The notes under the pieces: model-generated
What the model saw: the letters and a program-made list of their open reading frames with translations, nothing else
What the model was told of the DNA's origin: nothing
Databases searched by the model: none
Position numbers and translations under genes: made by a program
Part shown: one piece after another, positions 1-64,000 of the stretch
How the letters are laid out: the number at the start of each line of letters is the position of its first letter
How positions within the stretch are numbered: the first letter of the stretch is position 1
Virus record (IMG/VR): IMGVR_UViG_3300035327_000120
Length of the DNA stretch: 64,000 nucleotides
Source of the DNA: an uncultured virus (IMG/VR IMGVR_UViG_3300035327_000120)
Lineage: Duplodnaviria > Heunggongvirae > Uroviricota > Caudoviricetes
Strand: one strand, 5' to 3'

Positions 1-168
1 TCTACGAGTATCTGCGTTAGCCTCCGCAACTGGCTTAATTTCAACTAACTATATTGACATTCAGAGTAATAGGCAAAAATCACCCCTACATCTGGAGGGT
101 TTTCGGTTGTCAGATTGTTGTCCGGCACTAAACCGACGGCTTATTATTGTCGTTTTATTGTCGGAATT

Positions 169-1389
169 ATGAATATCAGAATAGTCATATTACCACTAAA
201 AGTGCTGGCCGACGGCTCCCACAAATTGAGGATTGCCGTCAGCCATAACTCGCAGACTCGCTACATACCTACCCGCTTCACGGTTCCCAGTCCAAAGAAC
301 CTGAAAAACGGTAATGTAGTGGGAGTGCCGAATGCTCAATACATAAATCTCCAACTCCGCACACGCATGAATGACTTTTATAAGGCGTGTGATGAATTGG
401 AGGACATCGACTACTACACTTGCGCCCAACTGGTCAATATGCTCACCAAACGGCAAGAGCAGAACACAGGATTAAAGACCGTCGAGCAGATTTCGGAAGA
501 TATGCTTGCCAATCGAGAACACGCATGGTCTAAATCAACTGTGGCCGGCTTCAAGCAAGGGATAAGGCGGTTCATTGAATACGCCGGAAAAGATTTCGTT
601 CTCTGCACACTGACCCACGACAACGTGGTAGCCTATCATAAGTTCTTGGAAAAGTTAGGCTATTCACAGACCACTGTCGGTATGCGCATGGAGTCGTTGA
701 AGAGATTGGTCAAGTATGCTATCCGGCATGGATATGTCAAGTATAAAGTTTATCCCTTTTTGGACTACAAGACCGTCAAATCGGCCCGCAGGGATATTGC
801 TCTATCTCTTGACCAACTCCGCAAAATGCGCGACATGGAACTTACTGACAAGTGGGAGGTTTATGCCCGCGACCTCTTTATGTTGAGTTTCTATTTATGC
901 GGCATGAACTTGGCTGACATTCTGCGGCTCGACCTAACGAAAGACTCCGTGAGTTTCATCAGACAAAAGACTTTCAAGCGACGCGATGCCAACGATACAA
1001 CAGAGTTCACCATACAGCCGGAGGCGAGAGCCATTCTCGACAAATACCTGACCGCCGAGGGTAAACTGCAATTCAACAACTTTACGACCGAGCGCTCAAT
1101 CCAACATATCAATGCAGACCACCTGAAAAAACTTAGGGCGAAAATCGGGTTTGAAAAACTGATATTTTATTCAGCTCGTAAGACATTCTCGCAGATCGCC
1201 AATGAACTTATGATAAAGGACTCGGTAATTGAATACTGCATTGGCGACTCGCCGTTACCCTCTAACAGGGCCTTATCGTTTTATGTCAGGGTCAACAAGA
1301 GAATGGCCGACAAAGCCATACGCAGAGTTTTCGACGCCGTGACCTCTGACAAAAGTATGGAGCAGTTGATTTCTGAACTTGAAGCGTAA
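169..1389 (+). CDS. int: Tyrosine recombinase / phage integrase (Bacteroidales type, arm-binding + SAM-like + catalytic domains)
   Basis: N-terminal LRIAVSHNSQTRYI arm-binding-like segment, FMLSFYLCGMNLADI, YSARKTF, C-terminal Tyr; likely ATG at 169 (track starts at TTG 115). Confidence 0.9.
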   Translation: MNIRIVILPLKVLADGSHKLRIAVSHNSQTRYIPTRFTVPSPKNLKNGNVVGVPNAQYINLQLRTRMNDFYKACDELEDIDYYTCAQLVNMLTKRQEQNTGLKTVEQISEDMLANREHAWSKSTVAGFKQGIRRFIEYAGKDFVLCTLTHDNVVAYHKFLEKLGYSQTTVGMRMESLKRLVKYAIRHGYVKYKVYPFLDYKTVKSARRDIALSLDQLRKMRDMELTDKWEVYARDLFMLSFYLCGMNLADILRLDLTKDSVSFIRQKTFKRRDANDTTEFTIQPEARAILDKYLTAEGKLQFNNFTTERSIQHINADHLKKLRAKIGFEKLIFYSARKTFSQIANELMIKDSVIEYCIGDSPLPSNRALSFYVRVNKRMADKAIRRVFDAVTSDKSMEQLISELEA

Positions 1390-1464
1390 GCCTTGCTGGA
1401 GGAAAGGCGCACACTCATTGAGGTACGCCTGAATGTGTCATGCACATTCTTAAAACTTATTTGC

Positions 1465-2277
1465 TTATAAGCAAGCTGCCTCGCTTGGTTGGTATTGGAG
1501 ATTTTCAGCGTTCCCTTTCAACATTCCCCGGAACACTGTCAGTACGTTTATGTGTTGCTGTGCAATCTTCTGTTGCTTCTTGGAGAGGGTTCTGATATAT
1601 TGACGGGCTGATTTGAGCGCACCGTCCAAATGAAAGATAAATTCAGGATAAGCCATTTCTTTCCTGAAGAAATCCTCGACCGTCATATGGCCGTCGGCCG
1701 GCACGAATGGTTTAGAGGATTGAGATTGTGATTGCGCCGGAGAGCATATCTGTCGCACGTCCTCACGGCGCACTCTGCCTTGTGGAAATAGTGAGGGTTG
1801 CATCTGGGCCGACCGTGCAGATGCCGACTTTGACCTACCTGTTCTCTGCTTCTTGCGGTATTGGTCGATATACGCCAGTCGCACCTCGTAAGAGGTCATT
1901 TCGCTGTCAACTGGAATTTCTTCCAACTCCTGCGAGTCCGACGGATTGTTCAGAGAATGTGTTACCACACCATCTATCCACTTGCGATATCCGTTTGCCT
2001 GATTTTTCCGACATTCGATTAGGAGGGTCAACAGGCCGTCCTGATCTATGTAACGATTACAGGAGGTGATTTTTTGTCGCCGGACATTAAACTCTCTGAT
2101 TTGTCCTCTGGTCGTTCTGACAAGAGCCTCGGCCTCTCTCAACAGCATCGAGAGTGTCTGGCATAGGTCTGTCAGATTATACCACAGGGAGCCGTCCTTT
2201 TTGCAGGCATGAAGAAAGCCATACTCCGGCGAGTAGAACTTTTTCATTTCCGGCTCTTGTTTCGTTTTTGGTAACAT
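1465..2277 (-). CDS. BRO-N domain protein (antirepressor-like)
   Basis: WYNLTDLCQTL...YIDQDGLLTLL...ANGYRKWI pattern resembles BRO-N. Confidence 0.6.
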   Translation of the reverse strand: MLPKTKQEPEMKKFYSPEYGFLHACKKDGSLWYNLTDLCQTLSMLLREAEALVRTTRGQIREFNVRRQKITSCNRYIDQDGLLTLLIECRKNQANGYRKWIDGVVTHSLNNPSDSQELEEIPVDSEMTSYEVRLAYIDQYRKKQRTGRSKSASARSAQMQPSLFPQGRVRREDVRQICSPAQSQSQSSKPFVPADGHMTVEDFFRKEMAYPEFIFHLDGALKSARQYIRTLSKKQQKIAQQHINVLTVFRGMLKGNAENLQYQPSEAACL

Positions 2278-2280
2278 ATC

Positions 2281-4468
2281 TTAGATATTGATTTCTGAAC
2301 TCTGAAATATTATGTGGCAATGATTGATGCACTCACAACCGTCCTCGTATGCTGAAAAGCAATTTGGAGTATCTTCCTCGATTTTCCAACCCAAATTAGT
2401 TGCATCGACTCGCCGATTGTCAGTAAGAGTTTTGAACTCTGCTCTGGCCTCATCAAGCGAGCCGTAAGGTTTTACCTCCACACTGCGGTCATAATCATCG
2501 GAGCAGTCTTGGATTATGATATATATTGTCTTTTTCATTTGTCAGACACAGGTTTTTGAATTTCTACCAATTCTGCATTCTCGCCAATCCACAACATTGC
2601 ATCTTCACCCTTCCACTTGAAATCGAATGCTTTGTTAATTGGATTGAATATGCCGGAGAGAACCGTCCCCTCCTTGAGTCCTTTGATTTCAAACAGGCAC
2701 CACTTACCCATTTCGGTAAAGACTTTCACACGGGCTTTTGCTGGAACCGGTTTGTTTTTACTTGAACGTGCCATAATGATTAGATTTCGACAAGTACACC
2801 ACTCTGATATACGCACACCATATAGTTGTTGTTCTTGTTAGCCTTGCAGCATTGAGCAGCATAACTAATGGCCGAGGTTACCTCGCGGAATGATTTAACA
2901 GCATATCCGGCAGATTTTTTGATGACGTAAAACTTTTTCATGTCGTTTATTTGTTGATGTTATGTTTTATTTTGATAGTACAAAACTAACAAAAAATTAT
3001 CATATACACAAATATAACTACTTGAAAATCCGCAACTTAACTCAATTTTAACTTTTATTATCGTTATCGTATTTACAAGTTTTGGAGTGTGGAATTATCA
3101 TCTTCGGCTACATCACGATATAACTCTATCCCATTGACATTGTGGCTATGGGCTACCAGACCGGCAGACTCCAATTCTCCTATGGTTTCCATGATTTCAG
3201 AAATAATTTTACTGTGAACATCATTCCTGATCGCCACATACGGCGCCTTCTTATCTTTCTTTCGTTGTTCGATTACCTCTCTGATAACCTGATAAACGTA
3301 TGGCTGGAGATACTGCATGGCGGTCAGTTCAGGATTTTATATTCACGGATTAACTTGGCTGCTTTCAACAGGAGTGTTCCAAGTTGCTCCGCAGCGACAA
3401 ATTCTTCAGTATGCTTGCGTGTCAAAGGTTGACCGGAATAGCCGCAGGACTCTCTGCGCCGGTCAGCATACTCTTTCAGATAGTAGTTGCCTTCTCGTTC
3501 AAGGAACTTGGCAAAGTCATGCACGAGAGGGTCATTGCAAGCCTTATAGCCCTCTATGAAGCAGTCTACATTTCGATTGCTTAGATTGCGAGTACCGCGC
3601 AAGTGGTGGAAAGCCAGCACCGCCACGTCCTCGCTGTTCATGTGTTTGGGGGTATTCTTCATTACGTTATGATGAATTGAATGTTGAAATAAAACTCCCT
3701 GCTAAGTCGACCTACCTGCGGAAATTTCCACGGCGACTCTCCATAGGGAATAAAGATTACTCTCTGTTTAGTGTCGGCTGTGATGCCGTGTTTTCGTAGC
3801 CGGTAGAGCAGATTAGCCCTGCGTTTCAGGGTCTGCTGTTTCATCATCACAGGTGCATTGACCGAGCCGTACTCCCTCGTAAGAGATGAAAGGTTCATCA
3901 CCTTTCCGAACATACTCCGCTATCATTTCAGCTACGTCTGGAGATATGGGATATGCGAGCGCCTGCGCCATATAGACAGCACCGCATTTTGCGCACCTCA
4001 TTCCGAGGACTGGATTTTTTTGGGGTTCTTCCATAAGTTTTAATCTTTTCCTAATTCATAGTTTGTCAACATCAGCAGTCGAATGGCGAGCAATTCTTCA
4101 GGACTTGTAGCAAACTGTTCCTGTGTCAAGGTCTGAACGAGTTTTGCCGTTTTATTGGAGTATTGAGTTAGGCAATACTCCATCTTGAGGCAAGCGTGAG
4201 TGCCGTCCTGTCCATTGGAGTAATCGCCATACTTGCCAAACGACGGAGTTAGTAGAGAGTTGTCGATATCGAGTACCATGCAGATTTCAGGATATACTAT
4301 GCCCTTGAGGTATCTCCACGCTGTATGGGGTTCATCTTCAGTAAAACAGAAGCCAACAGAGATAGAACCTCCTTTGCCGCCGTTGTAATGGTCAGTAGTG
4401 TTAATCAGAGTTTCCCCTGATATGAACTTATGATACTCATTGAGCGAGCAAAACCTTGTAACTCTCAT
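2281..4468 (-). other. Array of short co-oriented phage hypothetical CDSs (2281-2538, 2535-2774, ~2780-2941, 3073-3318, 3324-3662, 3662-~3846, 3813-4034, 4040-4468)
   Basis: Tightly packed or overlapping minus-strand ORFs; no recognisable function (3813-4034 has a CxxC motif). Confidence 0.7.
2964..3056 (-). promoter_or_regulatory. Conserved phage promoter element, copy 1 of 7
   Basis: Minus strand TAGTTTTG (-7 TAnnTTTG) with TTTG upstream, GATAATTT spacer, upstream AAAAGTTAAAA box. Confidence 0.75.
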
Positions 4469-4968
4469 TGTATCCTATTCCCTAACTTGATTACGAAATA
4501 CTCTTTGTCGGGTTCTGCTCCCCAGAGAGGATTACCGGTACCTATACTTACTCCCTTAAACTCAAATAGCATTGTGATATTGGTATAGCCACGGTGGAAG
4601 CGCACAGCGTCGTAATGTCGATATTCAAAATATCCGTCTGCGATTGCCTGTTTGAGCAACTGGGTAAACTCTTTGAGCGAGTCATTACATTTATTAGCCA
4701 AATCCTCAAAATCGCCATGACAGGCTTTGCAGAAGTAGCCGTAGCCCTCTCTGTCGACATTCAGGAGCCTTGCACTCCAAAAGTATGTGTCGCGGTATTC
4801 TTCCGGCTTTTCCAAAGCCTTTATCATGTCATACCATTTGCCCTTTAGGACTAAATCAAGTATTTCCATAAGCTGCGTTTTTACGATGAGGTGGAAGCAC
4901 AGAGTATAGCCATGCCTCCACCTCTGAATGTTAGAATACGAGTTGCCAGTCGTGAGCGAAGAGGTCAT
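4465..4968 (-). CDS. ASCH/PUA-like domain protein
   Basis: LDLVLKGKWYDMIKALEKPEEYR...YDAVRFHRGY; probable start at MEILDL near 4870. Confidence 0.6.
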   Translation of the reverse strand: MTSSLTTGNSYSNIQRWRHGYTLCFHLIVKTQLMEILDLVLKGKWYDMIKALEKPEEYRDTYFWSARLLNVDREGYGYFCKACHGDFEDLANKCNDSLKEFTQLLKQAIADGYFEYRHYDAVRFHRGYTNITMLFEFKGVSIGTGNPLWGAEPDKEYFVIKLGNRIQ

Positions 4969-5647
4969 CTACTGACGGACACCACGAATTTGCGGTGCTG
5001 CTTCCGGGGTCGAATATGAGGCACTGCGAAACATAGTCTATGTGATCGCCAGCGGCCAACACGAGACGCTTGGCCTCATCTGGGAGCGACTGCATTTTTG
5101 GGATAATGTCAGCCGTGATATGGGCCGGCACTTGCTTGAACACCATTTTGCCGTTCTCGCCCCAGATTTCGCGGCGCACGGCATAGCCCTCTCGTATCAT
5201 AGGAAGCACTTGCTCAAAGGACAGCCCCCACGGGCGGCATTCTTCGCCTCCTTCCATGCAGGACTGACGCAGGCACAGCAGGGTCAGATATGCGCCCATC
5301 GTCTGATGCTGTGCCACGAGGAATGCGCGAGTGCCGAGAGGCATAGCCTGAAAGTCCTTGCCTTCATTGCGATTGTAGATGAAATCGCCGAGTTTGTTTG
5401 CGCGTGACATGACGTCTGCAATTTCGATGTTCACTCGGTCAAGTGGTGTTTCTGCAACCTTGTAGGCTGCCTCGAACACGTCGGCCGGCGACCATGATTT
5501 GTAGCCATCTGCGTATTCTACGAGATAACCGGGGCGTTCGTCGTATTCTTCGACGTAAGCGTTTTCACGGATAAGTCCTTCTTTGTAGGCCTGGCCATAG
5601 GTCATGGGAGCAGCCATAACTTGTTTAGTACCGATGTACTTTTTCAT
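4931..5647 (-). CDS. Multidomain protein with C-terminal DUF2829 / Tad2-like domain (possible anti-Thoeris/CBASS nucleotide sponge)
   Basis: C-terminal LSFEQVLPMIREGYAVRREIW...WCPSVDDLFAHDWQLV matches DUF2829 pattern; N-terminal KKYIGTKQV...GYKSWSPADVFEAAY phage domain. Confidence 0.65.
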   Translation of the reverse strand: MKKYIGTKQVMAAPMTYGQAYKEGLIRENAYVEEYDERPGYLVEYADGYKSWSPADVFEAAYKVAETPLDRVNIEIADVMSRANKLGDFIYNRNEGKDFQAMPLGTRAFLVAQHQTMGAYLTLLCLRQSCMEGGEECRPWGLSFEQVLPMIREGYAVRREIWGENGKMVFKQVPAHITADIIPKMQSLPDEAKRLVLAAGDHIDYVSQCLIFDPGSSTANSWCPSVDDLFAHDWQLVF

Positions 5648-5721
5648 GTTGTTACTGGTGGGTTTTACTAAGCCGCCCAAGGCTTTGTTTGTAATTTATG
5701 TCGTTTGCTTTATATACTCTC

Positions 5722-6452
5722 TTATAAATCGAATAATGTTTTTTGAGTTGACGGCTGCTCCATGCCTAACACGAAGTCGCAAATGAAATTTTTCGCGTAT
5801 TCAGAAGAAATCATAGACCTCTCTTCACTACATAACCCAGCTTCTTTACTTGGATTTGCCGACATGATATTTTTTCTAAATTTGGGCGTAGTCGGAGTAA
5901 AGCCATGAGTGGGTTCGCAATTTATAAACCAATACGCGGTTGGCTTAACAAAGTAATCTCCACGCCTTGTTCTATCGGTATCTACTATTGAAGGAGGCTG
6001 AACAAAACCGCTTTTAAGGAATGTCTGCAAACTATAAGGGTTTTCGAGTATTAGCCTTAGTCCACGTTCTCTCACAACTTGCAGCATCTTTACGAGCCGT
6101 GCAAAAAATATTTCTCTATTATGGGCGCGTTCTAATATCTTTTCAGTAGCTTGACGGCCCGATAGATTACGATAGTTCTTTGCAGTCCATGACATACTCA
6201 TTTGGCTCATACAGCTAAAGTATATGCAAGGGTAGAATGCTATTATCAAATCTTCACAACTCATTGTATCAAAGACACTTACCCCCCCAGATACGCATTA
6301 TCAATCTCGGCAAATAAGTCTATAACATAGTCTGTTTCGCCAAAATTATTTTGAATGTCATAATCAAAAGCCTCAAATCCGAGTTTCTTGAACTCGTTTT
6401 TGAAAGTGCCTGATTGTTCAAACAGGCAATGAACTTTACCAGTTATCTGCAT
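5722..6452 (-). pseudogene. C5 cytosine DNA methyltransferase-like gene, frameshifted at a G7 tract (possibly phase-variable)
   Basis: MQITGKVHCLFEQSGTFKNEF...AYLGG* then VSVFDTMSCEDLIIAFYPCIYFS...LILENP in another frame; one extra G at 6282-6288 restores a 243-aa ORF; PC and ENP motifs. Confidence 0.7.
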
Positions 6453-6647
6453 AATCTTCTAAACCTTGATTAGTAAGTCTAAACGGGGTTATATTATCCC
6501 ACTCGTCAAAGTCGACACTATAATCATATTCTATCTTAGGTTCGGGACTGTCAAGAATGATATTTGACTCTTTGCGAGTTCTTTCCTTGCATCTAACAGT
6601 GTAAATGAATAGACACAACGTAATTACTCCGAGTAGCGATACAATAA

Positions 6648-7073
6648 TCATTTTCGTATCAGTTCGTTTTGGAGAGGGAGCCATTCTTTGGCCACGAGCC
6701 ACGCGAGGCTTTTCTTCGGATTGAAATTATCAACACTGATTGAGTGATGACTAAGGCGCCCCTCTGTCGGTTTCAGTCCTTTGTCATGGAGTTCGCACAA
6801 CCCGTCGTGATAGAACGTACACCAGCCATTCTCTACTTTGGGCTGCACCATTTCTATGGGCCTGTTGATTACTCCCATAAGCATACCGGCGAACCATGAC
6901 GTCGGAGCAAGTCTATCACGATAGCCAGCGTCGATAAGTTTCTCGATGTCCTCTGGGGTGCCGAGGCATGGAGTATGGCATTGAGATTTGCAACGGTCGC
7001 AACTACACGCTGTCGGCTTTCGCCCGCTTCGTTGCATAATGTATCTGAAAGTAGGTATTCCGAGATGGCTCAT
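6648..7073 (-). CDS. Cys-rich metal-binding protein (YkgJ/CxxCxxCC-like)
   Basis: CSCDRCKSQCHTPC...CTFYHDGLCELH...KP. Confidence 0.5.
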   Translation of the reverse strand: MSHLGIPTFRYIMQRSGRKPTACSCDRCKSQCHTPCLGTPEDIEKLIDAGYRDRLAPTSWFAGMLMGVINRPIEMVQPKVENGWCTFYHDGLCELHDKGLKPTEGRLSHHSISVDNFNPKKSLAWLVAKEWLPLQNELIRK

Positions 7074-8212
7074 AGCATAAAAGGGTTAAAGGGTTGCTGG
7101 CTGTTATGCGGCCATTGCCTATTGATACTGAATATGTCATAGTCATCATCTACTGCCGCCGGGTGTGAATATACTGCACCGTCGAGCAAATCTGATATGC
7201 TTTTCTTCCAGTAAACCTTTGCTCCTGCATTACCGATTTTATAAGTAATGTTAGGAATGAACGAGAACAGGTTCTTGGGGTCGATTGGTTGCTTGCCTCC
7301 ACTCAACAGCCCTATCTTGTAGAGGTCGCAGAAGCCGAGGGTACAATTTATAATATCCTCGGTAGTTGAGAGGTCAAGCATAGGCTCTATACTTGCGAAT
7401 GTCCGCAGGCCGAGGGCATGGATTGTTCGCATAGCGTGTATTCTTGACTCCGTGAGGCTGGCATTTGTTTCCAGTTCATCAAAGCCGGTCAGTGTGAAGC
7501 CTATTGCTATCTTATGAAATGGCCGGATACCTCCCAACATTTGAGAAAGACATTCGACAAACCGCAAAGCGCCGTCTGCTCTCTTTGTTAGGATTTGAAC
7601 AGGAACACGTTTTCGTATGGCGTATTCTGCGGCCTCCACGGTTAAACCTCCAGTTTCATCAAGGAGGGGGTCAGTAGTAAAACTGAAGAATAGCCCTCTG
7701 CTTTTAATACTACTATTTGCGATGTAGTAATCCAACTCCTTGCGGAATGTCGCTATCGCGTCATCTGTATCTTTGAAGCACTTTTTGAGTTGTGGAGTTG
7801 TCGACCAAACATGGCTCAATACTCCGCGCTTGCAGTAGCAGTATTGGCAATCGTTGGAGCAGCCGGTATAGAAATTACACGCCCACGCAGCATATTCTCC
7901 TGCCTTACCTTTAGGCTGGTATATTGCCTTATCCGCCGGCTTATATATCTTTGCCAACGGAATATCCTTTATCTTCTCATAGAGTTCAGGATATTGAGTT
8001 TTGAGCCGTTCTTTCTCGTGCTTAAAGCACTCGGTATTAAATTCAGGAGAGGAGTATATGCCGCCGGCGTAATTGCCTTGCTCTTCGCCAAATCCTACAA
8101 TCTTTCCGCCTTTTACCATTACATAATGGTAATAATCTCCACGAGGTCCGAAGCCTACATCTGACGTGAAACACTGTTCATCGCCTCGCGTCCAATCTTT
8201 ATACGTTGCCAT
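7070..8212 (-). CDS. Radical SAM protein (spore-photoproduct-lyase-like)
   Basis: NFYTGCSNDCQYCYC CxxxCxxC motif; FSFTTDP, ILTK, SIEP motifs. Confidence 0.8.
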   Translation of the reverse strand: MATYKDWTRGDEQCFTSDVGFGPRGDYYHYVMVKGGKIVGFGEEQGNYAGGIYSSPEFNTECFKHEKERLKTQYPELYEKIKDIPLAKIYKPADKAIYQPKGKAGEYAAWACNFYTGCSNDCQYCYCKRGVLSHVWSTTPQLKKCFKDTDDAIATFRKELDYYIANSSIKSRGLFFSFTTDPLLDETGGLTVEAAEYAIRKRVPVQILTKRADGALRFVECLSQMLGGIRPFHKIAIGFTLTGFDELETNASLTESRIHAMRTIHALGLRTFASIEPMLDLSTTEDIINCTLGFCDLYKIGLLSGGKQPIDPKNLFSFIPNITYKIGNAGAKVYWKKSISDLLDGAVYSHPAAVDDDYDIFSINRQWPHNSQQPFNPFML

Positions 8213-8227
8213 AGTCAGAAGAGATTG

Positions 8228-9121
8228 TTATATCGTTTCTGCTGATAGAGCATTTGCTGGTGGATTGCTTGGTGGCAAGCCGGGAGCTGGTATTGCACTG
8301 TGTCCGTATTCTTGGTCTGCAACTGCTTTGATGTTGAACAGGCAGAGCAAAGAAGCGTGAACGCCAATAGCGTCAGTTTGAGAGTTTTCTTCATTTGTCC
8401 TTTGTTGTCGGTAAAAACTTATTTGCTGTTTTGGCATATATGGGGCAACGGTCTGAATAGTGGCACTCTCCCCGTGATGCCTGATTGTGTCGATAATGCC
8501 ACTCGTCCCAGTCGGCAACTCCGTCCTTTGTGAGAAATTCAATCAGTTTCATACAACCGAAACCATTCTCATCTGACTTTGCTCCGTTGACCTCAAAGAG
8601 TCCATTACTGACTGGTCGAGCCATTCCTTTTGAGAGATTTGAGATACTGGATAAACTCGGTTCGGTATTGCCCTCTGACAATCCGATATTGAATATTCAT
8701 TTTCGGGAGTGGCTTAACACCTTTTATCTGGAGGAAAACTCCAATCGCATGACAGAGTTCTGCGCCTCGGAGTCCATAGCAGCCGCCCAGACTGTGAATG
8801 TCATTGCGAGCCTCCGAATACTGGGGTCGTTGTTTCTTCCCGATTTGTCGCGGAGAGGTCAGGGTTCGAGGATAACCGCACGGCTCACCTATATACTCGC
8901 CGGTGATGCAGTCAAGAGTGCCGTCAAGCAGCATATCAGCACACTCACCCATTTTCGCCTCCTTTCATTCCTCGTTGAATTATGGCGAGCCACAGGCACA
9001 CCATTACTGCGGCCATCATCGTAAGTGTAGTCCAGCATTTTGCAGAGGCCAGTACGATAGCTGACATGAATGCGAGTCCGTATGCCATAGACAGGCAGTC
9101 GATTTGTCTAAACTTTTTCAT
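8228..9121 (-). other. Short hypothetical phage CDSs (e.g. 8605-8952)
   Basis: Overlapping minus-strand ORFs; true gene boundaries uncertain. Confidence 0.45.
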
Positions 9122-9146
9122 TATCTTATTTACAAGTTTTGAGTTG

Positions 9147-9497
9147 TTATTCTAATGCTTTTTCAAGTAAGGCATAACTTCCGTCGGTGTTAAACTTTCT
9201 TAGCCTATATCCTATTGAAAGATACCAGTCAAGGATTTCTTTAGGCGTATCTTCAAGTTCCCATTCCATAAATACGGAGTCATGCCCTGACGCTTTCGCT
9301 AAATCCTCTGCACGAGTTAGGAGTTTAGAGGCATATTTTTGCCGACGGAATAACGGATCGACCCATAATGCGTAGATTACTGCCGTTCCACCAAAATCCT
9401 GTTTGGCCTCATATAGATTGAGCTGAACAGAACCTCTATCATCGCTGCTGGTTATCAGCACTCGTATGTGGTCATGCCATATCTGCGTCTGCTCCAT
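9147..9497 (-). CDS. GNAT family acetyltransferase
   Basis: IYALWVDPLFRRQKYASKLL acetyl-CoA binding motif, WYLSIGY. Confidence 0.8.
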   Translation of the reverse strand: MEQTQIWHDHIRVLITSSDDRGSVQLNLYEAKQDFGGTAVIYALWVDPLFRRQKYASKLLTRAEDLAKASGHDSVFMEWELEDTPKEILDWYLSIGYRLRKFNTDGSYALLEKALE

Positions 9498-9903
9498 TTC
9501 TCATCAAAATTTTTATAGCGTTTGAGATTGCATCAGAAAATGCGTTCTCGTAAGTCTTATGCCCGAATTTGTAGTAGAGATTATAGCCTTCGTGCATATC
9601 GCGCACACGGCAGTACCAGTCATTCTTGCCTATGTTATACTCTACCTCAACAGACATTTTCTTACCTCGTAGCCATCTGGCAGCTTGTGAGTGGGTAGGC
9701 GCAGAGATATGGTTCTCCATACCTATATCGTCCATTTCCTCATTCGTGGGTGGGATTACAAAACCCTTATGCACTATAACAGGGGTGCCGTCATCGCAGA
9801 AAGTCCGGGAGAAGAAAAAGTATCCTTTTTCGTTGTAACCTAACTCCTTTAGATTTTGGGCCTGTTCGTAGGTTACGAAAGAGTCTATCGTGGGTGCTGG
9901 CAT
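9472..9903 (-). CDS. Hypothetical phage protein
   Basis: 143-aa ORF in operon; SAPTHSQAARWLR motif. Confidence 0.6.
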   Translation of the reverse strand: MPAPTIDSFVTYEQAQNLKELGYNEKGYFFFSRTFCDDGTPVIVHKGFVIPPTNEEMDDIGMENHISAPTHSQAARWLRGKKMSVEVEYNIGKNDWYCRVRDMHEGYNLYYKFGHKTYENAFSDAISNAIKILMRNGADADMA

Positions 9904-10304
9904 AGTTCAGGATTATCGTGAATGTTTCCGACCACGTTCATGTGGGGATAATGCCGGAGCATATCTCCCAAAGGGCACGTTCCCAATAATGGGCCTTCGG
10001 TGTGGGTGTGCTCGATGAGGCAGAACGCGCATTGCTTCTCATTGTACCTCACTTCGAGTGGGACTGTTGCCACGGAGGGCTCAATGAGAATATCGCCCTC
10101 GTAGATTTCCTTGCTGTTACTGTCTTGCAGTCCGGTGTACTGACCACAGGTGCCGACCTTTATCTGCTCCCGTTCACGAGCATAGATATGGTCGATAATG
10201 ATGCACTCGCAAGTTGCGCCGTTTATCTGTTCTTGGAGCAAAGAGCCATAAGCCCATTCTCCATTATCGAGGCGTTTACCTCTGAACTTAATCTCTCTTA
10301 CCAT
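9885..10304 (-). CDS. YopX family protein
   Basis: REIKFRGK...WAYGSL...GQYTGLQDSNSKEIYEGDIL...VVGNIHDNPEL. Confidence 0.9.
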   Translation of the reverse strand: MVREIKFRGKRLDNGEWAYGSLLQEQINGATCECIIIDHIYAREREQIKVGTCGQYTGLQDSNSKEIYEGDILIEPSVATVPLEVRYNEKQCAFCLIEHTHTEGPLLGTCPLGDMLRHYPHMNVVGNIHDNPELCQHPR

Positions 10305-11880
10305 AGTCAGGAGTAATTTGATTGAGTATTTCTTTCAAAGCATCGCAGAGGGCCGACTCATAGGAACGATGTGTCTTTGGCTGAATGTTTACATCGGTAC
10401 GCTGGCTCCACCGCCAAAAGTAACCTATCCTATCTCCAGTCTTGCTATTGAATTTAGGACTGATAACTATGTCTATTCCCAGTTCCTCACGCAGATACTT
10501 GGCAGCTTCATCTATTCTCATTTTGGGGAGCATGATGTAATCGGTAACTTCTTTCATAATCAGTTCTTCCTCACACCATTCTTCATGCTTAGTTTCAGGA
10601 ATAGGCTTAAAATATTTTCTGCCAGTCCATTTATTGATGTTGAGTCCTAATACCGTCATCTGCATCGCCTGTTCTTCCGTAATATAAATGTCAATCATTT
10701 TTGCCCTCCTTTCTTGCACTCGCAATTCTCATCATGGCAGATGCCGATACCGTGGCCGTACTGATACAGGAGATATGAGTGGCCCTCATAGTTGAACTTC
10801 GTAATACAAGAGGCACAGCGTTTGTCCTGCTCTCTTTGCCAATCCTCATGCGTATATGGCTGCTCCTTGCAAGAGGTCAGAGCCAAGCTCACGGCTATTG
10901 CTACTAATATCTTTTTCATTGTTCCAGTTGTTTTTTGTCTTTGTCTTTATTCATCTGGAGCATAAATCGAAAAGGTCTTTGTTCTCTACGAGAAGCGACA
11001 TAATCAGTTCATAGACCGCATCGAGCGCATTGTCATGTTCTCCAGTTGTATGTAGTTGCATCGGTATCCCATCTTCGTAGGCTGATACGGTGTTAAGAAG
11101 ATAGCCAGCACGATACCGCCGACCATTCTTAGTCATGGCCTCTTGCAGAGTAAGCAGATACAGGAGATTGTTCCACGTCCTTATCCCTGCCGGCAGAACT
11201 GTTTCCATGATGTCAGAGAGTGAGAGGGCCGGAGCGAGGGTATAGTCCTCGATTGACTCTTTGAGAAAGAAGAAATCAGCAAACTCTTTGCTGACGGCCT
11301 GCGGCCTCTCTCCGTCGAGTTTCAGCCATAAGGCACTTGCCCCTGACAAATCTATCCTTTCGTTCTGCAAACGCTGGGCCTGCTTAATCGTTAAATATTG
11401 CCTGTTATTCATTGCCATTCAGTTTATCCGTTGAGGTTTCTTTGTCAGAATGCGATACCAGTTCCGGCCGTCAATTACTTTTGGCCGTTTAGAGATTACG
11501 AAAGTGGCAGCTCGTTGAGCTTTTATTTCATTCAGGATAGTATGCACTGCTTTTGCTCCGGCAAAGCACAACCTATCTTTATAGTCATGGTTGCTAAGTT
11601 TTCTCAAAGAGAAGCCGGGCAAATCGTCACCAAAAGCGACGAGCCATTCTTTTGTTTCATCATCATAAGCCAATAATCCTTTACCTCCCTTTTCTAATCC
11701 TAAGTCATCGGCTATCAGATTATTCAGATAAAACACTCCTGTTTTACGATTGACATTCACGAGCCACTGCGTAGGTGGGTGATTGTTGGTGCATTCTTTC
11801 GCAAAGATTTTGAGAGCCATAATCCAGTTATATTGCAAAAGCGAACTGCTTTTTGGTTTGACATGATACAACACTCTCAT
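10288..11880 (-). other. Hypothetical CDSs 10288-10725, 10695-10919 (lipoprotein signal LTSC), 10951-11418, 11419-11880
   Basis: Co-oriented abutting ORFs; 10695-10919 begins MKKILVAIAVSLALTSC. Confidence 0.65.
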
Positions 11881-12337
11881 ACTCCTTTACTTGACGCTCT
11901 TTCAGATTAAGGCAGTCGGCAGTATCTCTTATCGAGTAGCCTTGCATTCTCATTTCCCAAACAGAGAGTTGAGCAGTTGAGAACGTACTGCGAATGAAAG
12001 AGCAAATCGACCTCACAAGACCGGCGCGGTCTTTTTTAGGTTCTTCTTCCTCAACCGTATCAGGGAGTAAGGTAAAGAATAGGTCGTCCGGGTGGCTGAT
12101 CGTATAGGACTCGTTCAGATTATGCCGGGAGATTTGCCGATATGTTGTCAGGAATATTTTGCGATAGCCGGAGGCTGTGGCTGGCAAACTTTTACTCGTT
12201 ACGATTGTGAGATATGCTTCATGGAAAGCATCATCATCGAAAACACTCATCAAACCGATACTCTCTTTGAGCCTTGCGTAGTTCATTACAAACCAATCGT
12301 CAAAGGCCATTTTCTCCTTATTGTTTCGTTTAGGCAT
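11828..12337 (-). CDS. Sigma-70/ECF-like transcription factor
   Basis: DDDAFHEAYL (region 2-like) and C-terminal HTH WEMRMQGYSIRDTADCLNL. Confidence 0.55.
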   Translation of the reverse strand: MPKRNNKEKMAFDDWFVMNYARLKESIGLMSVFDDDAFHEAYLTIVTSKSLPATASGYRKIFLTTYRQISRHNLNESYTISHPDDLFFTLLPDTVEEEEPKKDRAGLVRSICSFIRSTFSTAQLSVWEMRMQGYSIRDTADCLNLKERQVKEYESVVSCQTKKQFAFAI

Positions 12338-12469
12338 GGCTGGCTCGGTTAGATGATGATTGACATTTTCGTTCTCACTGCGCCTGACAAGACGTTTAGA
12401 CCGTATCTCCCAGTCCGGTCAAGAGCCACAATTTGGCCCTTGACCTTTCCGAGGATTGCTTGCTTATTT

Positions 12470-13084
12470 TCAGGCTTCTTCATTCTTGCAGGCTGCTTTG
12501 GGAATGAAGCAGAAATCGGCGTAGATGTCGCCAAACTGCTTGGCGGCATATTCTGCCAATTCCTCATTCTTGAAGGCGAGCCGAGAGCCGAAGTGCGTGC
12601 TCGAGTACGTAGAAACGATGTACGCGTTCGAGTAAACGAGGCCGCCAATCGCACCCGCACTGTAGTGCGCACGGCCAACGACACGGCGTTCTTCCTTTTC
12701 TTCGTCGGACATTCCCTCGACCTCTTCTTTGGTGAGGAAATCGTACCAAGCGTACCAGCGACGCTCGCCTTCTGTGAACTGGGGCTTCCACCCCTCGTTG
12801 AGGGCTTCGGTGATTACGCGCAGAGTAACGTATGCCATGATGTCGGCAGTGTCCGGGTCTTTCTCGGATACGGAGTAACCGTACTTGATAGAGCGCCATG
12901 CCTTGACGGCAGGCTGGTCATCACCGAGTTCACGCACAGCGTCGTCTAACGTCTGCACTCGTTTGGTTACAGGGATTAACTCGGAGAACTCATCACCAAG
13001 AGCCTCCTTGATTGCTTTTCGGGCTTCATCACCACCAGTGCGGTATAGAGCCACAAGCTGTTCATCTGAAAATTCGATTTTCAT
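12470..13084 (-). CDS. DGR target 2: 204-aa protein carrying remote variable region
   Basis: Contains VR2 encoding RVVGRA...GSRLAF; no signal peptide or TM segment seen. Confidence 0.9.
   Translation of the reverse strand: MKIEFSDEQLVALYRTGGDEARKAIKEALGDEFSELIPVTKRVQTLDDAVRELGDDQPAVKAWRSIKYGYSVSEKDPDTADIMAYVTLRVITEALNEGWKPQFTEGERRWYAWYDFLTKEEVEGMSDEEKEERRVVGRAHYSAGAIGGLVYSNAYIVSTYSSTHFGSRLAFKNEELAEYAAKQFGDIYADFCFIPKAACKNEEA
12569..12687 (-). repeat. DGR variable region VR2
   Basis: Ungapped 119-bp match to TR 26313-26431; 15 mismatches, all at TR adenines (coding strand). Confidence 0.95.
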
Positions 13085-13140
13085 CTTGTTTCGGTTAATA
13101 TGTTGAACTTATTTGCTTATAGGTGTGGTTTGATTTCCAC

Positions 13141-13220
13141 AATGCAAAACTACACATAAATTATCTTTTATACAAGTTTTGCAGTGATTATTTTCGACCG
13201 AAATCGCATTTTTAACTTTT
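13141..13220 (-). promoter_or_regulatory. Conserved phage promoter element copy 2, directly upstream of DGR target 2
   Basis: Minus TAGTTTTG at 13145-13152, AGATAATTT spacer, AAAAGTTAAAAAT box. Confidence 0.75.
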
Positions 13221-16200
13221 GGGGAGTGGTGGAATAGGATTATCGTAGATACGGTTGATAACCTCTGGCATCAACACCTCGATACTGCCATTGCCGCCGT
13301 TTCTTATATATGCTTCGGAGTCTGTATCGCCTCTGTTGAGAGCAACCATTACTGCCCCCTCAATAGCCGCATGGGTATCAAGAGCCGACCACCCTCGCAG
13401 TTTACGAGCAACAGGATTAGCCCACTCCACGAAAAAACCGGTGCCTCCGTGGTTGTGGCCGAGGCCGAATGTAGTTACAGAGTAATACGGCTCACAGCAC
13501 CTTTCGTAAACGTATCTATCAATAATCAGCCATCGTTTGGCGAGTGTCCTAACATAATGAAGATAGTCCTCCTTTGAACCGTTGGAATGCGTGTAACTCT
13601 CAAACGGCCACTGCCAGTTCATTTGTTCTGCTCTTTGGTTGACAAAAAGAGGTCCGTCAACACTTTCATCTTTGCGCCGATCTTGATACTGTCGATAGAG
13701 TCGGCCACGGAAATATACCACTTTTCGCCTCTCTTCGCCATGTTCAGACACTATAAAGGCGACTGGAGCCTTATCCGAGGTGATTTCAGGAATGGAAAGT
13801 TTAACTATGCACTCCTTATCCTCATGTCTGGGTTTCCGACATCGAGGCGGAACTTTCCACTCTCGGTATTTCATGCGAAATTCAATCTTCATATTCTTGC
13901 CGTTTGAGAGTTGCCATGTATTCTGCAATCTCTTTCTCCAGTTGTTCCCTTGGGGTCTTGATGTTCTTACGGCACCTGAAATATCTCCCCTCGGCAGTAA
14001 AGCAGAATGGAAAGATATTGCCGTAATACGGCTCGCCGACGAAGAACATATTGTTCATGTTCCTCGCCGGCGGCAGGCAGTCGTAACTATCATAATAGGT
14101 GTCGCGGTCGATTTCTTCCACCGGGCCGTTGTGCAGACGCTCCTCGTATTGGAGATAGAGTTGGCGAATACTTTCCGCCCCCACTATCTAGAGGCAGGGA
14201 TTGTTATGCGTTTCTCGCAGTTGCTCGATCGTTTGGCCGGTATATGTGCAATGCACATCGTCGGCCATGCTCGTAACTACCGAGCCATCGAATAACTCTG
14301 TGGGGTCGATTACGTATTTCATGCCTTATCGTTCTTCGATTATGGTTAAGCAGAAGCCACTCTCACTTGCTATCTTCTTGATAGTGGGTATGTATTGATA
14401 GCCGGGGAGCATCAGGCGTACTTTGCGTCTATGGCCGGGATAATTCTTGTGTGTCAGGATTGCTATATACTCCTTGTCGGAAATATACATACCCTCGTAT
14501 TCTACTGTTATCATAGTGCTTGGTATAACTTGTTACTTAACTCCTTTTTGGCCTCCGAGTCATCATAGCCAAATAACACATGGACTGCTGCCGAGATTGC
14601 GGAGGTGGTCAGTTGACGCTGCCATGCACCCTCGGTGGGCGCCCAGTGGAAAGCACACTTTTTCAGACTATCTCTGACTGTGGCCGAGGGCTTCTCATCG
14701 TAGACAATCTGGAGTCGGTTTTCGGCATAGTTCACCACAATAGTACAGCCCTCGGCAGGAAATTCGGCACTCTCGCGTTCAGCGTTTTTCTTCATTACTG
14801 CCTCTCTCCATTTGCAGGTTTCAGCCAGTTTCCAGACTTTGTGCCGGGGAGTGAATATCGGTTTACGGAGTCTTGCGCTGTATTCTTTGATATAGTCAAG
14901 AGCAGCCACCACCAATGCCGACTGCCCGTTGTGGGCTTTTCGCTCTATCTTGCCGTATAGACTTGATACGAACAGGGCGCGGTTATAGCCACGGGCGCGG
15001 CCCTCGTCAATATCCACGATTGAGGACATGGTCGGTAGGAGTTCTTTTCTGAAATTCTCCCACTCTTCAGCGGCTCGTTGTTCAGGAGTTTTCGCAGCCT
15101 CGATACGACGGAGAACACCTTTGGCATAATTCTCTCGCCACTTGTTGAAATCCTCAACAGCCTTATCGTAGGCGTTGTTGGCAGATGTATTCCTGCGATT
15201 GTTGAAGCGAGCTGGGCCGGTTATCATCGGGCTAAGAATGCTTGATTGCTTGGAGAACAAGATGCCGACCCAGTTCTTGAACTTGTCGTAGTATGCCTCA
15301 CGTTCTGCCTCCGGGATTTTTTCAATGTCAGACAGGAGCAGCGTTTCGTACATACGAATATACTGCATGGAGCGCTGTTCGGGTACATGGCTGGTGCCGG
15401 AGAAAGCCCTGACACCTTGCTCGTATAGACTTTCAAGGTTCATGTCATACGCCCACTCCACGGCTTCCCATTCTTGGAGCGTGAGGTCGATGTCCTTGAC
15501 CTCTACACTTTCGCCGGTGGCGATGTTTGTTGCGATGTTATAGAATGTTTCAGAGAAGAAGCCGCTATGCTCGGACTTGCCGTGCCACGACCATTTCCAT
15601 TCTCCTTTTTCAGGTGCCGATTTCAGGCGTACCTTGATTGCCCGGTGGCAGTTCCGTAAGGATAAAGTTGTTGCTTCCATATTCGTTTCAGGTTATACTT
15701 ATTTGCTTAATCAAGCAGAGAGTCGATCTGCTTCTTGACCTCTGCGGCCAGTTCCAATCCGGCAGGGCCGAATGCCTGTGCCTCGCTTAACGCGCTGGCC
15801 TCGTATGTCAGACAGGCAAAGGTCTTATCCGGGAGGCTGATATTGAGGCGAGGTTTGCCCCAAAACATATCTATGTGTATTCGAGGATTGCCGTTGCAGC
15901 CGCCTATCTTTTCTTCCTCAAAGGTGGGGATTATGTATCGACAGGTCTTTATGTCGACCACTTGACCGCTTTTTCTTGCGGCTATGCCTATGGCCACGTT
16001 TCCCCAAAACTGATCGTTTAGGGCATTATGAGTGGCCGGGGCCTCAACCTCAATGTATCCGTATTTTTGGGCGAGGTTCTGTGCTACTGCGAGCATTGCG
16101 TCATTTACTGTCATATTTCAGGAGTTTACTTATTTGCTTATTTGTTGTGGAGAGGACCGACATTTCTGCCCTCTCCGTGAATATCTTACTTATAACTGAT

Positions 16201-16629
16201 TTCCAAGTAATTCAGGCCAAAGGTGTCCGATATGGAAACGAAACTATTGAAGCGAGGCTCAAAGTGCATGGAGAAGAACCATTGGCGAACTTGATAACTA
16301 CCTACTTTGAGCAGTTTCTCCATTTCCCAAGTAATCTGGTCGAGCTTCCAACCTATCTTCTGCTGTATCTTTTCGGCAAAATAGATGAGCATTGAGCTCA
16401 TTGCATCATTGCGAGCCTTGATGCGTGTGCCATACAGGAGTGTAGCTTGAACATCACGAGCAATCTCTCCCTTTTCGGAGTTAATGTCGTTTGCCATATC
16501 TTCCAACTCCCACTTTTCATCGTCCGAGAGGTTGAAGATTTTGACCATGTTACGAATGTCCTGTTTTTTAATTACTTTTCTCATCTTTGAGGTGTTATTG
16601 TTTGTTTTTGATAGTACAAAACTAATCAA
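13212..16629 (-). other. Hypothetical CDS array (13212-13928, 13882-~14320, 14326-14514, 14511-15680, 15707-16114, 16186-~16584)
   Basis: Co-oriented ORFs; 14511-15680 (389 aa) ends in ENRLQIVYDEKP...FHWAPTEGAWQRQLT, a motif common in mobile-element proteins. Confidence 0.7.
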
Positions 16630-16703
16630 AAATTATCTTTTGTGCAAGTTTTTCAATGCGAATTTTCGTGCTTAACACCTTGATTTCGTGATTTTTAACT
16701 TTT
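16606..16703 (-). promoter_or_regulatory. Conserved phage promoter element copy 3
   Basis: tttgatagtacaaaactaatcaaaaattatcttttgtgcaag, identical core to copy near 45930. Confidence 0.75.
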
Positions 16704-17148
16704 AATTCCACCCTCGTCCCTGAATGAATAGAAGCCGTGTTGTGGCCCGATTATCAGGCTGTCATGGAGCTTGATGTCAAGCAGGGCAAGACCTTCGGCC
16801 ATTTTCCGAGTCAGGCTATCATCTTGAATGGAGGGCCGGAGTTGGCCGGAGGGGTGATTATGAACAAAAATCACACTCGAAGCTAATGCGTCAATCGCAT
16901 ACTTGGGCAACCAGTCGAACATCGACAATCGTTGCCGATACTCCACCCTGCGCAATCTTCGCCCAACCGATTGTCATGTTCCCTTGATTGAGCAGAATTA
17001 TAAACGCGCTCTCGTAGATGGCTATGTCATCATGGTAGAACTGTCGAGCAAACTTTTCCGCATCAGCAGAACATAAGATTTTGACAACCGGCACCTCGTT
17101 GGTGGTGGCTTTCAGAGTAAACTCCGTTGCCTTTGCGTTCTTTGTCAT
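16695..17148 (-). pseudogene. RadC/JAB-domain gene split by a 1-nt frameshift
   Basis: YESAFIILLN...GGVSATIVDVRLVA continues in another frame as KYAIDALASSVIFVHNHPSG...SIQD...LHDSLII; extra C at 16905-16907. Confidence 0.8.
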
Positions 17149-17958
17149 ACCATTACTGGGATAGGTCGGTTAGCGTATTCAGGGGACTCGATGAAGAACC
17201 AGTTATAGTCTTTCAGCTTATAACCTATCCAGTCAAAGAGGGGCGCCCATATAGCGTATAACGCCGACGTGTCTGTGAGTTGGAATGTCCGGCCAACGCC
17301 GGAGCCGTCCTCGGCCATTAGAGTGGCGCACACTCGACCGGGTATTTTAGTGAGCATTAAAGTCGCGCCTATTTTCTCATCTTCTTCAGTCCAAAGTTCA
17401 AGAGAGAACTTTGCTTCTGAAATCTTGCCTCCGAGCATTCTTTTTATTTCGGAAGCTATTACCATTTCATGTAAGTGCTTACTCATCTTCGTATTTCTTA
17501 AAAACTTATTTGCTTATCTGTTTAGTTGAGAGGGAGAGCCTTGAGTGTCTTGAGGTGATGGCCGTCTTTATACCACCTTACCTCGACAATCCTGACTGAC
17601 GGTGAGAGGAAACGTCCAATGTCCTGCTGGGTCTTAATCTGGAGTGCGAGCCATTTGGCCGTATTCTTGGTGCGTTTGATAAGGGTTTTCTTAAACTTTA
17701 ACACCATATCCTCCGTATCTATCTCCACTCTGTAATTCTCGGAGTTTAATATCCGGTTGAGGTCAGAGGTCAATTTTTCTATTCGGCTACTCATGTCAGA
17801 GAGGATTATTTGCGTTTGGCAATCTCCGCAACCACGAGCGAGAGGAATGTATTTGTATATTCGCAGGGGTTAGAGGCGAACATCATTTTAGCCATTTCCA
17901 ACTGGGCGTTCAGGTTTTCAGTTGAAAGAGTTGAGAGGGTATTTTTAATTGCGTCCAT
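17145..17958 (-). other. Hypothetical CDSs 17145-17486, 17522-17794, 17806-17958
   Basis: Co-oriented ORFs downstream of promoter copy 4. Confidence 0.65.
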
Positions 17959-17969
17959 ATTATTGTTTA

Positions 17970-18082
17970 TGTTTTATTTTGATAATGCAAATCTAATCAA
18001 AAATTATCTTTTACACAAGTTTTTTGAGTAATTATTTTAGTCTTAAATACTTGTAAATCTGATTTTTAACTTTTGCTCACAT
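17970..18082 (-). promoter_or_regulatory. Conserved phage promoter element copy 4
   Basis: Minus TAGATTTG -7 box; about 110 bp highly similar to 45921-46032. Confidence 0.75.
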
Positions 18083-18086
18083 ATAC

Positions 18087-18122
18087 TAAAAGAGCGATAA
18101 CGCCAAATTGACACTATCGCTC
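18087..18122 (-). terminator. Probable intrinsic terminator after lysis genes
   Basis: gagcgata...tatcgctc inverted repeat followed by TTTT on minus strand. Confidence 0.5.
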
Positions 18123-18144
18123 AATATTCCTCATTTTTCGATTT

Positions 18145-18711
18145 TCAAAATGACCACAAGTTAACGGAGATACCTATGCCGGCATACGGCTGAAATCCTT
18201 TCGGCGTCATTCCATATCCAACTTGTAAGCCGATACTGAACCTCTTGGACTTGGTGGGTTCACGGATACGAATTGTAGTAGTCCGCTGTCTTATGAAAAT
18301 ACTGTCCATAGTGGCCCGGTAGCCACTGATATATGCTCTGTAATATTCCGTTTCGTAAACCTTTTGGGTAATGGGGATAATCACCTTGGCAGAGTCGCCG
18401 CGCTCCACTATGGCAAGTGTTTCAGGTGCAGGCAGCGTAACGGAGGACGCGCTGTCGGTACTTTCGGGAGGTGGAGATATCGGAACAATCTCATACTTAT
18501 AGCGTACCACCACACTATCACGAATGGCCGGCGCCATGTCCGAGATTGTAGTTTCAGATGTGGTGCTGTCAACTACCACGGCCTCTGAACTCGGAATTAC
18601 ATTCCCAGACTGGCAACTACGGCCGATGAAAAATGAGGCTGCGCAGAGAATGAGAGCCACTATTACATACGATAATTTCTTCATTGTGTCAATAGGTCTA
18701 TGATGTAGCAC
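18145..18711 (-). CDS. Lysis-associated membrane protein (spanin-like)
   Basis: N-terminal TM segment, C-terminal IGLQVGYG...PYAGIGISVN; follows endolysin. Confidence 0.55.
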   Translation of the reverse strand: MLHHRPIDTMKKLSYVIVALILCAASFFIGRSCQSGNVIPSSEAVVVDSTTSETTISDMAPAIRDSVVVRYKYEIVPISPPPESTDSASSVTLPAPETLAIVERGDSAKVIIPITQKVYETEYYRAYISGYRATMDSIFIRQRTTTIRIREPTKSKRFSIGLQVGYGMTPKGFQPYAGIGISVNLWSF

Positions 18712-18777
18712 ACGAGAAGGCCGAGGATAAATCCGGTAATGTTCTCGGCTACTGCTTTCAGTTGTCGGTATTCATAA

Positions 18778-19416
18778 TCACGCATAAATGAAGCCTTCGT
18801 AGGCTATGCCGTTCACTCTGCGGTTCCACCCTTTCAGGAATTTTCTTTGAGAGGGGGCACGGTTCACTATCTCCTTGAAATGCTTGAGTCTGTCAGCATG
18901 GAGTTCAGCAAAAAGTTTCTGCGGATCTGAACTATTGACAGCGGCAAGTGTTTTGGGGCCTGCAATGCCGTCGACCGACACGCCGAGTATCCGCTGGGGA
19001 CGCTTGATGCCAGTAACTCCACTCGCCCAAACCCAGTCAACAAGGATATTGGCGAGAGCCTGATTTTCTATCTGGTCTGCTTTCCACCTATCCCAAAAGA
19101 GCGTTTTGAGAATGTCAAGCCATACGGCATACGATAAATTCTTCAATCCTGACTCCGTGGCCTTGATATGCTTGCGGTTGCAATACATAGCATAGGTAGC
19201 GTATGTAACGCCACACATAGTAAGACCGCCGCGATCGTCAGGGTCGTTGGCGAGGCCAGTTTTACGGCATTCCTCAAACTGCTTTTCAAAAGGTAGCAGG
19301 GAGGGGTCATAAACACGCTTCTTTTTTCCGTCGACCGTTACTGTCTTGAAGCAACTTTTGGCGCCACCGGCCTCGTAATACAGAATGAACGGTACGATGT
19401 TCTCTACTTTTGCCAT
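18778..19416 (-). CDS. Endolysin, glycoside hydrolase family 108 with peptidoglycan-binding domain
   Basis: DPDDRGGLTMCGVT, DWVWASG, VDGIAGPKTLAAVN, KFLKGWNRR. Confidence 0.9.
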   Translation of the reverse strand: MAKVENIVPFILYYEAGGAKSCFKTVTVDGKKKRVYDPSLLPFEKQFEECRKTGLANDPDDRGGLTMCGVTYATYAMYCNRKHIKATESGLKNLSYAVWLDILKTLFWDRWKADQIENQALANILVDWVWASGVTGIKRPQRILGVSVDGIAGPKTLAAVNSSDPQKLFAELHADRLKHFKEIVNRAPSQRKFLKGWNRRVNGIAYEGFIYA

Positions 19417-19418
19417 GA

Positions 19419-19898
19419 TTATACGGTTTTGCTTTCTTCAATCTTCTTATCCTCCAAGAGGCTTGCAATCTTCTGAAATATCTGTTGCGCCTCCTTTTCA
19501 CTTGCAGCATCGCATATTCCCTGCCATATATCGGGGAGTTGTGCAGTTTGACTCTTCCGACGTTTGGCGTGTTCAAACATGGATTTTATCTCCACTACGA
19601 TTAGCCCGATACCGAATAGCATTACCATGAAAGGCAGAACGTAGAACGAGAACAGGAAGCCTATGCAGTCCACTAAAAAGCCGATAACGATGAAGCGCCA
19701 ATACTCCGACATTTTCTGTACTGTTACTCGCAGCTTGTGAGAATGGACTTTCTTATGGAGTTTCTTGGCCGTACTAACGCCGTCCCAAAGGTCAAGCATT
19801 ATTGCAGCAATAACTAAAAGGCTTATTCCGAGGAAAATTCCCAGAAAAAGCATTAGCTTCTGTACCGGTATTATGTCAGTCGAGATTATCTCTATCAT
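19419..19898 (-). CDS. Holin-like membrane protein
   Basis: Three hydrophobic segments, DLWDGV...K...EIKSMFE pattern; directly upstream of endolysin. Confidence 0.7.
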   Translation of the reverse strand: MIEIISTDIIPVQKLMLFLGIFLGISLLVIAAIMLDLWDGVSTAKKLHKKVHSHKLRVTVQKMSEYWRFIVIGFLVDCIGFLFSFYVLPFMVMLFGIGLIVVEIKSMFEHAKRRKSQTAQLPDIWQGICDAASEKEAQQIFQKIASLLEDKKIEESKTV

Positions 19899-20033
19899 GG
19901 TGTCGATGTGTCTATTAGTTGAAGCAAAGTTATAAAGAACACGCCACCTTGATAATAAAGTAACCGACCAAACTGCTGAACGCATTTATTCAGCCGCCCG
20001 GTCGGTTACAAACCTAAAACGAAACTTATGTGG

Positions 20034-20801
20034 TTAGACGTGTACCCCTATATCTGCGAGGTTTGTTTCGGACTCCATGCTGCTATCCACGACTGGAGGT
20101 TCAGGAATAACAGGCTGAACGGATTGGGTTCCGGAATTACTGACACCGGCCGCTTTACTTGTGCTGCTGGCAGGAGGTTCGAGAGTATCAGCGACTCCGA
20201 GGGGTTTTCTATTACCGTCATCAGCAATGCCACGACGTACACCCCGCAGCCTGTCAGTTCCAGTATGCCCCAGACTGCCACCGCGATTATCGCAGGTCAG
20301 TTCTTCTACTTGCTTGAAGAATGGAGCAATGGTCTGGTAAAACGTGAGCTGGGCGATACGAGAGCCTTTCCTGATAAGGAATGACTCATCACGGTTAATG
20401 ATGATGACATGGATTGTATCCGTGTGGTTCGGGTCAATCTTGCTTACGCATACGTCAGCATCGAAATACATCTTGCCTGACTTGGTGTCTGTAACAGGGA
20501 TTATGCCGAGGATTTTGCGCTTGATTACCTTTCTGGTGCCGTAGCCCTCAATACCTCGGAGGGAGCAGCCACTACGCGGCTCTATCTTTGCCTCAATCCC
20601 AACGGGGAGATTGATTGCGAGGTCTAACGGTATTGCGACTCTGGAGTGAGCCGGTACGCGAAAGTCATTCGGCAGACAAAGGTCATAGCCGATAGCACCG
20701 CGCACAGCCTTTTTCGGGAGTGCCGCATTTTCAGACAGGAGTTTTATTTCAAACTCCCTCTTGCGGATTTTGGCTTTTTCTGATTTAGTCGTTTTTGTCA
20801 T
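20034..20801 (-). CDS. dut: dUTPase (trimeric type), divergent
   Basis: GYDL, PRSG, KIDPNH, RIAQL, RGGSLGHTG motifs. Confidence 0.8.
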   Translation of the reverse strand: MTKTTKSEKAKIRKREFEIKLLSENAALPKKAVRGAIGYDLCLPNDFRVPAHSRVAIPLDLAINLPVGIEAKIEPRSGCSLRGIEGYGTRKVIKRKILGIIPVTDTKSGKMYFDADVCVSKIDPNHTDTIHVIIINRDESFLIRKGSRIAQLTFYQTIAPFFKQVEELTCDNRGGSLGHTGTDRLRGVRRGIADDGNRKPLGVADTLEPPASSTSKAAGVSNSGTQSVQPVIPEPPVVDSSMESETNLADIGVHV

Positions 20802-20881
20802 TGGGTAGCCTTGTTGAGTTTCCGAGAAGCAAGCGTTAAGCCGGATTGCCTAACGCTTACCCCATCGGTTGTGCTTGGTAT

Positions 20882-21604
20882 TTATTGTTTGGCGAAGGTG
20901 ACTCTGAGAGTTGAGGATTTGGTCGGGATCGGGGCGTTGATTGTTACCACTTCCCCGGTGGTCCGGTCTAATACGTCCATTGTGTCTGTGACACTTTTGA
21001 GGAACATCTGACGGGCCTTGATTTTGGTGTCGATGTCCTCTTTGGCCCGCATGAGTTCTGCATACTCGGCATCGTTGCTGCTCATGTAGTCATATCGGGT
21101 TGTGAAGGTGATACCAACTTTGGCACCGCCGAACTGGGCGTCCTTGCCGCGCTCTACGGCGGCTGCCTGTGTCAGTGCCACGATGTCGGCATTCTTCAGG
21201 AATTGCTCGGCAACCTCACCGATGGCCTTCATCTGAACAAAGGCGGTGATAGGGTCAACATTTCCGTTTACTACTTGTGCCACGAGGTCTGCCGCTACGT
21301 TGGCTTGTGCCTCTTTCGAGAGGACAGGTGCAGAGATGAATTTCTGCAAAGTTGTTGTTTCTTCCATAACGAGTTTCGTTTGAGGTTAGATGTTTGAATG
21401 CTTTGTTTTCTTGTAGTCGCGGATTGAGGACATGGTGAGCGAATACACGATGTACCATACGAATGCTGCGACTGCGAAGCCGGGGATATTGAAATGTCCG
21501 GCGAATAGGTGGAAGCCAATCCACGAGGTTACGAGGACGAGCATTATTGCTCCAAGAGCCACTTGGTAGCCGTCCATGATGAGCAGGGCTGTCTTTTCTT
21601 TCAT
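20882..21604 (-). other. Hypothetical CDSs 20882-21367 and 21386-21604 (two TM segments)
   Basis: ORFs downstream of promoter copy 5. Confidence 0.65.
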
Positions 21605-21654
21605 CTTGTTTCGTTTTAGAACTTATTTGCTTAGAGGTGTGAGTTTGATTTCAC

Positions 21655-21700
21655 AGTGCAAATCTAATCATAAATTATCTTTTATGCAAATTTTAACGGC
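21655..21700 (-). promoter_or_regulatory. Conserved phage promoter element copy 5
   Basis: gcaaatctaatcataaattatcttttatgcaaa; its 5' leader also resembles 13081-13140. Confidence 0.7.
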
Positions 21701-21846
21701 CTAAATCGCACCCTCCAACTAAAAAAATTAGTCCAACTTTACCAAATGATGACCACCTCAACAAAATCTCTGACAAGAGATTTTAGGACATTAGTATTCT
21801 TCTTTTTCTTATTCTTCTTAATATTATTAAATAGGAGTAATTTCGG

Positions 21847-22153
21847 TTTGCATATCAGTTTGCGTATCAATTTGCATATCAACATAGACGTTATTCTGCA
21901 TATCATTGATACGCAAATTGATATGCAGTTATTCTTATATGATAATGAGTTACGCGAAAAATCTGCGTGTCAACATACGAGAGATTTTGCATATCAAAGA
22001 ACCCCGATTTTTGCGTATCAATAAAATCTGCATATCAACATAGCACTAATTCTGCGTATCAATAACACGCAAATTGATATGCAGAACTAATTGACAATAA
22101 ACTTATTACAGCGATATTTTGCGTGTCAATATTAGTCTAAATCTGCATATCAA
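21847..22153. repeat. Iteron-like array of TGCRTRTCA repeats (candidate origin or partition site)
   Basis: 11 forward copies (21849, 21861, 21873, 21897, 21964, 21988, 22012, 22029, 22053, 22120, 22144) and 3 inverted (21906, 21918, 22074). Confidence 0.85.
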
Positions 22154-22247
22154 TACCGCTTTATTGCCGGGGCTTTGGGTTGTAATGGTTGACAGGCGAC
22201 GGGGCGTTTCCGTCGCCATTTTTTACTCACCTCAAAGCACTTTTATT

Positions 22248-22607
22248 ATGAAAGACTACGAAACCGCCATGCTGAAATGGATATCGCAGGAGGTCTGTGA
22301 TGACCTCTTCGCAGCAGCTTCGGCAGACAACAAAATCATGGTGAACAACTGGGTTGCTTTCGCTACGCTGGCCATCTATCGAGAGGCTGCAAGCATACTC
22401 GACACAATCCCAGTTCCAAGTATCGACGACTGTATGGCCGGAGCATACGAGCCTCCGGATAAGGCAGAAAATCCCAAGTGGGGGCAACTGGAGGCGTGGC
22501 ACAACGAACACTGGCTGCTATCCCAAATGGATAGCATGGAGGATATATACGCCCCTTACATCGCCATGCCGGAATTACGCCTTGATCGTTTCACACTCGG
22601 ATTATAA
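22248..22607 (+). CDS. Hypothetical protein (likely start MKDYET)
   Basis: Plus-strand ORF between hairpins at 22195-22218 and 22625-22650. Confidence 0.6.
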   Translation: MKDYETAMLKWISQEVCDDLFAAASADNKIMVNNWVAFATLAIYREAASILDTIPVPSIDDCMAGAYEPPDKAENPKWGQLEAWHNEHWLLSQMDSMEDIYAPYIAMPELRLDRFTLGL

Positions 22608-22624
22608 TTCAGTCCAAAACAAAA

Positions 22625-22650
22625 CAGACGCGCCATTTATGGTGCGTCTG
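22625..22650. terminator. Bidirectional terminator-like hairpin
   Basis: cagacgcgccat-tt-atggtgcgtctg between convergent genes. Confidence 0.6.
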
Positions 22651-22678
22651 CTGTATGGTAATAAGTTAAGGGGGATTG

Positions 22679-23029
22679 TTACCCGATTACCGCGTTGTGC
22701 TCCATTTCGTTGGAGAGTGCCATATTGATGAAATCGTTTATCGTAGTGCCTGCGGCCATTGCAGCAGCCGCTACTCGTCCATGCAGTTCAGAGGGCATAC
22801 GGAGTACGAGTTTGCCGCTATAAGGCTTTGCAGGAGCAATACCTCTGCTTTCGCAACTTGCGAGGTATTCATCAATAGCAGACTCAAAATCAGAACGGAT
22901 TTCATTTATCGTAGTACCCTCATAGGAGATTAGAGTACCGTGGAGGCCCTGTACCTTACCGAAAAGGCAATTATCCTCATCGCTAAATTCTACCGAGCCG
23001 GTGTAACCTTTGTATTTGAGCTGTCCCAT
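22679..23029 (-). CDS. hicB: HicB antitoxin
   Basis: LKYKGYTGSVEFS...FESAIDEYL...KPYSGKLVLRMPSELH. Confidence 0.9.
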   Translation of the reverse strand: MGQLKYKGYTGSVEFSDEDNCLFGKVQGLHGTLISYEGTTINEIRSDFESAIDEYLASCESRGIAPAKPYSGKLVLRMPSELHGRVAAAAMAAGTTINDFINMALSNEMEHNAVIG

Positions 23030-23030
23030 A

Positions 23031-23282
23031 TCAGAGTAATTTTAATTCTTTGAGAGTGTCAATTAACTGTTTAACTTGATAACCCTTTAACTCACCCGTT
23101 GGGTGGGGTTTATGGAGCAACAGAGTGTCGTTGCCTCTGATAAACTCCACTCTTGACCCGGAAGTCTTTCCCTTATGACTTTCCTCAAATCCAAAATACT
23201 GCAAGAGCGTTTTGGCTTCATCATAATGAAAATCCTTTGGCCTACTAAGAAGCCGTGCAATTAGTTTCTCCTTTTTACTCAT
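23031..23282 (-). CDS. hicA: HicA toxin
   Basis: KTSGSRVEF...LHKPHP...YQVKQ; immediately upstream of hicB. Confidence 0.9.
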   Translation of the reverse strand: MSKKEKLIARLLSRPKDFHYDEAKTLLQYFGFEESHKGKTSGSRVEFIRGNDTLLLHKPHPTGELKGYQVKQLIDTLKELKLL

Positions 23283-23307
23283 TCAAGTGTTGGTTTGAAA
23301 TGATATG

Positions 23308-23329
23308 CAAAGATACTAATTTTAGTATC
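23308..23329 (-). promoter_or_regulatory. hicAB promoter -7 box overlapped by palindromic operator
   Basis: Minus TATCTTTG (23308-23315); inverted repeat GATACTAA-TT-TTAGTATC (23312-23329). Confidence 0.65.
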
Positions 23330-23555
23330 AATAACAAAATATTTAGGCCAAAAGTTTCACCTAAAAATTATCCTATCCACAAATTTTTTGATGCAGACAG
23401 GATAACACACTCCCGGAAGCCCCAGATTTTTCGACGGCCTCCGAGTCAATTTTATTTCTTTCAAATTATGCTATATGATTATTATTTAGTATATTTGCAT
23501 TGAGAATTGAGGTAAACTCAAAACCTAAAATCACGTTTTCATCGACGCCATTTTC

Positions 23556-24065
23556 TCAAGCAGGGAGCAAGTAGAACAGGCATCGGTAAACATCTATGAG
23601 TATGCCAACCTCAACCCAAAACACTATATTCCTAAGATTGAATAGCCCGATTGTCAGTCCAAGCAAGGAGAGCCACGGCACACCGATTGTCAAGGCTATC
23701 CATACGACAGCGGCCACTCCGAGAACAATAGCAGCCCCACAATGCACCTTACCGACAAACTCATCTTTGAACGCCGGACTCGCCGCGACAAAGAATATCC
23801 CGGCCACTATGAAGAAGCCGAGAAACTTGTAACTTTCAGGCGTGTGGTTCAGGATTGGAGCAAGAGCGAGAGAAGCAGCCACTATCAGGACAGCAGAGAA
23901 CAGCCACCGCTTGTTATTGCGGTAGTAGGTATCGCTTATCGAGGTAGGAATACCGTTATTCCCGATAAATGAGAACAGGTACACTACCATTATGAAGCCG
24001 GAGATTACTGTTGCGCACCATTCCATATCTCTGACTCCCAGTTGATAGATGTTTTTTCTTGCCAC
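23556..24065 (-). CDS. Multi-TM membrane protein
   Basis: Several hydrophobic segments, [10 protein letters not shown] motif. Confidence 0.65.
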
Positions 24066-24499
24066 TTGGCATTGGTAACAGCGGTTTTGTGGGCGCAGAT
24101 GCCGGCAGCCACCTCCCCAACTTCCTCGATAGATGTAAACTCATGCAACACGAGAGCCGTGTCGCTAAGGTTCATTGTCAGGGGTAGTTGGAACAGGCCG
24201 CCCTGTAAGCCGGTGATAAGACCCGTGAAATCGCTCTTGCGTTCCTCTGAATACTCGACACGCTTGCCGTTCCATTCAAACCCAGCCATGAGTTTTTCTG
24301 CATAGTCGGCCTCGATCTGTGCCGTGATTATCGCCTTTATCTCATCGAGAGATGGCTTCGATGAAAAGCGTTGGCGGTAATTCCAACCAGTCTGTTCCTG
24401 TTCGCTGTCTTTGCCGAAGCCAAAGATAAGTTCCCACTTGTTGCGGCCTATCTTATAGAGGCCGTCCTGTCGGCCCGTGGCGCCATATACTTTTTCCAT
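24005..24499 (-). CDS. Hypothetical protein (DUF4376-like, tail-associated)
   Basis: [11 protein letters not shown]...GFEWNG...WQEKTSINW; directly downstream of RT. Confidence 0.5.
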
Positions 24500-24506
24500 G
24501 ATGTTG

Positions 24507-26120
24507 TTATTTGAGGTTGAAACGATTTAGTATGCTTTCCAACTCTTTATCCGAGGGAGCCGTGATGTTGAACTTGGAAGCTGACACGAAATTGGCTTTT
24601 GGGTACTGGCCCGAATAGTCCATTTCAATAGCAGCAAAGAACGGAAATCCGTCCTCATCGGCTATCTGGTCGAGTATATTCCATAGGTCGCGGTCGCCAG
24701 TCCACATTTTGCGTAAGGCTCCCTGATAGATTATCTGAATGATATACTTTGTCTTGGGCTTCTCCACGAGGTCAGGATTAACACCCCTAACACTTGCGTC
24801 CTGAAGCCTGCGCTGATATTCTTCCCTATCTCGTCGGGCTACTACGTCGCTCTCGAAATCTACCACGATGAAGCCTTTGCCGTCTAACTCACGAGGGCTG
24901 ATCTTATTCCCCCGAAAGTTCTTTTTGCCGTCAAGAGTGGTAGGATTGAGTTTGAAATCACCGAAATCTTTCATTTTGTCTTTGAACTTTAATCGTTTAT
25001 ACTCACTTGGAGCGAGAAGCGTTTTGAGCAGATGCCGACAGTCTGCATGACTCGCCATTCCAAAGAATGAGCCAATCAATTTCTGCCGGCGCTTACGAGA
25101 TTTTACCCTCGCTAACGCCCTCGCAAATTTTTGCTTTGTCCTTTTCCTAATCAGGGCATGAGTGCCATAATTCTTGAAACCGAGATAGTCATTGCCCTCA
25201 CTCAAAGGGCGTACTGCTTCACTCGGCTTTACTTGCAATCCTTTCTCGGCCAGCAACGACACGAGATAGTCCCGAAGCAGCCATAGTTCTTTTTTCGTGG
25301 GAGCGAATATTACTATGTCATCGCAGTATCGGTAATACAGAAAGCGTACCTTTTGCCCCTTGAGTGTTATTTCACCCTGACCGACAGCCACCGGCACGCA
25401 CTCTTCAATGCCATTCTCCGTAAAGACATAATTCCTTACCCTCGCGCTCATTTTGTGGTCTATGTCCGAAAGGTGGAGATTGGCAAAGCATTGCGAAGAA
25501 CGGAGGCCCTTTGATAAGCCCTCCGGCAGCAGCTCCACGAAATTATCAAGTTGAGGCAGCAATATCGGGTCAGAGGTATACTGCCGGATCTGCCACTTCA
25601 TAATTCTTTGGTTGATGTTGTCGTAGTAGTGGCAGACATCACACTGATAGAAATACTTCATGAACTCCGGCACTCGGCTCATATCTTCTTTGATGACATG
25701 AAAGAGCCAGTGCATACCTCGGCCTTTAATCGAGGCTCCTGTGTTCGTTATCAGGGTCGGATATGTGTATTTCTCAAATACCGTCATTATCGCATGACAG
25801 CCTACGCGATGATAAACTGTCGGGCATTGGACTATGCGCTCCTTTGGCCCGTCAGTTACTCGCAGGGTTCTGAAATCTTTCTCGGTTATCCTAAATGTTC
25901 CAGTTGAGATTTCAGTAATGAGCCGGTCAACATACTGCGTCCTCTTAGGGCGTATATGGTCGCGTTGGCCGGAGTTTTCCAAATGACTTACAACATAATC
26001 GAAAGCACTCTCCATATTGGCCCTATCCACAATCTCGGTCGTGAGGTCGGGGATTGGGAATTGCCATGTGATAGCCTCACTTGGCGGTTCCGGGGTCATG
26101 TATGGAATATCTTCGTTCAT
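24507..26120 (-). CDS. DGR reverse transcriptase with C-terminal extension
   Basis: GPKERIV, IKGRGMH, GLRSSQCFANL, YRYCDD; adjacent TR. Confidence 0.95.
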   Translation of the reverse strand: MNEDIPYMTPEPPSEAITWQFPIPDLTTEIVDRANMESAFDYVVSHLENSGQRDHIRPKRTQYVDRLITEISTGTFRITEKDFRTLRVTDGPKERIVQCPTVYHRVGCHAIMTVFEKYTYPTLITNTGASIKGRGMHWLFHVIKEDMSRVPEFMKYFYQCDVCHYYDNINQRIMKWQIRQYTSDPILLPQLDNFVELLPEGLSKGLRSSQCFANLHLSDIDHKMSARVRNYVFTENGIEECVPVAVGQGEITLKGQKVRFLYYRYCDDIVIFAPTKKELWLLRDYLVSLLAEKGLQVKPSEAVRPLSEGNDYLGFKNYGTHALIRKRTKQKFARALARVKSRKRRQKLIGSFFGMASHADCRHLLKTLLAPSEYKRLKFKDKMKDFGDFKLNPTTLDGKKNFRGNKISPRELDGKGFIVVDFESDVVARRDREEYQRRLQDASVRGVNPDLVEKPKTKYIIQIIYQGALRKMWTGDRDLWNILDQIADEDGFPFFAAIEMDYSGQYPKANFVSASKFNITAPSDKELESILNRFNLK

Positions 26121-26312
26121 TCTAAAAAGCCTTCAGGCGCTACTGTTATTTTCCGGCTTTCTTCCAATCTATTCCACTTTGTTCAGGATTGGAATAAATC
26201 AGAGAGGGTTGCCGAGGCTTGCGTCCCTCGCAGAATGCTTTGCCTATCCCGTAGGCGTTGCAGGGTCATACGATTGTTAGAGCATGAGGGGAGCCTCACG
26301 TTTTTGTATTCG

Positions 26313-26431
26313 CTTGAATGTGAGCCGAGAGCCGTTGTTCGTGTTCGAGTTCGTAGAAACGTTGTTCGCGTTCGAGTAAACGAGGCCGCCATTCGCATTC
26401 GCATTGTTGTTCGCACGGCCAACGACACGGC
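26313..26431 (-). ncRNA. DGR template repeat (TR)
   Basis: AAC-rich (12 AAY codons in target frame), lies between target gene and RT, matches VR1 and VR2 except at adenines. Confidence 0.95.
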
Positions 26432-26494
26432 ACCGGGGACGCGCTACCTTTTTGAGTTCATTCCTTTTTGTTGTTTGTTGTCATTATGTTTGCC

Positions 26495-26525
26495 AGAGAT
26501 AGACCACTTGAAGCGGTCTATCTCT
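26495..26525. other. Hairpin downstream of VR1 (candidate DGR homing cruciform or terminator)
   Basis: Perfect 11-bp inverted repeat agagatagacc...ggtctatctct. Confidence 0.6.
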
Positions 26526-26541
26526 TTGTGGGTATTTCCAT

Positions 26542-29500
26542 TCAGTCGGTTTCGATTGTTTCAGATGTATCCTCAACAATCTCAATATCCCCACTGAAGG
26601 CGAGCCGAGAGCCGCAGCTCGTGTACGAGTTCGAAGAAACGTAGTACGCGACCGAGAAAACGAGGCCGCCATACGCATGCGCATTGCCGTACGCACGGCC
26701 AACGACACGGCCTCTATCATGGGTGTAATAGTAGCCATCGCCGTAGTGTAAATTCCATTGAGAACTATCCGAAGTTACGCGAGAAGCAAGGGTATCACAG
26801 AACCTGCCAAACTTTACACGGCCTATGCAGTAGCCACTTGAGGTATTGTTGAGGCCCTGCACGGCACGTTCTGTCTTGCTTACGGGGTCGTAGATGTGAT
26901 ACACAGCATCTATCGGGTCAGAGGATTGACCTATGCACTTATTCTTTTTGAATGAGGCATAACTTGTTACGTTGGCCGCAATGTTCGACATCCATTCATA
27001 GTTGCAGGCTACGAAATTCTGAATACCGAATATGATATTGCCGATGTTGCTTCCACTATACTTTCGGGTTACATTGCCAAAGGTGTTGAAATTGTTGGCA
27101 CCGGTCGTATATTGAGAGCCACAGCCATATCCGGCATAAGCCTGAATGTCGCGCTCTCCAGTCAGAGCCATTACAAGGTTGGCGATATCCTTTGATATTT
27201 CGTAGTCGATAGCATGGTAGCCCTCACCTCGCATTTCGCACAGGTTCATAAAGTCCTGACAGGTGTAGTGCATGGTCGAGGTCGGCACCGAGGTATTCTT
27301 TACCCGTCCCTCGGAGTCATACTGCCAGTCGGGATTGGTAGTAGATGTTCCGTCGCCGCACTTGGTTCTGCTACCGCTGATAGACCGAGGGCGCATGAGA
27401 TTATCCATGTGTATGCCGTACACGCCGACCAGACGTTGGCGAGTATGCACCCAATCAGGTTCTATTGCCTCGATTGCGGCCGAGTCAACTGCAATAGCCT
27501 CCAGTTCATCGAAGCCGATAGGAGCAGTGAACAGCAGTTTGACAGAGCCGGAGGGAACATCGCAGAAAACGTACTCTCCATTCACGAAGTCAAAGAGTGC
27601 ATGAGTAACCATCATATTGAACTTGGCTACAATCTTACCGTCTGCGTCGACAAAGACAGCGCCGATAGTGGCATTGTTGAGGCCCGGCCAGCGGACTTGC
27701 TTCATGCCCTCGACATTTATCTCATACACGCTGTAATTCGGGTTCTCCAGTATTGTAACATCGTCCCCTTTCTTTACAGCGGTGTCATCGACAATCGTAT
27801 AGACGCTGGCCATAGAGGTATGCAGACAATCAGCGAGTTTAACTCGGTTACGACGATAGGAGCCGTCGGCATTGGTGGCGACTGTCGAGATAGGCTCTTC
27901 TGCCATACTGCTGACAAAGAAATACTTTCTCTGGTTCTTGTAGTCGTTCACACCCTTATACCAGTATGCAGGGAGTAGCTTCATAATGTCGAAGCCTTCT
28001 CCTGCCTGATCGGTGGGGTCATACTCCGTGCCGTCGGCCATGAGATTGTAGTTTGCATCAGAAATCTGTATGCAACGCATCTTCTGTGAGGTACGGTTGT
28101 AGGTACACTTATAGGCGTGGCTCATATCCCTCACGCGGACAAAATGCCCGGAGGGTTCAAACTCTTCGCCGACGGTGCCGTTTTCAAGGTTGGTGATGTT
28201 TTGGCTATCACTCTCCGTATCATCGAACACAACGCCGGTGTACTGCGAGTTGTGGATTTCCAGTTGAGGGAAATATCTCTTCAACTTTTCTATCGTAACT
28301 GCGTCAGCACCGTTTTCAGGGATAAGGTTCTCCATTATCCACCGGCCCGTGATGCCTGAACACTGGCCGCTTTCTTCGTATGCTTGGCCGGAGGGGTCAA
28401 GACCCACGGCGCCGCTTGAGCGCAGGGCCGCAAGGATTGATGAGGGTGCGGTAATGTTGACATCCGGCAGTCGTATGTATCGGATAGCCGATGACGTTAC
28501 TATGCCGTTGATAAGTGCCATAGGGTCGATATGCGGACAGCCGGAGAGCATAAGGCGTATCACGTTGCTCATGCCTGCGATTGTCAGACCGCCGGGATAT
28601 GACAGCTTGGGGAGGTTGACAAAGTTTAACTCCGACATTGAGGCCGGGAGTTCCAGCGTTTCAAGCGGTGAGGTTTCGGCCGTGGTGATCGAGGTGAGGT
28701 CAGAGCCGGAAGCAAGCACCGTTTCAAGTCGAGGGCACTTGGAGGCGTTGATAGAGCGTATCTCCGTGGTTCTCACGTCAAGGTGGCGCAAGAACGGCAG
28801 GTCGCCGAGGTTCATTGTTTCAAGGAAGCCGGTATTGCCGGGCGACAATCTCCACGTTGTCCTGTGATTGACCGAGCCAATCACAATCTTCTCCGCAAGT
28901 GTCATTACAGAGAATTGGAAATTGGGGTCGAGCGACAACTGCGAGAGGTCTATCTCGCTCATGCGGTCAGCCTGATAGATGTAGAGCAGAATGTTATCGC
29001 CATGCTGGAAATCGGTAAATACACCTTCTTCACCGGCTTGCAGATACATTCCTTGAGTGATGTTGCCACCGTCATTGCCGATGCCGAAATAGCCCGATTT
29101 GGCTGCCTTGAAACGAATGACAGCACCAGTCTTAGCACCGACACGACCACCGAGGACGTGGCTTGCGTCCTTGAAATCGCCAGTCTGGTAATAACCGTCG
29201 CGTATGCGCCACCTCTGCTCGATGAACGCAGGGAGTGAGGTCAGACCGAGGCCCTGAAGGGCGTAGTAGTATATGTCATTGTAGCCGGTATAGTGTATAT
29301 ACTTGCGCTCGCCGTCATACGAGGACACTACTTTCGGCCACAGCTTCATACGTTTGTTGACAAAGTAGTGGAGCGCACCTTTGGGCGAGAACGGGCCGGC
29401 ACCGATACCGTCAATCTCAGGGAGATTGCGCATCGTGGCCACTACGCCGGGGAGGGTCAGAGTATTGCCGGAAGCATCGCAGACCATTTCCTGATTTTCG

Positions 29501-32500
29501 CAACGGCGCAAGTCATTCCAGAGGATAGAGCCACGGCCGGCGTAGCACTTATCATCTGTTGCAGGGTCAAGTTCAGAGGGTATCGTATTGCCGCCGTCAT
29601 TGTCCTTACCGTTGCAGGTGTCGCAGTCATAGACCTTATTAAAGTACATTCTGACTGGTTCCATTGCAGAGGGAGTATGATATTCGCCATTCTCAACCCA
29701 GCAGCCGTCCTCTAAGAAGAACATCGGTTGCATATTCTTTGCCTGCTGATCGACAGCGGCAAGGTAATCCGTGAATGTGTAGTAACTGATAAGCGACTGA
29801 ACGCTCATATATTTCCACGCATTCGATTTCCATATTCCCTGCCATGTTGATGCGAGAGCAGCCTTAGAGTAGTCGCAAGTATCGCAGAATTTGAGAACAT
29901 TGAACAGGTCATACGGCACCTTACGACCCATTGCGAGGTCTATCTGCAACTGGTCGTCATCTATCATGCACTCGAAGAACTGCGTCCATGCCGGATAGGT
30001 TTCCTGTCCGAGATTGAGTTTCGCAACCCACGAGGACATTGTGGCTGTGGGAGCCATCATGTCTGCCACAGAGCCGACACCCATAAACCAGTCCATGCCG
30101 TCGTAGGTGATAAGCTCGTAGCCGGATACAGGGTTCAGGACATCGCCGGTGATTACCCACTTGCCGTTAATCTGCTTCATTGAGCCGGTAGAACGCGCCC
30201 ACTCGCCGCCGCTGTAACGCATTATGCGGTAGTCGCGGCCGCAGTATTGCGAGAGCAGATACGGCATAGTGGTATCAAGACCCTCGGACTGTTTGAAGCG
30301 AGCCATTGTCTGGTCGAGAGTTTCATCGGGCAGACCGAAAAACTCTATAAAGTCGCCGTAGTTCAGGCAACCCTTATTGTATCCGGGAGTGTCCATGAAG
30401 CCGAGCGCAACCTGTTCGCCCTTATCCTCTTTCCAGTTACCTTTGGCATGAAACCACGCATCGGTCAGCGACTCATTGGTGGCACGGAAAGCGGCGATTG
30501 GGTGATTGGCTGTGGAGTGGTTCATTTCAAGGCCACTCACAACAACCTCGCCTTTCTTCCATGTGCCGTCGAAAGCACGTTGGGCCGGTGTCATGTAGGA
30601 AGCACCGAGAGTGCGATATGTGGCGTTCATAAGGTCGCACACGCCGCAGTCATTGGAGTTTGAGCTGTCGGAATAGTCGACCTTAACCGTGATGATTTTG
30701 ACAGGGATTGTATTCTCTTCTACGCGGACATAGCCGAGTTCAAAGAGTTTGTATGCCATGAGAGCATCGGCATTTTCGTAATCAGGATAGATAGGCGTAA
30801 TCTTCCAACCTTTCTCTTTGGCGAGATAAAACCTGTCATTTTTGATAGGACGCTTGGCCGAGGTCGTACCCTGACGGCGCCAGCGGACATTCTCTGCTTT
30901 GAAAGAACGCCACGGCATTGTCGGGTGAAAATAGAACAGGGTACACTTGAAATTCGTAGACGTATTGATGTCGGAGTCGAAACTGTCAAACGTAGCCTGC
31001 GGAGCGACTACAACATAGTACGGAATACCCTTTGCTTTGAGTAGGTCAAGAGTGGGCCGGTTCTGATTGTCAAGCACATTTTCTGCCTCATACTCCGCTG
31101 TCATAGCGTTGGTGTCAGTCAGTTTGCACAGGTAGTTCTGGAAAGCCTGCGCCCACTCGTAGTAGCTGTCATAAGCGAGAACATAGTACAGATACAAATC
31201 ACCGTCCGTACCGTTGAAGCTGATATGACGTGTGTTGAGGATAGCGCCGGAGTTGGCTACATAACCGATTGCGCCTACCTCTTCACCGTTCAGATAAAGT
31301 TTTAAGGTGGAGTAGTCAGTCGAGCCACGATGCACGGTGATTGTTGAGGGTTCAACAACAACAGCCAGCGTTATCTTCTCACCACACTTGAAGCCACGGG
31401 TAACGGTCGAGGGGGTGCCGTTCTTGCAGTACATTACAACCTTGTTGCCGCAGATGTAGAAGCCTGCGCCGCTATCTGGGTCGTAGCACTCTACCAGTTT
31501 GGCCTCGCTGTCCTTGATATTGTTTGTGGCAAAGGCCATCTGCCACGCCATACCGTTAGTCCTCTCCGTGGCGGCAGAGCCAAAGGGTGCATAAGGAATA
31601 CGGGCGGTTACGTTCTCTGCAATGCGGAGGCAGTTATCGCCGAGATAGTTCCCGAAGCCGTTTGATGACCAGTTGGAGCCTTCAACTATCATCGTAGCCC
31701 CTTTATCGGTAATGGTATGGTCAGGTTCAGAGTTGGAGCGTGTAGCAAAGTCATAGCCGAACAGCGCCCCCTCTTTCAGAACAGCAGCAATCGCAGAGCC
31801 GTAAACACGAATCTGAATGGGCGTAGTTTGAGAAGCACCACTCTGCACAAAGAACTCTATTGTAGCCGAGCCGTCGGTATCGTAACCTTGTATCTGCTTC
31901 GATACCTGATAAGTCTGGGAAATTTGACATTCCACGGTGGTAACAACGTGGCCGTCGATAGACACGTCAGCCTTAGTGGAGTTTTTGTTTGGAGTGTATG
32001 CGGCCACCTCTACAACGAGCGAGTCATACAGACGTATGGAGCCGTTGTTGGTGTCATTGTATCGGAGTGCAACGATTGGAGTTGTGGAAGCAGGGTCAAC
32101 GCACATTACCGAGGAATAGATTGTGTTGCCTTTCACTCCTGAAGCCACGTCCTCTCCCGATATGCGGATTGGATATGAGCCATGCTGCATTACCTCGTTG
32201 CCACCGAGAACATTCTTCGGATTGATTGATATAGTATGAGAATAGCTATCGGTTATCGTAGCGACTCCGAGGGTATGCCATGCTCCGTTGAGGTAAATTT
32301 CAGTCGTAACTTTCACGCCCTGCTTCGATACGTTGTTGGCGAACTTATACATCAGAATGTTTTTGGTATCGCCACCAACCTCTAAGGCAGAACTGGAGGT
32401 GTAGTTGAGGGTCTGCACCGAGGTACAGGTAACGTCGACAGCCGTAACGGTAATGGTACGACGCTTGACATTGTTATCTGCATCATAGGCCACTATCGTA

Positions 32501-34722
32501 AATTCTTTTTGGGCGGCCTCGGTGAAGAACTTGGTAAATTCCAGAGTGAACTTGTAGTCGGTCGACGTCGCAGATGAGTTCTGATTGACATTCTCGCTCC
32601 ACAGCGTCAGGCCGGAGGTGGTATCAATTATTTCAAGGCGACGGATAACGCCAAGAACTTCCGTATCACCGTCGAATGTTACCGACTTGATAGCGGCCCG
32701 GACAGATATTTCAGAGCCATACGCAGCATAGACGGCAGGGCTTTCCAAGTAGATAGAAAGTGTCGAGCCGGCCACCTGACCTGCTCCGTTGCTCTTGGGG
32801 ATTGATACAGACTCACCGATTTTGGCACCGGCCTTATCTACACCTTGAATGACATAGTTATCGGGGTCAGGAACAATCTCCAGTCCTGCGAATTGCTTTT
32901 GCTCCAGTTCATACGCGCCCCCAGTGCTGAAAGCATCGTGGCCGCCGCGCTCTGGGGTGTCAGAGGTTTTGACAGAGCCACCACCGCCAAACTCTTTCCA
33001 AAGTTCTTTGCTCGCAAAATCCGTGGGCTGTCCTGTGAACTGATAAGCCTCCCACTTGTATTCTTCAGAACGGAAAGTAATCACAAGACCACCTTTGGCG
33101 TATGTGATGCCGGAGGACTGCTGTATCGAGAGGATAGCGTCAATGGCACTATCTTTCGTGTAGTAGCCTGATACGGTTCGGGGACAGAGGTTGTCAACAT
33201 TGATTATAGCCTCTGCGCCGGCGGACATTCCTGCAAGGTCTATCCAGTTCTTGGCGCTCTTGAACTGCGCCTCGGTTACGTTGGGGCCGACATACTGGTA
33301 AGTTTTCCACGAGCCGGCGCTTATGGCGAAAGTAATCTGCAAACCGAGCAATGCTTTGTCAGCGGCGAAAACAGCATCGAGAACATTGTGGGTTTGAGTT
33401 TCAGCCATGATATCGGAGTAATACTCTCCGGCAGGGAGGGGTATTTCGACAGTGGCGTTGAATGTATTGCCAACAGCGGCACCGCCTCCGCCAAACGGTT
33501 TCCATTGTTCAGGATTTTCCCAATCGGCATCTTCATCGAATACGTTCTTGACCCACTGATATGCGACCCATTTATATTTTTCTTCCCCGTTGGCATTGGT
33601 TTCAGCCATGAGGAATGTTACGACAGCGCCATAAATGCGGTAGCTATCATCAACCGAGCTTACAGCACTCTTGAGGGTATAGAATGGCTCATCAGTATCG
33701 TACAGCGCATTCAGGTTCAGGAACATCGTGGCCATAAGCTGGTGGCTATGGTCTGACAACCTGTTTCTGTTTTCTATGGCTTGGTCGTAGGCAGCTTTAC
33801 CTTTATCACCGGGATATGCTGTACCTGCGGTTTCGCCAAGAGCGAGGTCAGAGCCAATCGTTATCAGTTCCGACCCACTCCAACGAAATGTCTTGTTGTT
33901 TGAGGTACAAGTATAGATTTTGCCAGCATCGGGTATTCTACCGTCAATGTCTACACCTTCTCCGAATGACTCTGCATCGAGCCAGTTATTGTAATAGGTG
34001 AATACCTCGATCTTGATAGCAACTTCTCCTTTGTCAATATTCCAAAAATCATCTATTGGGATTGAAGGAGTAGCAGCCTCAATTTTGGGAGATATGGCGG
34101 TTACCCTCTTGGGACGTAAGACTGCATCCCAATCACCATTTTCAGAAACTTGTAGATTTGATACCGCCAACAGGAACCTGTTTGCTACGGTGTCATAAAC
34201 TACCATGCAGCCGCGATCGGTAGAGCTTTTGCCTATGGAAGCCCGTTGAGAGGTTACTCCGGATACCATAGCGTTAAACTCTATAACATCATCGACAAAG
34301 CCGGGGAGGTTCGCGGCAGGCACTTTCGCATTAGCATCAAGGGGAGCAATGCCGTTAGGCTGGCCGATTGAGTTGTGAGTGGCAACAGCCTGTGTCTTTG
34401 CCTCATCAGCCGTGGTCTGTGCCTTATCTGCGGCAGTCTTGGCAGTACCGGCCAAAGCAGCAGCATTAGCCGCAGCCGCCTTTGCTTCGTTTGCCGTGGT
34501 ATTGGCATTTCCGGCAATGATTGTAGTGCTGTTGAGCGTGGTCTGGAGAGCATTATCCTTACTCTCCCTCTGTTGGGCCTCCGTGGTCAGGGCGGAGTCA
34601 GTAGCCTCGATTATATCTACCAACATCTTACCGACACGTTCAGCCGTGTTCTGTCCCTCGCTGTCCTCATACCTGATAAGGTCAGCCTGAGATTTCAGGT
34701 TGGATTTATTCGTTAGTCCCAT
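26542..34722 (-). CDS. DGR target 1: 2726-aa putative tail/receptor-binding protein with C-terminal variable domain
   Basis: End of structural operon; LamG-like, LRR-like and beta-rich segments; VR1 at C-terminus ending GSRLAF. Confidence 0.85.
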   Translation of the reverse strand: MGLTNKSNLKSQADLIRYEDSEGQNTAERVGKMLVDIIEATDSALTTEAQQRESKDNALQTTLNSTTIIAGNANTTANEAKAAAANAAALAGTAKTAADKAQTTADEAKTQAVATHNSIGQPNGIAPLDANAKVPAANLPGFVDDVIEFNAMVSGVTSQRASIGKSSTDRGCMVVYDTVANRFLLAVSNLQVSENGDWDAVLRPKRVTAISPKIEAATPSIPIDDFWNIDKGEVAIKIEVFTYYNNWLDAESFGEGVDIDGRIPDAGKIYTCTSNNKTFRWSGSELITIGSDLALGETAGTAYPGDKGKAAYDQAIENRNRLSDHSHQLMATMFLNLNALYDTDEPFYTLKSAVSSVDDSYRIYGAVVTFLMAETNANGEEKYKWVAYQWVKNVFDEDADWENPEQWKPFGGGGAAVGNTFNATVEIPLPAGEYYSDIMAETQTHNVLDAVFAADKALLGLQITFAISAGSWKTYQYVGPNVTEAQFKSAKNWIDLAGMSAGAEAIINVDNLCPRTVSGYYTKDSAIDAILSIQQSSGITYAKGGLVITFRSEEYKWEAYQFTGQPTDFASKELWKEFGGGGSVKTSDTPERGGHDAFSTGGAYELEQKQFAGLEIVPDPDNYVIQGVDKAGAKIGESVSIPKSNGAGQVAGSTLSIYLESPAVYAAYGSEISVRAAIKSVTFDGDTEVLGVIRRLEIIDTTSGLTLWSENVNQNSSATSTDYKFTLEFTKFFTEAAQKEFTIVAYDADNNVKRRTITVTAVDVTCTSVQTLNYTSSSALEVGGDTKNILMYKFANNVSKQGVKVTTEIYLNGAWHTLGVATITDSYSHTISINPKNVLGGNEVMQHGSYPIRISGEDVASGVKGNTIYSSVMCVDPASTTPIVALRYNDTNNGSIRLYDSLVVEVAAYTPNKNSTKADVSIDGHVVTTVECQISQTYQVSKQIQGYDTDGSATIEFFVQSGASQTTPIQIRVYGSAIAAVLKEGALFGYDFATRSNSEPDHTITDKGATMIVEGSNWSSNGFGNYLGDNCLRIAENVTARIPYAPFGSAATERTNGMAWQMAFATNNIKDSEAKLVECYDPDSGAGFYICGNKVVMYCKNGTPSTVTRGFKCGEKITLAVVVEPSTITVHRGSTDYSTLKLYLNGEEVGAIGYVANSGAILNTRHISFNGTDGDLYLYYVLAYDSYYEWAQAFQNYLCKLTDTNAMTAEYEAENVLDNQNRPTLDLLKAKGIPYYVVVAPQATFDSFDSDINTSTNFKCTLFYFHPTMPWRSFKAENVRWRRQGTTSAKRPIKNDRFYLAKEKGWKITPIYPDYENADALMAYKLFELGYVRVEENTIPVKIITVKVDYSDSSNSNDCGVCDLMNATYRTLGASYMTPAQRAFDGTWKKGEVVVSGLEMNHSTANHPIAAFRATNESLTDAWFHAKGNWKEDKGEQVALGFMDTPGYNKGCLNYGDFIEFFGLPDETLDQTMARFKQSEGLDTTMPYLLSQYCGRDYRIMRYSGGEWARSTGSMKQINGKWVITGDVLNPVSGYELITYDGMDWFMGVGSVADMMAPTATMSSWVAKLNLGQETYPAWTQFFECMIDDDQLQIDLAMGRKVPYDLFNVLKFCDTCDYSKAALASTWQGIWKSNAWKYMSVQSLISYYTFTDYLAAVDQQAKNMQPMFFLEDGCWVENGEYHTPSAMEPVRMYFNKVYDCDTCNGKDNDGGNTIPSELDPATDDKCYAGRGSILWNDLRRCENQEMVCDASGNTLTLPGVVATMRNLPEIDGIGAGPFSPKGALHYFVNKRMKLWPKVVSSYDGERKYIHYTGYNDIYYYALQGLGLTSLPAFIEQRWRIRDGYYQTGDFKDASHVLGGRVGAKTGAVIRFKAAKSGYFGIGNDGGNITQGMYLQAGEEGVFTDFQHGDNILLYIYQADRMSEIDLSQLSLDPNFQFSVMTLAEKIVIGSVNHRTTWRLSPGNTGFLETMNLGDLPFLRHLDVRTTEIRSINASKCPRLETVLASGSDLTSITTAETSPLETLELPASMSELNFVNLPKLSYPGGLTIAGMSNVIRLMLSGCPHIDPMALINGIVTSSAIRYIRLPDVNITAPSSILAALRSSGAVGLDPSGQAYEESGQCSGITGRWIMENLIPENGADAVTIEKLKRYFPQLEIHNSQYTGVVFDDTESDSQNITNLENGTVGEEFEPSGHFVRVRDMSHAYKCTYNRTSQKMRCIQISDANYNLMADGTEYDPTDQAGEGFDIMKLLPAYWYKGVNDYKNQRKYFFVSSMAEEPISTVATNADGSYRRNRVKLADCLHTSMASVYTIVDDTAVKKGDDVTILENPNYSVYEINVEGMKQVRWPGLNNATIGAVFVDADGKIVAKFNMMVTHALFDFVNGEYVFCDVPSGSVKLLFTAPIGFDELEAIAVDSAAIEAIEPDWVHTRQRLVGVYGIHMDNLMRPRSISGSRTKCGDGTSTTNPDWQYDSEGRVKNTSVPTSTMHYTCQDFMNLCEMRGEGYHAIDYEISKDIANLVMALTGERDIQAYAGYGCGSQYTTGANNFNTFGNVTRKYSGSNIGNIIFGIQNFVACNYEWMSNIAANVTSYASFKKNKCIGQSSDPIDAVYHIYDPVSKTERAVQGLNNTSSGYCIGRVKFGRFCDTLASRVTSDSSQWNLHYGDGYYYTHDRGRVVGRAYGNAHAYGGLVFSVAYYVSSNSYTSCGSRLAFSGDIEIVEDTSETIETD
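26595..26711 (-). repeat. DGR variable region VR1
   Basis: Ungapped 117-bp match to TR 26315-26431; 17 mismatches, all at TR adenines. Confidence 0.95.
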
Positions 34723-34739
34723 TGCAGTAGAGTGATTTA

Positions 34740-35252
34740 TTATCCGATTTTGCGTATTTTGATGCCTCCTGACGCTCTTTGTGCGCCGAGGTTGCCCGTA
34801 GGTATCCCGACATGGCTACAATAGCGCAGACAGTCCCGGAGGTAGCTGTTTGCGGCTTCCAGTGTGTCATTGTAGCAGTCGGAGCGCTCTTTGGTGGAGA
34901 TATGGGAGGCGTAGTCGGACTCCTTCATCACCACTCCGAAGCGAGTAGTCTGAAAGTCGCCGACCATGACATTTTTGGCGAATACGAAATATGCAACACA
35001 GCATTTCAGCCCGACAAACGAATAGATGCCGCCGTCCTTTGCCGTGTATGTGCCTCCATTCAGAAGCACTTTGTATTGCTCATTTACCTCGCCGTTTTGG
35101 AGTATATCAAGGAACAGCCTATCACCGAGAACAGGCTTAATATTCATCTGCTCTGCTTCGGTGATATAGGCCAATATTCTTTCATGGTCTATTTTGCCGT
35201 TTATGGGTCGGCCAATCTTGGCTGCCTCGTCAGTGGTTAAGAGATGTTCCAT
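34740..35252 (-). CDS. Head-tail connector/adaptor-like protein
   Basis: Follows portal; YITEAEQMNIKPVLGDRLF pattern. Confidence 0.5.
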   Translation of the reverse strand: MEHLLTTDEAAKIGRPINGKIDHERILAYITEAEQMNIKPVLGDRLFLDILQNGEVNEQYKVLLNGGTYTAKDGGIYSFVGLKCCVAYFVFAKNVMVGDFQTTRFGVVMKESDYASHISTKERSDCYNDTLEAANSYLRDCLRYCSHVGIPTGNLGAQRASGGIKIRKIG

Positions 35253-36444
35253 TGTTCTGCGTGATTTGAATTGTGTTACCGGTTGAATTATTGCTGACGT
35301 AGATTAGCGGTTCAATCTCGTAATCATCAGAGACATTGGCTTTCTCATACCACCTGTCAAAAATCTTTTTCAGGTTTCGAGAGATTGAGCGACGGACTTT
35401 CGATACATAGGAATTGTAGTATTCGTATGCCTCGGACAGCACGTTACCACTCCAGCCGGTACGTCCGATGCGGACGTTATACCACGGCTCCTGACCAAAT
35501 GCGGAGTAAATTCGTTCTGTGGTGCTGCTTTCTGTGCAGTTGAATTTTGCGTCATAGTTCGACCCCTCAACATTGATAAACTCTGGCTTTTCTTCCTCGG
35601 AGTTAATCGTAACGTCCATGATAGAGCAGCAATTCATATCACCCTGAAACACGTCAAGACTCTTGGAAAAATCATAATCGTCTTTTGGAGGCAACTCATT
35701 TCCGTTTTGGTCGTATTCAACTGTCATACCCTTGCGGTGAACGAACATACCGGAGAGCATGAAGCCATTACGGACGTTGCGGTATTTCACGTTGTCAAGG
35801 CCCTCATCAGTTGAGAGGTTCGTAACAACTTTGTCGTATATGGGCTTAGGATACTGATAGCGGCCGTCCATTGAAAACCACAAAATCTGGCCCTGATAAC
35901 TCTCTATCCCCCCGGACGCTTCAATCTGCGCCAGTACGACTTCGGGGATAGGATTGAACATGAATATCTTTTTGACATTCTTTTTATCGACATTTATAGT
36001 CTTGCCCTTTCTGGTACGTTTGCCACTCCAGTCAGGGTGTACGTTGACATACAAAATCTGACCGTCCTCTTCTTCTTCCTCCAGACGGCACTCTTGAAAT
36101 GGTATGTGCTGAAGCTCCACAATTTCGCAGGCCATGTTATAGTTGACATGGAGAGCAAAACCGTGAAAGTACGCAAGGTCGTATGCTATAAGGCTGAATA
36201 CATCGTCTATGGTTTCTCCCTTGCGATTGCAGATGTATTCAGAAAAATCTTTGTTTCGTAAGCCGTTGCCCTCAATGAACGTCATGTAACGCTCTACGCA
36301 GGTGCTACCGGTCGGGCTATTCTGTATCAGGTCATACATTCGTTGGGGATAGAGGTTATCGCTCCCATACGTCTGAATGTTCAACAGACTTAGGTAATCG
36401 GTGCTGAACCGCTTCGGAGGTCTTATTACACTATTGACGTTCAT
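35230..36444 (-). CDS. Portal protein
   Basis: YGSDNLYPQ...SPT...FIEGNG; size and position in head module. Confidence 0.7.
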   Translation of the reverse strand: MNVNSVIRPPKRFSTDYLSLLNIQTYGSDNLYPQRMYDLIQNSPTGSTCVERYMTFIEGNGLRNKDFSEYICNRKGETIDDVFSLIAYDLAYFHGFALHVNYNMACEIVELQHIPFQECRLEEEEEDGQILYVNVHPDWSGKRTRKGKTINVDKKNVKKIFMFNPIPEVVLAQIEASGGIESYQGQILWFSMDGRYQYPKPIYDKVVTNLSTDEGLDNVKYRNVRNGFMLSGMFVHRKGMTVEYDQNGNELPPKDDYDFSKSLDVFQGDMNCCSIMDVTINSEEEKPEFINVEGSNYDAKFNCTESSTTERIYSAFGQEPWYNVRIGRTGWSGNVLSEAYEYYNSYVSKVRRSISRNLKKIFDRWYEKANVSDDYEIEPLIYVSNNSTGNTIQITQNNGTSLNH

Positions 36445-36470
36445 TGAGTATTAGGCTTTGTGGATTGTGA

Positions 36471-37241
36471 TTATTCGGCGTTAGCTTCGGACTGAGTATC
36501 TGTGCCAACTTTCTTTTTGAGCATAGCGTTGGATTGCTTGAGGCCCTTGTTCTCTTTCTTGAGGTTTTCGACCTCTTTTAGAAGATTGTCGCGTTCCTCT
36601 GTGGTAGCGGCCAACTGCTCATTGGCGTTGCCGAGTTCCATGCGGAGGTTTTCGATTTCGAGGTCTTTTTCAGAAGGGTTCTCATCTTCTGCTGGGGGAA
36701 AGTCGCGGTCAGCTTCCAGTTCTGCGATACGCGCATCACGCAGCGCTATGGCGGCTTCATTTTCCGCGATCTGTTCATCTTTGGATTTGATGATTTCCAG
36801 AGCCTCGGCTTCGGTCATGTGGGGAGTATTGTCCGAGCCATCGGCGTTATGCTCTGTGTATGCCGCTACACGGGCTTTCCAGTCGTCGGGCAGTTCGGCA
36901 AACAGATTGGCGTTAGCCGGGTTCATGGCGAGATACTTTTCTGCAACCTCGTTAGTGAGATTGGCAGAGGTATAGGCCTGCGACTGCCCGAAGAAAGAAA
37001 TGACTGCGCCGGCTTTCAGCTTATAGTCTGATTTCTTTGGCATTGCTTTGTATTTTTTGAGTTTAATTTTGATTTCCATGTATGCGTCCCGATAGCAGTC
37101 GCTACACCCACGGTTGGTTATTTCACGCCCGAAAAGGTCATAGTACACTTTATCGAGAAAAGCCCTGTCAAGAGTAGAAAAGCCGTCTGCGTAACGGCTT
37201 TCCATTTCTTGAAGGGTCTTGATGATTTCGTTGTAGCCCAT
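36471..37241 (-). CDS. Hypothetical protein with CxxC and C-terminal coiled coil
   Basis: RGCSDCYRDAY; heptad-rich C-terminus. Confidence 0.65.
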   Translation of the reverse strand: MGYNEIIKTLQEMESRYADGFSTLDRAFLDKVYYDLFGREITNRGCSDCYRDAYMEIKIKLKKYKAMPKKSDYKLKAGAVISFFGQSQAYTSANLTNEVAEKYLAMNPANANLFAELPDDWKARVAAYTEHNADGSDNTPHMTEAEALEIIKSKDEQIAENEAAIALRDARIAELEADRDFPPAEDENPSEKDLEIENLRMELGNANEQLAATTEERDNLLKEVENLKKENKGLKQSNAMLKKKVGTDTQSEANAE

Positions 37242-37255
37242 AGTTGTGTGATACG

Positions 37256-37852
37256 TTAGGAGCCTGCAACGAGGGAGGCAATAGCGGTGCGTGTAGTCGC
37301 AACGCTGTCATTGAACAGGAATAATCCCGCAGACGGAGCGCCCGCTTCTTCCAGTGTGGCTGACCAACCGCCATCGGTTTCCTCGGAATACTTATCGTCT
37401 GCCAACGCTGTGGCCGATAAGCCCTGCTCATAGCCGTACACCTCAAAGGTGTTCTTGCCGTCTTTGCCGCCATACTTGTTTTCGAGAATGACGACAAACG
37501 AGCCGTTTGCGAGGGGATTGATGATGTCGTTTACCACGTCAGGACCGTTGTCAAGAATTACCAGACCGACAGTCTTTGTGAACTTACTGCGGTAGGTGCC
37601 GGTAGCCATCGCCTTGTTTGTTCCCGTGAATGGTGATTTTCCGGGAACAAACATTCGATAGGCTTTCTTGCCTTTCTTCAGGACAAGGGTCGAGAGAATA
37701 CACGGGTTACTGGTGTCGCGGGCGCAGGAGTCGCGGTCGATGTCATCAGAGTTGATAATCCAACCGGTATTGCGGATACCTGCCACGGAGCTGTTCTCGC
37801 AACTTGCTACGAGGTCAGCAGCCAATTTGTAGTCGCAACTTTCAGTAGCCAT
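37256..37852 (-). CDS. Structural protein (major tail tube-like)
   Basis: Follows capsid; beta-rich, FEVYGYEQGL. Confidence 0.5.
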   Translation of the reverse strand: MATESCDYKLAADLVASCENSSVAGIRNTGWIINSDDIDRDSCARDTSNPCILSTLVLKKGKKAYRMFVPGKSPFTGTNKAMATGTYRSKFTKTVGLVILDNGPDVVNDIINPLANGSFVVILENKYGGKDGKNTFEVYGYEQGLSATALADDKYSEETDGGWSATLEEAGAPSAGLFLFNDSVATTRTAIASLVAGS

Positions 37853-37864
37853 AGCGTATTGGGA

Positions 37865-38947
37865 TTAGAGGGCAACCTGAACAAGGGCGTCCTCACCTAC
37901 GAGGGTGCCGATGTTCGACTGTGCGAAGATATTGTTGTATCGGGTTTCGTCGTTGAACGTTACGGAGAGGTCAGCGATGAGTTCCTTGTCGGTCGTACCT
38001 GCAAAAAGGTTCTGGGGAGAGGTCAGAATTGCGCGGTGCGGGCAGTTCAGAGAAGTGCCGTTATCCTCGTATTTCTTAATCATTCTATCCCAGATGTCGA
38101 GGACAATAATCTCGTGGCCGTCGTAACGGGAGAGCTGAATGCCAGACGTTACTTGCTCGACTTCAAGCTGGAGATTGTGGAGTTTCTTCACATCGTTGCG
38201 CAGAGCCTTGAACAGGGAGTTCGTCATCATAATGGCGTGGTCCTCCTTGTCGAAGATGCGAGAGTCAGCATCAGAGAGCATATCGTCCACGATGCCGATA
38301 GCGACACCCTCCTTGCGGATTGCAGCCTTCTGGGAGGCATACGTTACCTTGGGGGTAGCCGAGGTGTCTTTGGTGGTGTTCGCTTCGATTGTGGTAAGCT
38401 GGTGAGCGTTGGTGGCGGTGATTGCTTTCAGACGCTTCCACAGGCCGTCGGCCATTGTGAACAGGGTCTTGTCGACACCAGTGGTCAGGAGGCCGCTGTC
38501 AGCGACATTCTTTGCGTCGGTATCACCGAACCATGCGATACGCCAGAACATTTCTACCATTGCTCGCTGGAGCAGCGGAACGAGAACGTCATTCCAGTAT
38601 GGAGTGTCGGGCAGATAGGCGATTTCTGTGCCGGTGTTCAGAGAATATTTGGCGATTGTATTCTCCAGTTCTGTATAGCAGATATGCTTTGCAATCTGCC
38701 ACGGGCCGAGCGCCCACTCCTTTTCAACACCGGTAATGTTGATGTTGTCGTAGGTCGGAGAGCAACCGGACTTATTCTTACCCACATCGCCCATGTCGTC
38801 GATGTAGCCGAGCTTCTGTCCGTTGTATACGCCCGTGGAGATTGTCAGCACACGCTCTATTTCGGGGTCGTTGAAAACGGTGAGGAAAAGCAACTCGCCA
38901 AGGTCGCGGATCGCACCGTTGTCAACCGTAAACTGACTAAAATTCAT
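37865..38947 (-). CDS. Major capsid protein
   Basis: 360 aa from MNFSQF; directly downstream of head protease; WRIAWFGD. Confidence 0.7.
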   Translation of the reverse strand: MNFSQFTVDNGAIRDLGELLFLTVFNDPEIERVLTISTGVYNGQKLGYIDDMGDVGKNKSGCSPTYDNINITGVEKEWALGPWQIAKHICYTELENTIAKYSLNTGTEIAYLPDTPYWNDVLVPLLQRAMVEMFWRIAWFGDTDAKNVADSGLLTTGVDKTLFTMADGLWKRLKAITATNAHQLTTIEANTTKDTSATPKVTYASQKAAIRKEGVAIGIVDDMLSDADSRIFDKEDHAIMMTNSLFKALRNDVKKLHNLQLEVEQVTSGIQLSRYDGHEIIVLDIWDRMIKKYEDNGTSLNCPHRAILTSPQNLFAGTTDKELIADLSVTFNDETRYNNIFAQSNIGTLVGEDALVQVAL

Positions 38948-38988
38948 GACTGTGTTCTTTAATTTGTGATTGATGTTGGGGAGCCTGA

Positions 38989-40251
38989 TTACTTGCGGGC
39001 TGCGCGACGGCGGGCTGCTTCGGCTTTCTGTTCGCGGATTTTGCGCTGGGTAGCGGTTTCGCCGGTAGTACGACGGGCCGATGAGCCGGTCTCGACGAAG
39101 CGACGGTTGGAAGCATTGAAAGTCGATTTGCTTGCGAGGACCTTGTCGAGCCACGCACGGCCGCCGGCCTTGGCAACCTTGGCGAGGATAACGCGCTCGT
39201 CGGAGGACAGGACACGGGCGCCGCGCTTGGCTTCCAGTTCTTCTTCGAGTTCGGTCACACGCTCTTCGAGCTGTTCGTTCTGTTCGGTGAGGGTTTCTAC
39301 CTCTTCCACGAGTTCGTTCTCGTCGAGTTCGTCACCCTCGGCGGTTGTCTCACCGTCGCCGGCCGGAATGATGTCAGTGATGATACCTTCTTCGACCATG
39401 ATGACTGTGCCGTCATCGAGGACAAATTCGCCGTCGGGCGAAGCAGTATCGCCGACCTGCGGGTCGCCTTCTTCGCGGTCTACTGTGAGTTCAGAGCCAT
39501 CGGCAGCGGTAACTACCATAGCCTTCATACGGAGGTCGGACATACGACGGAGTCCAGCCTTTGCAAGCAGGCGGTTGAGCTTGCTGCTCTCCACCTTGAC
39601 AAACTTTTTCTTCATAGCTGTGAATTGTTTGGATTTTATGTTTGTGAATGTTCTGGTTTTCGATGCCGTGAGGGGCGAGAGTGTTTTGGAAATGAAGCCC
39701 ATCTCGATAGCCTCTTGTGTGCCGACATAGGTATCAAGAGCCATAAGAGCCACCAACTCGGAGCGTGTGGCCGTAGTACGCTGCACATAGAGGTCAAGCA
39801 TTTTCTTTTCTTCCATGCGCAGGTTGTCAGCCTGAACTTTGAGTTGGTCGATGTTCTTTTCGAGATTGTCAGCGGTCAGTCTGGTATACCAATCCATTTC
39901 GGGGCAGCAGAGAGCCGGATTGTGGATACAGAAATGAGCGTTCTTGTATGCGAAGCGACGCTCTAACGGAGCAGCCAAAAGGATTATCGTAGCCATTGAC
40001 GAACACTCGCCCTCGACGGTGCAAGTGATTTTCTTGCCGGAGCGACGCAGTTTGTCATATATCGCCCAGCCCTCAACGCAATCACCGCCACGGCAGTGAA
40101 TACGAATATCAATGACGTTATCATCGTCCGCCATTGAACTGATGAACTCATCGATGTCCTTATAGCACACGCCGTCCATGCCCTCCCAGTTTTGGAGCAT
40201 GATTTTCTCTTCTTCTCCTACGATGTCGTTGAAAATTTTAAGAGTAGCCAT
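38989..40251 (-). CDS. ClpP-type head maturation protease with scaffold-like C-terminus
   Basis: HCRGGD, CSSMATII, CIHNP, EAIEMGFI; acidic coiled-coil tail. Confidence 0.85.
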   Translation of the reverse strand: MATLKIFNDIVGEEEKIMLQNWEGMDGVCYKDIDEFISSMADDDNVIDIRIHCRGGDCVEGWAIYDKLRRSGKKITCTVEGECSSMATIILLAAPLERRFAYKNAHFCIHNPALCCPEMDWYTRLTADNLEKNIDQLKVQADNLRMEEKKMLDLYVQRTTATRSELVALMALDTYVGTQEAIEMGFISKTLSPLTASKTRTFTNIKSKQFTAMKKKFVKVESSKLNRLLAKAGLRRMSDLRMKAMVVTAADGSELTVDREEGDPQVGDTASPDGEFVLDDGTVIMVEEGIITDIIPAGDGETTAEGDELDENELVEEVETLTEQNEQLEERVTELEEELEAKRGARVLSSDERVILAKVAKAGGRAWLDKVLASKSTFNASNRRFVETGSSARRTTGETATQRKIREQKAEAARRRAARK

Positions 40252-40416
40252 TGCGGTTCGTGTTGTTGATTATATACCGCAAAGTTACCTCGCTCCATGT
40301 TCATTATTAGAGCATTATCCCCTTATTCCACTGAACATTAGCGTTCACTATTATGCCTTATTAAGACACCATTTTAGCCGTTCCAAAATTGTAATTTTGC
40401 TCCATATAACAATCAT

Positions 40417-43210
40417 TTGGAATGTTTCTCAAACATGGCTAAAGTCGTACACGTTCATATTTTCACTCGCCCACGCGGAGAGGTCAAAGATTATTATTTC
40501 TCAAGCATTGCAGCAGTCTATACCGTATTGTCCGCAGAGGAAATCGGCGCAACGCTTAGTTACCTGCAACACGTAGGTCTTAGTGGTAATGGTTCTGTCG
40601 TCACAAAGAAAGCCATAATCAAGCAAGCGACCCTACACTCCAAACCGACACAAAAAAAGCGGAGCCGGTGATTAGCCGTTCCGCATTCAGTAGATTTTAT
40701 CAAAAGTTTGTATATCGGATAACTATTCCCGATAAGCACTTTCAGCACGAGCATCAGCGACGGCCTTTTCTGCGTCAGCCAAATTGTCGTACCAATCTGT
40801 GTATATATCCCTGTCTCTCGCAGAATACGAATGGCTTTTGGGGCATTTGGTAGTTTTCCGGGTCATTGTGATAGCAGCCGTAACACGTCCGTCATCGTGG
40901 AATGACGATGTTACGCAGTAGTAGGTCTTTTCCATCTTTCTTGGGTTGTAGATTACATCATTTATTTTCTTATGCTTTTATGCTTTTATGCGACAACTTT
41001 CTCCTTTGAAGGGCAAATCTTATCGTTGACTCGTTCAAGTATGAGCATCTTCTGCTCGTTTGTAATTTTAACAGCTTCATACTTGTCGCTTTCACGATTA
41101 AGGACGGAAATTTCAATTTTCACATCGGTTACACTTGCGCAGACCTCGTCTATCTCTATTCCACCGGAGGGAGGTGTCCAATAATCTCCGGGGTCGTAGT
41201 CATCGTGAAAGGATATATCAGCACAGTAACCTGCGGTGATGTAAATATCGCTATCTTCGGGATTTATACCCGGAAGTCCATCGAAGCAGATTTCTTCCAA
41301 CTCCGACTCTATGCACTGTGAGCCATGACTGTAACAGCGGCCATATTCATCCTCATAACATTCAAGGTTTGAATAATCTCCGTTGCACGGATTATCAATG
41401 ACATCTTCCATTTTGGAAACAATATCATCTATGATTGCCTGAACCTGTTCTTCTGTCAGTGTCATCTTCTTTCCAGTTAGATGAGAGTTGCAGCGTTGAA
41501 TGAACGAAATGCCTGCTTTTCCACGTCCCAAAAGCAGATGCAGTCTGCCGGGCGTTCCTTGTGGCTACCGTTGCCCGTCGGGTGGTAATTGATGTCGCAG
41601 AGAGTGCCGGAAGCATTACGGATCTCACCGTTGGCTTTTCGGAATGTGAAATGAGCCACGCCCACGAGCATTCGGGCATATATCTTGGCCGCTTTCCATG
41701 CCATACGCAAAGCCTCGCTGAAGCTGGCAGCTTGGGTGCGTTTTAGAATGGAGTGTGCAATGCGGAAGAGTTTCGATTTGTCTATCATCTTTGTTTCGTT
41801 TAGGTTTGAACTTATTTGCTTAAAAACTGGGGTCGATGTAATGTCTTTGATAATGAAGCATGAGCTTCACGCTGTCTTTTGTAGGATAGCCCTCCATGCA
41901 CCACTTACCATTTTTTCGTTTAGTGAACACGTCCGTATGGCCGGTTTCAAGTTCAGGCAGTATCTTATAGTCGCCAGCGTAGTAGTCGAGGCATTCTACC
42001 TCGTTGTGTGTTACCTCAATCTTAGTAGGAGAAATTATGCGCGTTACCGTGGCAGCACGTTTATCGCTCCAGTAACAGATTGTGCAGGGTAAACCAACCT
42101 CCGGCACAATCGCATAAATGGCTTTTAGTCGTCTGACATCATGTTCTTCTTTCCACTTGAGTTGCAATTTGTAGCGGGCGTTCTTCTGTTCTTGTGTGAA
42201 CGAAAGCCATTCCTCGCGGGTCAAGTCGTAGGGGTTCTTCTCGGCCTCAATAGCGGCCAGTGCATCGAAACTTTCTTTTGTTGTCATGGCAGGGAGTTAT
42301 GCGAGTTCAACACTTTTGAGCGACATTGAGCCATAAGGACAGGCATCGGCTATTGCTCTTGCTTTCTTGGTGGCAGAGGCAATCGTGCGCGCCTCGATTG
42401 TGTAGGTTCTGAGAGAGCAACCCAACTGGGGGTTGTAGCGATTGAATGTTGCGATGAATCTTTTCATCTTTATCAGGGTTTAACTTATTTGCTTATTCTT
42501 TGATGGTTATGCGCAGAAGAAATCTCGGTCGTACTCATTGCGATGTTCTTCAACATAGTCGCAAACTATGTCTATCGTTTTGCAGATGTCGGTTGGATAT
42601 GCCGACCATCTTTTTCGGGAGGAAATCTCCATTACTATTTCGGAGAGGATATCTTGTATTTCCTGATACTCGTAACTGAAATTGAGATACAGGTCGTAGC
42701 ATTTGTCGATATACTTCTTAGTATCGCCATTGGCAAGGAGGTAGAGTAGCTCACCTGCGATTTCTTGAGCGTTTATCATTGTTGGTATCTTTGTTTGAGT
42801 GTTAATTTGTTTTATTTTGATAGTACAAATCTACACAAAAATTATCTTATATGCAAGTTTAATCATCTGAAAATCTGCATATTACGCATTATTTAACTTT
42901 TGCTGATACCCTCTTTTTATCGAGATATGGAAGCAGGGAGAGCAGCCGGTCAACCGTCATACTCCGTTGGATTGGCCTCGGTACGTTCCACCATGAACGC
43001 AGAGCGCGACCACTTTCCGATGCCTGATGTTTGGCCGTAGCCATTGTTGAGTTGGTCGAGGCCGTAGTCATCAATAGCCCCCTTTGCCGCCATATCTTGC
43101 GTGTAAGCTCTTAAATCTTCGTTGGTGGTAAATACACCCCGGAGGGTCAGAGAACTTGTTGAGAGCCACGCATCACCCTCATACAGGAGTATAATTTCGT
43201 TGCCTTTCAT
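40417..43210. other. Accessory small CDS array (40417-40671 +; minus: 40723-40935, 40986-~41465, 41477-41788 SH3-fold/DUF2693-like, 41820-42287, 42297-42467, 42507-42779, 42950-43210)
   Basis: Short ORFs inserted inside the structural region; 41477-41788 has FTFRKANGEIRNASGTL...FWDVEKQAFRSF. Confidence 0.65.
42808..42903 (-). promoter_or_regulatory. Conserved phage promoter element copy 6
   Basis: tgttttattttgatagtacaaatctacacaaaaattatcttatatgcaag. Confidence 0.75.
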
Positions 43211-43265
43211 CTGTGTTAGGATATGGAATGAGGGCAGCCGAAGCCACCCTCACTCGATTGTTCGA

Positions 43266-44933
43266 TTATGCTACGTTTTCGCTGTCAGATTGGCGAGGGG
43301 CCTTTTCTGCCAATGCCTTTTCCAGTTCAGCAATTCGGGTTTCGTAATCACGGCATTTTGCCTCGTAGTCCTCGCAGAGTTGTCGGTCAATAGACTCAAC
43401 ATCTTCCTTGTTGCTGTTCTGGAGAGTGAGGTCGAGCAGGGAGGCAAAGGTCGTGGAGTAGCCGACACTTTTATCAGAGAGAAGCATTCTCATATACTCC
43501 CTGACAACGACATCCTTTTTGTCTGCCAGTTTCTCAATCAGAGTGCCGGCGCTCACCTCGATGTCTGCGTCCATGCCGAGGGTCTTGCGGAAATCGGCAG
43601 GGAGTCTGCTTGCAAGCAGGGCGATAAATACATTCTCTTCGGTGGCGTCAATCTTGCCGGCGCGCTGGGAGTATGGCGCATTTTCCATGAACGCACGCTG
43701 ACGTTCAACTCGCTCCATTTGCTTTTGCTCATCAATGGCCCGGAGTTCCATTTTAATTTGCGACAGCTTATGAACTTGGAGGTCATCTTCCATTTCCACG
43801 TTGCCGTTTTCGTCGGATTGGATATTGTAGAGGTACTTGACCTCGCCGGTGAGTATTCCTTTGTAGGCAATTTCATAGACCTTAATCACGAGGCCGGCGG
43901 CAATGTTCTCATCAAAGACGGAACGGACTCGCTCGTAGTTGGTGAGGCGCTTCTTGTATCGCTCCGGGTCAGAGAACGAGTCCTCCGAGGGAGCGACAGG
44001 CTCCACTAAATATTCACGCTTTCCGAGAGGTTGAGGATAGAGCAACATTGACTGCGCAGCCGAGGCAATCTCTTTGTTTTCGTCGGGAGTGCCAACATAG
44101 ACCAGTGGCAATCCGAGTTCTTTTGCTTGACGGAGAACAGCCTCGCGGTTCTTGGCTCTGAACAGCGCCACTTTCATGCACCGGGGATTGTCGGCGTCTT
44201 TGAAGCGGTTAGGATACTTGGCCGTATTGAACTTGCAGTTGGCACACGCCTTACAGGTTGTGAATGTTTCATCGGAGAGGTCGAAGCGGGCCGCAGAGAG
44301 CGCACCCATGACGTGTTCATCTATCCACTCGCGTAGCATTTCAAGTTTGAGAGTCTTGAACGTCCAACGCTCGATGTTGGCCGGTTGGAAGCACATTTGC
44401 ATCAACACCTGCTGCTGATCGTGAGTGAGCTTGCTTATCTCCAGTAGATGATTGAGGTTGAGAGTGCCGTCGCGCATGAGTTCTACAAATTCCGGCACGA
44501 TGTTGTTTAACTGTATGCGATTGGTTACGAAACTACCACTCTTGCCGAGCATTTTGGCAATTTCTTTGACTGACACCTTTGCTTCGGAGTAGAGGTATTT
44601 CAAAGCCGAGGCTTCTTCCATAGGGTCGATGTCTTTGCGTTGCAGGTTCTCGATTACCATACAGGCAAAAGCCTGTTTGTCGTCGAGTTCCTTGACAACA
44701 GCCTCGATAGTTTCACGGCCAAGAAGAACGTGAGCGCGGTAGCGGCATTCGCCACAGACAATCTCGTATTTTTCGCCGTTCTCACCCTTTTTCTTTCGGA
44801 GGGTGATAGCCTGAATAAGGCCGTTCTGCTCGATGCTTTGAGCCAGTTCCTTGATTGCGCCCTCATCAAAGGTCTTTCGGGGGTTTAGGGGACTTGTGGC
44901 AATTTCAGCCAACTTGATGTCTTTTACTTGCAT
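43266..44933 (-). CDS. ParB/RepB/Spo0J family protein
   Basis: NPRKTFDE...ELAQSI...GLIQAI...YEIVCGECRYRA...ENLQRKDIDPMEEA + HTH. Confidence 0.9.
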   Translation of the reverse strand: MQVKDIKLAEIATSPLNPRKTFDEGAIKELAQSIEQNGLIQAITLRKKKGENGEKYEIVCGECRYRAHVLLGRETIEAVVKELDDKQAFACMVIENLQRKDIDPMEEASALKYLYSEAKVSVKEIAKMLGKSGSFVTNRIQLNNIVPEFVELMRDGTLNLNHLLEISKLTHDQQQVLMQMCFQPANIERWTFKTLKLEMLREWIDEHVMGALSAARFDLSDETFTTCKACANCKFNTAKYPNRFKDADNPRCMKVALFRAKNREAVLRQAKELGLPLVYVGTPDENKEIASAAQSMLLYPQPLGKREYLVEPVAPSEDSFSDPERYKKRLTNYERVRSVFDENIAAGLVIKVYEIAYKGILTGEVKYLYNIQSDENGNVEMEDDLQVHKLSQIKMELRAIDEQKQMERVERQRAFMENAPYSQRAGKIDATEENVFIALLASRLPADFRKTLGMDADIEVSAGTLIEKLADKKDVVVREYMRMLLSDKSVGYSTTFASLLDLTLQNSNKEDVESIDRQLCEDYEAKCRDYETRIAELEKALAEKAPRQSDSENVA

Positions 44934-44958
44934 ATCTGTTTCGTTTTAATGTTTGAGA

Positions 44959-45588
44959 TTAGAGCCAGCCCATAGGTTCGGATTTCTTGACCTTGGGTCG
45001 GCAGATTTCGAGCGCATAGGTATTGATGAGATTGGCGTATGATACGGTGATAAGCTCACTGTCAATCCTTTCATCATCTATCCTTGACTCATCGTCCAGT
45101 TGGCAGGGCATGAGTAGCGTTGTGAGGTTTTCGCTCACGGCCACCACCGGGCGGCTCGCATCAGCGTTCAGGTAGAACGTCAGAGAGCCGAGTTCTGCGG
45201 TGAGGCTGAACAGATAGAGCATTCGGGAGAGGTAGCGAATGTTGAGGACGGTGCCGTTCAGCACAACTTGGTCATCGGGATTGTGGTCTGATTGCTTCGC
45301 CCACCATGAACAGGCAGCACGAAGTTGGCGGAAGTCTACCTTGAGGGGATTGATGAGTTTCTTAGGAATGATACGGTCAATGGCCGGATAGTTGCCCTTG
45401 ATTTTTTCTCCGTTGACGCTGACGGTCTGTCCGTCAAACTTTTCGCTACCATACTTGTAGACGGCGAGAATGTGAGTATCGGTGGCGTAGCACCGTTCTT
45501 TCTCGAAGTGTACGCCCATGAGAATTGGACGTATGTGGTCCTTGCTGACTATATAGTCATACATGGCCTTGATTACTTTCTTGTTCAT
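44959..45588 (-). CDS. Sliding-clamp (DnaN)-like domain protein
   Basis: RPILMGVHF...ATDTHIL...GNYPAIDRIIP...LLMP resembles beta-clamp central domain. Confidence 0.55.
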   Translation of the reverse strand: MNKKVIKAMYDYIVSKDHIRPILMGVHFEKERCYATDTHILAVYKYGSEKFDGQTVSVNGEKIKGNYPAIDRIIPKKLINPLKVDFRQLRAACSWWAKQSDHNPDDQVVLNGTVLNIRYLSRMLYLFSLTAELGSLTFYLNADASRPVVAVSENLTTLLMPCQLDDESRIDDERIDSELITVSYANLINTYALEICRPKVKKSEPMGWL

Positions 45589-45620
45589 CTTTATTTCAGG
45601 TTTAACTTATTTGCTTTGAA

Positions 45621-45902
45621 TTACTTTCCAGAGGTTATAATCATCTTGCCCTCAAAGAGCTGGTGGTAAGAGAGTATCGTTTCTCCCTTAATCAATTTGG
45701 TATTATCATCGTCAAGGTCGCCGTCAAAGGCCACAAAGCAGATTTCAAACGATTTGCCGGGAGTACGCATGGCATACTGCATTGCCTTTTCCATTAAGGT
45801 AGCCATATCGCCATAGTCTAAGTTTTGCTCTCCACGAAAGAGTGCAAAGTTGGCAAAGTTTTTCACCTCCATTTGGGGACTATTGACATTCTTGTTACTC
45901 AT
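45621..45902 (-). CDS. Hypothetical protein
   Basis: First ORF after promoter copy 7. Confidence 0.6.
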   Translation of the reverse strand: MSNKNVNSPQMEVKNFANFALFRGEQNLDYGDMATLMEKAMQYAMRTPGKSFEICFVAFDGDLDDDNTKLIKGETILSYHQLFEGKMIITSGK

Positions 45903-45920
45903 TGTCTTTCAGTGATTTAT

Positions 45921-46032
45921 TGTTTTATTTTGATAGTACAAAACTAATCAAAAATTATCTTTTGTGCAAGTTTTTAAGTAAATATTTTGGGCTTAAATGC
46001 TTGCAAATCTGATTTTTAACTTTTGCTCACAT
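45921..46032 (-). promoter_or_regulatory. Conserved phage promoter element copy 7
   Basis: Minus TAGTTTTG -7 box, AGATAATTT spacer, AAAAGTTAAAAAT box. Confidence 0.75.
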
Positions 46033-46151
46033 TGGCCACTGTCAGTGTTTTACAACAAAATCCTAAGCTCGACTCCGCAGACCTTTGGCTTTCGTTATCA
46101 TATAGACAAATTTTTAGTTGCTTAAACGTCTGATATGTCATAGGTTTTTAG

Positions 46152-46380
46152 TACCTTTGCAGTTGAAAACTAAAACGAAACTCTAATGTAGGATTTCTGT
46201 TTAGACTGACATATATTGCGTTAGCTTGTAACATCGTTCCTAAAATCGCCAACCTCAGAACGAAACACCATAGGCTACGAGTTGATGCTCATGCGAATAG
46301 CGTGGGCATGACTTTGTGCTTGGTGTAGCTGTTTGGCGATAGCTTGGAACGACACAAAGACTGCCCACGCCTTTTTCGTG
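46152..46380 (+). promoter_or_regulatory. Promoter (TACCTTTG) plus structured leader upstream of the DUF262 gene
   Basis: -7 box at 46152-46159; two overlapping sets of complementary segments 46234-46370 followed by a T-run. Confidence 0.55.
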
Positions 46381-46461
46381 TGATGAGAGTATAACAATCC
46401 TCCGGCAGATAGTTCAGGCAGTAGTTATGCCATTGACGGGAGTTCTGCCACTAAACAATAT

Positions 46462-48267
46462 ATGTCAGTATATTCAAACGACACCGACCTCAAAGATTTA
46501 CTCTATCAAATAGAGAACGGCAAAATCCAACTCCCGGACTTTCAAAGAGATTGGGTTTGGGATGACGACAAAATCTGCAAGCTGATTGAGAGTATTGCTT
46601 CGGGATTTCCTATGGGAGCAGCCATGTTCCTTGAAACCGGCAATCCTGCCGTCAGGTTCACTCATAGAACCTTCACAGGAGCGCCGAAGCACTCAGATGT
46701 CAACCCTGACCGCCTTGTACTTGACGGACAGCAACGACTGACAACTCTATTCCAAGTATTCAAGGGTAAAGGTGCTACTATCGTCAACGGAGCAAAGAGT
46801 AAGGAAAGGCGGTACTACTATCTCGATATTCGTAAGGCCCTCAATCCACATGGGAGTATGCTTGAGGCCGTGGAGTCAATGCCGGAGAACAAAATCCGCA
46901 CAGCGAATATTGGCAGGGAGATAAAACTTGACCTTTCTACGAGGGAGGCCGAGTATGCCAATATGAAATTTCCTCTCAATCTGGTATTCTCACAGACTGA
47001 CATTATGGATTGGATTTTCGGTCTGATGTCGTATGATGCAGCTTCGGTGCAGATAGCAAAAGAGTTTTGCGACAAAGTTCTTAATGGTATCATTACTTAT
47101 AAAATCCCGGTCATTACCCTCACCAAAGACACAAGCAAAGAGGCGGTCTGCCAAATCTTTGAGAATGTCAATACTGGAGGGGTCAAACTGACCGTCTTTG
47201 AACTCATCACAGCGTCATTCGCAGCAGATGAATATGATATTCGCAAGGACTGGGACGCAATAGTCTCAAAGTTCACGAGCCATTGCGATATTCTCCGGGC
47301 AGTAGGAAGCACGAATTTCCTAACGGCTATGGCATTGTTGACCTCATACAAGCGTTTCTGTACTGCCACTGATACCTATGTGGTGTCATGCAAGAAGCGT
47401 GATGTTCTGAAGATGTCGTTGTCGGATTACAAAGAATGTCGGAGCGCATTAGTCAACGGCTTTCTCAAAGCGGCCGATTTCTTGGTTCATCAGGGAGTTT
47501 ATACTTGGCTCGATCTGCCATATTCCTCACAGCTCATTCCATTAGCAGCCATATTCGCCTATGCCGATGTTGCCGGAGTCAATCTATCTATTCAGACAAA
47601 CAAGGACATTCTTAGCCGGTGGTACTGGTGTGGAGTGTTCGGAGAGCAATACGGAGCCGCAAACGAAACGAGGTATGTTCTCGATATTGTAGGTGTGTTC
47701 CAGCAGATAGCCGACGGCACATTGCCTGATACGGTGGCAAGAGCCAATATGCAGCCAGCACGATTACTGACTATGCAAACTCGAAATAGCGCAGCCTACA
47801 AGGGCGTAATGGCGTTGATACTGCAAGACTCCCCACTCGATTTTATGAGTGGCAACAAAATGAACGTGGCTACTTATTTGGAAGAAAGCACGGATATTCA
47901 TCATATCTTTCCGCAGAACTATTGTGCTGCTCGATACGACTCTCTCAAATGGAACTCCGTTGTCAACAAGACTCCAATCTACGCCGGTACAAATCGGTCA
48001 ATCGGAGGACGCGCCCCCAGCGAGTATATCCGCACGATGTTCAACAAAGGATTGAGTGAGGCTCAAATCCGAGAGGCTATAACCTCTCACAAAATATCAT
48101 ACGACCTATTGGCCGCAGATGATTTCGAGGGGTTCATTGTTGACAGAGCAACCCGATTACTTGACCGCATAGAACTAGCAACAGGTAAATCTATCGCTGG
48201 CCGTGATAGCGAAGAAACCGTCAAGTTCTTCGGCAGACCATTAACACATCAAAGCGTAGACCTATGA
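46462..48267 (+). CDS. DUF262 + HNH (GmrSD-like) putative restriction/defence protein
   Basis: QLPDFQRDWVW, VLDGQQRLTTL, IFENVNTGG, DIHHIFPQ...N...N. Confidence 0.85.
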   Translation: MSVYSNDTDLKDLLYQIENGKIQLPDFQRDWVWDDDKICKLIESIASGFPMGAAMFLETGNPAVRFTHRTFTGAPKHSDVNPDRLVLDGQQRLTTLFQVFKGKGATIVNGAKSKERRYYYLDIRKALNPHGSMLEAVESMPENKIRTANIGREIKLDLSTREAEYANMKFPLNLVFSQTDIMDWIFGLMSYDAASVQIAKEFCDKVLNGIITYKIPVITLTKDTSKEAVCQIFENVNTGGVKLTVFELITASFAADEYDIRKDWDAIVSKFTSHCDILRAVGSTNFLTAMALLTSYKRFCTATDTYVVSCKKRDVLKMSLSDYKECRSALVNGFLKAADFLVHQGVYTWLDLPYSSQLIPLAAIFAYADVAGVNLSIQTNKDILSRWYWCGVFGEQYGAANETRYVLDIVGVFQQIADGTLPDTVARANMQPARLLTMQTRNSAAYKGVMALILQDSPLDFMSGNKMNVATYLEESTDIHHIFPQNYCAARYDSLKWNSVVNKTPIYAGTNRSIGGRAPSEYIRTMFNKGLSEAQIREAITSHKISYDLLAADDFEGFIVDRATRLLDRIELATGKSIAGRDSEETVKFFGRPLTHQSVDL

Positions 48268-48779
48268 AAAAACTTTCATTTCTTTTCTACATTCTCTCTC
48301 TTGTTATCGTGTCATGTGGGAGCGATAATGAGCCAGCGACAATCGTCGACCAACATAATCAGATATTCAATTCGTTCATGTCTGAACAAAATGTCATCAA
48401 TCAAATTCCGGCAACATTGGCAACCGGCATTGATGCTCCATTCTACCTTATCGACTCCCAGCGGCAAATCTACATGAAAGTTATTAGCGACAATGGAGTT
48501 AAACTTACAGAGCGTCAGGAGTGTTATTTCCGTCATTCGACATACAGACTGGTGCAATCTGAAAATGGCGTAAAGCCGGTACTTTCATCTACGAATGAGA
48601 ATGAAATGGGAGAGCAACCCGGAGAACTTTCATATACGACACTCTCTGATATTCCTACCTTATTACCATTGCGTTATGTAGGAAACTGTAGCGAGATATA
48701 TTTGGCTATTAGGCAAATTTCAGATAAATCCGATGCTCCGATGTTAATGCACATCAGATACTTTCCAAAGGGCCTTTAA
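48264..48779 (+). CDS. Lipoprotein
   Basis: MKKLSFLFYILSLVIVSC lipobox; ATGA overlap with upstream gene. Confidence 0.75.
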   Translation: MKKLSFLFYILSLVIVSCGSDNEPATIVDQHNQIFNSFMSEQNVINQIPATLATGIDAPFYLIDSQRQIYMKVISDNGVKLTERQECYFRHSTYRLVQSENGVKPVLSSTNENEMGEQPGELSYTTLSDIPTLLPLRYVGNCSEIYLAIRQISDKSDAPMLMHIRYFPKGL

Positions 48780-49021
48780 TCATCGAGGTTCAACTTTTTC
48801 TTCATGCGATTTATTATCTTGTAGATGCCTCGTTCAGACATACAGTATTTGTCGCCAAGATACACCGTGATATAGCCGACCTTATGGCCTTCCTTTCTCA
48901 TCTTCTCAAATTTAGAGTAGATTTCAAGGTAGGCCACATCGGCAACGTTTATCTTGTTGTCTGCAATTAAGCGCAGCAGACTTTCATTCGCGCGTAGCAA
49001 CTGGTATGTGGTCATGTTCAA
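48776..49021 (-). CDS. Small HTH-like protein
   Basis: LGDKYCMSERGIYKIINRM. Confidence 0.55.
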   Translation of the reverse strand: MNMTTYQLLRANESLLRLIADNKINVADVAYLEIYSKFEKMRKEGHKVGYITVYLGDKYCMSERGIYKIINRMKKKLNLDD

Positions 49022-52000
49022 TCGAAAGTATCAAGGTTCTCTATTATATCTACACGGTTCTGTACCTCGGTAATTTCCACAGCCGACACAACAGGCCGTA
49101 TTTCGCGTGCAGCAGTCTCAAATGAGTCAGTCATCATTTCAGCGGTAGTGATGCGGTCAGAGGCCGTCGGAGAAGCCATCGGCACACCTTTGCCTATCCC
49201 GTTCATGGCGATAAGCAGAGGTTCAAACATCTTTGTGGCCTGTGCAGTCATCACAAATTCTCCGTTAGACAGATAAGCCGGGATACTGTCGCTTGTGCCA
49301 GTTCCGGGGCCTGTTACCTTACCACCCTCGGCAAACTTGGCTGATTTCACTGTGGAGATAGCCGTAGTTACGTTAGCAAGGATTGTAGCAACTGTTGTGG
49401 CGATAGCGGCAAGGTTTGCAGGGAACGGCATCGAGGACGCCGAGGCAATACCAGACGCAAGAGCCTTACCGGTGTCAATCGCTATCTGCGCAAGGGTGAT
49501 GATTTTCGACATCTTGGCGAATGCCTTGTTGTTCTCGCCGAGAGTATCAAGTAGGCCGGTCAGAGAGGACGTAACAGAGCGCATGGCTTGTGCCTTCGCT
49601 TGCTCGTCCTTAATGATGGCTTGATTGGTATTGGCCTGTGCCTGTTGGGATTTCTGTTTGGCGGCCAAAATTTCAGCCTCGTATTCCTCGGTGGTTTGGG
49701 TGGAGAGTTGACCACGGGCTTGCAGAGCCTCCAGTTCAGCTTGTGCCGCTTCCTCCTGTTTCAGGAGTAGATTGCGCTCATGCTCTTCCAGTCCGGCAAG
49801 TCCGCGTTCACGCCATTCTGCGTATGCCTCATCAGACATTTCATAGCCCTCGCGGACTTTCATTTGACGTTCATCTTCGGCCAACTGCATTGCGTCAATC
49901 TCTGCTTGGAGTGCAGCCTTTTGACGGTCGAGGTCAAGCTGATCGTATTCCTCGGCGAGTTCCACCTGCCGACGCCGGTATGACTCTTCCAAGTTCAACT
50001 TTAATTCGTTGCCCTGTTCTTGTGTCAGGAGGCCATCAGCAATACGTTTGTCGATAGCGTCAATCTCCTGCTGGTGTTCGTTAGCAAGGAGATTGTATCT
50101 CTCCTGCATTTCCTCATCAGTACCTTTCTTGATAAGTTCCAGTTTAGATTGTAGAGTTTCCTGTGCAATCTTCAACTGGCGTTCATGCTCCGACCACTCA
50201 AATTCTGCAACCCTGCGCTCGTGGGCCGTTGTCAGGGCATAGATTTGGTCGTTGAGAGCCTGACGCATTTTTACGTCATACTCGGAGCTGGATTGATACT
50301 TAGCCAACTTATCCTGCAATGCTTTCAGGCCTCGTTGGTATGAAAGATTTTCAGCCTGCAACTGCTTATCCAATCCATCTTTAATCAGAGCCAGTAGCGC
50401 GTCCTGTGCTTTCTCAACCTCCTTGTAGTATTCTTCCTCACGCTTCTTTTCTTCCTCCTGACGTTTTTTCGCAGCGTCAGCGGCAGACTTGGCCGCATCA
50501 GCGGCAGCCTTTTTGCGAGCGTCGGCGGCTTTCTTATTGGCCTCAGCCTCGGCAGTATCAACCTCGCCAATCTTGCGGGCCTGCAACTTATTGAGGTCAG
50601 CAACAAGGGCATCGTATTCTGCCTTCGTTATCTTATTGTATTTGAGCAAGGTCTTAGCCAACTCAATCTGCTGTTTGGTCTGTTCCTTAATGAGGGTGTG
50701 TTTATACTCATACTCTCCAAGAGCCTCTTTGCGCTCATATTCTCGTTGCTCTGTTTGTATTTTGGTCAGGTCGATAAGAGCGTCATCAAGAGAGGCAATA
50801 AAGGCATCGTGAGCCTTTTTCTTGCTCTCAAGGGCCTCCTTGTATTCGTCATCGTCATCATCGTATTCTTCCTTGATTTTATCAAAGTGGCGTTCCCACG
50901 CATCAGACTCGGCTTTGAGGTTTTCGATTTGTGTTCTGGCACGTTCTTCTTCAGTGGCTCCCCGGGCAGCGGCCATTTCAAGAGCCTGTTCATTGAGAGT
51001 ATGCAGACGTTCCAGTTGCTCGGCTTCCTGCTTGAGTGCTTCTTTTCTCTTCTCACTGTCGGAGAAGAAAAATGAGAATGCTTTCACGAGGCCGTAGACA
51101 GCAGCCACGGCAGCAACTACAATACCTATAAGCCATACGAGAGGGTTGGCGTATAATGCCGCGTTCCATAAGGTTGTGGCCACGGTTGCTCCGCCGGTGG
51201 CGGCAGTTACGGCAGTCATGGCTGTTAACTTAGCGGCAAGAGCAGTATTCAGTATCCACGTTTTGGCGGCTGTGGCTACTGTCATCAGCGCAGACTCTTT
51301 TTGAACAGCGTTCCATACTTTGCCGGCTGTGGCAAGTGCCGTGATGCCTGTCATGCAAATTGTAATGGTTCTATTCAGATCTTCATTCTTAATACCGAGT
51401 CCTTCAAGAGCCGTATGCCATGTGGCAAACACGGCAACGAGGCTCATAACGCCATTGTTCATCTTATCAACACTGGCAGTGTTCTCATCAGAGGCGGAGG
51501 CCAGACTATCGCGTAGTGACTCTGCCTGCGACTGCATTTCCTCAAATGCAGGGGTGGTATCAAGGCCAGCGGCTTTCATTTCTCCCAACTTTGCAACGAT
51601 AATATCCAGTTGCTCTTTCATGGGCGCCATAGCCTGTGGATAATTACCAACATTACGATAGTAACGCTGGGTTTCTTCCTCAGCCGTTTTCAGAGCCGTG
51701 GTAACTTCGTTGATTTTGTCTTTGAGTTCCTTACCTTTTGCACCCTCACGTTCAGCCTTACTCAAACGGTCATACTCCGCAGTCAGGTTTGAGAGTTGAG
51801 CACGCCATTGCACGAGAGAGCCGGTCTGCTCACTCTGGGCTTTCAACTGGTTCTTAACCTGTTTGGTCAGAGTGCCGATAGCAGCATTAAATTGGCCTAT
51901 CATCAGTTTAGAGGACTCCATGCTCTTGTGGTATTCCTCCTGCGAGATACGACCCTCTTTCAGAGCATCTTTGAGTTCCTTCTGCTTGGCCTTGACCTTT

Positions 52001-52095
52001 TCAACCTCAATACGGTATTGAGCTATTTTTTCAAGAGCCTCCGAGTAGTTAACCTCAATCTCTAATATCTTGGTTTGTACGTTATCCTGTGCCAT
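49018..52095 (-). CDS. Tape measure protein
   Basis: 1025 aa coiled coil with hydrophobic ANPLVW segment, RNVGNY, FAEGGKVTGPGTGTSDSIPAYLSNGEFV. Confidence 0.8.
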   Translation of the reverse strand: MAQDNVQTKILEIEVNYSEALEKIAQYRIEVEKVKAKQKELKDALKEGRISQEEYHKSMESSKLMIGQFNAAIGTLTKQVKNQLKAQSEQTGSLVQWRAQLSNLTAEYDRLSKAEREGAKGKELKDKINEVTTALKTAEEETQRYYRNVGNYPQAMAPMKEQLDIIVAKLGEMKAAGLDTTPAFEEMQSQAESLRDSLASASDENTASVDKMNNGVMSLVAVFATWHTALEGLGIKNEDLNRTITICMTGITALATAGKVWNAVQKESALMTVATAAKTWILNTALAAKLTAMTAVTAATGGATVATTLWNAALYANPLVWLIGIVVAAVAAVYGLVKAFSFFFSDSEKRKEALKQEAEQLERLHTLNEQALEMAAARGATEEERARTQIENLKAESDAWERHFDKIKEEYDDDDDEYKEALESKKKAHDAFIASLDDALIDLTKIQTEQREYERKEALGEYEYKHTLIKEQTKQQIELAKTLLKYNKITKAEYDALVADLNKLQARKIGEVDTAEAEANKKAADARKKAAADAAKSAADAAKKRQEEEKKREEEYYKEVEKAQDALLALIKDGLDKQLQAENLSYQRGLKALQDKLAKYQSSSEYDVKMRQALNDQIYALTTAHERRVAEFEWSEHERQLKIAQETLQSKLELIKKGTDEEMQERYNLLANEHQQEIDAIDKRIADGLLTQEQGNELKLNLEESYRRRQVELAEEYDQLDLDRQKAALQAEIDAMQLAEDERQMKVREGYEMSDEAYAEWRERGLAGLEEHERNLLLKQEEAAQAELEALQARGQLSTQTTEEYEAEILAAKQKSQQAQANTNQAIIKDEQAKAQAMRSVTSSLTGLLDTLGENNKAFAKMSKIITLAQIAIDTGKALASGIASASSMPFPANLAAIATTVATILANVTTAISTVKSAKFAEGGKVTGPGTGTSDSIPAYLSNGEFVMTAQATKMFEPLLIAMNGIGKGVPMASPTASDRITTAEMMTDSFETAAREIRPVVSAVEITEVQNRVDIIENLDTFD

Positions 52096-52100
52096 AATAA

Positions 52101-54203
52101 TTATTCTTCTTCAGGGAGTTTCAGGAGTTCACACTTACTTATGCCCTTGCTGTCGCGCGTGATCGACACAACAGCGAAAAATGCTCCGTACTTGGATAAG
52201 TACACAGGCATATTGTAATCAAGGTTGCGTAGGTCATGCTCATTCAGTCGCAGGTTCTCCGTGATAATAATTGGGTTCTCCATTATGCGTGAGAGATACG
52301 AATACGAAGGGTCAGAATTGATATTGACAAAATCGTTCCATATCTCCATGCTCATCCACTGCACACCAGTAGGGGTGCCACTGGACGTTTGCACAAGAGG
52401 CTTAATCGTTCCAAAGCAAGGTTTGGCCTCCTTTGTCTTGACCTCATCGTTTTCGTGATACCAGAACTTCATCGTATTTCCAGTAGCAAGGAACGGCGAT
52501 TTTTTATTCTTAATATATGGAGCATAGAACGGCAACTGTATGATAGTCTTGTTTCTGTCTATCACTTCATTGCCGACATATATAATGCCTTTGCCGGGGG
52601 CATAGACATCAGTTTCATCTTCGCCTCCCTCGCCATCGGCATTGTCATTCTTCATCATGTAGAAATTCCGTTGACCGAAGCCACTAACACTATACGTCAT
52701 CTTGGCAGGGAGCGCAGAATATTCGGTAGTCATTTTTTGACTCCAGTCCACCGCATTGCCTGCAATGATGTTATCCCGGAGGGCCGTATAGTAAACCGGT
52801 ATTATCTCCCCGGCAGAATTGATAGAGGGAAAGGCACCGAGCATGAAGAACAATGCCTTCATAAGCGTCATACAGCTTATATCCGGCAAGTTGCTCATCA
52901 AGTCCATTTGTATGGCTCCAGCACTCGCCTCCGGCTTATTCCATTGGATATTGTTCGGGTCAACTTTTTCATAGAAGCGAATTAACTTGTATATTGTTGA
53001 ACTTGACATCTGGAGAGCGTTAGCCTCTGCTTCTATGGCACAGAATACGGTAGCGTTAGGTGGTACATTGATAGAGAGCCTATCGCGGCCTCGCTCCTTG
53101 GAAAAATCGAAAATCCAGCACCAGTTATTATCCCACGAGAAGCGCCCCTCAATAGAGGTTATAGAGGCAGCACTCGTTCCATTGGTCGTATAGTAGAACG
53201 TGAGCTTTGGCGTTATTCCGGTGGTGTCAGGAGCGCCCATATCTACACGTCCCTGTCCTTTGTATTGATTAGGTTCATGGGTGAACTTAGCATAAATACA
53301 GCCGTCCACCTCGAATGATAATGCGGCATCACTCGTAACCTTTATGCCGATAGTAAATCCGTTTCCGTCTTTTACGAGAGAAAATCTGCTATCAGTAGGA
53401 GCCGCATCATTCGTGGCACCGGTGAGGATATGCTCAATGCCGGCGTAGGGGCCTTTCATATAACAGCCGATATTAGTTTCAAGGACAGACTTTTCTGTTT
53501 CTCCTTCGGGCTGTTGGTCAACATTGACACACGGTATCACTCCCAAACTGATAATCTTGTGGTTCTCGGTTGTATCTCCATAGGAGTATTCAGAGCCGAG
53601 TTTGAACTTGGTACCGTATTGGGTATTGATTAACTGAATGAGTCGATAGACTGGGATAGCAGGAAGCGGAAAGACGGAGTATGTGTTATACTGGTCTTTC
53701 CACCCGCTATCCGAAATGTATGTCAGCCCGGCATTGTAAAGAGGCTGAACATAGTCAGCGGTATTGGAGTATTCATCAATTTTCGCGTTACACGGCCCGA
53801 AGATAGGTTTTGCCTCAAGCGGCAATTTCCTGATTGAAATGTCATCATCTTTGAGCGTCTGGAAGCCACTTATCACGCCCCACGTCATAACAGCATTGAA
53901 ACACGTATCCGTACTTTCGATGTAGAGATTGGCATTGGCAAAAAGAGGTATGCCGTCTTGCAGATATTCGGCACGGAGTCTGCGCCGGATCTTATTGGAG
54001 ATACAGCGCACATCATCTGCATTATCGAGGACTCGTCGATTGTTAGCAGTCAGAGGCAACTTGAACGTGTAGGTGTACGAGCAGGTAATCTTCGACAGGT
54101 CGCCGAAGATGTTGCTCTTGAAATTGAGCGTGATACCACTGGGGATTGAGAGGTCAACCCTCAATCTTTTGCCGTTGTCTATGATATAAAGTTCTTCGTA
54201 CAT
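52101..54203 (-). CDS. Tail/baseplate structural protein
   Basis: SYTYTFKLPLTANN N-terminal motif; adjacent to tape measure. Confidence 0.6.
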   Translation of the reverse strand: MYEELYIIDNGKRLRVDLSIPSGITLNFKSNIFGDLSKITCSYTYTFKLPLTANNRRVLDNADDVRCISNKIRRRLRAEYLQDGIPLFANANLYIESTDTCFNAVMTWGVISGFQTLKDDDISIRKLPLEAKPIFGPCNAKIDEYSNTADYVQPLYNAGLTYISDSGWKDQYNTYSVFPLPAIPVYRLIQLINTQYGTKFKLGSEYSYGDTTENHKIISLGVIPCVNVDQQPEGETEKSVLETNIGCYMKGPYAGIEHILTGATNDAAPTDSRFSLVKDGNGFTIGIKVTSDAALSFEVDGCIYAKFTHEPNQYKGQGRVDMGAPDTTGITPKLTFYYTTNGTSAASITSIEGRFSWDNNWCWIFDFSKERGRDRLSINVPPNATVFCAIEAEANALQMSSSTIYKLIRFYEKVDPNNIQWNKPEASAGAIQMDLMSNLPDISCMTLMKALFFMLGAFPSINSAGEIIPVYYTALRDNIIAGNAVDWSQKMTTEYSALPAKMTYSVSGFGQRNFYMMKNDNADGEGGEDETDVYAPGKGIIYVGNEVIDRNKTIIQLPFYAPYIKNKKSPFLATGNTMKFWYHENDEVKTKEAKPCFGTIKPLVQTSSGTPTGVQWMSMEIWNDFVNINSDPSYSYLSRIMENPIIITENLRLNEHDLRNLDYNMPVYLSKYGAFFAVVSITRDSKGISKCELLKLPEEE

Positions 54204-54206
54204 GGC

Positions 54207-55646
54207 TTAGAGGGATTGAGCGTTGACATCGGGTAATGCGAATGAAAACTCCAAATCGTTCAGAGTTTGCTTGGGAATATATTTGACCGTGCTTGCCTGA
54301 ATATTGACAGGAAGCCATATCTCGGTGCCGGAGTCGTCTTTGCCGAGGTATAGGTCAACAATGGGAGCAGACACCACTGTTACTACATAGTCGAATATAT
54401 CAGAGGGGAGATTGACTGCACAACACTTCATCGTAATGGTACACTCCAAACTGCGGGTTCGCATGATGTTAGCAAAGTATGTTCCGTTTATAGCCTCATC
54501 TTGCAATACCTTATCAGTAGCGAGTTTATTCTTATACTGCGTCTCTCCCTTTGTGAACAGGAAATACTGGAGATTGCCGTGCCTGTCGACCCACCGCAAA
54601 TAATAGCCGGCCGTGTCATGGCTTATTTGCAGATTGATTAAGGCCACGTTCTCGCCAGTCCTGAAGAATGTGTAGTCAAAGGTTCTATCAAACTCCGACA
54701 TGGTTCTATCCTCCTCGGAGATTTTGTATTTAATCGTGGCGGTACGTTGAGCCATCGGAAATACTTGGGAGGGCGGTATGTCCTCAAAACCGAGGTCGGT
54801 AAACATTCCGCAGTAAACGAGTTCATCATTCATAAACCGATATCGTGCAAAGCCTCGCTCGGTTTCCAGTAGATAGGTTACGTCAGTTCTCGGTTTGAGG
54901 TCGTTGGCACTGTCGCAATAATCGGCAGTAGAGCCAAAATGTTCGTCAGGGTCGCCCTCCCAGTTGGAGTAATAAGCATTATCCTTACAAACGACAAAAC
55001 GTTTCAGGACGGCATAATAGACCACTTGGAACGGCAACTGCACCGTTGTAGTGGATAAGGTCGGGAGTTGAGCAGCCAGTTTCTCAATCTTCTCAAAGAA
55101 GCAGACCTTTGTATCTCGGTATATGGGGTCTGAGCCATAGCGACCATTATCTGATCGGCCAAAGAACTCAACCTCTCTGTTGTATCGGAACAGAGATACC
55201 GTAAAGGGGAAATTCTTAAACCATATCAGATTGCGCGAGAAGCAGTCCTCACCATTATCACGGCTGAAAACTCCCATATTGCCGAAGCGTTCTCCGACAG
55301 CAATATTCCCCCATATTACGAGGGTCGTAAATGAGAACAGCGACAACGTTGCTATTTTGACGTTGACACTTATCTCGACGCATCTGGAGTTGCGAGGGTC
55401 ATCAAACATCAACTCGAACAGCCGGGACATATATATCTTAGCTTTGCCACCGTACATAGACACTTTTATGTCTTGTTTGGCAACAGAGGTCATGCCCGAT
55501 ATTTTACTCACCTCGACGGTCAGCACACCGGAAGGCCATGCTGACTCAATCTCAATAAAATTCGGATTGAATGCGAAGCACATTTCATCAGGATAATATG
55601 CCACGGAGTCCGCTACATTCAGTATCTTAAATGTCGTAGTTCTCAT
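54207..55646 (-). CDS. Putative tail structural protein
   Basis: YLRWVDRHG motif; position in tail module. Confidence 0.5.
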   Translation of the reverse strand: MRTTTFKILNVADSVAYYPDEMCFAFNPNFIEIESAWPSGVLTVEVSKISGMTSVAKQDIKVSMYGGKAKIYMSRLFELMFDDPRNSRCVEISVNVKIATLSLFSFTTLVIWGNIAVGERFGNMGVFSRDNGEDCFSRNLIWFKNFPFTVSLFRYNREVEFFGRSDNGRYGSDPIYRDTKVCFFEKIEKLAAQLPTLSTTTVQLPFQVVYYAVLKRFVVCKDNAYYSNWEGDPDEHFGSTADYCDSANDLKPRTDVTYLLETERGFARYRFMNDELVYCGMFTDLGFEDIPPSQVFPMAQRTATIKYKISEEDRTMSEFDRTFDYTFFRTGENVALINLQISHDTAGYYLRWVDRHGNLQYFLFTKGETQYKNKLATDKVLQDEAINGTYFANIMRTRSLECTITMKCCAVNLPSDIFDYVVTVVSAPIVDLYLGKDDSGTEIWLPVNIQASTVKYIPKQTLNDLEFSFALPDVNAQSL

Positions 55647-56137
55647 TCCAGTATATTGTTTATTTCGGCAAGGCTCTCCGCAGTATAAAGCATGAGTTCC
55701 TTACTCATCAGTTCTAATTCTTCATTCACAGCCGTGGTGAAAATGTCATTGAATTGCTTATCTCGGAACAGCTTTGTGCCGTCAGTCATAATCTTATGCG
55801 CAATGGCTCCGGCAAAGGAGTTCAGGCCACGTTCATGCGGAGTGTATTTCGTGTTCCTCCGCTTCGCAGGGATAGGAGCAACAGATATTCCTTTGTCTAT
55901 TATCCATTGTCGTATGATGCCGACAAAGCCTTTGGGAACTTTACCACCGGCGCGGCCTCTCTCCATTGCGAGGAATGATTTACTGCCATACAGCGTACCA
56001 ACATTACCCGACACAGACACGGTCAAAGAGTTCACTGACCGACCACTGGCATTTCTACCATAGTCGGCCATAGCCTGCGCGACCCTTTGGCGCACATTCT
56101 CTAAGTGGAGTTGGAGGGTTTCTTCAATCGTTGCCAT
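55643..56137 (-). CDS. Putative neck/tail-completion protein
   Basis: ASGRSVNSL...GR...IRQWI...AIAHKI pattern. Confidence 0.5.
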   Translation of the reverse strand: MATIEETLQLHLENVRQRVAQAMADYGRNASGRSVNSLTVSVSGNVGTLYGSKSFLAMERGRAGGKVPKGFVGIIRQWIIDKGISVAPIPAKRRNTKYTPHERGLNSFAGAIAHKIMTDGTKLFRDKQFNDIFTTAVNEELELMSKELMLYTAESLAEINNILE

Positions 56138-56157
56138 GCCGTTATCCTATGCACAAG

Positions 56158-56643
56158 TTATTGATTGCGTGTTTCGTCGGTGCAGATACTGATACCCTTT
56201 GTTTCCTCAAGAGTCAGAGTAAGCACCACGCCGGTAACATTTTGGTCGAGGTGGTCATACAGCACTTGGTATAAGACATCACCATCAATAGGCTCAAAGA
56301 GTCCACTCTCGTTGAGGGCCTTGACAAAGCGGACAGCCAGACGCTTCATAGCCTCGATTATACCGTCATTCTTGGAGCCTTCAAAATCGAAATCAGTAAC
56401 ACAGACAAAAGCAATCTGTGTGTTCGGAGCATCTTTGACCTCGTTCCACTTGAATGTCAGAGTGCCAGAGGGCGGCAGAACGTATATCACCGTGGGCTTC
56501 TCGATTTTGTCAAGTTCCACATTAGCCTGCGCCCAGTTCATAAATCGATACTCTATCTCCGGGCCGAGGGTTTCAGCGATTGAGCGTATCTTACCCTCAA
56601 CCGTGCCTAACAATTCTTTGGTGTCAAATCCAGTATTCTCCAT
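56158..56643 (-). CDS. Putative tail terminator-like protein
   Basis: Position and size only. Confidence 0.4.
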   Translation of the reverse strand: MENTGFDTKELLGTVEGKIRSIAETLGPEIEYRFMNWAQANVELDKIEKPTVIYVLPPSGTLTFKWNEVKDAPNTQIAFVCVTDFDFEGSKNDGIIEAMKRLAVRFVKALNESGLFEPIDGDVLYQVLYDHLDQNVTGVVLTLTLEETKGISICTDETRNQ

Positions 56644-57245
56644 TACTTACGTTGCTTTTGTCGATTGATATATTGTTTGTTCAGGCGCTTCTCATACTCC
56701 TGCTGCTCGTTGTCATTCTTCATGCAAGTGTAGATGCGCACCCACGCCACGCTATACACCTCGTCTTGGTTGGTAATCCCCATACGGCGGGCGTACCAGT
56801 CTATGATGCCGAAAGTGCCAAAATTCAAGTCCTCAACGCCGGCGGCTATTTCCTCCGAGGTATGAGAGGGGGCAATCTCTTGGAATAACTTGTTGATACG
56901 ATTAACCTCTTCCTTGACAAAGTTCATAAATCCGAACACGTCAAAGACATTCAGCGTATATACCTGCGGAGCCTCAATCCCCATAAGGATTTTGAACACC
57001 TCGGCAGCAGGGTCGGCGGTATTGGCTATGCGACTAAGGTCATCGAGTTGCCCGTAGGTTATCATGTTCAGATTGGCCGGAGTTTCTTTGCCACACACGA
57101 ATGCCGGGCGTTCAGCGTGAGATAAGAGTTCCAGCAATTCTTTTTGATGTTCTTCTGTGCAGCAGGGCAAAAGCACAAGAAACTCCCCGTAGGTGGTGAG
57201 CTTCATACGTTTTCTCTTGCGTGTCTTATTCTTTGCCATATTCAA
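56643..57245 (-). CDS. Hypothetical phage protein
   Basis: 200-aa ORF downstream of terminase. Confidence 0.65.
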   Translation of the reverse strand: MNMAKNKTRKRKRMKLTTYGEFLVLLPCCTEEHQKELLELLSHAERPAFVCGKETPANLNMITYGQLDDLSRIANTADPAAEVFKILMGIEAPQVYTLNVFDVFGFMNFVKEEVNRINKLFQEIAPSHTSEEIAAGVEDLNFGTFGIIDWYARRMGITNQDEVYSVAWVRIYTCMKNDNEQQEYEKRLNKQYINRQKQRK

Positions 57246-57307
57246 AGTTACTTACTTAATACATTGCAGATTGAGTATTCCGGGAGATACTTAGTGAACG
57301 AGAGGGG

Positions 57308-58768
57308 TCAGTAGTTATCCTTTCTCTCGATACTGTATGTTGTCGGTTTGGCCGTGATTGGTGCCGGGCTGTCCTTCTGGAAAAATTCTACCATGCCGGT
57401 AAGAACATCAGGAGCATCATCGTGGCCATTGCGTCCAACTTTACGATAGCCCCGGACAGCATTGGCAAACTGCGGCCACCTCAACTCCCAGCCGACGGGG
57501 AAGAATATCAGATTTTGCACCTCGGCAGATCGGGTGAAAATCCTGACTTTCTTGTTGGCTCCCTGACGGAACGAAACAAATCTCATACCTCGTCCCACCG
57601 GACCGCCCAGCATTCTGACATTGCGCTCGACATTGCGAGCAAAGCCACGGCCGCCGTTGTTGCTCTCAATCTTCGCCATTTGGGTTTTATTCCTCATCAG
57701 CATTTCAGCAGTCTTAGGCTCCGTGTACTCCATAGGTTTGTCGGTGTAGAGAACATCAGTAACATACATACCTACCTTTGTTTCGATGTAGCAGACCGAA
57801 CACAAAAAGTCAGAGCCAGTATCCGCAGTATCGGTGTAGTTCTTTCGCAGGCCCGGTTCAAGCGGTAAAGCCTCGTATGTCCGCAGGGTGTTATACATCA
57901 GACCCTCAAGAGGCTTGGGGTTCTGCATATACTGGGTGTCGAATACAAACTGATTGGCCGCCTCAATCTTGCGCAGTTCCTCAACGGTATGCTTAAACTC
58001 CCATAGGGCGCGCTCGTTGCCGTCCCCATCAAGTTCCAAGCAGGGAATACTCAAAACCTCCCATTCGTCAGGCTCCAGTCCCATAAGATAGCCGCACAGG
58101 TCGCGCTCGTGGAGCCGTTGCATGATAATGATTATCGGGGTATTTCGGGAGTTGACACGGTTACGAATAGTTGTCTCAAAATGCTGATTGACCTGCTCAC
58201 GAGCATTGTCATTCAGAGCATTATCAGGCTTAATCGGGTCGTCTATCACAATGGCGCCCCCAAAGAGGGGATTTTCTTCATCTGCACTCTCGACAGCACC
58301 AGCACCAAAACCCGTAACCTGACCGAGAGAGGACGTGGCATAGACACCGCCACCGCTGTATGTGTCCCATCGGCTTTTCGTATCAGCACTGCGTCCAATC
58401 CTTATGTTGAACAGCCGTTGATACTCTGGAGAGGTAACGATATTCTTCACAGCAACGGAGTTGTCGAGAGCGAGGTTGCCGGAGTATGAGAGGTGGATAA
58501 ACTTTGCCGCCGGATTGAGCGCAAGCCCCATAGCAATGAAATTCTTGACCGCTATCTCTGTCTTTCCATAACGAGGAGCAATGTTAATCAGCAAACGCTT
58601 TATCTTGCCTTGCAGTACGAGGTTCAGTTTGTCGCAAATAAGTCGGTGATGTTTGCCTACGACGAAGCGTTTCCCGTTATTCAGGTGTTGGAAGAAAAAC
58701 CGGGAAAAATTCAGAGAGTCGCTGAGTAGCCATCTCCGCAATACTTCATCTGGAGCATATTCCATCAA
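57308..58768 (-). CDS. terL: Terminase large subunit
   Basis: NIAPRYGKT Walker A, IVIDDPIK, IMQRLHERDL, QYMQNP, HDDAPD nuclease motif. Confidence 0.95.
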   Translation of the reverse strand: MMEYAPDEVLRRWLLSDSLNFSRFFFQHLNNGKRFVVGKHHRLICDKLNLVLQGKIKRLLINIAPRYGKTEIAVKNFIAMGLALNPAAKFIHLSYSGNLALDNSVAVKNIVTSPEYQRLFNIRIGRSADTKSRWDTYSGGGVYATSSLGQVTGFGAGAVESADEENPLFGGAIVIDDPIKPDNALNDNAREQVNQHFETTIRNRVNSRNTPIIIIMQRLHERDLCGYLMGLEPDEWEVLSIPCLELDGDGNERALWEFKHTVEELRKIEAANQFVFDTQYMQNPKPLEGLMYNTLRTYEALPLEPGLRKNYTDTADTGSDFLCSVCYIETKVGMYVTDVLYTDKPMEYTEPKTAEMLMRNKTQMAKIESNNGGRGFARNVERNVRMLGGPVGRGMRFVSFRQGANKKVRIFTRSAEVQNLIFFPVGWELRWPQFANAVRGYRKVGRNGHDDAPDVLTGMVEFFQKDSPAPITAKPTTYSIERKDNY

Positions 58769-59217
58769 TACTTGTTTTCGAGGTCTTGAATGAAGTCCTG
58801 AGCCTCCTGTTGTGTCATAGGTTTAGCAGACTGCACTGTGGCCGTGATTTCCTGACCCTCAATATATCCTCGGCTCTTGCCTTTGGTTTTGAGGTGGAAT
58901 ATTATTGCCGTGAGGTTGCCGTCATTGATAGCCTCGGTCAGCTTAGACTCCGTAAAGTCCAGCAGGGCCTCATCTACATCTTTGAGCATTTCGTCAAGTT
59001 CAGGGTGGTTGCTCCGCCAGTAGTAGAGCGTCCGTCGAGCGATATTGAGCGCAGCAGCCGTGGCCGACATATTGCCGGCCTTCTTGGAGTAAACCTCGGC
59101 GATTTTAGCGTAGGAGAAAGGCAGCTTGTGTTCCTCCCCCTGCGGTGTTCTGGTGTCTTTGGTCGAGTCCATTTTTTTATGTGCAAACTGTGAACGATTT
59201 TTTCTTATCCTATGCAC
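58765..59217 (-). CDS. terS: Terminase small subunit
   Basis: HTH (ATAAALNIARRTLYYW), AIIFHLKTKGKSRGY; overlaps terL start. Confidence 0.8.
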   Translation of the reverse strand: MHRIRKNRSQFAHKKMDSTKDTRTPQGEEHKLPFSYAKIAEVYSKKAGNMSATAAALNIARRTLYYWRSNHPELDEMLKDVDEALLDFTESKLTEAINDGNLTAIIFHLKTKGKSRGYIEGQEITATVQSAKPMTQQEAQDFIQDLENKY

Positions 59218-59231
59218 AAGTTTTTAATTCT

Positions 59232-60455
59232 TCAAACTCCTGCAAAGGGTTTCAGATATGAGAACGGAGCCGTCAGTTCACCCTTGCGAATGAGCGTTGC
59301 CCTCTCGATTACTCGGTCGGGGTCAACGTTCATCAGAGCAGGGAAAACATGCTCCATTAACTTTTCTCCAAAGTTCGTCGACGCCTCTACCGGTATAGCG
59401 TTAGGCAGAGTGTCAACAGCCATTACGCCGACAGCAGAGCCGGACATAGCGTCCGTTTCCTCCCACTTGGCTCTGTCAATGCCGTAGAACGGATTGTCAT
59501 GCGTAGAGGGACGTACTGTCGTTTCCACGCTTCCGTTGATGTCGCAGGTAACGTCGCCTACCACATCTATTCTGGTAAAGCCGAGCATATCCATAGTGAG
59601 ATACTTTGGCTGTGCCGGCGCCCAAAAGTGGCAGGGGATAAAGATTGTCGTTTTTCCTGAGAACTTACCAAAGTCCGAGCAGTACATATCAGGGTGAGCT
59701 TTGAAGTGTTCTCTGTCGTACTGGTAGCCGTCCTTTCTCTTTACGAGGTCAGAGGTCTTGGCCACGGTGAAAATCGGGTTATCTATCATTTCTTCAGGCA
59801 TCGTGAGAAATTCTTCGACTGACACATATCTCACGCCGAGTTCATTCAGGATAAACTGAGCCCCGGCAGAAGCACGGCCATTTCCAGTAACGAGAATACG
59901 AATGTCATTGAAGCGGTCATGCTCCAGTTCAGAAATTATCGGCCGGCCGAGGTTCAGAATATCGGCCACCGTGAATTTCTTATCCGGAGCAGGGAGATTG
60001 AACAGGTCGTTACGCAGTCCATACAGTCGGAGCGAGTTATACACGCCCATGACTCCAGCCCAAAAACTGAAAGACACAAGGCGCTTGCCCTCTCTGGTCA
60101 GATACTCGTAGTCGGTCAGGGTGATGTTTTTCTCAATCATCGCCCGGCAGAGATTTTGATTGTACGGTTGCATCTTTCCTATATGGGCGAAGAAGAAATA
60201 ATGTTTGTCCGGGATAAGGCTCTTTATGCTGACTTCCTTAACTCCGAAAAGCCAATCACAAGAAGCCATATCCTCTGAAAGAACTGCGCCGGCTTTAATG
60301 TATTCCTCATTCGGAAAAATTCGCAGACAGGAGGGTTGAACATATATCTCAAGGCCCGGATAGGTCGATAGCAATTTCTTGCACTGCGCCGGGGTTATCG
60401 GAGTGCGATTGTCAACAGGGATTTTCGTTTCCCTTAGAATACCTATGCGTTTCAT
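59232..60455 (-). CDS. Saccharopine dehydrogenase / lysine-ketoglutarate reductase-like enzyme (AlaDh/PNT superfamily)
   Basis: IGILRETK...R.P.TP, GVKEV, FFAH..K.QPYN, DYEYL, TGNGRASAGA, DVTCDINGS, MAVDTLP. Confidence 0.85.
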   Translation of the reverse strand: MKRIGILRETKIPVDNRTPITPAQCKKLLSTYPGLEIYVQPSCLRIFPNEEYIKAGAVLSEDMASCDWLFGVKEVSIKSLIPDKHYFFFAHIGKMQPYNQNLCRAMIEKNITLTDYEYLTREGKRLVSFSFWAGVMGVYNSLRLYGLRNDLFNLPAPDKKFTVADILNLGRPIISELEHDRFNDIRILVTGNGRASAGAQFILNELGVRYVSVEEFLTMPEEMIDNPIFTVAKTSDLVKRKDGYQYDREHFKAHPDMYCSDFGKFSGKTTIFIPCHFWAPAQPKYLTMDMLGFTRIDVVGDVTCDINGSVETTVRPSTHDNPFYGIDRAKWEETDAMSGSAVGVMAVDTLPNAIPVEASTNFGEKLMEHVFPALMNVDPDRVIERATLIRKGELTAPFSYLKPFAGV

Positions 60456-61150
60456 TCTGTCACCTCACTTTCCATTTGCTTTTTGGCGAGTTCCAAGATT
60501 TTGCAGAACGCCATGTTGCTTGACTTGATTTCGTATTTCTTGCGGATCTGCCCGATAAGCTGGAGGTAGAAATCCTCATTTTCATCACCGTCAACGACCA
60601 TTACGATGTCATTCTTGCCGTTCTGCTCGTTGATTATACCGACCAGTTCATCAAGCAGCTCCATGTCTTTGTGATAGAATACCACGCAGCATGAATAATG
60701 CTCGCTGGCCACGGAGAAACTTACCCCCTCCGTGGTGATAGGCTCCAGTTCGTCGATGTTGACATGGGCAAAACTCTTGAAATCCACACTCTGAATTTCT
60801 GCAAACATTCTTTTCAGAATGCCTTTGTCATCTTCACCGTGAAGCGAGTTGTGAGAGAGTTGCAGAGCCACAATCTCGTCCGGGGTCATGTCAGCCTCAT
60901 CAGCGTAGATAACAGGTACCTCCCTGTACCGTAGTTTTACTGCGGCCCTATATCGGTGGTGGCCGGAGATAATAACATATCTCCCAGTATCGGTCTTTCG
61001 GTAACAGCCTATGGCGCTGCTTAACCCTCCAGAGATACGAATGTTCTCCACGAGCCTGTTGAAATCATGCTCGGACATCTGATTTGCATTGACACTCGCC
61101 TCATCTATAAGGCTTATGTCAATAGAGGCTTGTTTCCATTTATTACTCAT
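60452..61150 (-). CDS. ParB/Srx N-terminal domain protein
   Basis: NANQM...LVENIR...YVIISGHHRYRAA...LSHNSLHGEDD. Confidence 0.8.
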   Translation of the reverse strand: MSNKWKQASIDISLIDEASVNANQMSEHDFNRLVENIRISGGLSSAIGCYRKTDTGRYVIISGHHRYRAAVKLRYREVPVIYADEADMTPDEIVALQLSHNSLHGEDDKGILKRMFAEIQSVDFKSFAHVNIDELEPITTEGVSFSVASEHYSCCVVFYHKDMELLDELVGIINEQNGKNDIVMVVDGDENEDFYLQLIGQIRKKYEIKSSNMAFCKILELAKKQMESEVTE

Positions 61151-63165
61151 TTCTTACGGCTTATAAACTGTTTGTACTTGGCGATAATATCAGTAAACTC
61201 TCCCTCGGTGCCGAGTTCACAAGTGTAGACTAAATGGTTTTTCTCCTGCGAAACTTTCTTGAATAGGCCACGGTACTTCATTGATACCGGATTGTGAGTG
61301 TAGACTTTCGTTTCACAAGTTACAAAGTCATCGAGGGTGCGCCGGGACAGGAATTTCTTCACCCAGCGAGATTTTACGCAGAGCAATATCAACTTGCTCA
61401 ATCTCGGTATGGCATTATTGGTGCAGAAATCAGTTACCAGCGAAATATCGTAGTCTTGCTTACTGAACTTGAAGCCGAAAGCCCCAAGCAGATAATCCTC
61501 ATAGAACACGAGGAACGGAAAGGTTACTTTCGATACAATCTGTACCTTCTTGACATAATGCTTTTGCAACTGGAACACCACGTTTGCCGCGACGTGCCGG
61601 ATTTTCAGTTTGGCAGGGTCGTCAATTACCAAATCATCTGGCGGCTCCTTGAAAGAGGGCATCTTCAACTTGACGGCCTTATACGTTACTGCGGCTTCCT
61701 TTTTGCGTGAACAATAGAAAATTTTGTCGCCGACCGAGGCTATCTTCTGGAGGTGTTCATGGTAGGGGAAAGTGCTTACTAAGAACAGAGTCGTATTCTC
61801 CGGCAGAGTTTCCACGAGGTTCAGATACTCGGTTGAGTGAATTTCAAAACTCTCATTGTAATCGCTATGCTTGCGCAGGGCGCTTACTGCGGTTCTGCTT
61901 TTGCCGTAGTCATCAAAGTTAAAGAACACATCGCTGCCAACTTTTACAGCGTCATTGATAGTTCCAAGCCGGTAGTCGCAGTTGGTAAGGAACTCCACCA
62001 TGCGTGTAGCCGCTTTGGTCGCATTTTGTATGGTGGTAGGCATTGCCGCCTGAATAGCCTCAAAACTCTTCTTGTAAAAGTCGGCCGATTTCAGATAGCG
62101 GCATATCTTCTTGAATACGATTAGGCAGGCGACCTGCTTAACTGGGTCGTCGCCGTTCAAATCTTCGAGGAACTGGAACGTGCTGTCATACTTGATGCGC
62201 AGACCCTCCCGGACAATCGCATACAAGATATGGTTAAACTCGTCGTTATTAAACACTATGAGTTTTTTCAACTTGCTCAATCGTACCTCGGTGGAGAATG
62301 AATAGGGATTTACGCACACAAGCTGATCGCCAGTGTTCTTCACTAAGACATTCAGCATGGATTTAGTCAAGTCCACCGCCGAGTGTGCCGTGGCACCGAC
62401 GTCCATTTCTCTAATCGAAGAAAAGAATATCAGGGAGGGAGGCAACGCAGGAAGAGCCGAGGGTAACTTTATGGTCGATACCATTTGCTCTACCGTCTTT
62501 ATGGCCCGAAAGTCATCTTCATTATGTTTCAGGGCATAATCTACATACCGATAGGCGAACATTATGCAGTTCATTATCTCCTGAAAATCGGTGGTGGTAT
62601 TGAACAGGCGAAACTCTACCGTGCCTCTCACAAAGTAGGAAGCAATATTGACAAAGTGCCGGACATAGCCCTTGTTGTGGCTGTTCTCAAAGGCTCGTTG
62701 CAGTTCAGAGAATGATTGAGCCTTTTGCACTCTCTCGTAAAATTCCAGAGTTGGAGAGGGCCGGTATCTCTGCTCATCGCTGTACGGCGGCAAATGGCAG
62801 AGGTCTTTCAGGAGGTCGGTCGCATGGTAGGTCAGATAGTAGATGTTCTTCAGTTCATCGAGCGTTAAGTCGCCCACGAATATATGAACCTGAACGCCGC
62901 AGTCGCGTCGGGCTACCGCGCCATTTTCAGCGCAGCTTTCGACTACCTTACGGAAGGTGTCGAGGTCTTTATGGCATAGGTGCATGGGAGGCGTATTTAT
63001 CTCGCCTCCGTATCTGGCCGATATAGTACCGCGTGTGCCGTCCGTGTTGTGGATTACCTCTTCCTCGTCCCAAGTGTAGTCAGAGGGAAAGTATATCTTT
63101 CTCTTCTCCACGTTGGCAAGCTCCAGTTCTATGCCAAATGTTCTTTCTGTGATGCGTAGTTCCAT
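61147..63165 (-). CDS. Fusion: N-terminal amidoligase (COOH-NH2 ligase type 2) + C-terminal Mom-like GNAT domain
   Basis: RTFGIELE...DG...EINTPP...CGVQVHI...GTVEFRLF (amidoligase); C-terminal KHY...FLVFYEDYLLGAFGF...IPRLSKLIL...PVSMKYRG; likely ATG 63165 (672 aa). The Mom-like call is by-eye. Confidence 0.65.
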   Translation of the reverse strand: MELRITERTFGIELELANVEKRKIYFPSDYTWDEEEVIHNTDGTRGTISARYGGEINTPPMHLCHKDLDTFRKVVESCAENGAVARRDCGVQVHIFVGDLTLDELKNIYYLTYHATDLLKDLCHLPPYSDEQRYRPSPTLEFYERVQKAQSFSELQRAFENSHNKGYVRHFVNIASYFVRGTVEFRLFNTTTDFQEIMNCIMFAYRYVDYALKHNEDDFRAIKTVEQMVSTIKLPSALPALPPSLIFFSSIREMDVGATAHSAVDLTKSMLNVLVKNTGDQLVCVNPYSFSTEVRLSKLKKLIVFNNDEFNHILYAIVREGLRIKYDSTFQFLEDLNGDDPVKQVACLIVFKKICRYLKSADFYKKSFEAIQAAMPTTIQNATKAATRMVEFLTNCDYRLGTINDAVKVGSDVFFNFDDYGKSRTAVSALRKHSDYNESFEIHSTEYLNLVETLPENTTLFLVSTFPYHEHLQKIASVGDKIFYCSRKKEAAVTYKAVKLKMPSFKEPPDDLVIDDPAKLKIRHVAANVVFQLQKHYVKKVQIVSKVTFPFLVFYEDYLLGAFGFKFSKQDYDISLVTDFCTNNAIPRLSKLILLCVKSRWVKKFLSRRTLDDFVTCETKVYTHNPVSMKYRGLFKKVSQEKNHLVYTCELGTEGEFTDIIAKYKQFISRKK

Positions 63166-63177
63166 GCAAATAATGAT

Positions 63178-63252
63178 TGGAGCGAGAGCAGGGACTCGAA
63201 CCCCGGACTCCGGCATGGTTAGCCGGCGCATTAGCCACTGTGCTACTCTCGC
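63178..63252 (-). tRNA. Atypical tRNA-Gly-like gene, anticodon ACC, encoded CCA
   Basis: GCGAGAG/CTCTCGC acceptor stem, U73, CCA, D-loop GG, CCGGC/GCCGG anticodon stem with loop TAACCAT, TTCGAGT T-loop, 4-nt variable loop. Confidence 0.85.
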
Positions 63253-63291
63253 ATATTGGCGTGAGGGCTATTCAACTCTCACGCCGTATGT

Positions 63292-63711
63292 TCAGAGGTC
63301 ATCAAACAATGAGGGCGGCTCAATCTTCTCTGGCTTCTTGGGAGCAGGAGGAGTTGACACAAATTCTTTTATCTCTACCCCTGTCTGCTGTGTAAGATAT
63401 TGAGCAAGCAGGTGCCTGTGGCAAAAGTCATCGGGCTTTTCATAGCAACATAAGGCCACATCAGAGCCGCCGCAGGTTCTCTCCAGTCTCTCTATAAACT
63501 CGTATGGGTCGAGCCGGGAGAGGATTTGCCGATATGCGTCAAGGTATTGCTGGTGTGATGCCTTTTTTACCATCCACGGTGTAGGCGCCACATCAGACAT
63601 CACTACTGGCACGGAAAGGAAGCGAGGCTGCCAACAGGCAATGCTCACAATCTTTATGCCCTCCTTTGCCAACGCTTTCGCATTGCCGAAATATGAAGTG
63701 TAGATTTTCAT
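63292..63711 (-). CDS. DUF488-like protein
   Basis: MKIYTSYF...VALCCYEKPDDFCHRHLLA. Confidence 0.7.
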   Translation of the reverse strand: MKIYTSYFGNAKALAKEGIKIVSIACWQPRFLSVPVVMSDVAPTPWMVKKASHQQYLDAYRQILSRLDPYEFIERLERTCGGSDVALCCYEKPDDFCHRHLLAQYLTQQTGVEIKEFVSTPPAPKKPEKIEPPSLFDDL

Positions 63712-63977
63712 GCTGATTTCTTTTTCGGGTTGATGTATTCCACGACGTCGAGGTGAAAGAGGGTCATGACTTTTTCTATGTTCCTGATCGGCATATTTCT
63801 GTATCCGTTGAAGAAAGCAGTCAGGCAGGTATTGTCGATATCGGTTTTCTCCGCAACCTCTTTCACTTTCATTCCAGATACAGCAAAATGCGATTTGAGA
63901 ATTTCAGGCAGTTCCGAGGGAGGCAGAGCAGCACGGCCGGCGGTTTTTAAGCCGATAGACAATCCCAGTTCTTCCAT
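63708..63977 (-). CDS. XRE-type HTH protein
   Basis: VKEVAEKTDIDNTCLTAFFNG. Confidence 0.65.
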   Translation of the reverse strand: MEELGLSIGLKTAGRAALPPSELPEILKSHFAVSGMKVKEVAEKTDIDNTCLTAFFNGYRNMPIRNIEKVMTLFHLDVVEYINPKKKSA

Positions 63978-64000
63978 TGCTTTGACAAACTTGGGATATG

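Follow-up and report, generated by a model that had tools for sequence, protein, structure and literature searches.

The closest described counterpart of the locus analyzed here is the DGR of Quimbyvirus, which Benler et al. 2021 reported to have two protein targets, one of them in the structural module, together with a reverse transcriptase (RT) made of three overlapping frames, and for which a role in phage-host conflict was proposed (PMC8008677). Distal second DGR targets located beside counter-defence genes have been described in gut Bacteroidota phages (PMC8008677, PMC12629997), including four induced gut prophage species in which the second variable repeat (VR) is distal from the RT and near counter-defence genes (PMC12629997). 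In the account given by Roux et al. 2021, their survey could not see remote targets (PMC8144416).

The locus lies in a stretch of 64,000 nucleotides from an uncultured virus (hereafter the window, meaning the whole stretch at its full length) and has the layout described for Quimbyvirus and LoVEphage, with a structural target beside the RT (target 1) and a second VR in a small, distant protein of a non-structural region (target 2). Target 2 has a homologue in the LoVEphage/PV4-TP1 protein (33-35% identity, tblastn E 2e-8 to 8e-12; both are assigned to phrog_11581), and the neighbours of the PV4-TP1 gene (methyltransferases and a tRNA ligase) fit the description given by Benler et al. (PMC8008677). 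Judged by sequence similarity, target 2 is a member of the same protein family as the published second target of LoVEphage/Quimbyvirus, and its pairing with a structural target is one already known from gut Bacteroides phages. The link of the window to Quimbyvirus itself runs through the citation of Benler et al. for LoVEphage in PMC12629997 and through the matching neighbourhood. The idea of a distal non-structural second target is not new, as such targets had been published before (PMC8008677, PMC12629997); our search of the literature on Quimbyvirus/Quimbyviridae and on second or non-structural DGR targets found no functional study of this protein among the papers listed.

The window differs from LoVEphage in several respects. 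It belongs to a different phage lineage, from mouse-gut samples; its target 1 has 2726 aa compared to open frames of roughly 480 aa in LoVEphage-like records; its RT is one ORF, unlike the three overlapping frames described for Quimbyvirus (PMC8008677); and the neighbours of target 2 are not methyltransferases, unlike those in LoVEphage-type PV4-TP1. With Mtd of phage BPP-1, TaqVP and TvpA, the window has in common adenine-specific substitution from TR to VR, a VR near the C-terminus and an IMH-like 3' element, and the folds of these three proteins match target 1. Target 2, in contrast, is remote from the TR and the RT, lies among early genes and is predicted to be mostly helical with no lectin-fold match in a model whose VR has pLDDT <50. 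One TR with two VRs in different genes, as in the window, has been reported in Bacuni phages (PMC8143477), where one of the two VRs is likewise distant, and in the tentaclin phages nd4/nd12 (PMC10743442). As described in these reports, both targets are lectin-fold adhesin or receptor-binding proteins in each case, whereas target 2 has neither a lectin-fold match nor structural neighbours.

One TR matches two VRs in a Bacteroidota prophage

The window is a Bacteroidota prophage, in which we located an integrase (115-1389), a portal (35230-36444) and a large terminase (57308-58768), and which also encodes a tape-measure-like protein and an endolysin. The features that concern the two targets are the following:

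12417..12445, minus strand: hairpin (12-bp stem, lacking a U tract) 25 nt past the stop codon of target 2
12470..13084, minus strand: target 2 gene, an ORF of 204 aa (phrog_11581) with a mostly helical model
12569..12687, minus strand: VR2, the remote variable repeat, with its mutable core at 12591-12667 (codons 140-165)
12569-12590, minus strand: 3' part of VR2, IMH-like and invariant
13098..13179, minus strand: promoter-type element of 82 nt immediately ahead of target 2; the prophage has 7 copies of it
24507..26120, minus strand: DGR reverse transcriptase of 537 aa (phrog_1423 'Reverse transcriptase', E 8e-64)
26313..26431, minus strand: TR, containing 31 adenines and, when read in the VR frame, 12 AAY codons
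26542..34722, minus strand: target 1 gene, 2726 aa, adjoining the portal gene, with VR1 in a C-terminal fold
26593..26711, minus strand: VR1, at the C-terminus of target 1

VR2 and TR, 13.7 kb apart, align without gaps with 15 mismatches, and 15/15 of these are at TR adenines (adenines of the coding minus strand, which are thymines on the plus strand at all 15 positions). With 31 adenines in the 119 nt of TR, the chance that 15 random mismatches would all fall on A is ~7e-11. VR1 has 19 mismatches to TR in the 119-nt window of alignment, of which 17 are at adenines within the repeat, while the remaining two sit at the edge of the homology. The same three-copy family of VR2, TR and VR1 was also recovered independently by a repeat finder. 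The variable peptides read HYSAGAIGGLVYSNAYIVSTYSSTHF in VR2 and YGNAHAYGGLVFSVAYYVSSNSYTSC in VR1. In the VR frame, the TR codons for residues 140-165 comprise, besides the AAY codons, one TAC and two ACG, from which up to about 8e15 variants of target 2 could potentially be produced. These results reproduce what had been claimed for this stretch from its letters, namely the 204-aa ORF on the minus strand, the alignment of VR2 to TR, both variable peptides, and a single DGR whose one TR matches two targets.

Two of the 15 VR2 mismatches, 12575 and 12577, are common to VR1 and VR2 and change codon 170 from ACA in TR to GCC in both VRs. They belong to a GC-rich 3' element, GGCTCTCGGCTCGCC, which is present in both VRs and differs at these two positions from the TR copy (...ACA...); over this element, an IMH predicted from sequence, both VRs read GGCTCTCGGCTCGCCTTC and TR reads GGCTCTCGGCTCACATTC. 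As 12575 and 12577 are also invariant in 117 natural protein variants and in four sequencing runs (see below), they look like a fixed difference between the IMH of the VRs and the IMH* of TR rather than a product of mutagenesis, which would leave 13 mutagenic differences in VR2.

The RT lies directly downstream of TR, 193 nt away, and RT homologues were found in 5/5 related records with a TR and in 0/5 without one. By analogy with Bordetella phage BPP-1, the TR RNA would be copied by the RT into adenine-mutagenised cDNA, which would then replace either VR in trans, and retrohoming would be guided by the 3' IMH common to both VRs and by homology on the 5' side.

VR2 is diversified in natural populations

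A word-indexed search found 1982 homologues of target 2, the best 120 of which are 88-100% identical to it. Among these best 120, 117 proteins have exactly 204 aa, and their differences are almost confined to 15 TR-adenine codons in residues 140-165. Column entropy over the 117 proteins is 1.1-3.0 bits at the 15 variable codons and at most 0.33 bits in all other columns, and the 15 high-entropy columns coincide exactly with those codons of residues 140-165 in which TR has an adenine. Moreover, the residues observed at the TAC-derived codon (Y/F/C/S) and at the ACG-derived codons (T/A/S/P) are those reachable by single adenine changes.

The stretch is carried by 20 sequencing runs from ten studies, most of them with 0.88 of its sampled words. 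Assembled contigs (not raw reads) of four runs from four studies were aligned on 11400-13400. The contigs that bridge the gene in these runs have 16-19 differences each, all in 12591-12667, with zero differences in the ~1.9 kb that flank the VR2 core. The varying positions number 26, all of them TR-adenine sites, of the 27 such sites in the core. Other differences listed in this alignment (12782 and 13120-13149) stem from short contigs of other loci. The expected variation at VR2 is therefore present in nature, both among the 117 proteins and in the contigs of the four runs, and it is limited to adenine sites. That VR2 is a remote, active second target of the DGR, diversified in nature, is well supported, and we regard this part of the explanation as close to certain.

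The two targets and their TR recur in related phages

A peptide profile of the VR region was built from 73 related loci and the window and used to search 24 whole viral records with stops read through. At least three matches, corresponding to a frame of ~200 aa, a large frame and a TR in a short frame, were found in 17/24 records; the large frame has 2181-2850 aa in twelve records and 441-563 aa in four. One further record, G010, has both targets and no TR, and the small protein occurs alone in 6/24 records, three of which are rated 100% complete. Considering the 18 records that are at least 90% complete, 14 have both targets and the TR, one has the targets without TR, and three have the small protein alone. 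These three near-complete genomes (3/18) keep a homologue of target 2 without RT or TR, which indicates that the role of target 2 does not need continuing diversification; the proposed check for homologues in DGR-less phages thus finds that the family occurs there. A TR or VR1 copy lies within 10 kb of the gene in only 9/79 related loci.

Mismatches to TR were then counted in the three-copy records, that is in 15 of the 17 records plus the window (G007 and G017, with four copies each, were left out). TR adenines account for 188/196 mismatches in VR2 and for 200/201 in VR1. The same pattern appears in annotated phages. In Versailles, the C-terminal segment of the homologue has two further copies 43 kb away, and 15/16 mismatches fall on adenines when it is compared with the adenine-rich copy; in PV4-TP1, which over 4 kb shares 97-98% identity with LoVEphage records, the small protein carries the VR and 17/17 mismatches are at TR adenines. 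A VR in the C-terminal third of the small protein, a TR elsewhere and a VR in a large protein are thus found in the window, in Versailles and in PV4-TP1.

Target 2 lies among replication and recombination genes

The setting of the gene was analyzed through the 136 ORFs that flank it, three on each side, in 23 viral loci (the ORF sets of L054 and L068 were left out as duplicates of L042 and L061). None of the 136 belongs to the head, tail, connector or lysis categories of PHROG. DNA/RNA metabolism accounts for 23/136, in the form of RecT/RecE/Erf, SbcC, DnaB/C/D-like proteins, replisome organisers and helicases, and the others include four DNA methyltransferases, one integrase and one second family member. 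Consistent with this, the neighbours of target 2 in the window include a primase-like protein and none is structural, and the annotated neighbours of the Versailles and PV4-TP1 homologues are recombination, replication and methyltransferase genes. The non-structural setting that had been proposed from the window holds family-wide, and the gene content suggests that it is better described as a replication/recombination block than as a 'defence island'. No conserved partner gene was found near target 2 among the 79 related loci. The downstream gene of 169 aa, formerly called sigma-like, has nothing in Pfam and no more than a SigX region-4 hint in NCBIfam of 12.7 bits (E 0.079), does not resemble the annotated sigma factor of phage Versailles, and occurs near target 2 in 2/79 related loci; a sigma-like neighbour is neither established nor conserved.

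The conserved promoter attributed to target 2 was confirmed as one of seven copies of an 82-nt element. Its -7-like box, TAGTTTTG, is at 13145-13152, and the minus-strand alignment of the seven copies reads CTTG ... TAG(T/A)TTTG, in agreement with the Bacteroidetes-type layout TTG ... TAnnTTTG. As another copy (42779-42860) stands ahead of the block leading into the capsid, portal and target 1 genes, this type of promoter does not define early or lysogenic timing. At the other end of the gene, the predicted fold of 12338-12480 has an MFE of -42.8 kcal/mol (z -2.35), and the hairpin may be a terminator or an RNA-stabilising structure. In RNA-library contigs of run X17, which was selected with this gene, coverage extends over 12446-13132 (the gene and its leader) and not over the flanking genes, while run X15 covers the whole region evenly, as expected of carried-over DNA. 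We do not count the X17 contigs as lysogenic expression, and take them as a weak hint on the transcript.

Target 2 is a predicted helical protein that shares only its VR with target 1

The match of target 2 to phrog_11581 (E 2.1e-44) extends from residue 2 to 197 against profile positions 3-196 of 200. By exhaustive HMMER search of 1.84 billion cluster representatives, the family comprises 1221 clusters at 50% identity with E<=1e-3, or 462 with E<=1e-10, mostly of 190-200 aa; at least 550 relatives are present in IMG/VR. When the annotated phage collection was searched with target 2 by tblastn, eight records were returned (BT-TP2, PV4-TP1, BI-TP1, four LoVEphage and Versailles), and megablast of 11000-15000 against the same collection gave no match. 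The nearest host genome has three family members at three loci, and some phages have 2-3 paralogues.

Searches for a known function were negative. Pfam, NCBIfam and PADLOC gave no match to target 2, and PADLOC gave 0 matches to defence models for target 2 together with 10 neighbours. The profile of target 2 matched PDB sequences at chance level only (best TIM44, E 0.025), and matches in the ESM Atlas were confined to unnamed clusters of viral and Bacteroidota origin, with no structure of the protein. The N-terminal extensions of 17 longer homologues were scanned and belong to no Pfam or PHROG family. In one of these 17, P0223, a Tad2-like match of 19.9 bits, below the cut-off of 25, is a lead only; we take the segment concerned to resemble the DLLAEDW motif of DUF2829.

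The AF2 model of target 2 (59 homologues; pLDDT 82, pTM 0.77) consists of 11 helices and is almost all helix. Neither Foldseek (best E 2.5) nor VIA-align (best Z 4.7, rmsd 6.8, 76 aligned) found anything significant for it. The last 399 aa of target 1 were modelled in the same way (50 homologues, pLDDT 80), and VIA-align matched them to TaqVP (5vf4, Z 16.5, rmsd 3.4, 217 aligned), Mtd (1yu0, Z 11.4) and TvpA (2y3c, Z 9.7), with TaqVP also found by Foldseek (E 1.3e-4). The model therefore clearly places VR1 in a DGR-type C-type-lectin fold formed by the last ~300 residues of target 1. The C-type-lectin-like fold that had been suggested as a possibility for target 2 was thus found in target 1, and has no match in the helical model of target 2, in which VR residues 135-164, where a reduced lectin core may lie, have pLDDT below 50.

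Alignment of the two families by hhalign covers 42 columns only, residues 133-174 of target 2 against 344-385 of target 1, which are the VR. The same variable module is therefore carried by two otherwise unrelated proteins, as the lack of similarity outside the VR had suggested. This also bears on the label 'tail protein' given to the Versailles homologue, since PHROG tail protein families match target 2 homologues solely across the ~40-residue VR; the label is probably due to these matches.

We also compared how the two VRs vary within a genome. At AAY-derived codons of 16 genomes, VR1 and VR2 have the same residue at 30/161 positions, compared to 29.4 +/- 4.4 on average in permutations (P 0.48). 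Both VRs show similar residue usage (Tyr > Asn > Ser > Gly), and unmutated Asn remains at 24% of AAY codons in VR2 and 21% in VR1. Agreement at chance level together with a like share of mutation indicates that the two targets are equally mutagenised and independently selected, in line with the independent mutagenesis originally proposed. Tracking of VR1 by VR2 within one genome, expected if both bound one ligand, was not seen, although the two scaffolds might need different residues for the same ligand.

Possible function of target 2

Its context and the absence of structural features make an intracellular variable binder the most likely reading of target 2, and we think that the protein is not part of the virion. 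It would be made from its own host-type promoter within an early block of replication and recombination genes, as a soluble and mainly helical protein that, by analogy with target 1, may display a variable patch rich in Tyr, Asn, Ser and Gly. Inside the cell it would bind, and adapt to, a variable factor of the host or of a competitor, and this binding would serve counter-defence or host takeover. As a whole, function included, the explanation of a DGR target that is also an intracellular adaptable binder is plausible while falling somewhat short of probable; the counter-defence reading taken on its own is held with slightly more reserve, and an intracellular role becomes rather probable once a variant in the defence of the lysogen is included. 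Of what had been predicted, the intracellular binder stands, by context, as the most likely reading; anti-defence or host takeover found no backing in PADLOC, Pfam or NCBIfam, which are empty for the protein and its neighbours. A more specific form of this reading, which we consider doubtful, is that target 2 represents a new class of DGR variable protein, in which the ~40-residue variable module of lectin-type tail proteins was transplanted onto an all-helical scaffold to give an early intracellular, antibody-like inhibitor, programmable against variable host defence factors or rival phages.

A different possibility is that target 2, whose gene lies apart from the structural block, ends up on the virion as an accessory adhesin or receptor-binding protein, perhaps attached to target 1, where it would provide a second, independently variable binding specificity. 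Phage DGR targets are indeed described as mostly tail or receptor-binding proteins (PMC8144416), and the distant second target of the Bacuni phages is reported to resemble a fimbrial tip adhesin (PMC8143477). The scaffold residues of VR2 and its Tyr/Asn/Ser/Gly usage are the same as in the lectin-fold VR1, and the structural block is preceded by the same type of promoter. The N-terminus of target 2, MKIEFSDEQLVALYRTGGDEARK, has no hydrophobic or lipobox segment; the missing signal peptide, which had been used to argue for a non-virion role, carries no weight, because virion proteins are also made in the cytoplasm, and it is compatible with a virion protein. Nevertheless, 0/136 neighbouring ORFs in 23 loci are structural, the helical model has no lectin, Ig or fibre-like match, no domain outside the VR is common to targets 1 and 2, and the 'tail protein' label of the Versailles homologue is explained by the PHROG matches to the VR alone. 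We therefore consider a virion role unlikely.

Expression in the lysogen, in which target 2 would be a 'moron' acting in superinfection exclusion with a diversified sensor against competing phages or mobile elements, has been weighed as well. Its own host-type promoter would drive the gene, and the phage's own infection would not be helped. Target 2 has the form of a stand-alone cassette, with a consensus Bacteroidetes promoter, a strong hairpin past the stop codon and no conserved neighbours, and the presence of three family members in the nearest host genome and of 2-3 paralogues in some phages is as expected of arms-race genes. The X17 contigs, covering 12446-13132 and not the flanking genes, point the same way, but the gene itself had served as the query that picked out this run, which biases its coverage, and transcript ends are not visible from contigs; the even coverage of X15 looks like carried-over DNA. 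Furthermore, the PADLOC defence models have no match, and a position between recombination and replication genes is typical of early genes of the lytic cycle. This role appears quite unlikely.

It is highly improbable that VR2 is a side product, in which the VR module, once copied into an unrelated early gene, undergoes off-target mutagenesis without a selected function: although only the 42-column VR is common to both targets and 3/18 near-complete records have DGR-less family members, the VR of the small protein keeps its frame free of stops and its AAY codons in register across lineages that are only 27-35% identical, the pattern is kept in 17/24 records, VR2 is mutated as heavily as VR1 (24% against 21% unmutated Asn at AAY codons), and the family as a whole conserves the scaffold residues that surround the variable codons.

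Significance of a second, non-structural DGR target

DGR biology is understood almost wholly through receptor-binding proteins, and what benefit a phage would draw from hypermutating a small non-virion protein is a question first raised in 2021. What the window adds is that the second target belongs to a distinct and very large family, accompanied by a TR in most near-complete relatives and without it in a few, that its setting is one of replication and recombination blocks rather than a 'defence island', that it varies independently of the tail target, and that its predicted scaffold is unlike the canonical lectin fold. Cultured relatives, namely Versailles in Bacteroides caecimuris and the LoVEphage-type isolates PV4-TP1, BI-TP1 and BT-TP2, make the question testable at the bench. 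If the more specific reading of target 2 as a new class of variable protein, an antibody-like inhibitor on a helical scaffold, is true, Bacteroidota phages would have in this family a diversified and widespread system of counter-defence, and the RT-less members, with their frozen VRs, would be its natural controls.

Surroundings of the reverse transcriptase and repeated elements

The reverse transcriptase (RT) of the diversity-generating retroelement (DGR) is long (537 aa), and around it, as well as elsewhere in the window, we recorded the following features.

21869-21928 and 22025-22084, 60-nt direct repeat, 85% identity, copies 156 nt apart, intergenic with divergent genes on either side
22679-23282, paired HicB-like antitoxin (phrog_9151, E 8e-37) and toxin (phrog_8887, E 5e-18), from PHROG matches
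24005-24499, ORF following the RT, phrog_19239, a family that assigns no function
26495-26525, hairpin with a 13-bp stem, between VR1 and TR, 17 nt past the target 1 stop codon
2934-3015, 13098-13179, 16570-16651, 17941-18022, 21612-21693, 42779-42860 and 45892-45973, all minus strand, an 82-nt promoter-type element occurring seven times, with the layout CTTG ... TAG(T/A)TTTG

The leader 3' of the -7 box is also common to the element copies at 13098 and 21612, and the direct repeat may represent an operator or a stretch resembling an origin. The antitoxin/toxin pair is found about 1.2 kb away from the RT. In passing, no Avd-like ORF was noticed in the stretch that spans VR1, TR and RT (24005-26541). 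The hairpin past target 1 is comparable to the one past target 2.

Relatives of the small target in other phages

Two leads near the family of target 2 (phrog_11581) involve Tad2-like sequences. PV4-TP1, a LoVEphage-like phage with a homologous small target, carries a DUF2829 (Tad2-like) gene (L002:8320-8772) about 1.9 kb downstream of that target, and in P0223, a longer family member, the N-terminal segment is Tad2-like by a sub-threshold match; the two may be a coincidence.

Both the small target and a target in a 2739-aa frame are kept in the related record G010 (L057), where TR and RT were searched for and neither was detectable. The VR-equivalent peptide of a second related lineage, G021, RT-less as far as its L075 record shows, is identical between L075 and L093 and one residue off in L087, as if it were frozen.

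In some phages, namely G007 (L048 record) and G017 (L069 record), the small protein with its VR-like segment is present as two or three family members; in the latter record, a second small member lies about 700 nt downstream of the first.

Family members in the nearest host genome

Among the host genomes searched, the nearest one (G001, contig C1) holds family members at three separate loci.

744317-744880, family member
1942667-1943260, family member
2025081-2025662, family member

The copy that belongs to the window itself appears to be the member at 2025081, because a TR-like match is located 13.8 kb away. The member at 744317 shows 62% identity and its VR scaffold is almost unchanged; this locus has a VR of its own, in a 2749-aa frame, 15 kb from the small member. 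It is conceivable that co-resident DGRs cross-talk in one host.

What the first reader, a model, noticed from the sequence alone, without database searches (positions are those of the whole stretch)
59232..63977. Candidate tRNA-dependent DNA hypermodification operon: dedicated tRNA-Gly + amidoligase/Mom-like GNAT fusion + ParB + saccharopine-dehydrogenase-like enzyme, next to terminase
Seen: gene order HTH - DUF488-like - tRNA-Gly - 672-aa fusion - ParB-like - dehydrogenase - terS - terL. ATGA overlaps at 63708/63711, 61147/61150 and 60452/60455, and only 12 nt between the tRNA CCA and the fusion's ATG, point to one operon. The fusion's C-terminus (KHY...FLVFYEDYLLGAFGF...DISLVTDF...IPRLSKLIL) resembles phage Mu Mom by eye. 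Established: phage DNA-modification genes often cluster with ParB-like genes near terminases; Mom is a GNAT-fold adenine-modifying enzyme, and as I recall it has been reported to use Gly-tRNA(Gly) as donor. Inference: the phage encodes its own glycyl-donor tRNA, and the amidoligase (amide formation) and dehydrogenase (reductive amine/2-oxoacid condensation) extend the adduct into a larger base modification for anti-restriction. I do not know of this combination being described.
Basis: partly seen in the sequence, partly recalled or inferred. Interest (0 to 1): 0.9.

Follow-up and report, generated by a model that had tools for sequence, protein, structure and literature searches.

The report
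Phage DNA-modification operon with own glycine tRNA
A gut-bacterium prophage carries, just before its DNA-packaging genes, an enzyme set built around a relative-by-shape of phage Mu's Mom enzyme together with its own glycine tRNA that looks made to be charged but not to translate, which suggests a new, more elaborate way of decorating viral DNA with an amino acid.

Summary
In detail: HTH, DUF488-N3a, tRNA-Gly(ACC), a 672-aa Amidoligase_2/DAM-like/GNAT-phage-like fusion, ParB-like, a lysine-ketoglutarate-reductase-like dehydrogenase, terS and terL lie on one strand, with the stated ATGA overlaps and the 12-nt gap. The GNAT domain is not a Mom-family member by sequence, but Mu Mom (8BV8) is its best structural match. 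Mom is published as Gly-tRNAGly-dependent. New here: a Gly-type tRNA sits upstream on the same strand in 27 of 41 homologue clusters, in cultured Mycobacterium and Gordonia phages, and as 67-nt mini-tRNAs in Deltaproteobacteria. These RNAs keep the GlyRS determinants and covary in their stems. However, 35 of 51 depart from decoding tRNAs (non-U33, six-base loops, TGC T-loops), as does the window's A33/A34 copy. Two unrelated opine-type dehydrogenases alternate between loci. Best reading (about 0.55): a dedicated glycyl-donor tRNA feeds a Mom-like transfer to phage DNA, and the adduct is then extended. Chemistry, target base and anti-restriction role are inferred. The scan noted related cassettes before on other DNA. 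I class it as a new variant of a known kind.

The parts
63708..64000 (-). Cro/C1-type HTH gene, first gene of the co-oriented block. The ATG at 63977 gives 89 aa; the frame is open to the window end.
   Evidence: ORF list. HTH_3 is weak on the 89-aa form (E 0.007) but reaches 8e-8 on the 183-aa ORF of the identical contig L001. Its stop overlaps the DUF488 start (ATGA).
63292..63711 (-). DUF488-N3a protein (139 aa), a conserved core partner of unknown activity. It has an invariant C..E.P..FCHR motif after a beta-strand.
63178..63252 (-). tRNA-Gly-like gene with encoded CCA and anticodon loop UAACCAU (A33, A34-C35-C36). It carries G1-C72, C2-G71, G3-C70 and U73.
   Evidence: ARAGORN, Rfam 51.3 bits, sequence, family alignment A3 and covariation.
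61147..63165 (-). 672-aa three-domain enzyme: Amidoligase_2 (nt 62551-63018), DAM-like-phage2 (nt 61936-62361) and GNAT-phage-like (nt 61207-61611).
   Evidence: Pfam and phrog_2443 at 2.3e-69. Of 39 database homologues, 37 carry all three domains. The GNAT model has pLDDT 92.4 and Mu Mom 8BV8 is the top structural match.
60452..61150 (-). ParB/Srx-fold protein (232 aa), always directly downstream of the GNAT gene.
   Evidence: ParB_N 30.6 bits, phrog_7405 at 1.5e-55, and weak similarity to the SerK serine kinase at 4.9e-7. Present in 89 of 89 full-length loci and 53 of 58 other loci.
59232..60455 (-). NAD(P)-dependent dehydrogenase of the lysine-ketoglutarate reductase / saccharopine dehydrogenase type, a variable accessory gene.
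   Evidence: AlaDh_PNT_N 72 bits. Best solved relatives are the AASS LKR domain (9.5e-39) and saccharopine dehydrogenase (3e-14). Found in 11 of 41 clusters and never together with the Octopine_DH or ATP-grasp genes of other loci.
57308..59217 (-). Terminase small (58765-59217) and large (57308-58768) subunits, the downstream context of the module.
   Evidence: phrog_309 and phrog_38 at 7e-86. terS follows the module in 88 of 89 loci.

Best explanation
This is a late-operon DNA-hypermodification module of a Muribaculaceae prophage. Its core is a GNAT acyltransferase served by its own glycine tRNA. Proposed path, with the basis for each step: (1) The phage tRNA is cut out of the DUF488-tRNA-fusion transcript and charged by the host glycyl-tRNA synthetase. 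This is inferred from the intact identity set. (2) The tRNA's anticodon loop (A33, A34) and, in relatives, its T loop depart from what ribosome and EF-Tu need, so it serves as a private glycyl carrier rather than a decoder. This is inferred, by analogy with the non-proteogenic tRNAGly of Staphylococcus. (3) The C-terminal GNAT domain transfers glycine from this tRNA to an exocyclic amine of a base in phage DNA, probably adenine N6. This is inferred from the Mom-like fold and the fused Dam-like domain. (4) The ParB-like protein brings the enzyme to DNA at or before packaging. This is inferred from synteny with terminase. (5) The amidoligase domain and the opine-type dehydrogenase build on the glycyl amine by ATP-dependent amide formation and by reductive condensation with a 2-oxo acid. 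The product would be larger than Mu's carbamoylmethyl-adenine (speculative). Shown here: the parts, their conservation, the selection pattern on the tRNA and the fold. Not shown: any chemistry.
For: The tRNA is linked to the GNAT gene. In 89 full-length loci grouped into 41 clusters at 90% identity, 27 clusters have a Gly-type tRNA upstream, 13 have none and 1 is mixed. All 150 matches of the tRNA model R1 lie on the GNAT gene's strand. The tRNA lies 10-125 nt before the fusion, or about 0.9-1.7 kb before it where one gene intervenes.

The same linkage occurs with the shorter DAM-like+GNAT protein. It is seen in Mycobacterium phage Jeon, whose one annotated tRNA is a tRNA-Gly directly upstream of gp68. 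It is also seen in Gordonia phage Clawz, Streptomyces prophages, Planctomycetota, and as 67-nt mini-tRNAs directly after DUF488 in Deltaproteobacteria.

The selection pattern fits a charged but non-decoding tRNA. Across 51 distinct sequences, 95.5% of cells pair, 16 of 21 pairs show compensatory change and the covariation score is 0.734 against 0.207 in shuffles (0 of 500 reach it). Acceptor pairs 1-3 and U73 never vary, C35 is invariant and C36 nearly so. These are the GlyRS determinants listed in PMC7826273 (passage read).

Yet 35 of 51 depart from elongator norms: 12 lack U33, 10 have six-base loops, 2 have a pyrimidine at 37, 2 have non-Gly anticodons and 17 have TGC or TTT in the T loop. 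A further 10 have A34. By contrast, 28 of 28 host tRNAs examined are canonical, and the host already has GCC, UCC and CCC isoacceptors. TGC in the T loop is also the mark of the staphylococcal non-proteogenic tRNAGly (PMC7826273).

The accessory genes converge on one chemistry. LKR-like (11 clusters) and Octopine_DH (16 clusters) dehydrogenases are mutually exclusive and unrelated, but both families make opines from an amine and a 2-oxo acid.
Against: There is no detectable sequence relation to the Mom family. Mom's lead over other GNATs is under 1 Z unit, which the tool counts as a tie. Mom's essential HTH-like insertion between the last two strands is absent from the model.

Thirteen of 41 clusters and most distant loci have no detectable tRNA, so the enzyme does not need a private one. 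In L037, L043, L063 and L065 the neighbouring tRNAs found are Met, Lys and others, not Gly. Fifteen of 51 Gly-type tRNAs look fully canonical.

The invariance of G1-C2-G3 and U73 is partly by selection, because I kept sequences starting GCG with a T discriminator. However, every ARAGORN Gly or two-base-anticodon call passed that filter.

'Dam-like' rests on the Pfam name only: comparison with E. coli Dam gave nothing. The 91 Mom loci examined have no tRNA, but all are close Mu relatives. No data bear on the DNA itself.
Confidence: 0.55

Rival explanations
1. The module modifies DNA, but the GNAT uses an acyl-CoA as most GNATs do. On this view the tRNA is an ordinary phage translational tRNA, or a decaying one, that sits in the phage's usual tRNA slot between early and late genes.
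For: Several loci hold small tRNA arrays at this spot, including Cys, Phe, Lys, Asn and Met. Thirteen of 41 clusters lack a Gly tRNA. Fifteen of 51 Gly tRNAs are canonical. An earlier comparative-genomics paper described Mom-type GNATs as acyl-CoA users (PMC7824862, passages read). Top fold matches other than Mom are CoA enzymes.
Against: The slot is kept across phyla and across two protein architectures, and Gly is the type in 51 of 74 distinct tRNAs. Compensatory changes with fixed GlyRS determinants argue against decay. Loss of U33, six-base loops and drifting wobble bases argue against decoding. The host has all three isoacceptors.
Confidence: 0.15
2. The tRNA is a counter-defence device: a spare or decoy tRNAGly that resists host toxins aimed at tRNAGly. 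DUF488 would be a phosphatase-like repair enzyme, and the GNAT might itself act on tRNA rather than on DNA.
Against: This does not explain the fusion to Dam-like and amidoligase domains, the obligatory ParB partner or the position before terminase. A decoy for anticodon nucleases would keep the anticodon loop, which is what varies here. The DUF488 fold matches are below the level the tool calls meaningful.
Confidence: 0.12
3. The enzymes make or modify something other than DNA, for example a glycyl-containing opine-like small molecule or a modified virion or packaging protein. They would use Gly-tRNA as Fem-type or natural-product GNATs do.
For: Amidoligase, ATP-grasp and opine dehydrogenases are typical of small-molecule and peptide pathways. 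tRNA-dependent GNATs act on peptides, lipids and natural products (PMC13219725, figure legend read).
Against: The Dam-like domain, the ParB partner and the fixed place in a ParB-terminase locus point to DNA. An earlier paper describes such loci as predicted to modify phage DNA at packaging (PMC4738411, passages read). Mom is the best fold match.
Confidence: 0.1

Closest known systems
Phage Mu Mom (Pfam PF25680; PDB 8BV8), the Gly-tRNAGly-dependent N6-adenine DNA modifier (Silva et al. 2026, PMC13219725)
   Same: GNAT fold, with Mom as the best structural match. It is a phage late function, and a glycine tRNA is implicated as co-substrate.
   Different: No sequence relation and no HTH-like insertion. 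Here the GNAT is fused to Dam-like and amidoligase domains, is always paired with ParB and DUF488, and often has its own tRNA. Mu and 91 Mu-like loci encode no tRNA. That paper's text has no mention of amidoligase, ParB or fusion.
Non-proteogenic tRNAGly isoacceptors feeding FmhB/FemA/FemB in Staphylococcus aureus (Rietmeyer et al., PMC7826273)
   Same: Dedicated Gly-tRNAs keep the GlyRS determinants but depart from translation norms, including TGC in the T loop.
   Different: Those are chromosomal and serve cell-wall synthesis through Fem-type transferases. Here they are phage-encoded, sit next to a single-domain GNAT, and go much further in losing the anticodon loop, down to 67-nt mini-tRNAs.
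ParB-terminase (ParB-Tls) DNA-modification loci of phages (Iyer et al. 2013, as cited in PMC4738411)
   Same: Modification enzymes lie between a ParB-like gene and the terminase and are predicted to act on DNA at packaging (passage read).
   Different: The passages I could read concern methylases. The 2013 paper itself is not held, so I cannot say whether it describes this GNAT/amidoligase cassette. I recall no mention of a tRNA.
Post-replicative thymidine hypermodification clusters (Lee et al. 2021, PMC8989533)
   Same: Multi-enzyme decoration of phage DNA that uses glycine. Amidoligase genes are noted as unexplained neighbours (passages read).
   Different: Those start from 5-hmdU made by a dUMP hydroxymethylase and use free glycine on a phosphorylated base. 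No such enzyme was found in this window.

Membership tests
Mom family (PF25680) | Match to the family's sequence profile | tested here: not met
   Mu Mom hits PF25680 at 2.4e-75. The window's domain hits only PF22559 at max E 10. hhalign of A2 against a 26-member Mom alignment gives probability 0.7%.
Mom family (PF25680) | GNAT fold closest to Mom | tested here: met
Mom family (PF25680) | HTH-like insertion between the last two strands, essential in Mom (PMC13219725) | tested here: not met
   In the model, strands 158-163 and 168-173 are joined by a four-residue turn.
Mom family (PF25680) | Catalytic residues R111, S124, D149, R151 | tested here: inconclusive
   No residue-level structural alignment was available. 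A non-significant hhalign pairing puts Mom S124 on the conserved Ser of the PRLSK motif. The family's own invariant residues are D579 and P626-G633, the PVSMKYRG motif.
Mom family (PF25680) | Use of Gly-tRNAGly and dsDNA as substrates | not testable with these tools
   Biochemistry is needed.
GNAT superfamily | GNAT fold | tested here: met
Bacterial tRNAGly chargeable by GlyRS | Cloverleaf, plus G1-C72, C2-G71, U73, C35 and C36 (PMC7826273) | tested here: met
   Rfam 51.3 bits. All determinants are present in the window copy and fixed across 51 relatives.
Canonical decoding (elongator) tRNA | Seven-base anticodon loop with U33 and purine 37 (recalled rule) | tested here: not met
   The window loop is UAACCAU with A33. 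Of 51 relatives, 23 have a non-canonical loop, against 0 of 28 host tRNAs.
Amidoligase_2 (PF12224) | Profile match above the cut-off | tested here: met
   78 bits against a cut-off of 22, residues 50-205.
Dam-type adenine methyltransferase | Similarity to Dam, a SAM-binding glycine loop and the DPPY motif | tested here: inconclusive
   Pfam DAM-like-phage2 scores 49.8 bits. hhalign and BLASTP against E. coli Dam gave nothing significant. No glycine-rich or DPPY motif is conserved in A1; the conserved motifs are VNP, NNDE, GTLNDA and SDY. The domain was not folded.
Saccharopine dehydrogenase / lysine-ketoglutarate reductase | Sequence similarity to solved members | tested here: met
   AASS LKR domain at 9.5e-39 and yeast-type saccharopine dehydrogenase at 3e-14. 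The substrate is unknown.
ParB/Srx fold | ParB_N profile match | tested here: met
   30.6 bits against a cut-off of 26.3. No HTH_ParB domain, unlike the phage's second ParB at 43266-44933.

The most novel reading that the evidence does not exclude
A widespread class of phage-encoded, non-decoding glycine tRNAs acts as a private aminoacyl cofactor for a Mom-like GNAT. These RNAs range from near-normal tRNAs to 67-nt mini-tRNAs without a normal D arm, and they co-evolve with the GNAT across at least five bacterial phyla. On this reading the tRNA insulates DNA glycylation from translation. In the Bacteroidota versions the glycyl-adenine is then captured before Mom-type rearrangement and built up by the amidoligase, ATP-grasp and opine dehydrogenases into a peptide- or opine-like DNA base not yet described.
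Probability: 0.35. Interest if true: 0.92.

Novelty: new variant of a known kind. Interest (0 to 1): 0.8.

Why it matters
tRNA-dependent DNA modification has a single worked example, Mu Mom, which borrows host tRNA. A second, unrelated-in-sequence GNAT family would change that picture. It has 1057 cluster representatives at E<=0.001 among 1.84 billion proteins, and it repeatedly keeps its own glycine tRNA. That would show the chemistry is widespread. It would also give the first case of a virus encoding an RNA cofactor for DNA modification, and it would explain some 'odd' phage tRNAs that gene finders flag as undetermined. The variable amidoligase, ATP-grasp and opine-dehydrogenase genes promise new DNA adducts, which are of interest for restriction evasion, for reading gut phage-host conflicts and as enzymatic tools for labelling DNA. 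Cultured carriers on laboratory hosts make the idea directly testable.

Tried and rejected
Searches against solved structures by sequence found nothing. A1 had 0 hits and A2 had one spurious hit at E 1.4.

Comparisons with the Mom family were not significant: hhalign of A2 against Mu Mom and against a Mom family alignment.

Comparisons of A1 and of the Streptomyces homologue with E. coli Dam were not significant. My motif mapping onto Dam from memory is therefore left out.

tRNA-dependent GNATs such as FemX or L/F-transferase do not appear in the top-50 fold lists. Absence from a list shows nothing.

The sigma-70 promoter and terminator scan was at background, 9 against 6.2 and 6 against 4.8, and is unsuited to Bacteroidota.

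A loose acceptor-stem motif scan had a high background: 126 hits on the + strand, 22 on the - strand and 30 in shuffled sequence. I dropped it in favour of the covariance model.

The control on Mom loci found 0 tRNAs in 91 loci, but all are Mu-like at 66-100% identity, so it says little about distant Mom homologues.

Contigs from RNA libraries of three studies tile the operon at low depth. One ends at 63252, the tRNA 5' end, and one at 63183, near its 3' end. Contigs cannot show RNA ends, and RNA libraries can hold DNA, so this is not counted.

Literature. Iyer et al. 2013 (NAR 41:7635) is not held. No held paper contains the Pfam names GNAT-phage-like, PF22559, DAM-like-phage1, PF22555 or DUF488-N3a. 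No paper holds amidoligase, GNAT, ParB, DNA modification and phage together. Two searches failed on term syntax.

The window's own genome is not held. The near-identical G001 was used for host tRNAs.

Full report
WHAT IS THERE

On the - strand of window 57308-64000 lies one co-oriented, tightly packed block:
- an HTH gene at 63708-63977, whose frame is open to the window end;
- a DUF488-N3a gene at 63292-63711;
- a tRNA-Gly at 63178-63252;
- a 672-aa gene at 61147-63165;
- a ParB-like gene at 60452-61150;
- an AlaDh/PNT-type dehydrogenase at 59232-60455;
- terS at 58765-59217 and terL at 57308-58768.

Twelve bases separate the encoded CCA from the ATG. Pfam splits the large protein into Amidoligase_2 (residues 50-205), DAM-like-phage2 (269-410) and GNAT-phage-like (519-653), each above its curated cut-off. 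PHROGs knows the whole architecture as phrog_2443.

The tRNA is the only one in the 64 kb. The window is a prophage. It has an integrase at 115-1389. Near-identical DNA lies inside long contigs of Muribaculaceae genomes (L072 at 98%, L073 at 94%) and in a 44-kb IMG/VR contig (L001). It also occurs in mouse and rat gut metagenomes of several studies.

IS THE GNAT MOM-LIKE?

Silva et al. (Nat Commun 2026, PMC13219725; I read the abstract, the discussion and searched passages) show that Mu Mom transfers glycine from Gly-tRNAGly to N6 of adenine in dsDNA. The glycyl-dA then rearranges to carbamoylmethyl-dA.

By sequence the window's domain is not a Mom-family member:
- Mom is PF25680, while this domain hits only PF22559.
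- Profiles of 58 GNAT-domain sequences (A2) find nothing in the PDB by sequence.
- A2 does not match Mu Mom or a 26-member Mom alignment.

By fold the picture differs. The domain model (pLDDT 92.4) is a GNAT, and 8BV8 is its best match in three searches:
- Foldseek rank 3 with the highest query TM-score.

The margin is under one Z unit, so this is a lead and not proof. Mom's essential HTH-like insertion is missing from the model. DNA contact would then have to come from the fused Dam-like domain or from ParB.

THE tRNA IS LINKED TO THE GNAT GENE

I collected 147 loci. For viral contigs, 551 of 599 pattern matches encoded relatives, and the best 80 gave 71 loci. For genome contigs, 279 of 315 did, and the best 80 gave 76 loci.

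Eighty-nine loci hold a full-length fusion. Of these, 87 have DUF488, 89 have ParB, 88 have terS, and 87 have the order DUF488 - fusion - ParB. ARAGORN made 137 tRNA calls over the window and the 147 loci. These reduce to 74 distinct sequences, of which 51 are Gly-type.

A covariance model built from the 51 (R1) found further copies that ARAGORN missed, in L074, L079 and L031. All 150 of its matches lie on the GNAT gene's strand.

Grouped at 90% identity of the fusion protein, 27 of 41 clusters have a Gly-type tRNA upstream, 13 have none and 1 is mixed. The negative list was entered by hand, and three negatives have under 1.8 kb of upstream sequence.

The linkage is not tied to the amidoligase. 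The shorter DAM-like-phage1 + GNAT protein of actinobacterial phages shows it too:
- Mycobacterium phage Jeon has one annotated tRNA, a tRNA-Gly(tcc) that abuts gp68 (Pfam of gp68).
- Gordonia phage Clawz has an unannotated R1 match 107 nt before gp29.
- Two Streptomyces prophages and an Anaerolineae locus carry tRNA-Gly upstream.

In Deltaproteobacteria a 67-nt element follows DUF488 directly. It has a Gly acceptor stem, U73, an encoded CCA, a T arm, a stub in place of the D arm and an ACC-bearing hairpin. It was found in L094, L095, L099, L103, L105, L106 and L116, with a related form in L145.

Among the 54 distant loci L094-L147, 15 showed a Gly-acceptor element by my reading. Many of these loci lack upstream sequence.

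THE tRNA LOOKS CHARGEABLE BUT NOT BUILT TO DECODE

In the alignment of 51 distinct sequences, G1, C2, G3, their partners and U73 are invariant. C35 is invariant and C36 nearly so. PMC7826273 lists G1-C72, C2-G71 (printed as G70), U73, C35 and C36 as the determinants for glycylation (passage read).

The rest of the molecule evolves under structural constraint. 95.5% of cells pair, 16 of 21 pairs show changes on both sides, and the covariation score is 0.734 against 0.207 in shuffles, with 0 of 500 shuffles reaching it. Slid registers give 0.09-0.20.

One caveat applies. I kept sequences that begin GCG and have a T discriminator, so part of the invariance is by selection. However, every ARAGORN 'Gly' or two-base-anticodon call passed that filter, and only two others (Arg-TCT and Arg-ACG, each a point variant of a sister Gly tRNA) were added by it.

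Against this conservation, the parts that matter to the ribosome drift:
- 12 lack U33, including the window's UAACCAU.
- 10 have six-base loops.
- 2 have a pyrimidine at position 37.
- 2 have non-Gly anticodons.
- The wobble base is U in 21, A in 10, C in 9 and G in 1.
- 14 have TGC and 3 have TTT in place of TTC in the T loop.
- In all, 35 of 51 show at least one departure, not counting A34. Fifteen look canonical.

All 28 distinct tRNAs examined from the near-identical host genome G001 are canonical. That genome already has GCC, UCC and CCC glycine tRNAs. TGC or TGT in the T loop is the feature reported for the 'non-proteogenic' tRNAGly that feed the Fem transferases in S. aureus (PMC7826273). 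That U33 is near-universal, and that A34 is rare outside tRNAArg(ACG), is recalled knowledge and not tested here.

THE ACCESSORY ENZYMES

The window's dehydrogenase is closest to the lysine-ketoglutarate reductase domain of AASS (9.5e-39) and to saccharopine dehydrogenase (3e-14). In other loci its place is taken by an Octopine_DH-family gene before the fusion and an ATP-grasp (D-Ala-D-Ala-ligase-like) gene after ParB.

Across the 41 clusters the split is: Octopine_DH + ATP-grasp 16, LKR-like 11, ATP-grasp alone 8, none 6. The LKR-like gene never co-occurs with either of the others, in 0 of 89 loci.

Two unrelated dehydrogenase families whose known members condense an amine with a 2-oxo acid (established enzymology of saccharopine and opine dehydrogenases) alternate in one slot. 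This is the best hint that a free amine, such as that of a glycyl adduct, is a pathway intermediate. It remains an inference.

The amidoligase domain keeps a set of invariant acidic, His and Arg residues, so it is probably active.

RIVAL READINGS

An ordinary tRNA island, a counter-defence tRNAGly or a non-DNA product cannot be excluded. They are weighed in their own sections. Four observations count most against the main reading:
- There is no sequence link to Mom.
- Mom's structural lead over other GNATs is thin.
- A third of clusters have no tRNA.
- Four loci (L037, L043, L063, L065) have a Met(CAT) tRNA and other tRNAs, but no Gly type, at this place.

WHAT IS KNOWN, AND NOVELTY

tRNA-dependent DNA glycylation is known (Mom). 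ParB-terminase loci with modification enzymes are known as a concept (PMC4738411, citing Iyer et al. 2013, which I could not read). Pfam has models for these very domains.

I found no held paper that names those models. None combines amidoligase, GNAT, ParB and phage DNA modification. The Mom paper does not mention amidoligase, ParB, fusions or phage tRNA genes.

This scan has met related material before on other DNA. Note e1-5913973 describes a phage GNAT-ParB cassette, and note e1-5912687 describes an odd phage tRNA-Gly with a Mom-like GNAT 8 kb away. What is added here is direct adjacency, its conservation across phyla, and the selection pattern on the tRNA. I class the finding as a new variant of a known kind, with interest 0.8.

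Noticed in passing
window 46462-48267 (+): A GmrSD_N-type (type IV, modification-dependent) restriction enzyme gene lies on the opposite strand inside the prophage (2.1e-33). A phage that modifies its own DNA may use it against rival modified phages.
   Followed up: no
window 4931-5680 (-): The protein combines a Thoeris anti-defence Tad2-like domain with a crAss001_48-related domain.
   Followed up: no
window 24507-26120 and 26542-34722 (-): A weak reverse-transcriptase match (RVT_1, 1.6e-5, below cut-off) sits next to a 2726-aa ORF with no Pfam match. This may be a diversity-generating retroelement beside a giant tail or injected protein.
   Followed up: no
window 43266-44933 (-): A second, canonical ParB (ParB_N + HTH_ParB, 555 aa) is present in the same prophage. 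It is distinct from the short ParB of the module.
   Followed up: no
L043 4885-4959, L045 4587-4662, L050 4723-4794, L057 4737-4811, L063 4500-4572, L065 2736-2808: A second family of tRNA-like genes has a shared ..GCAGT/ACTGC.. acceptor stem, no U33, and anticodons that differ from locus to locus (GTT, GAT, CCT, GCT). It lies just upstream of the Gly- or Met-type tRNA. Its identity is unknown.
   Followed up: partly
L043 5045-5118, L063 4659-4731, L065 2816-2889, L037 4798-4873: In loci without a Gly-type tRNA, a tRNA-Met(CAT) occupies the place next to the Octopine_DH gene. Three of the four copies have an initiator-like C1-A72 end. Whether these GNATs use another aminoacyl donor is open.
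   Followed up: no
L094, L095, L099, L103, L105, L106, L116 (for example L106 5128-5197): These are 67-nt mini-tRNAs: a Gly acceptor stem, U73-CCA, a T arm, a 4-bp stub in place of the D arm, and a 7-bp hairpin with an ACC loop. They lie directly after DUF488 in deltaproteobacterial GNAT-ParB loci, and ARAGORN missed them.
   Followed up: partly
G001 (host-like genome), locus among L148-L177: The near-identical host genome also carries a phage-type tRNA-Gly(UCC) identical to that of L007 and L008. This suggests a second prophage with a 42%-identical cassette in the same cell.
   Followed up: no
window 63166-63231 (-): An in-frame upstream ATG gives a 694-aa form that overlaps the tRNA. A database cluster of 192 members is recorded at that length (P0001), probably a mis-called start.
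   Followed up: partly
L001 1524-3636: Upstream of the module lie DpnD/PcfM-, PcfK- and PcfJ-like genes, which are typical of conjugative elements.
   Followed up: no
L179 2925-3353 (Mycobacterium phage Jeon gp65): This gene is annotated 'virion structural protein' but weakly matches DUF488-N3a (E 0.0023, below cut-off). It is two genes before the tRNA-Gly.
   Followed up: no
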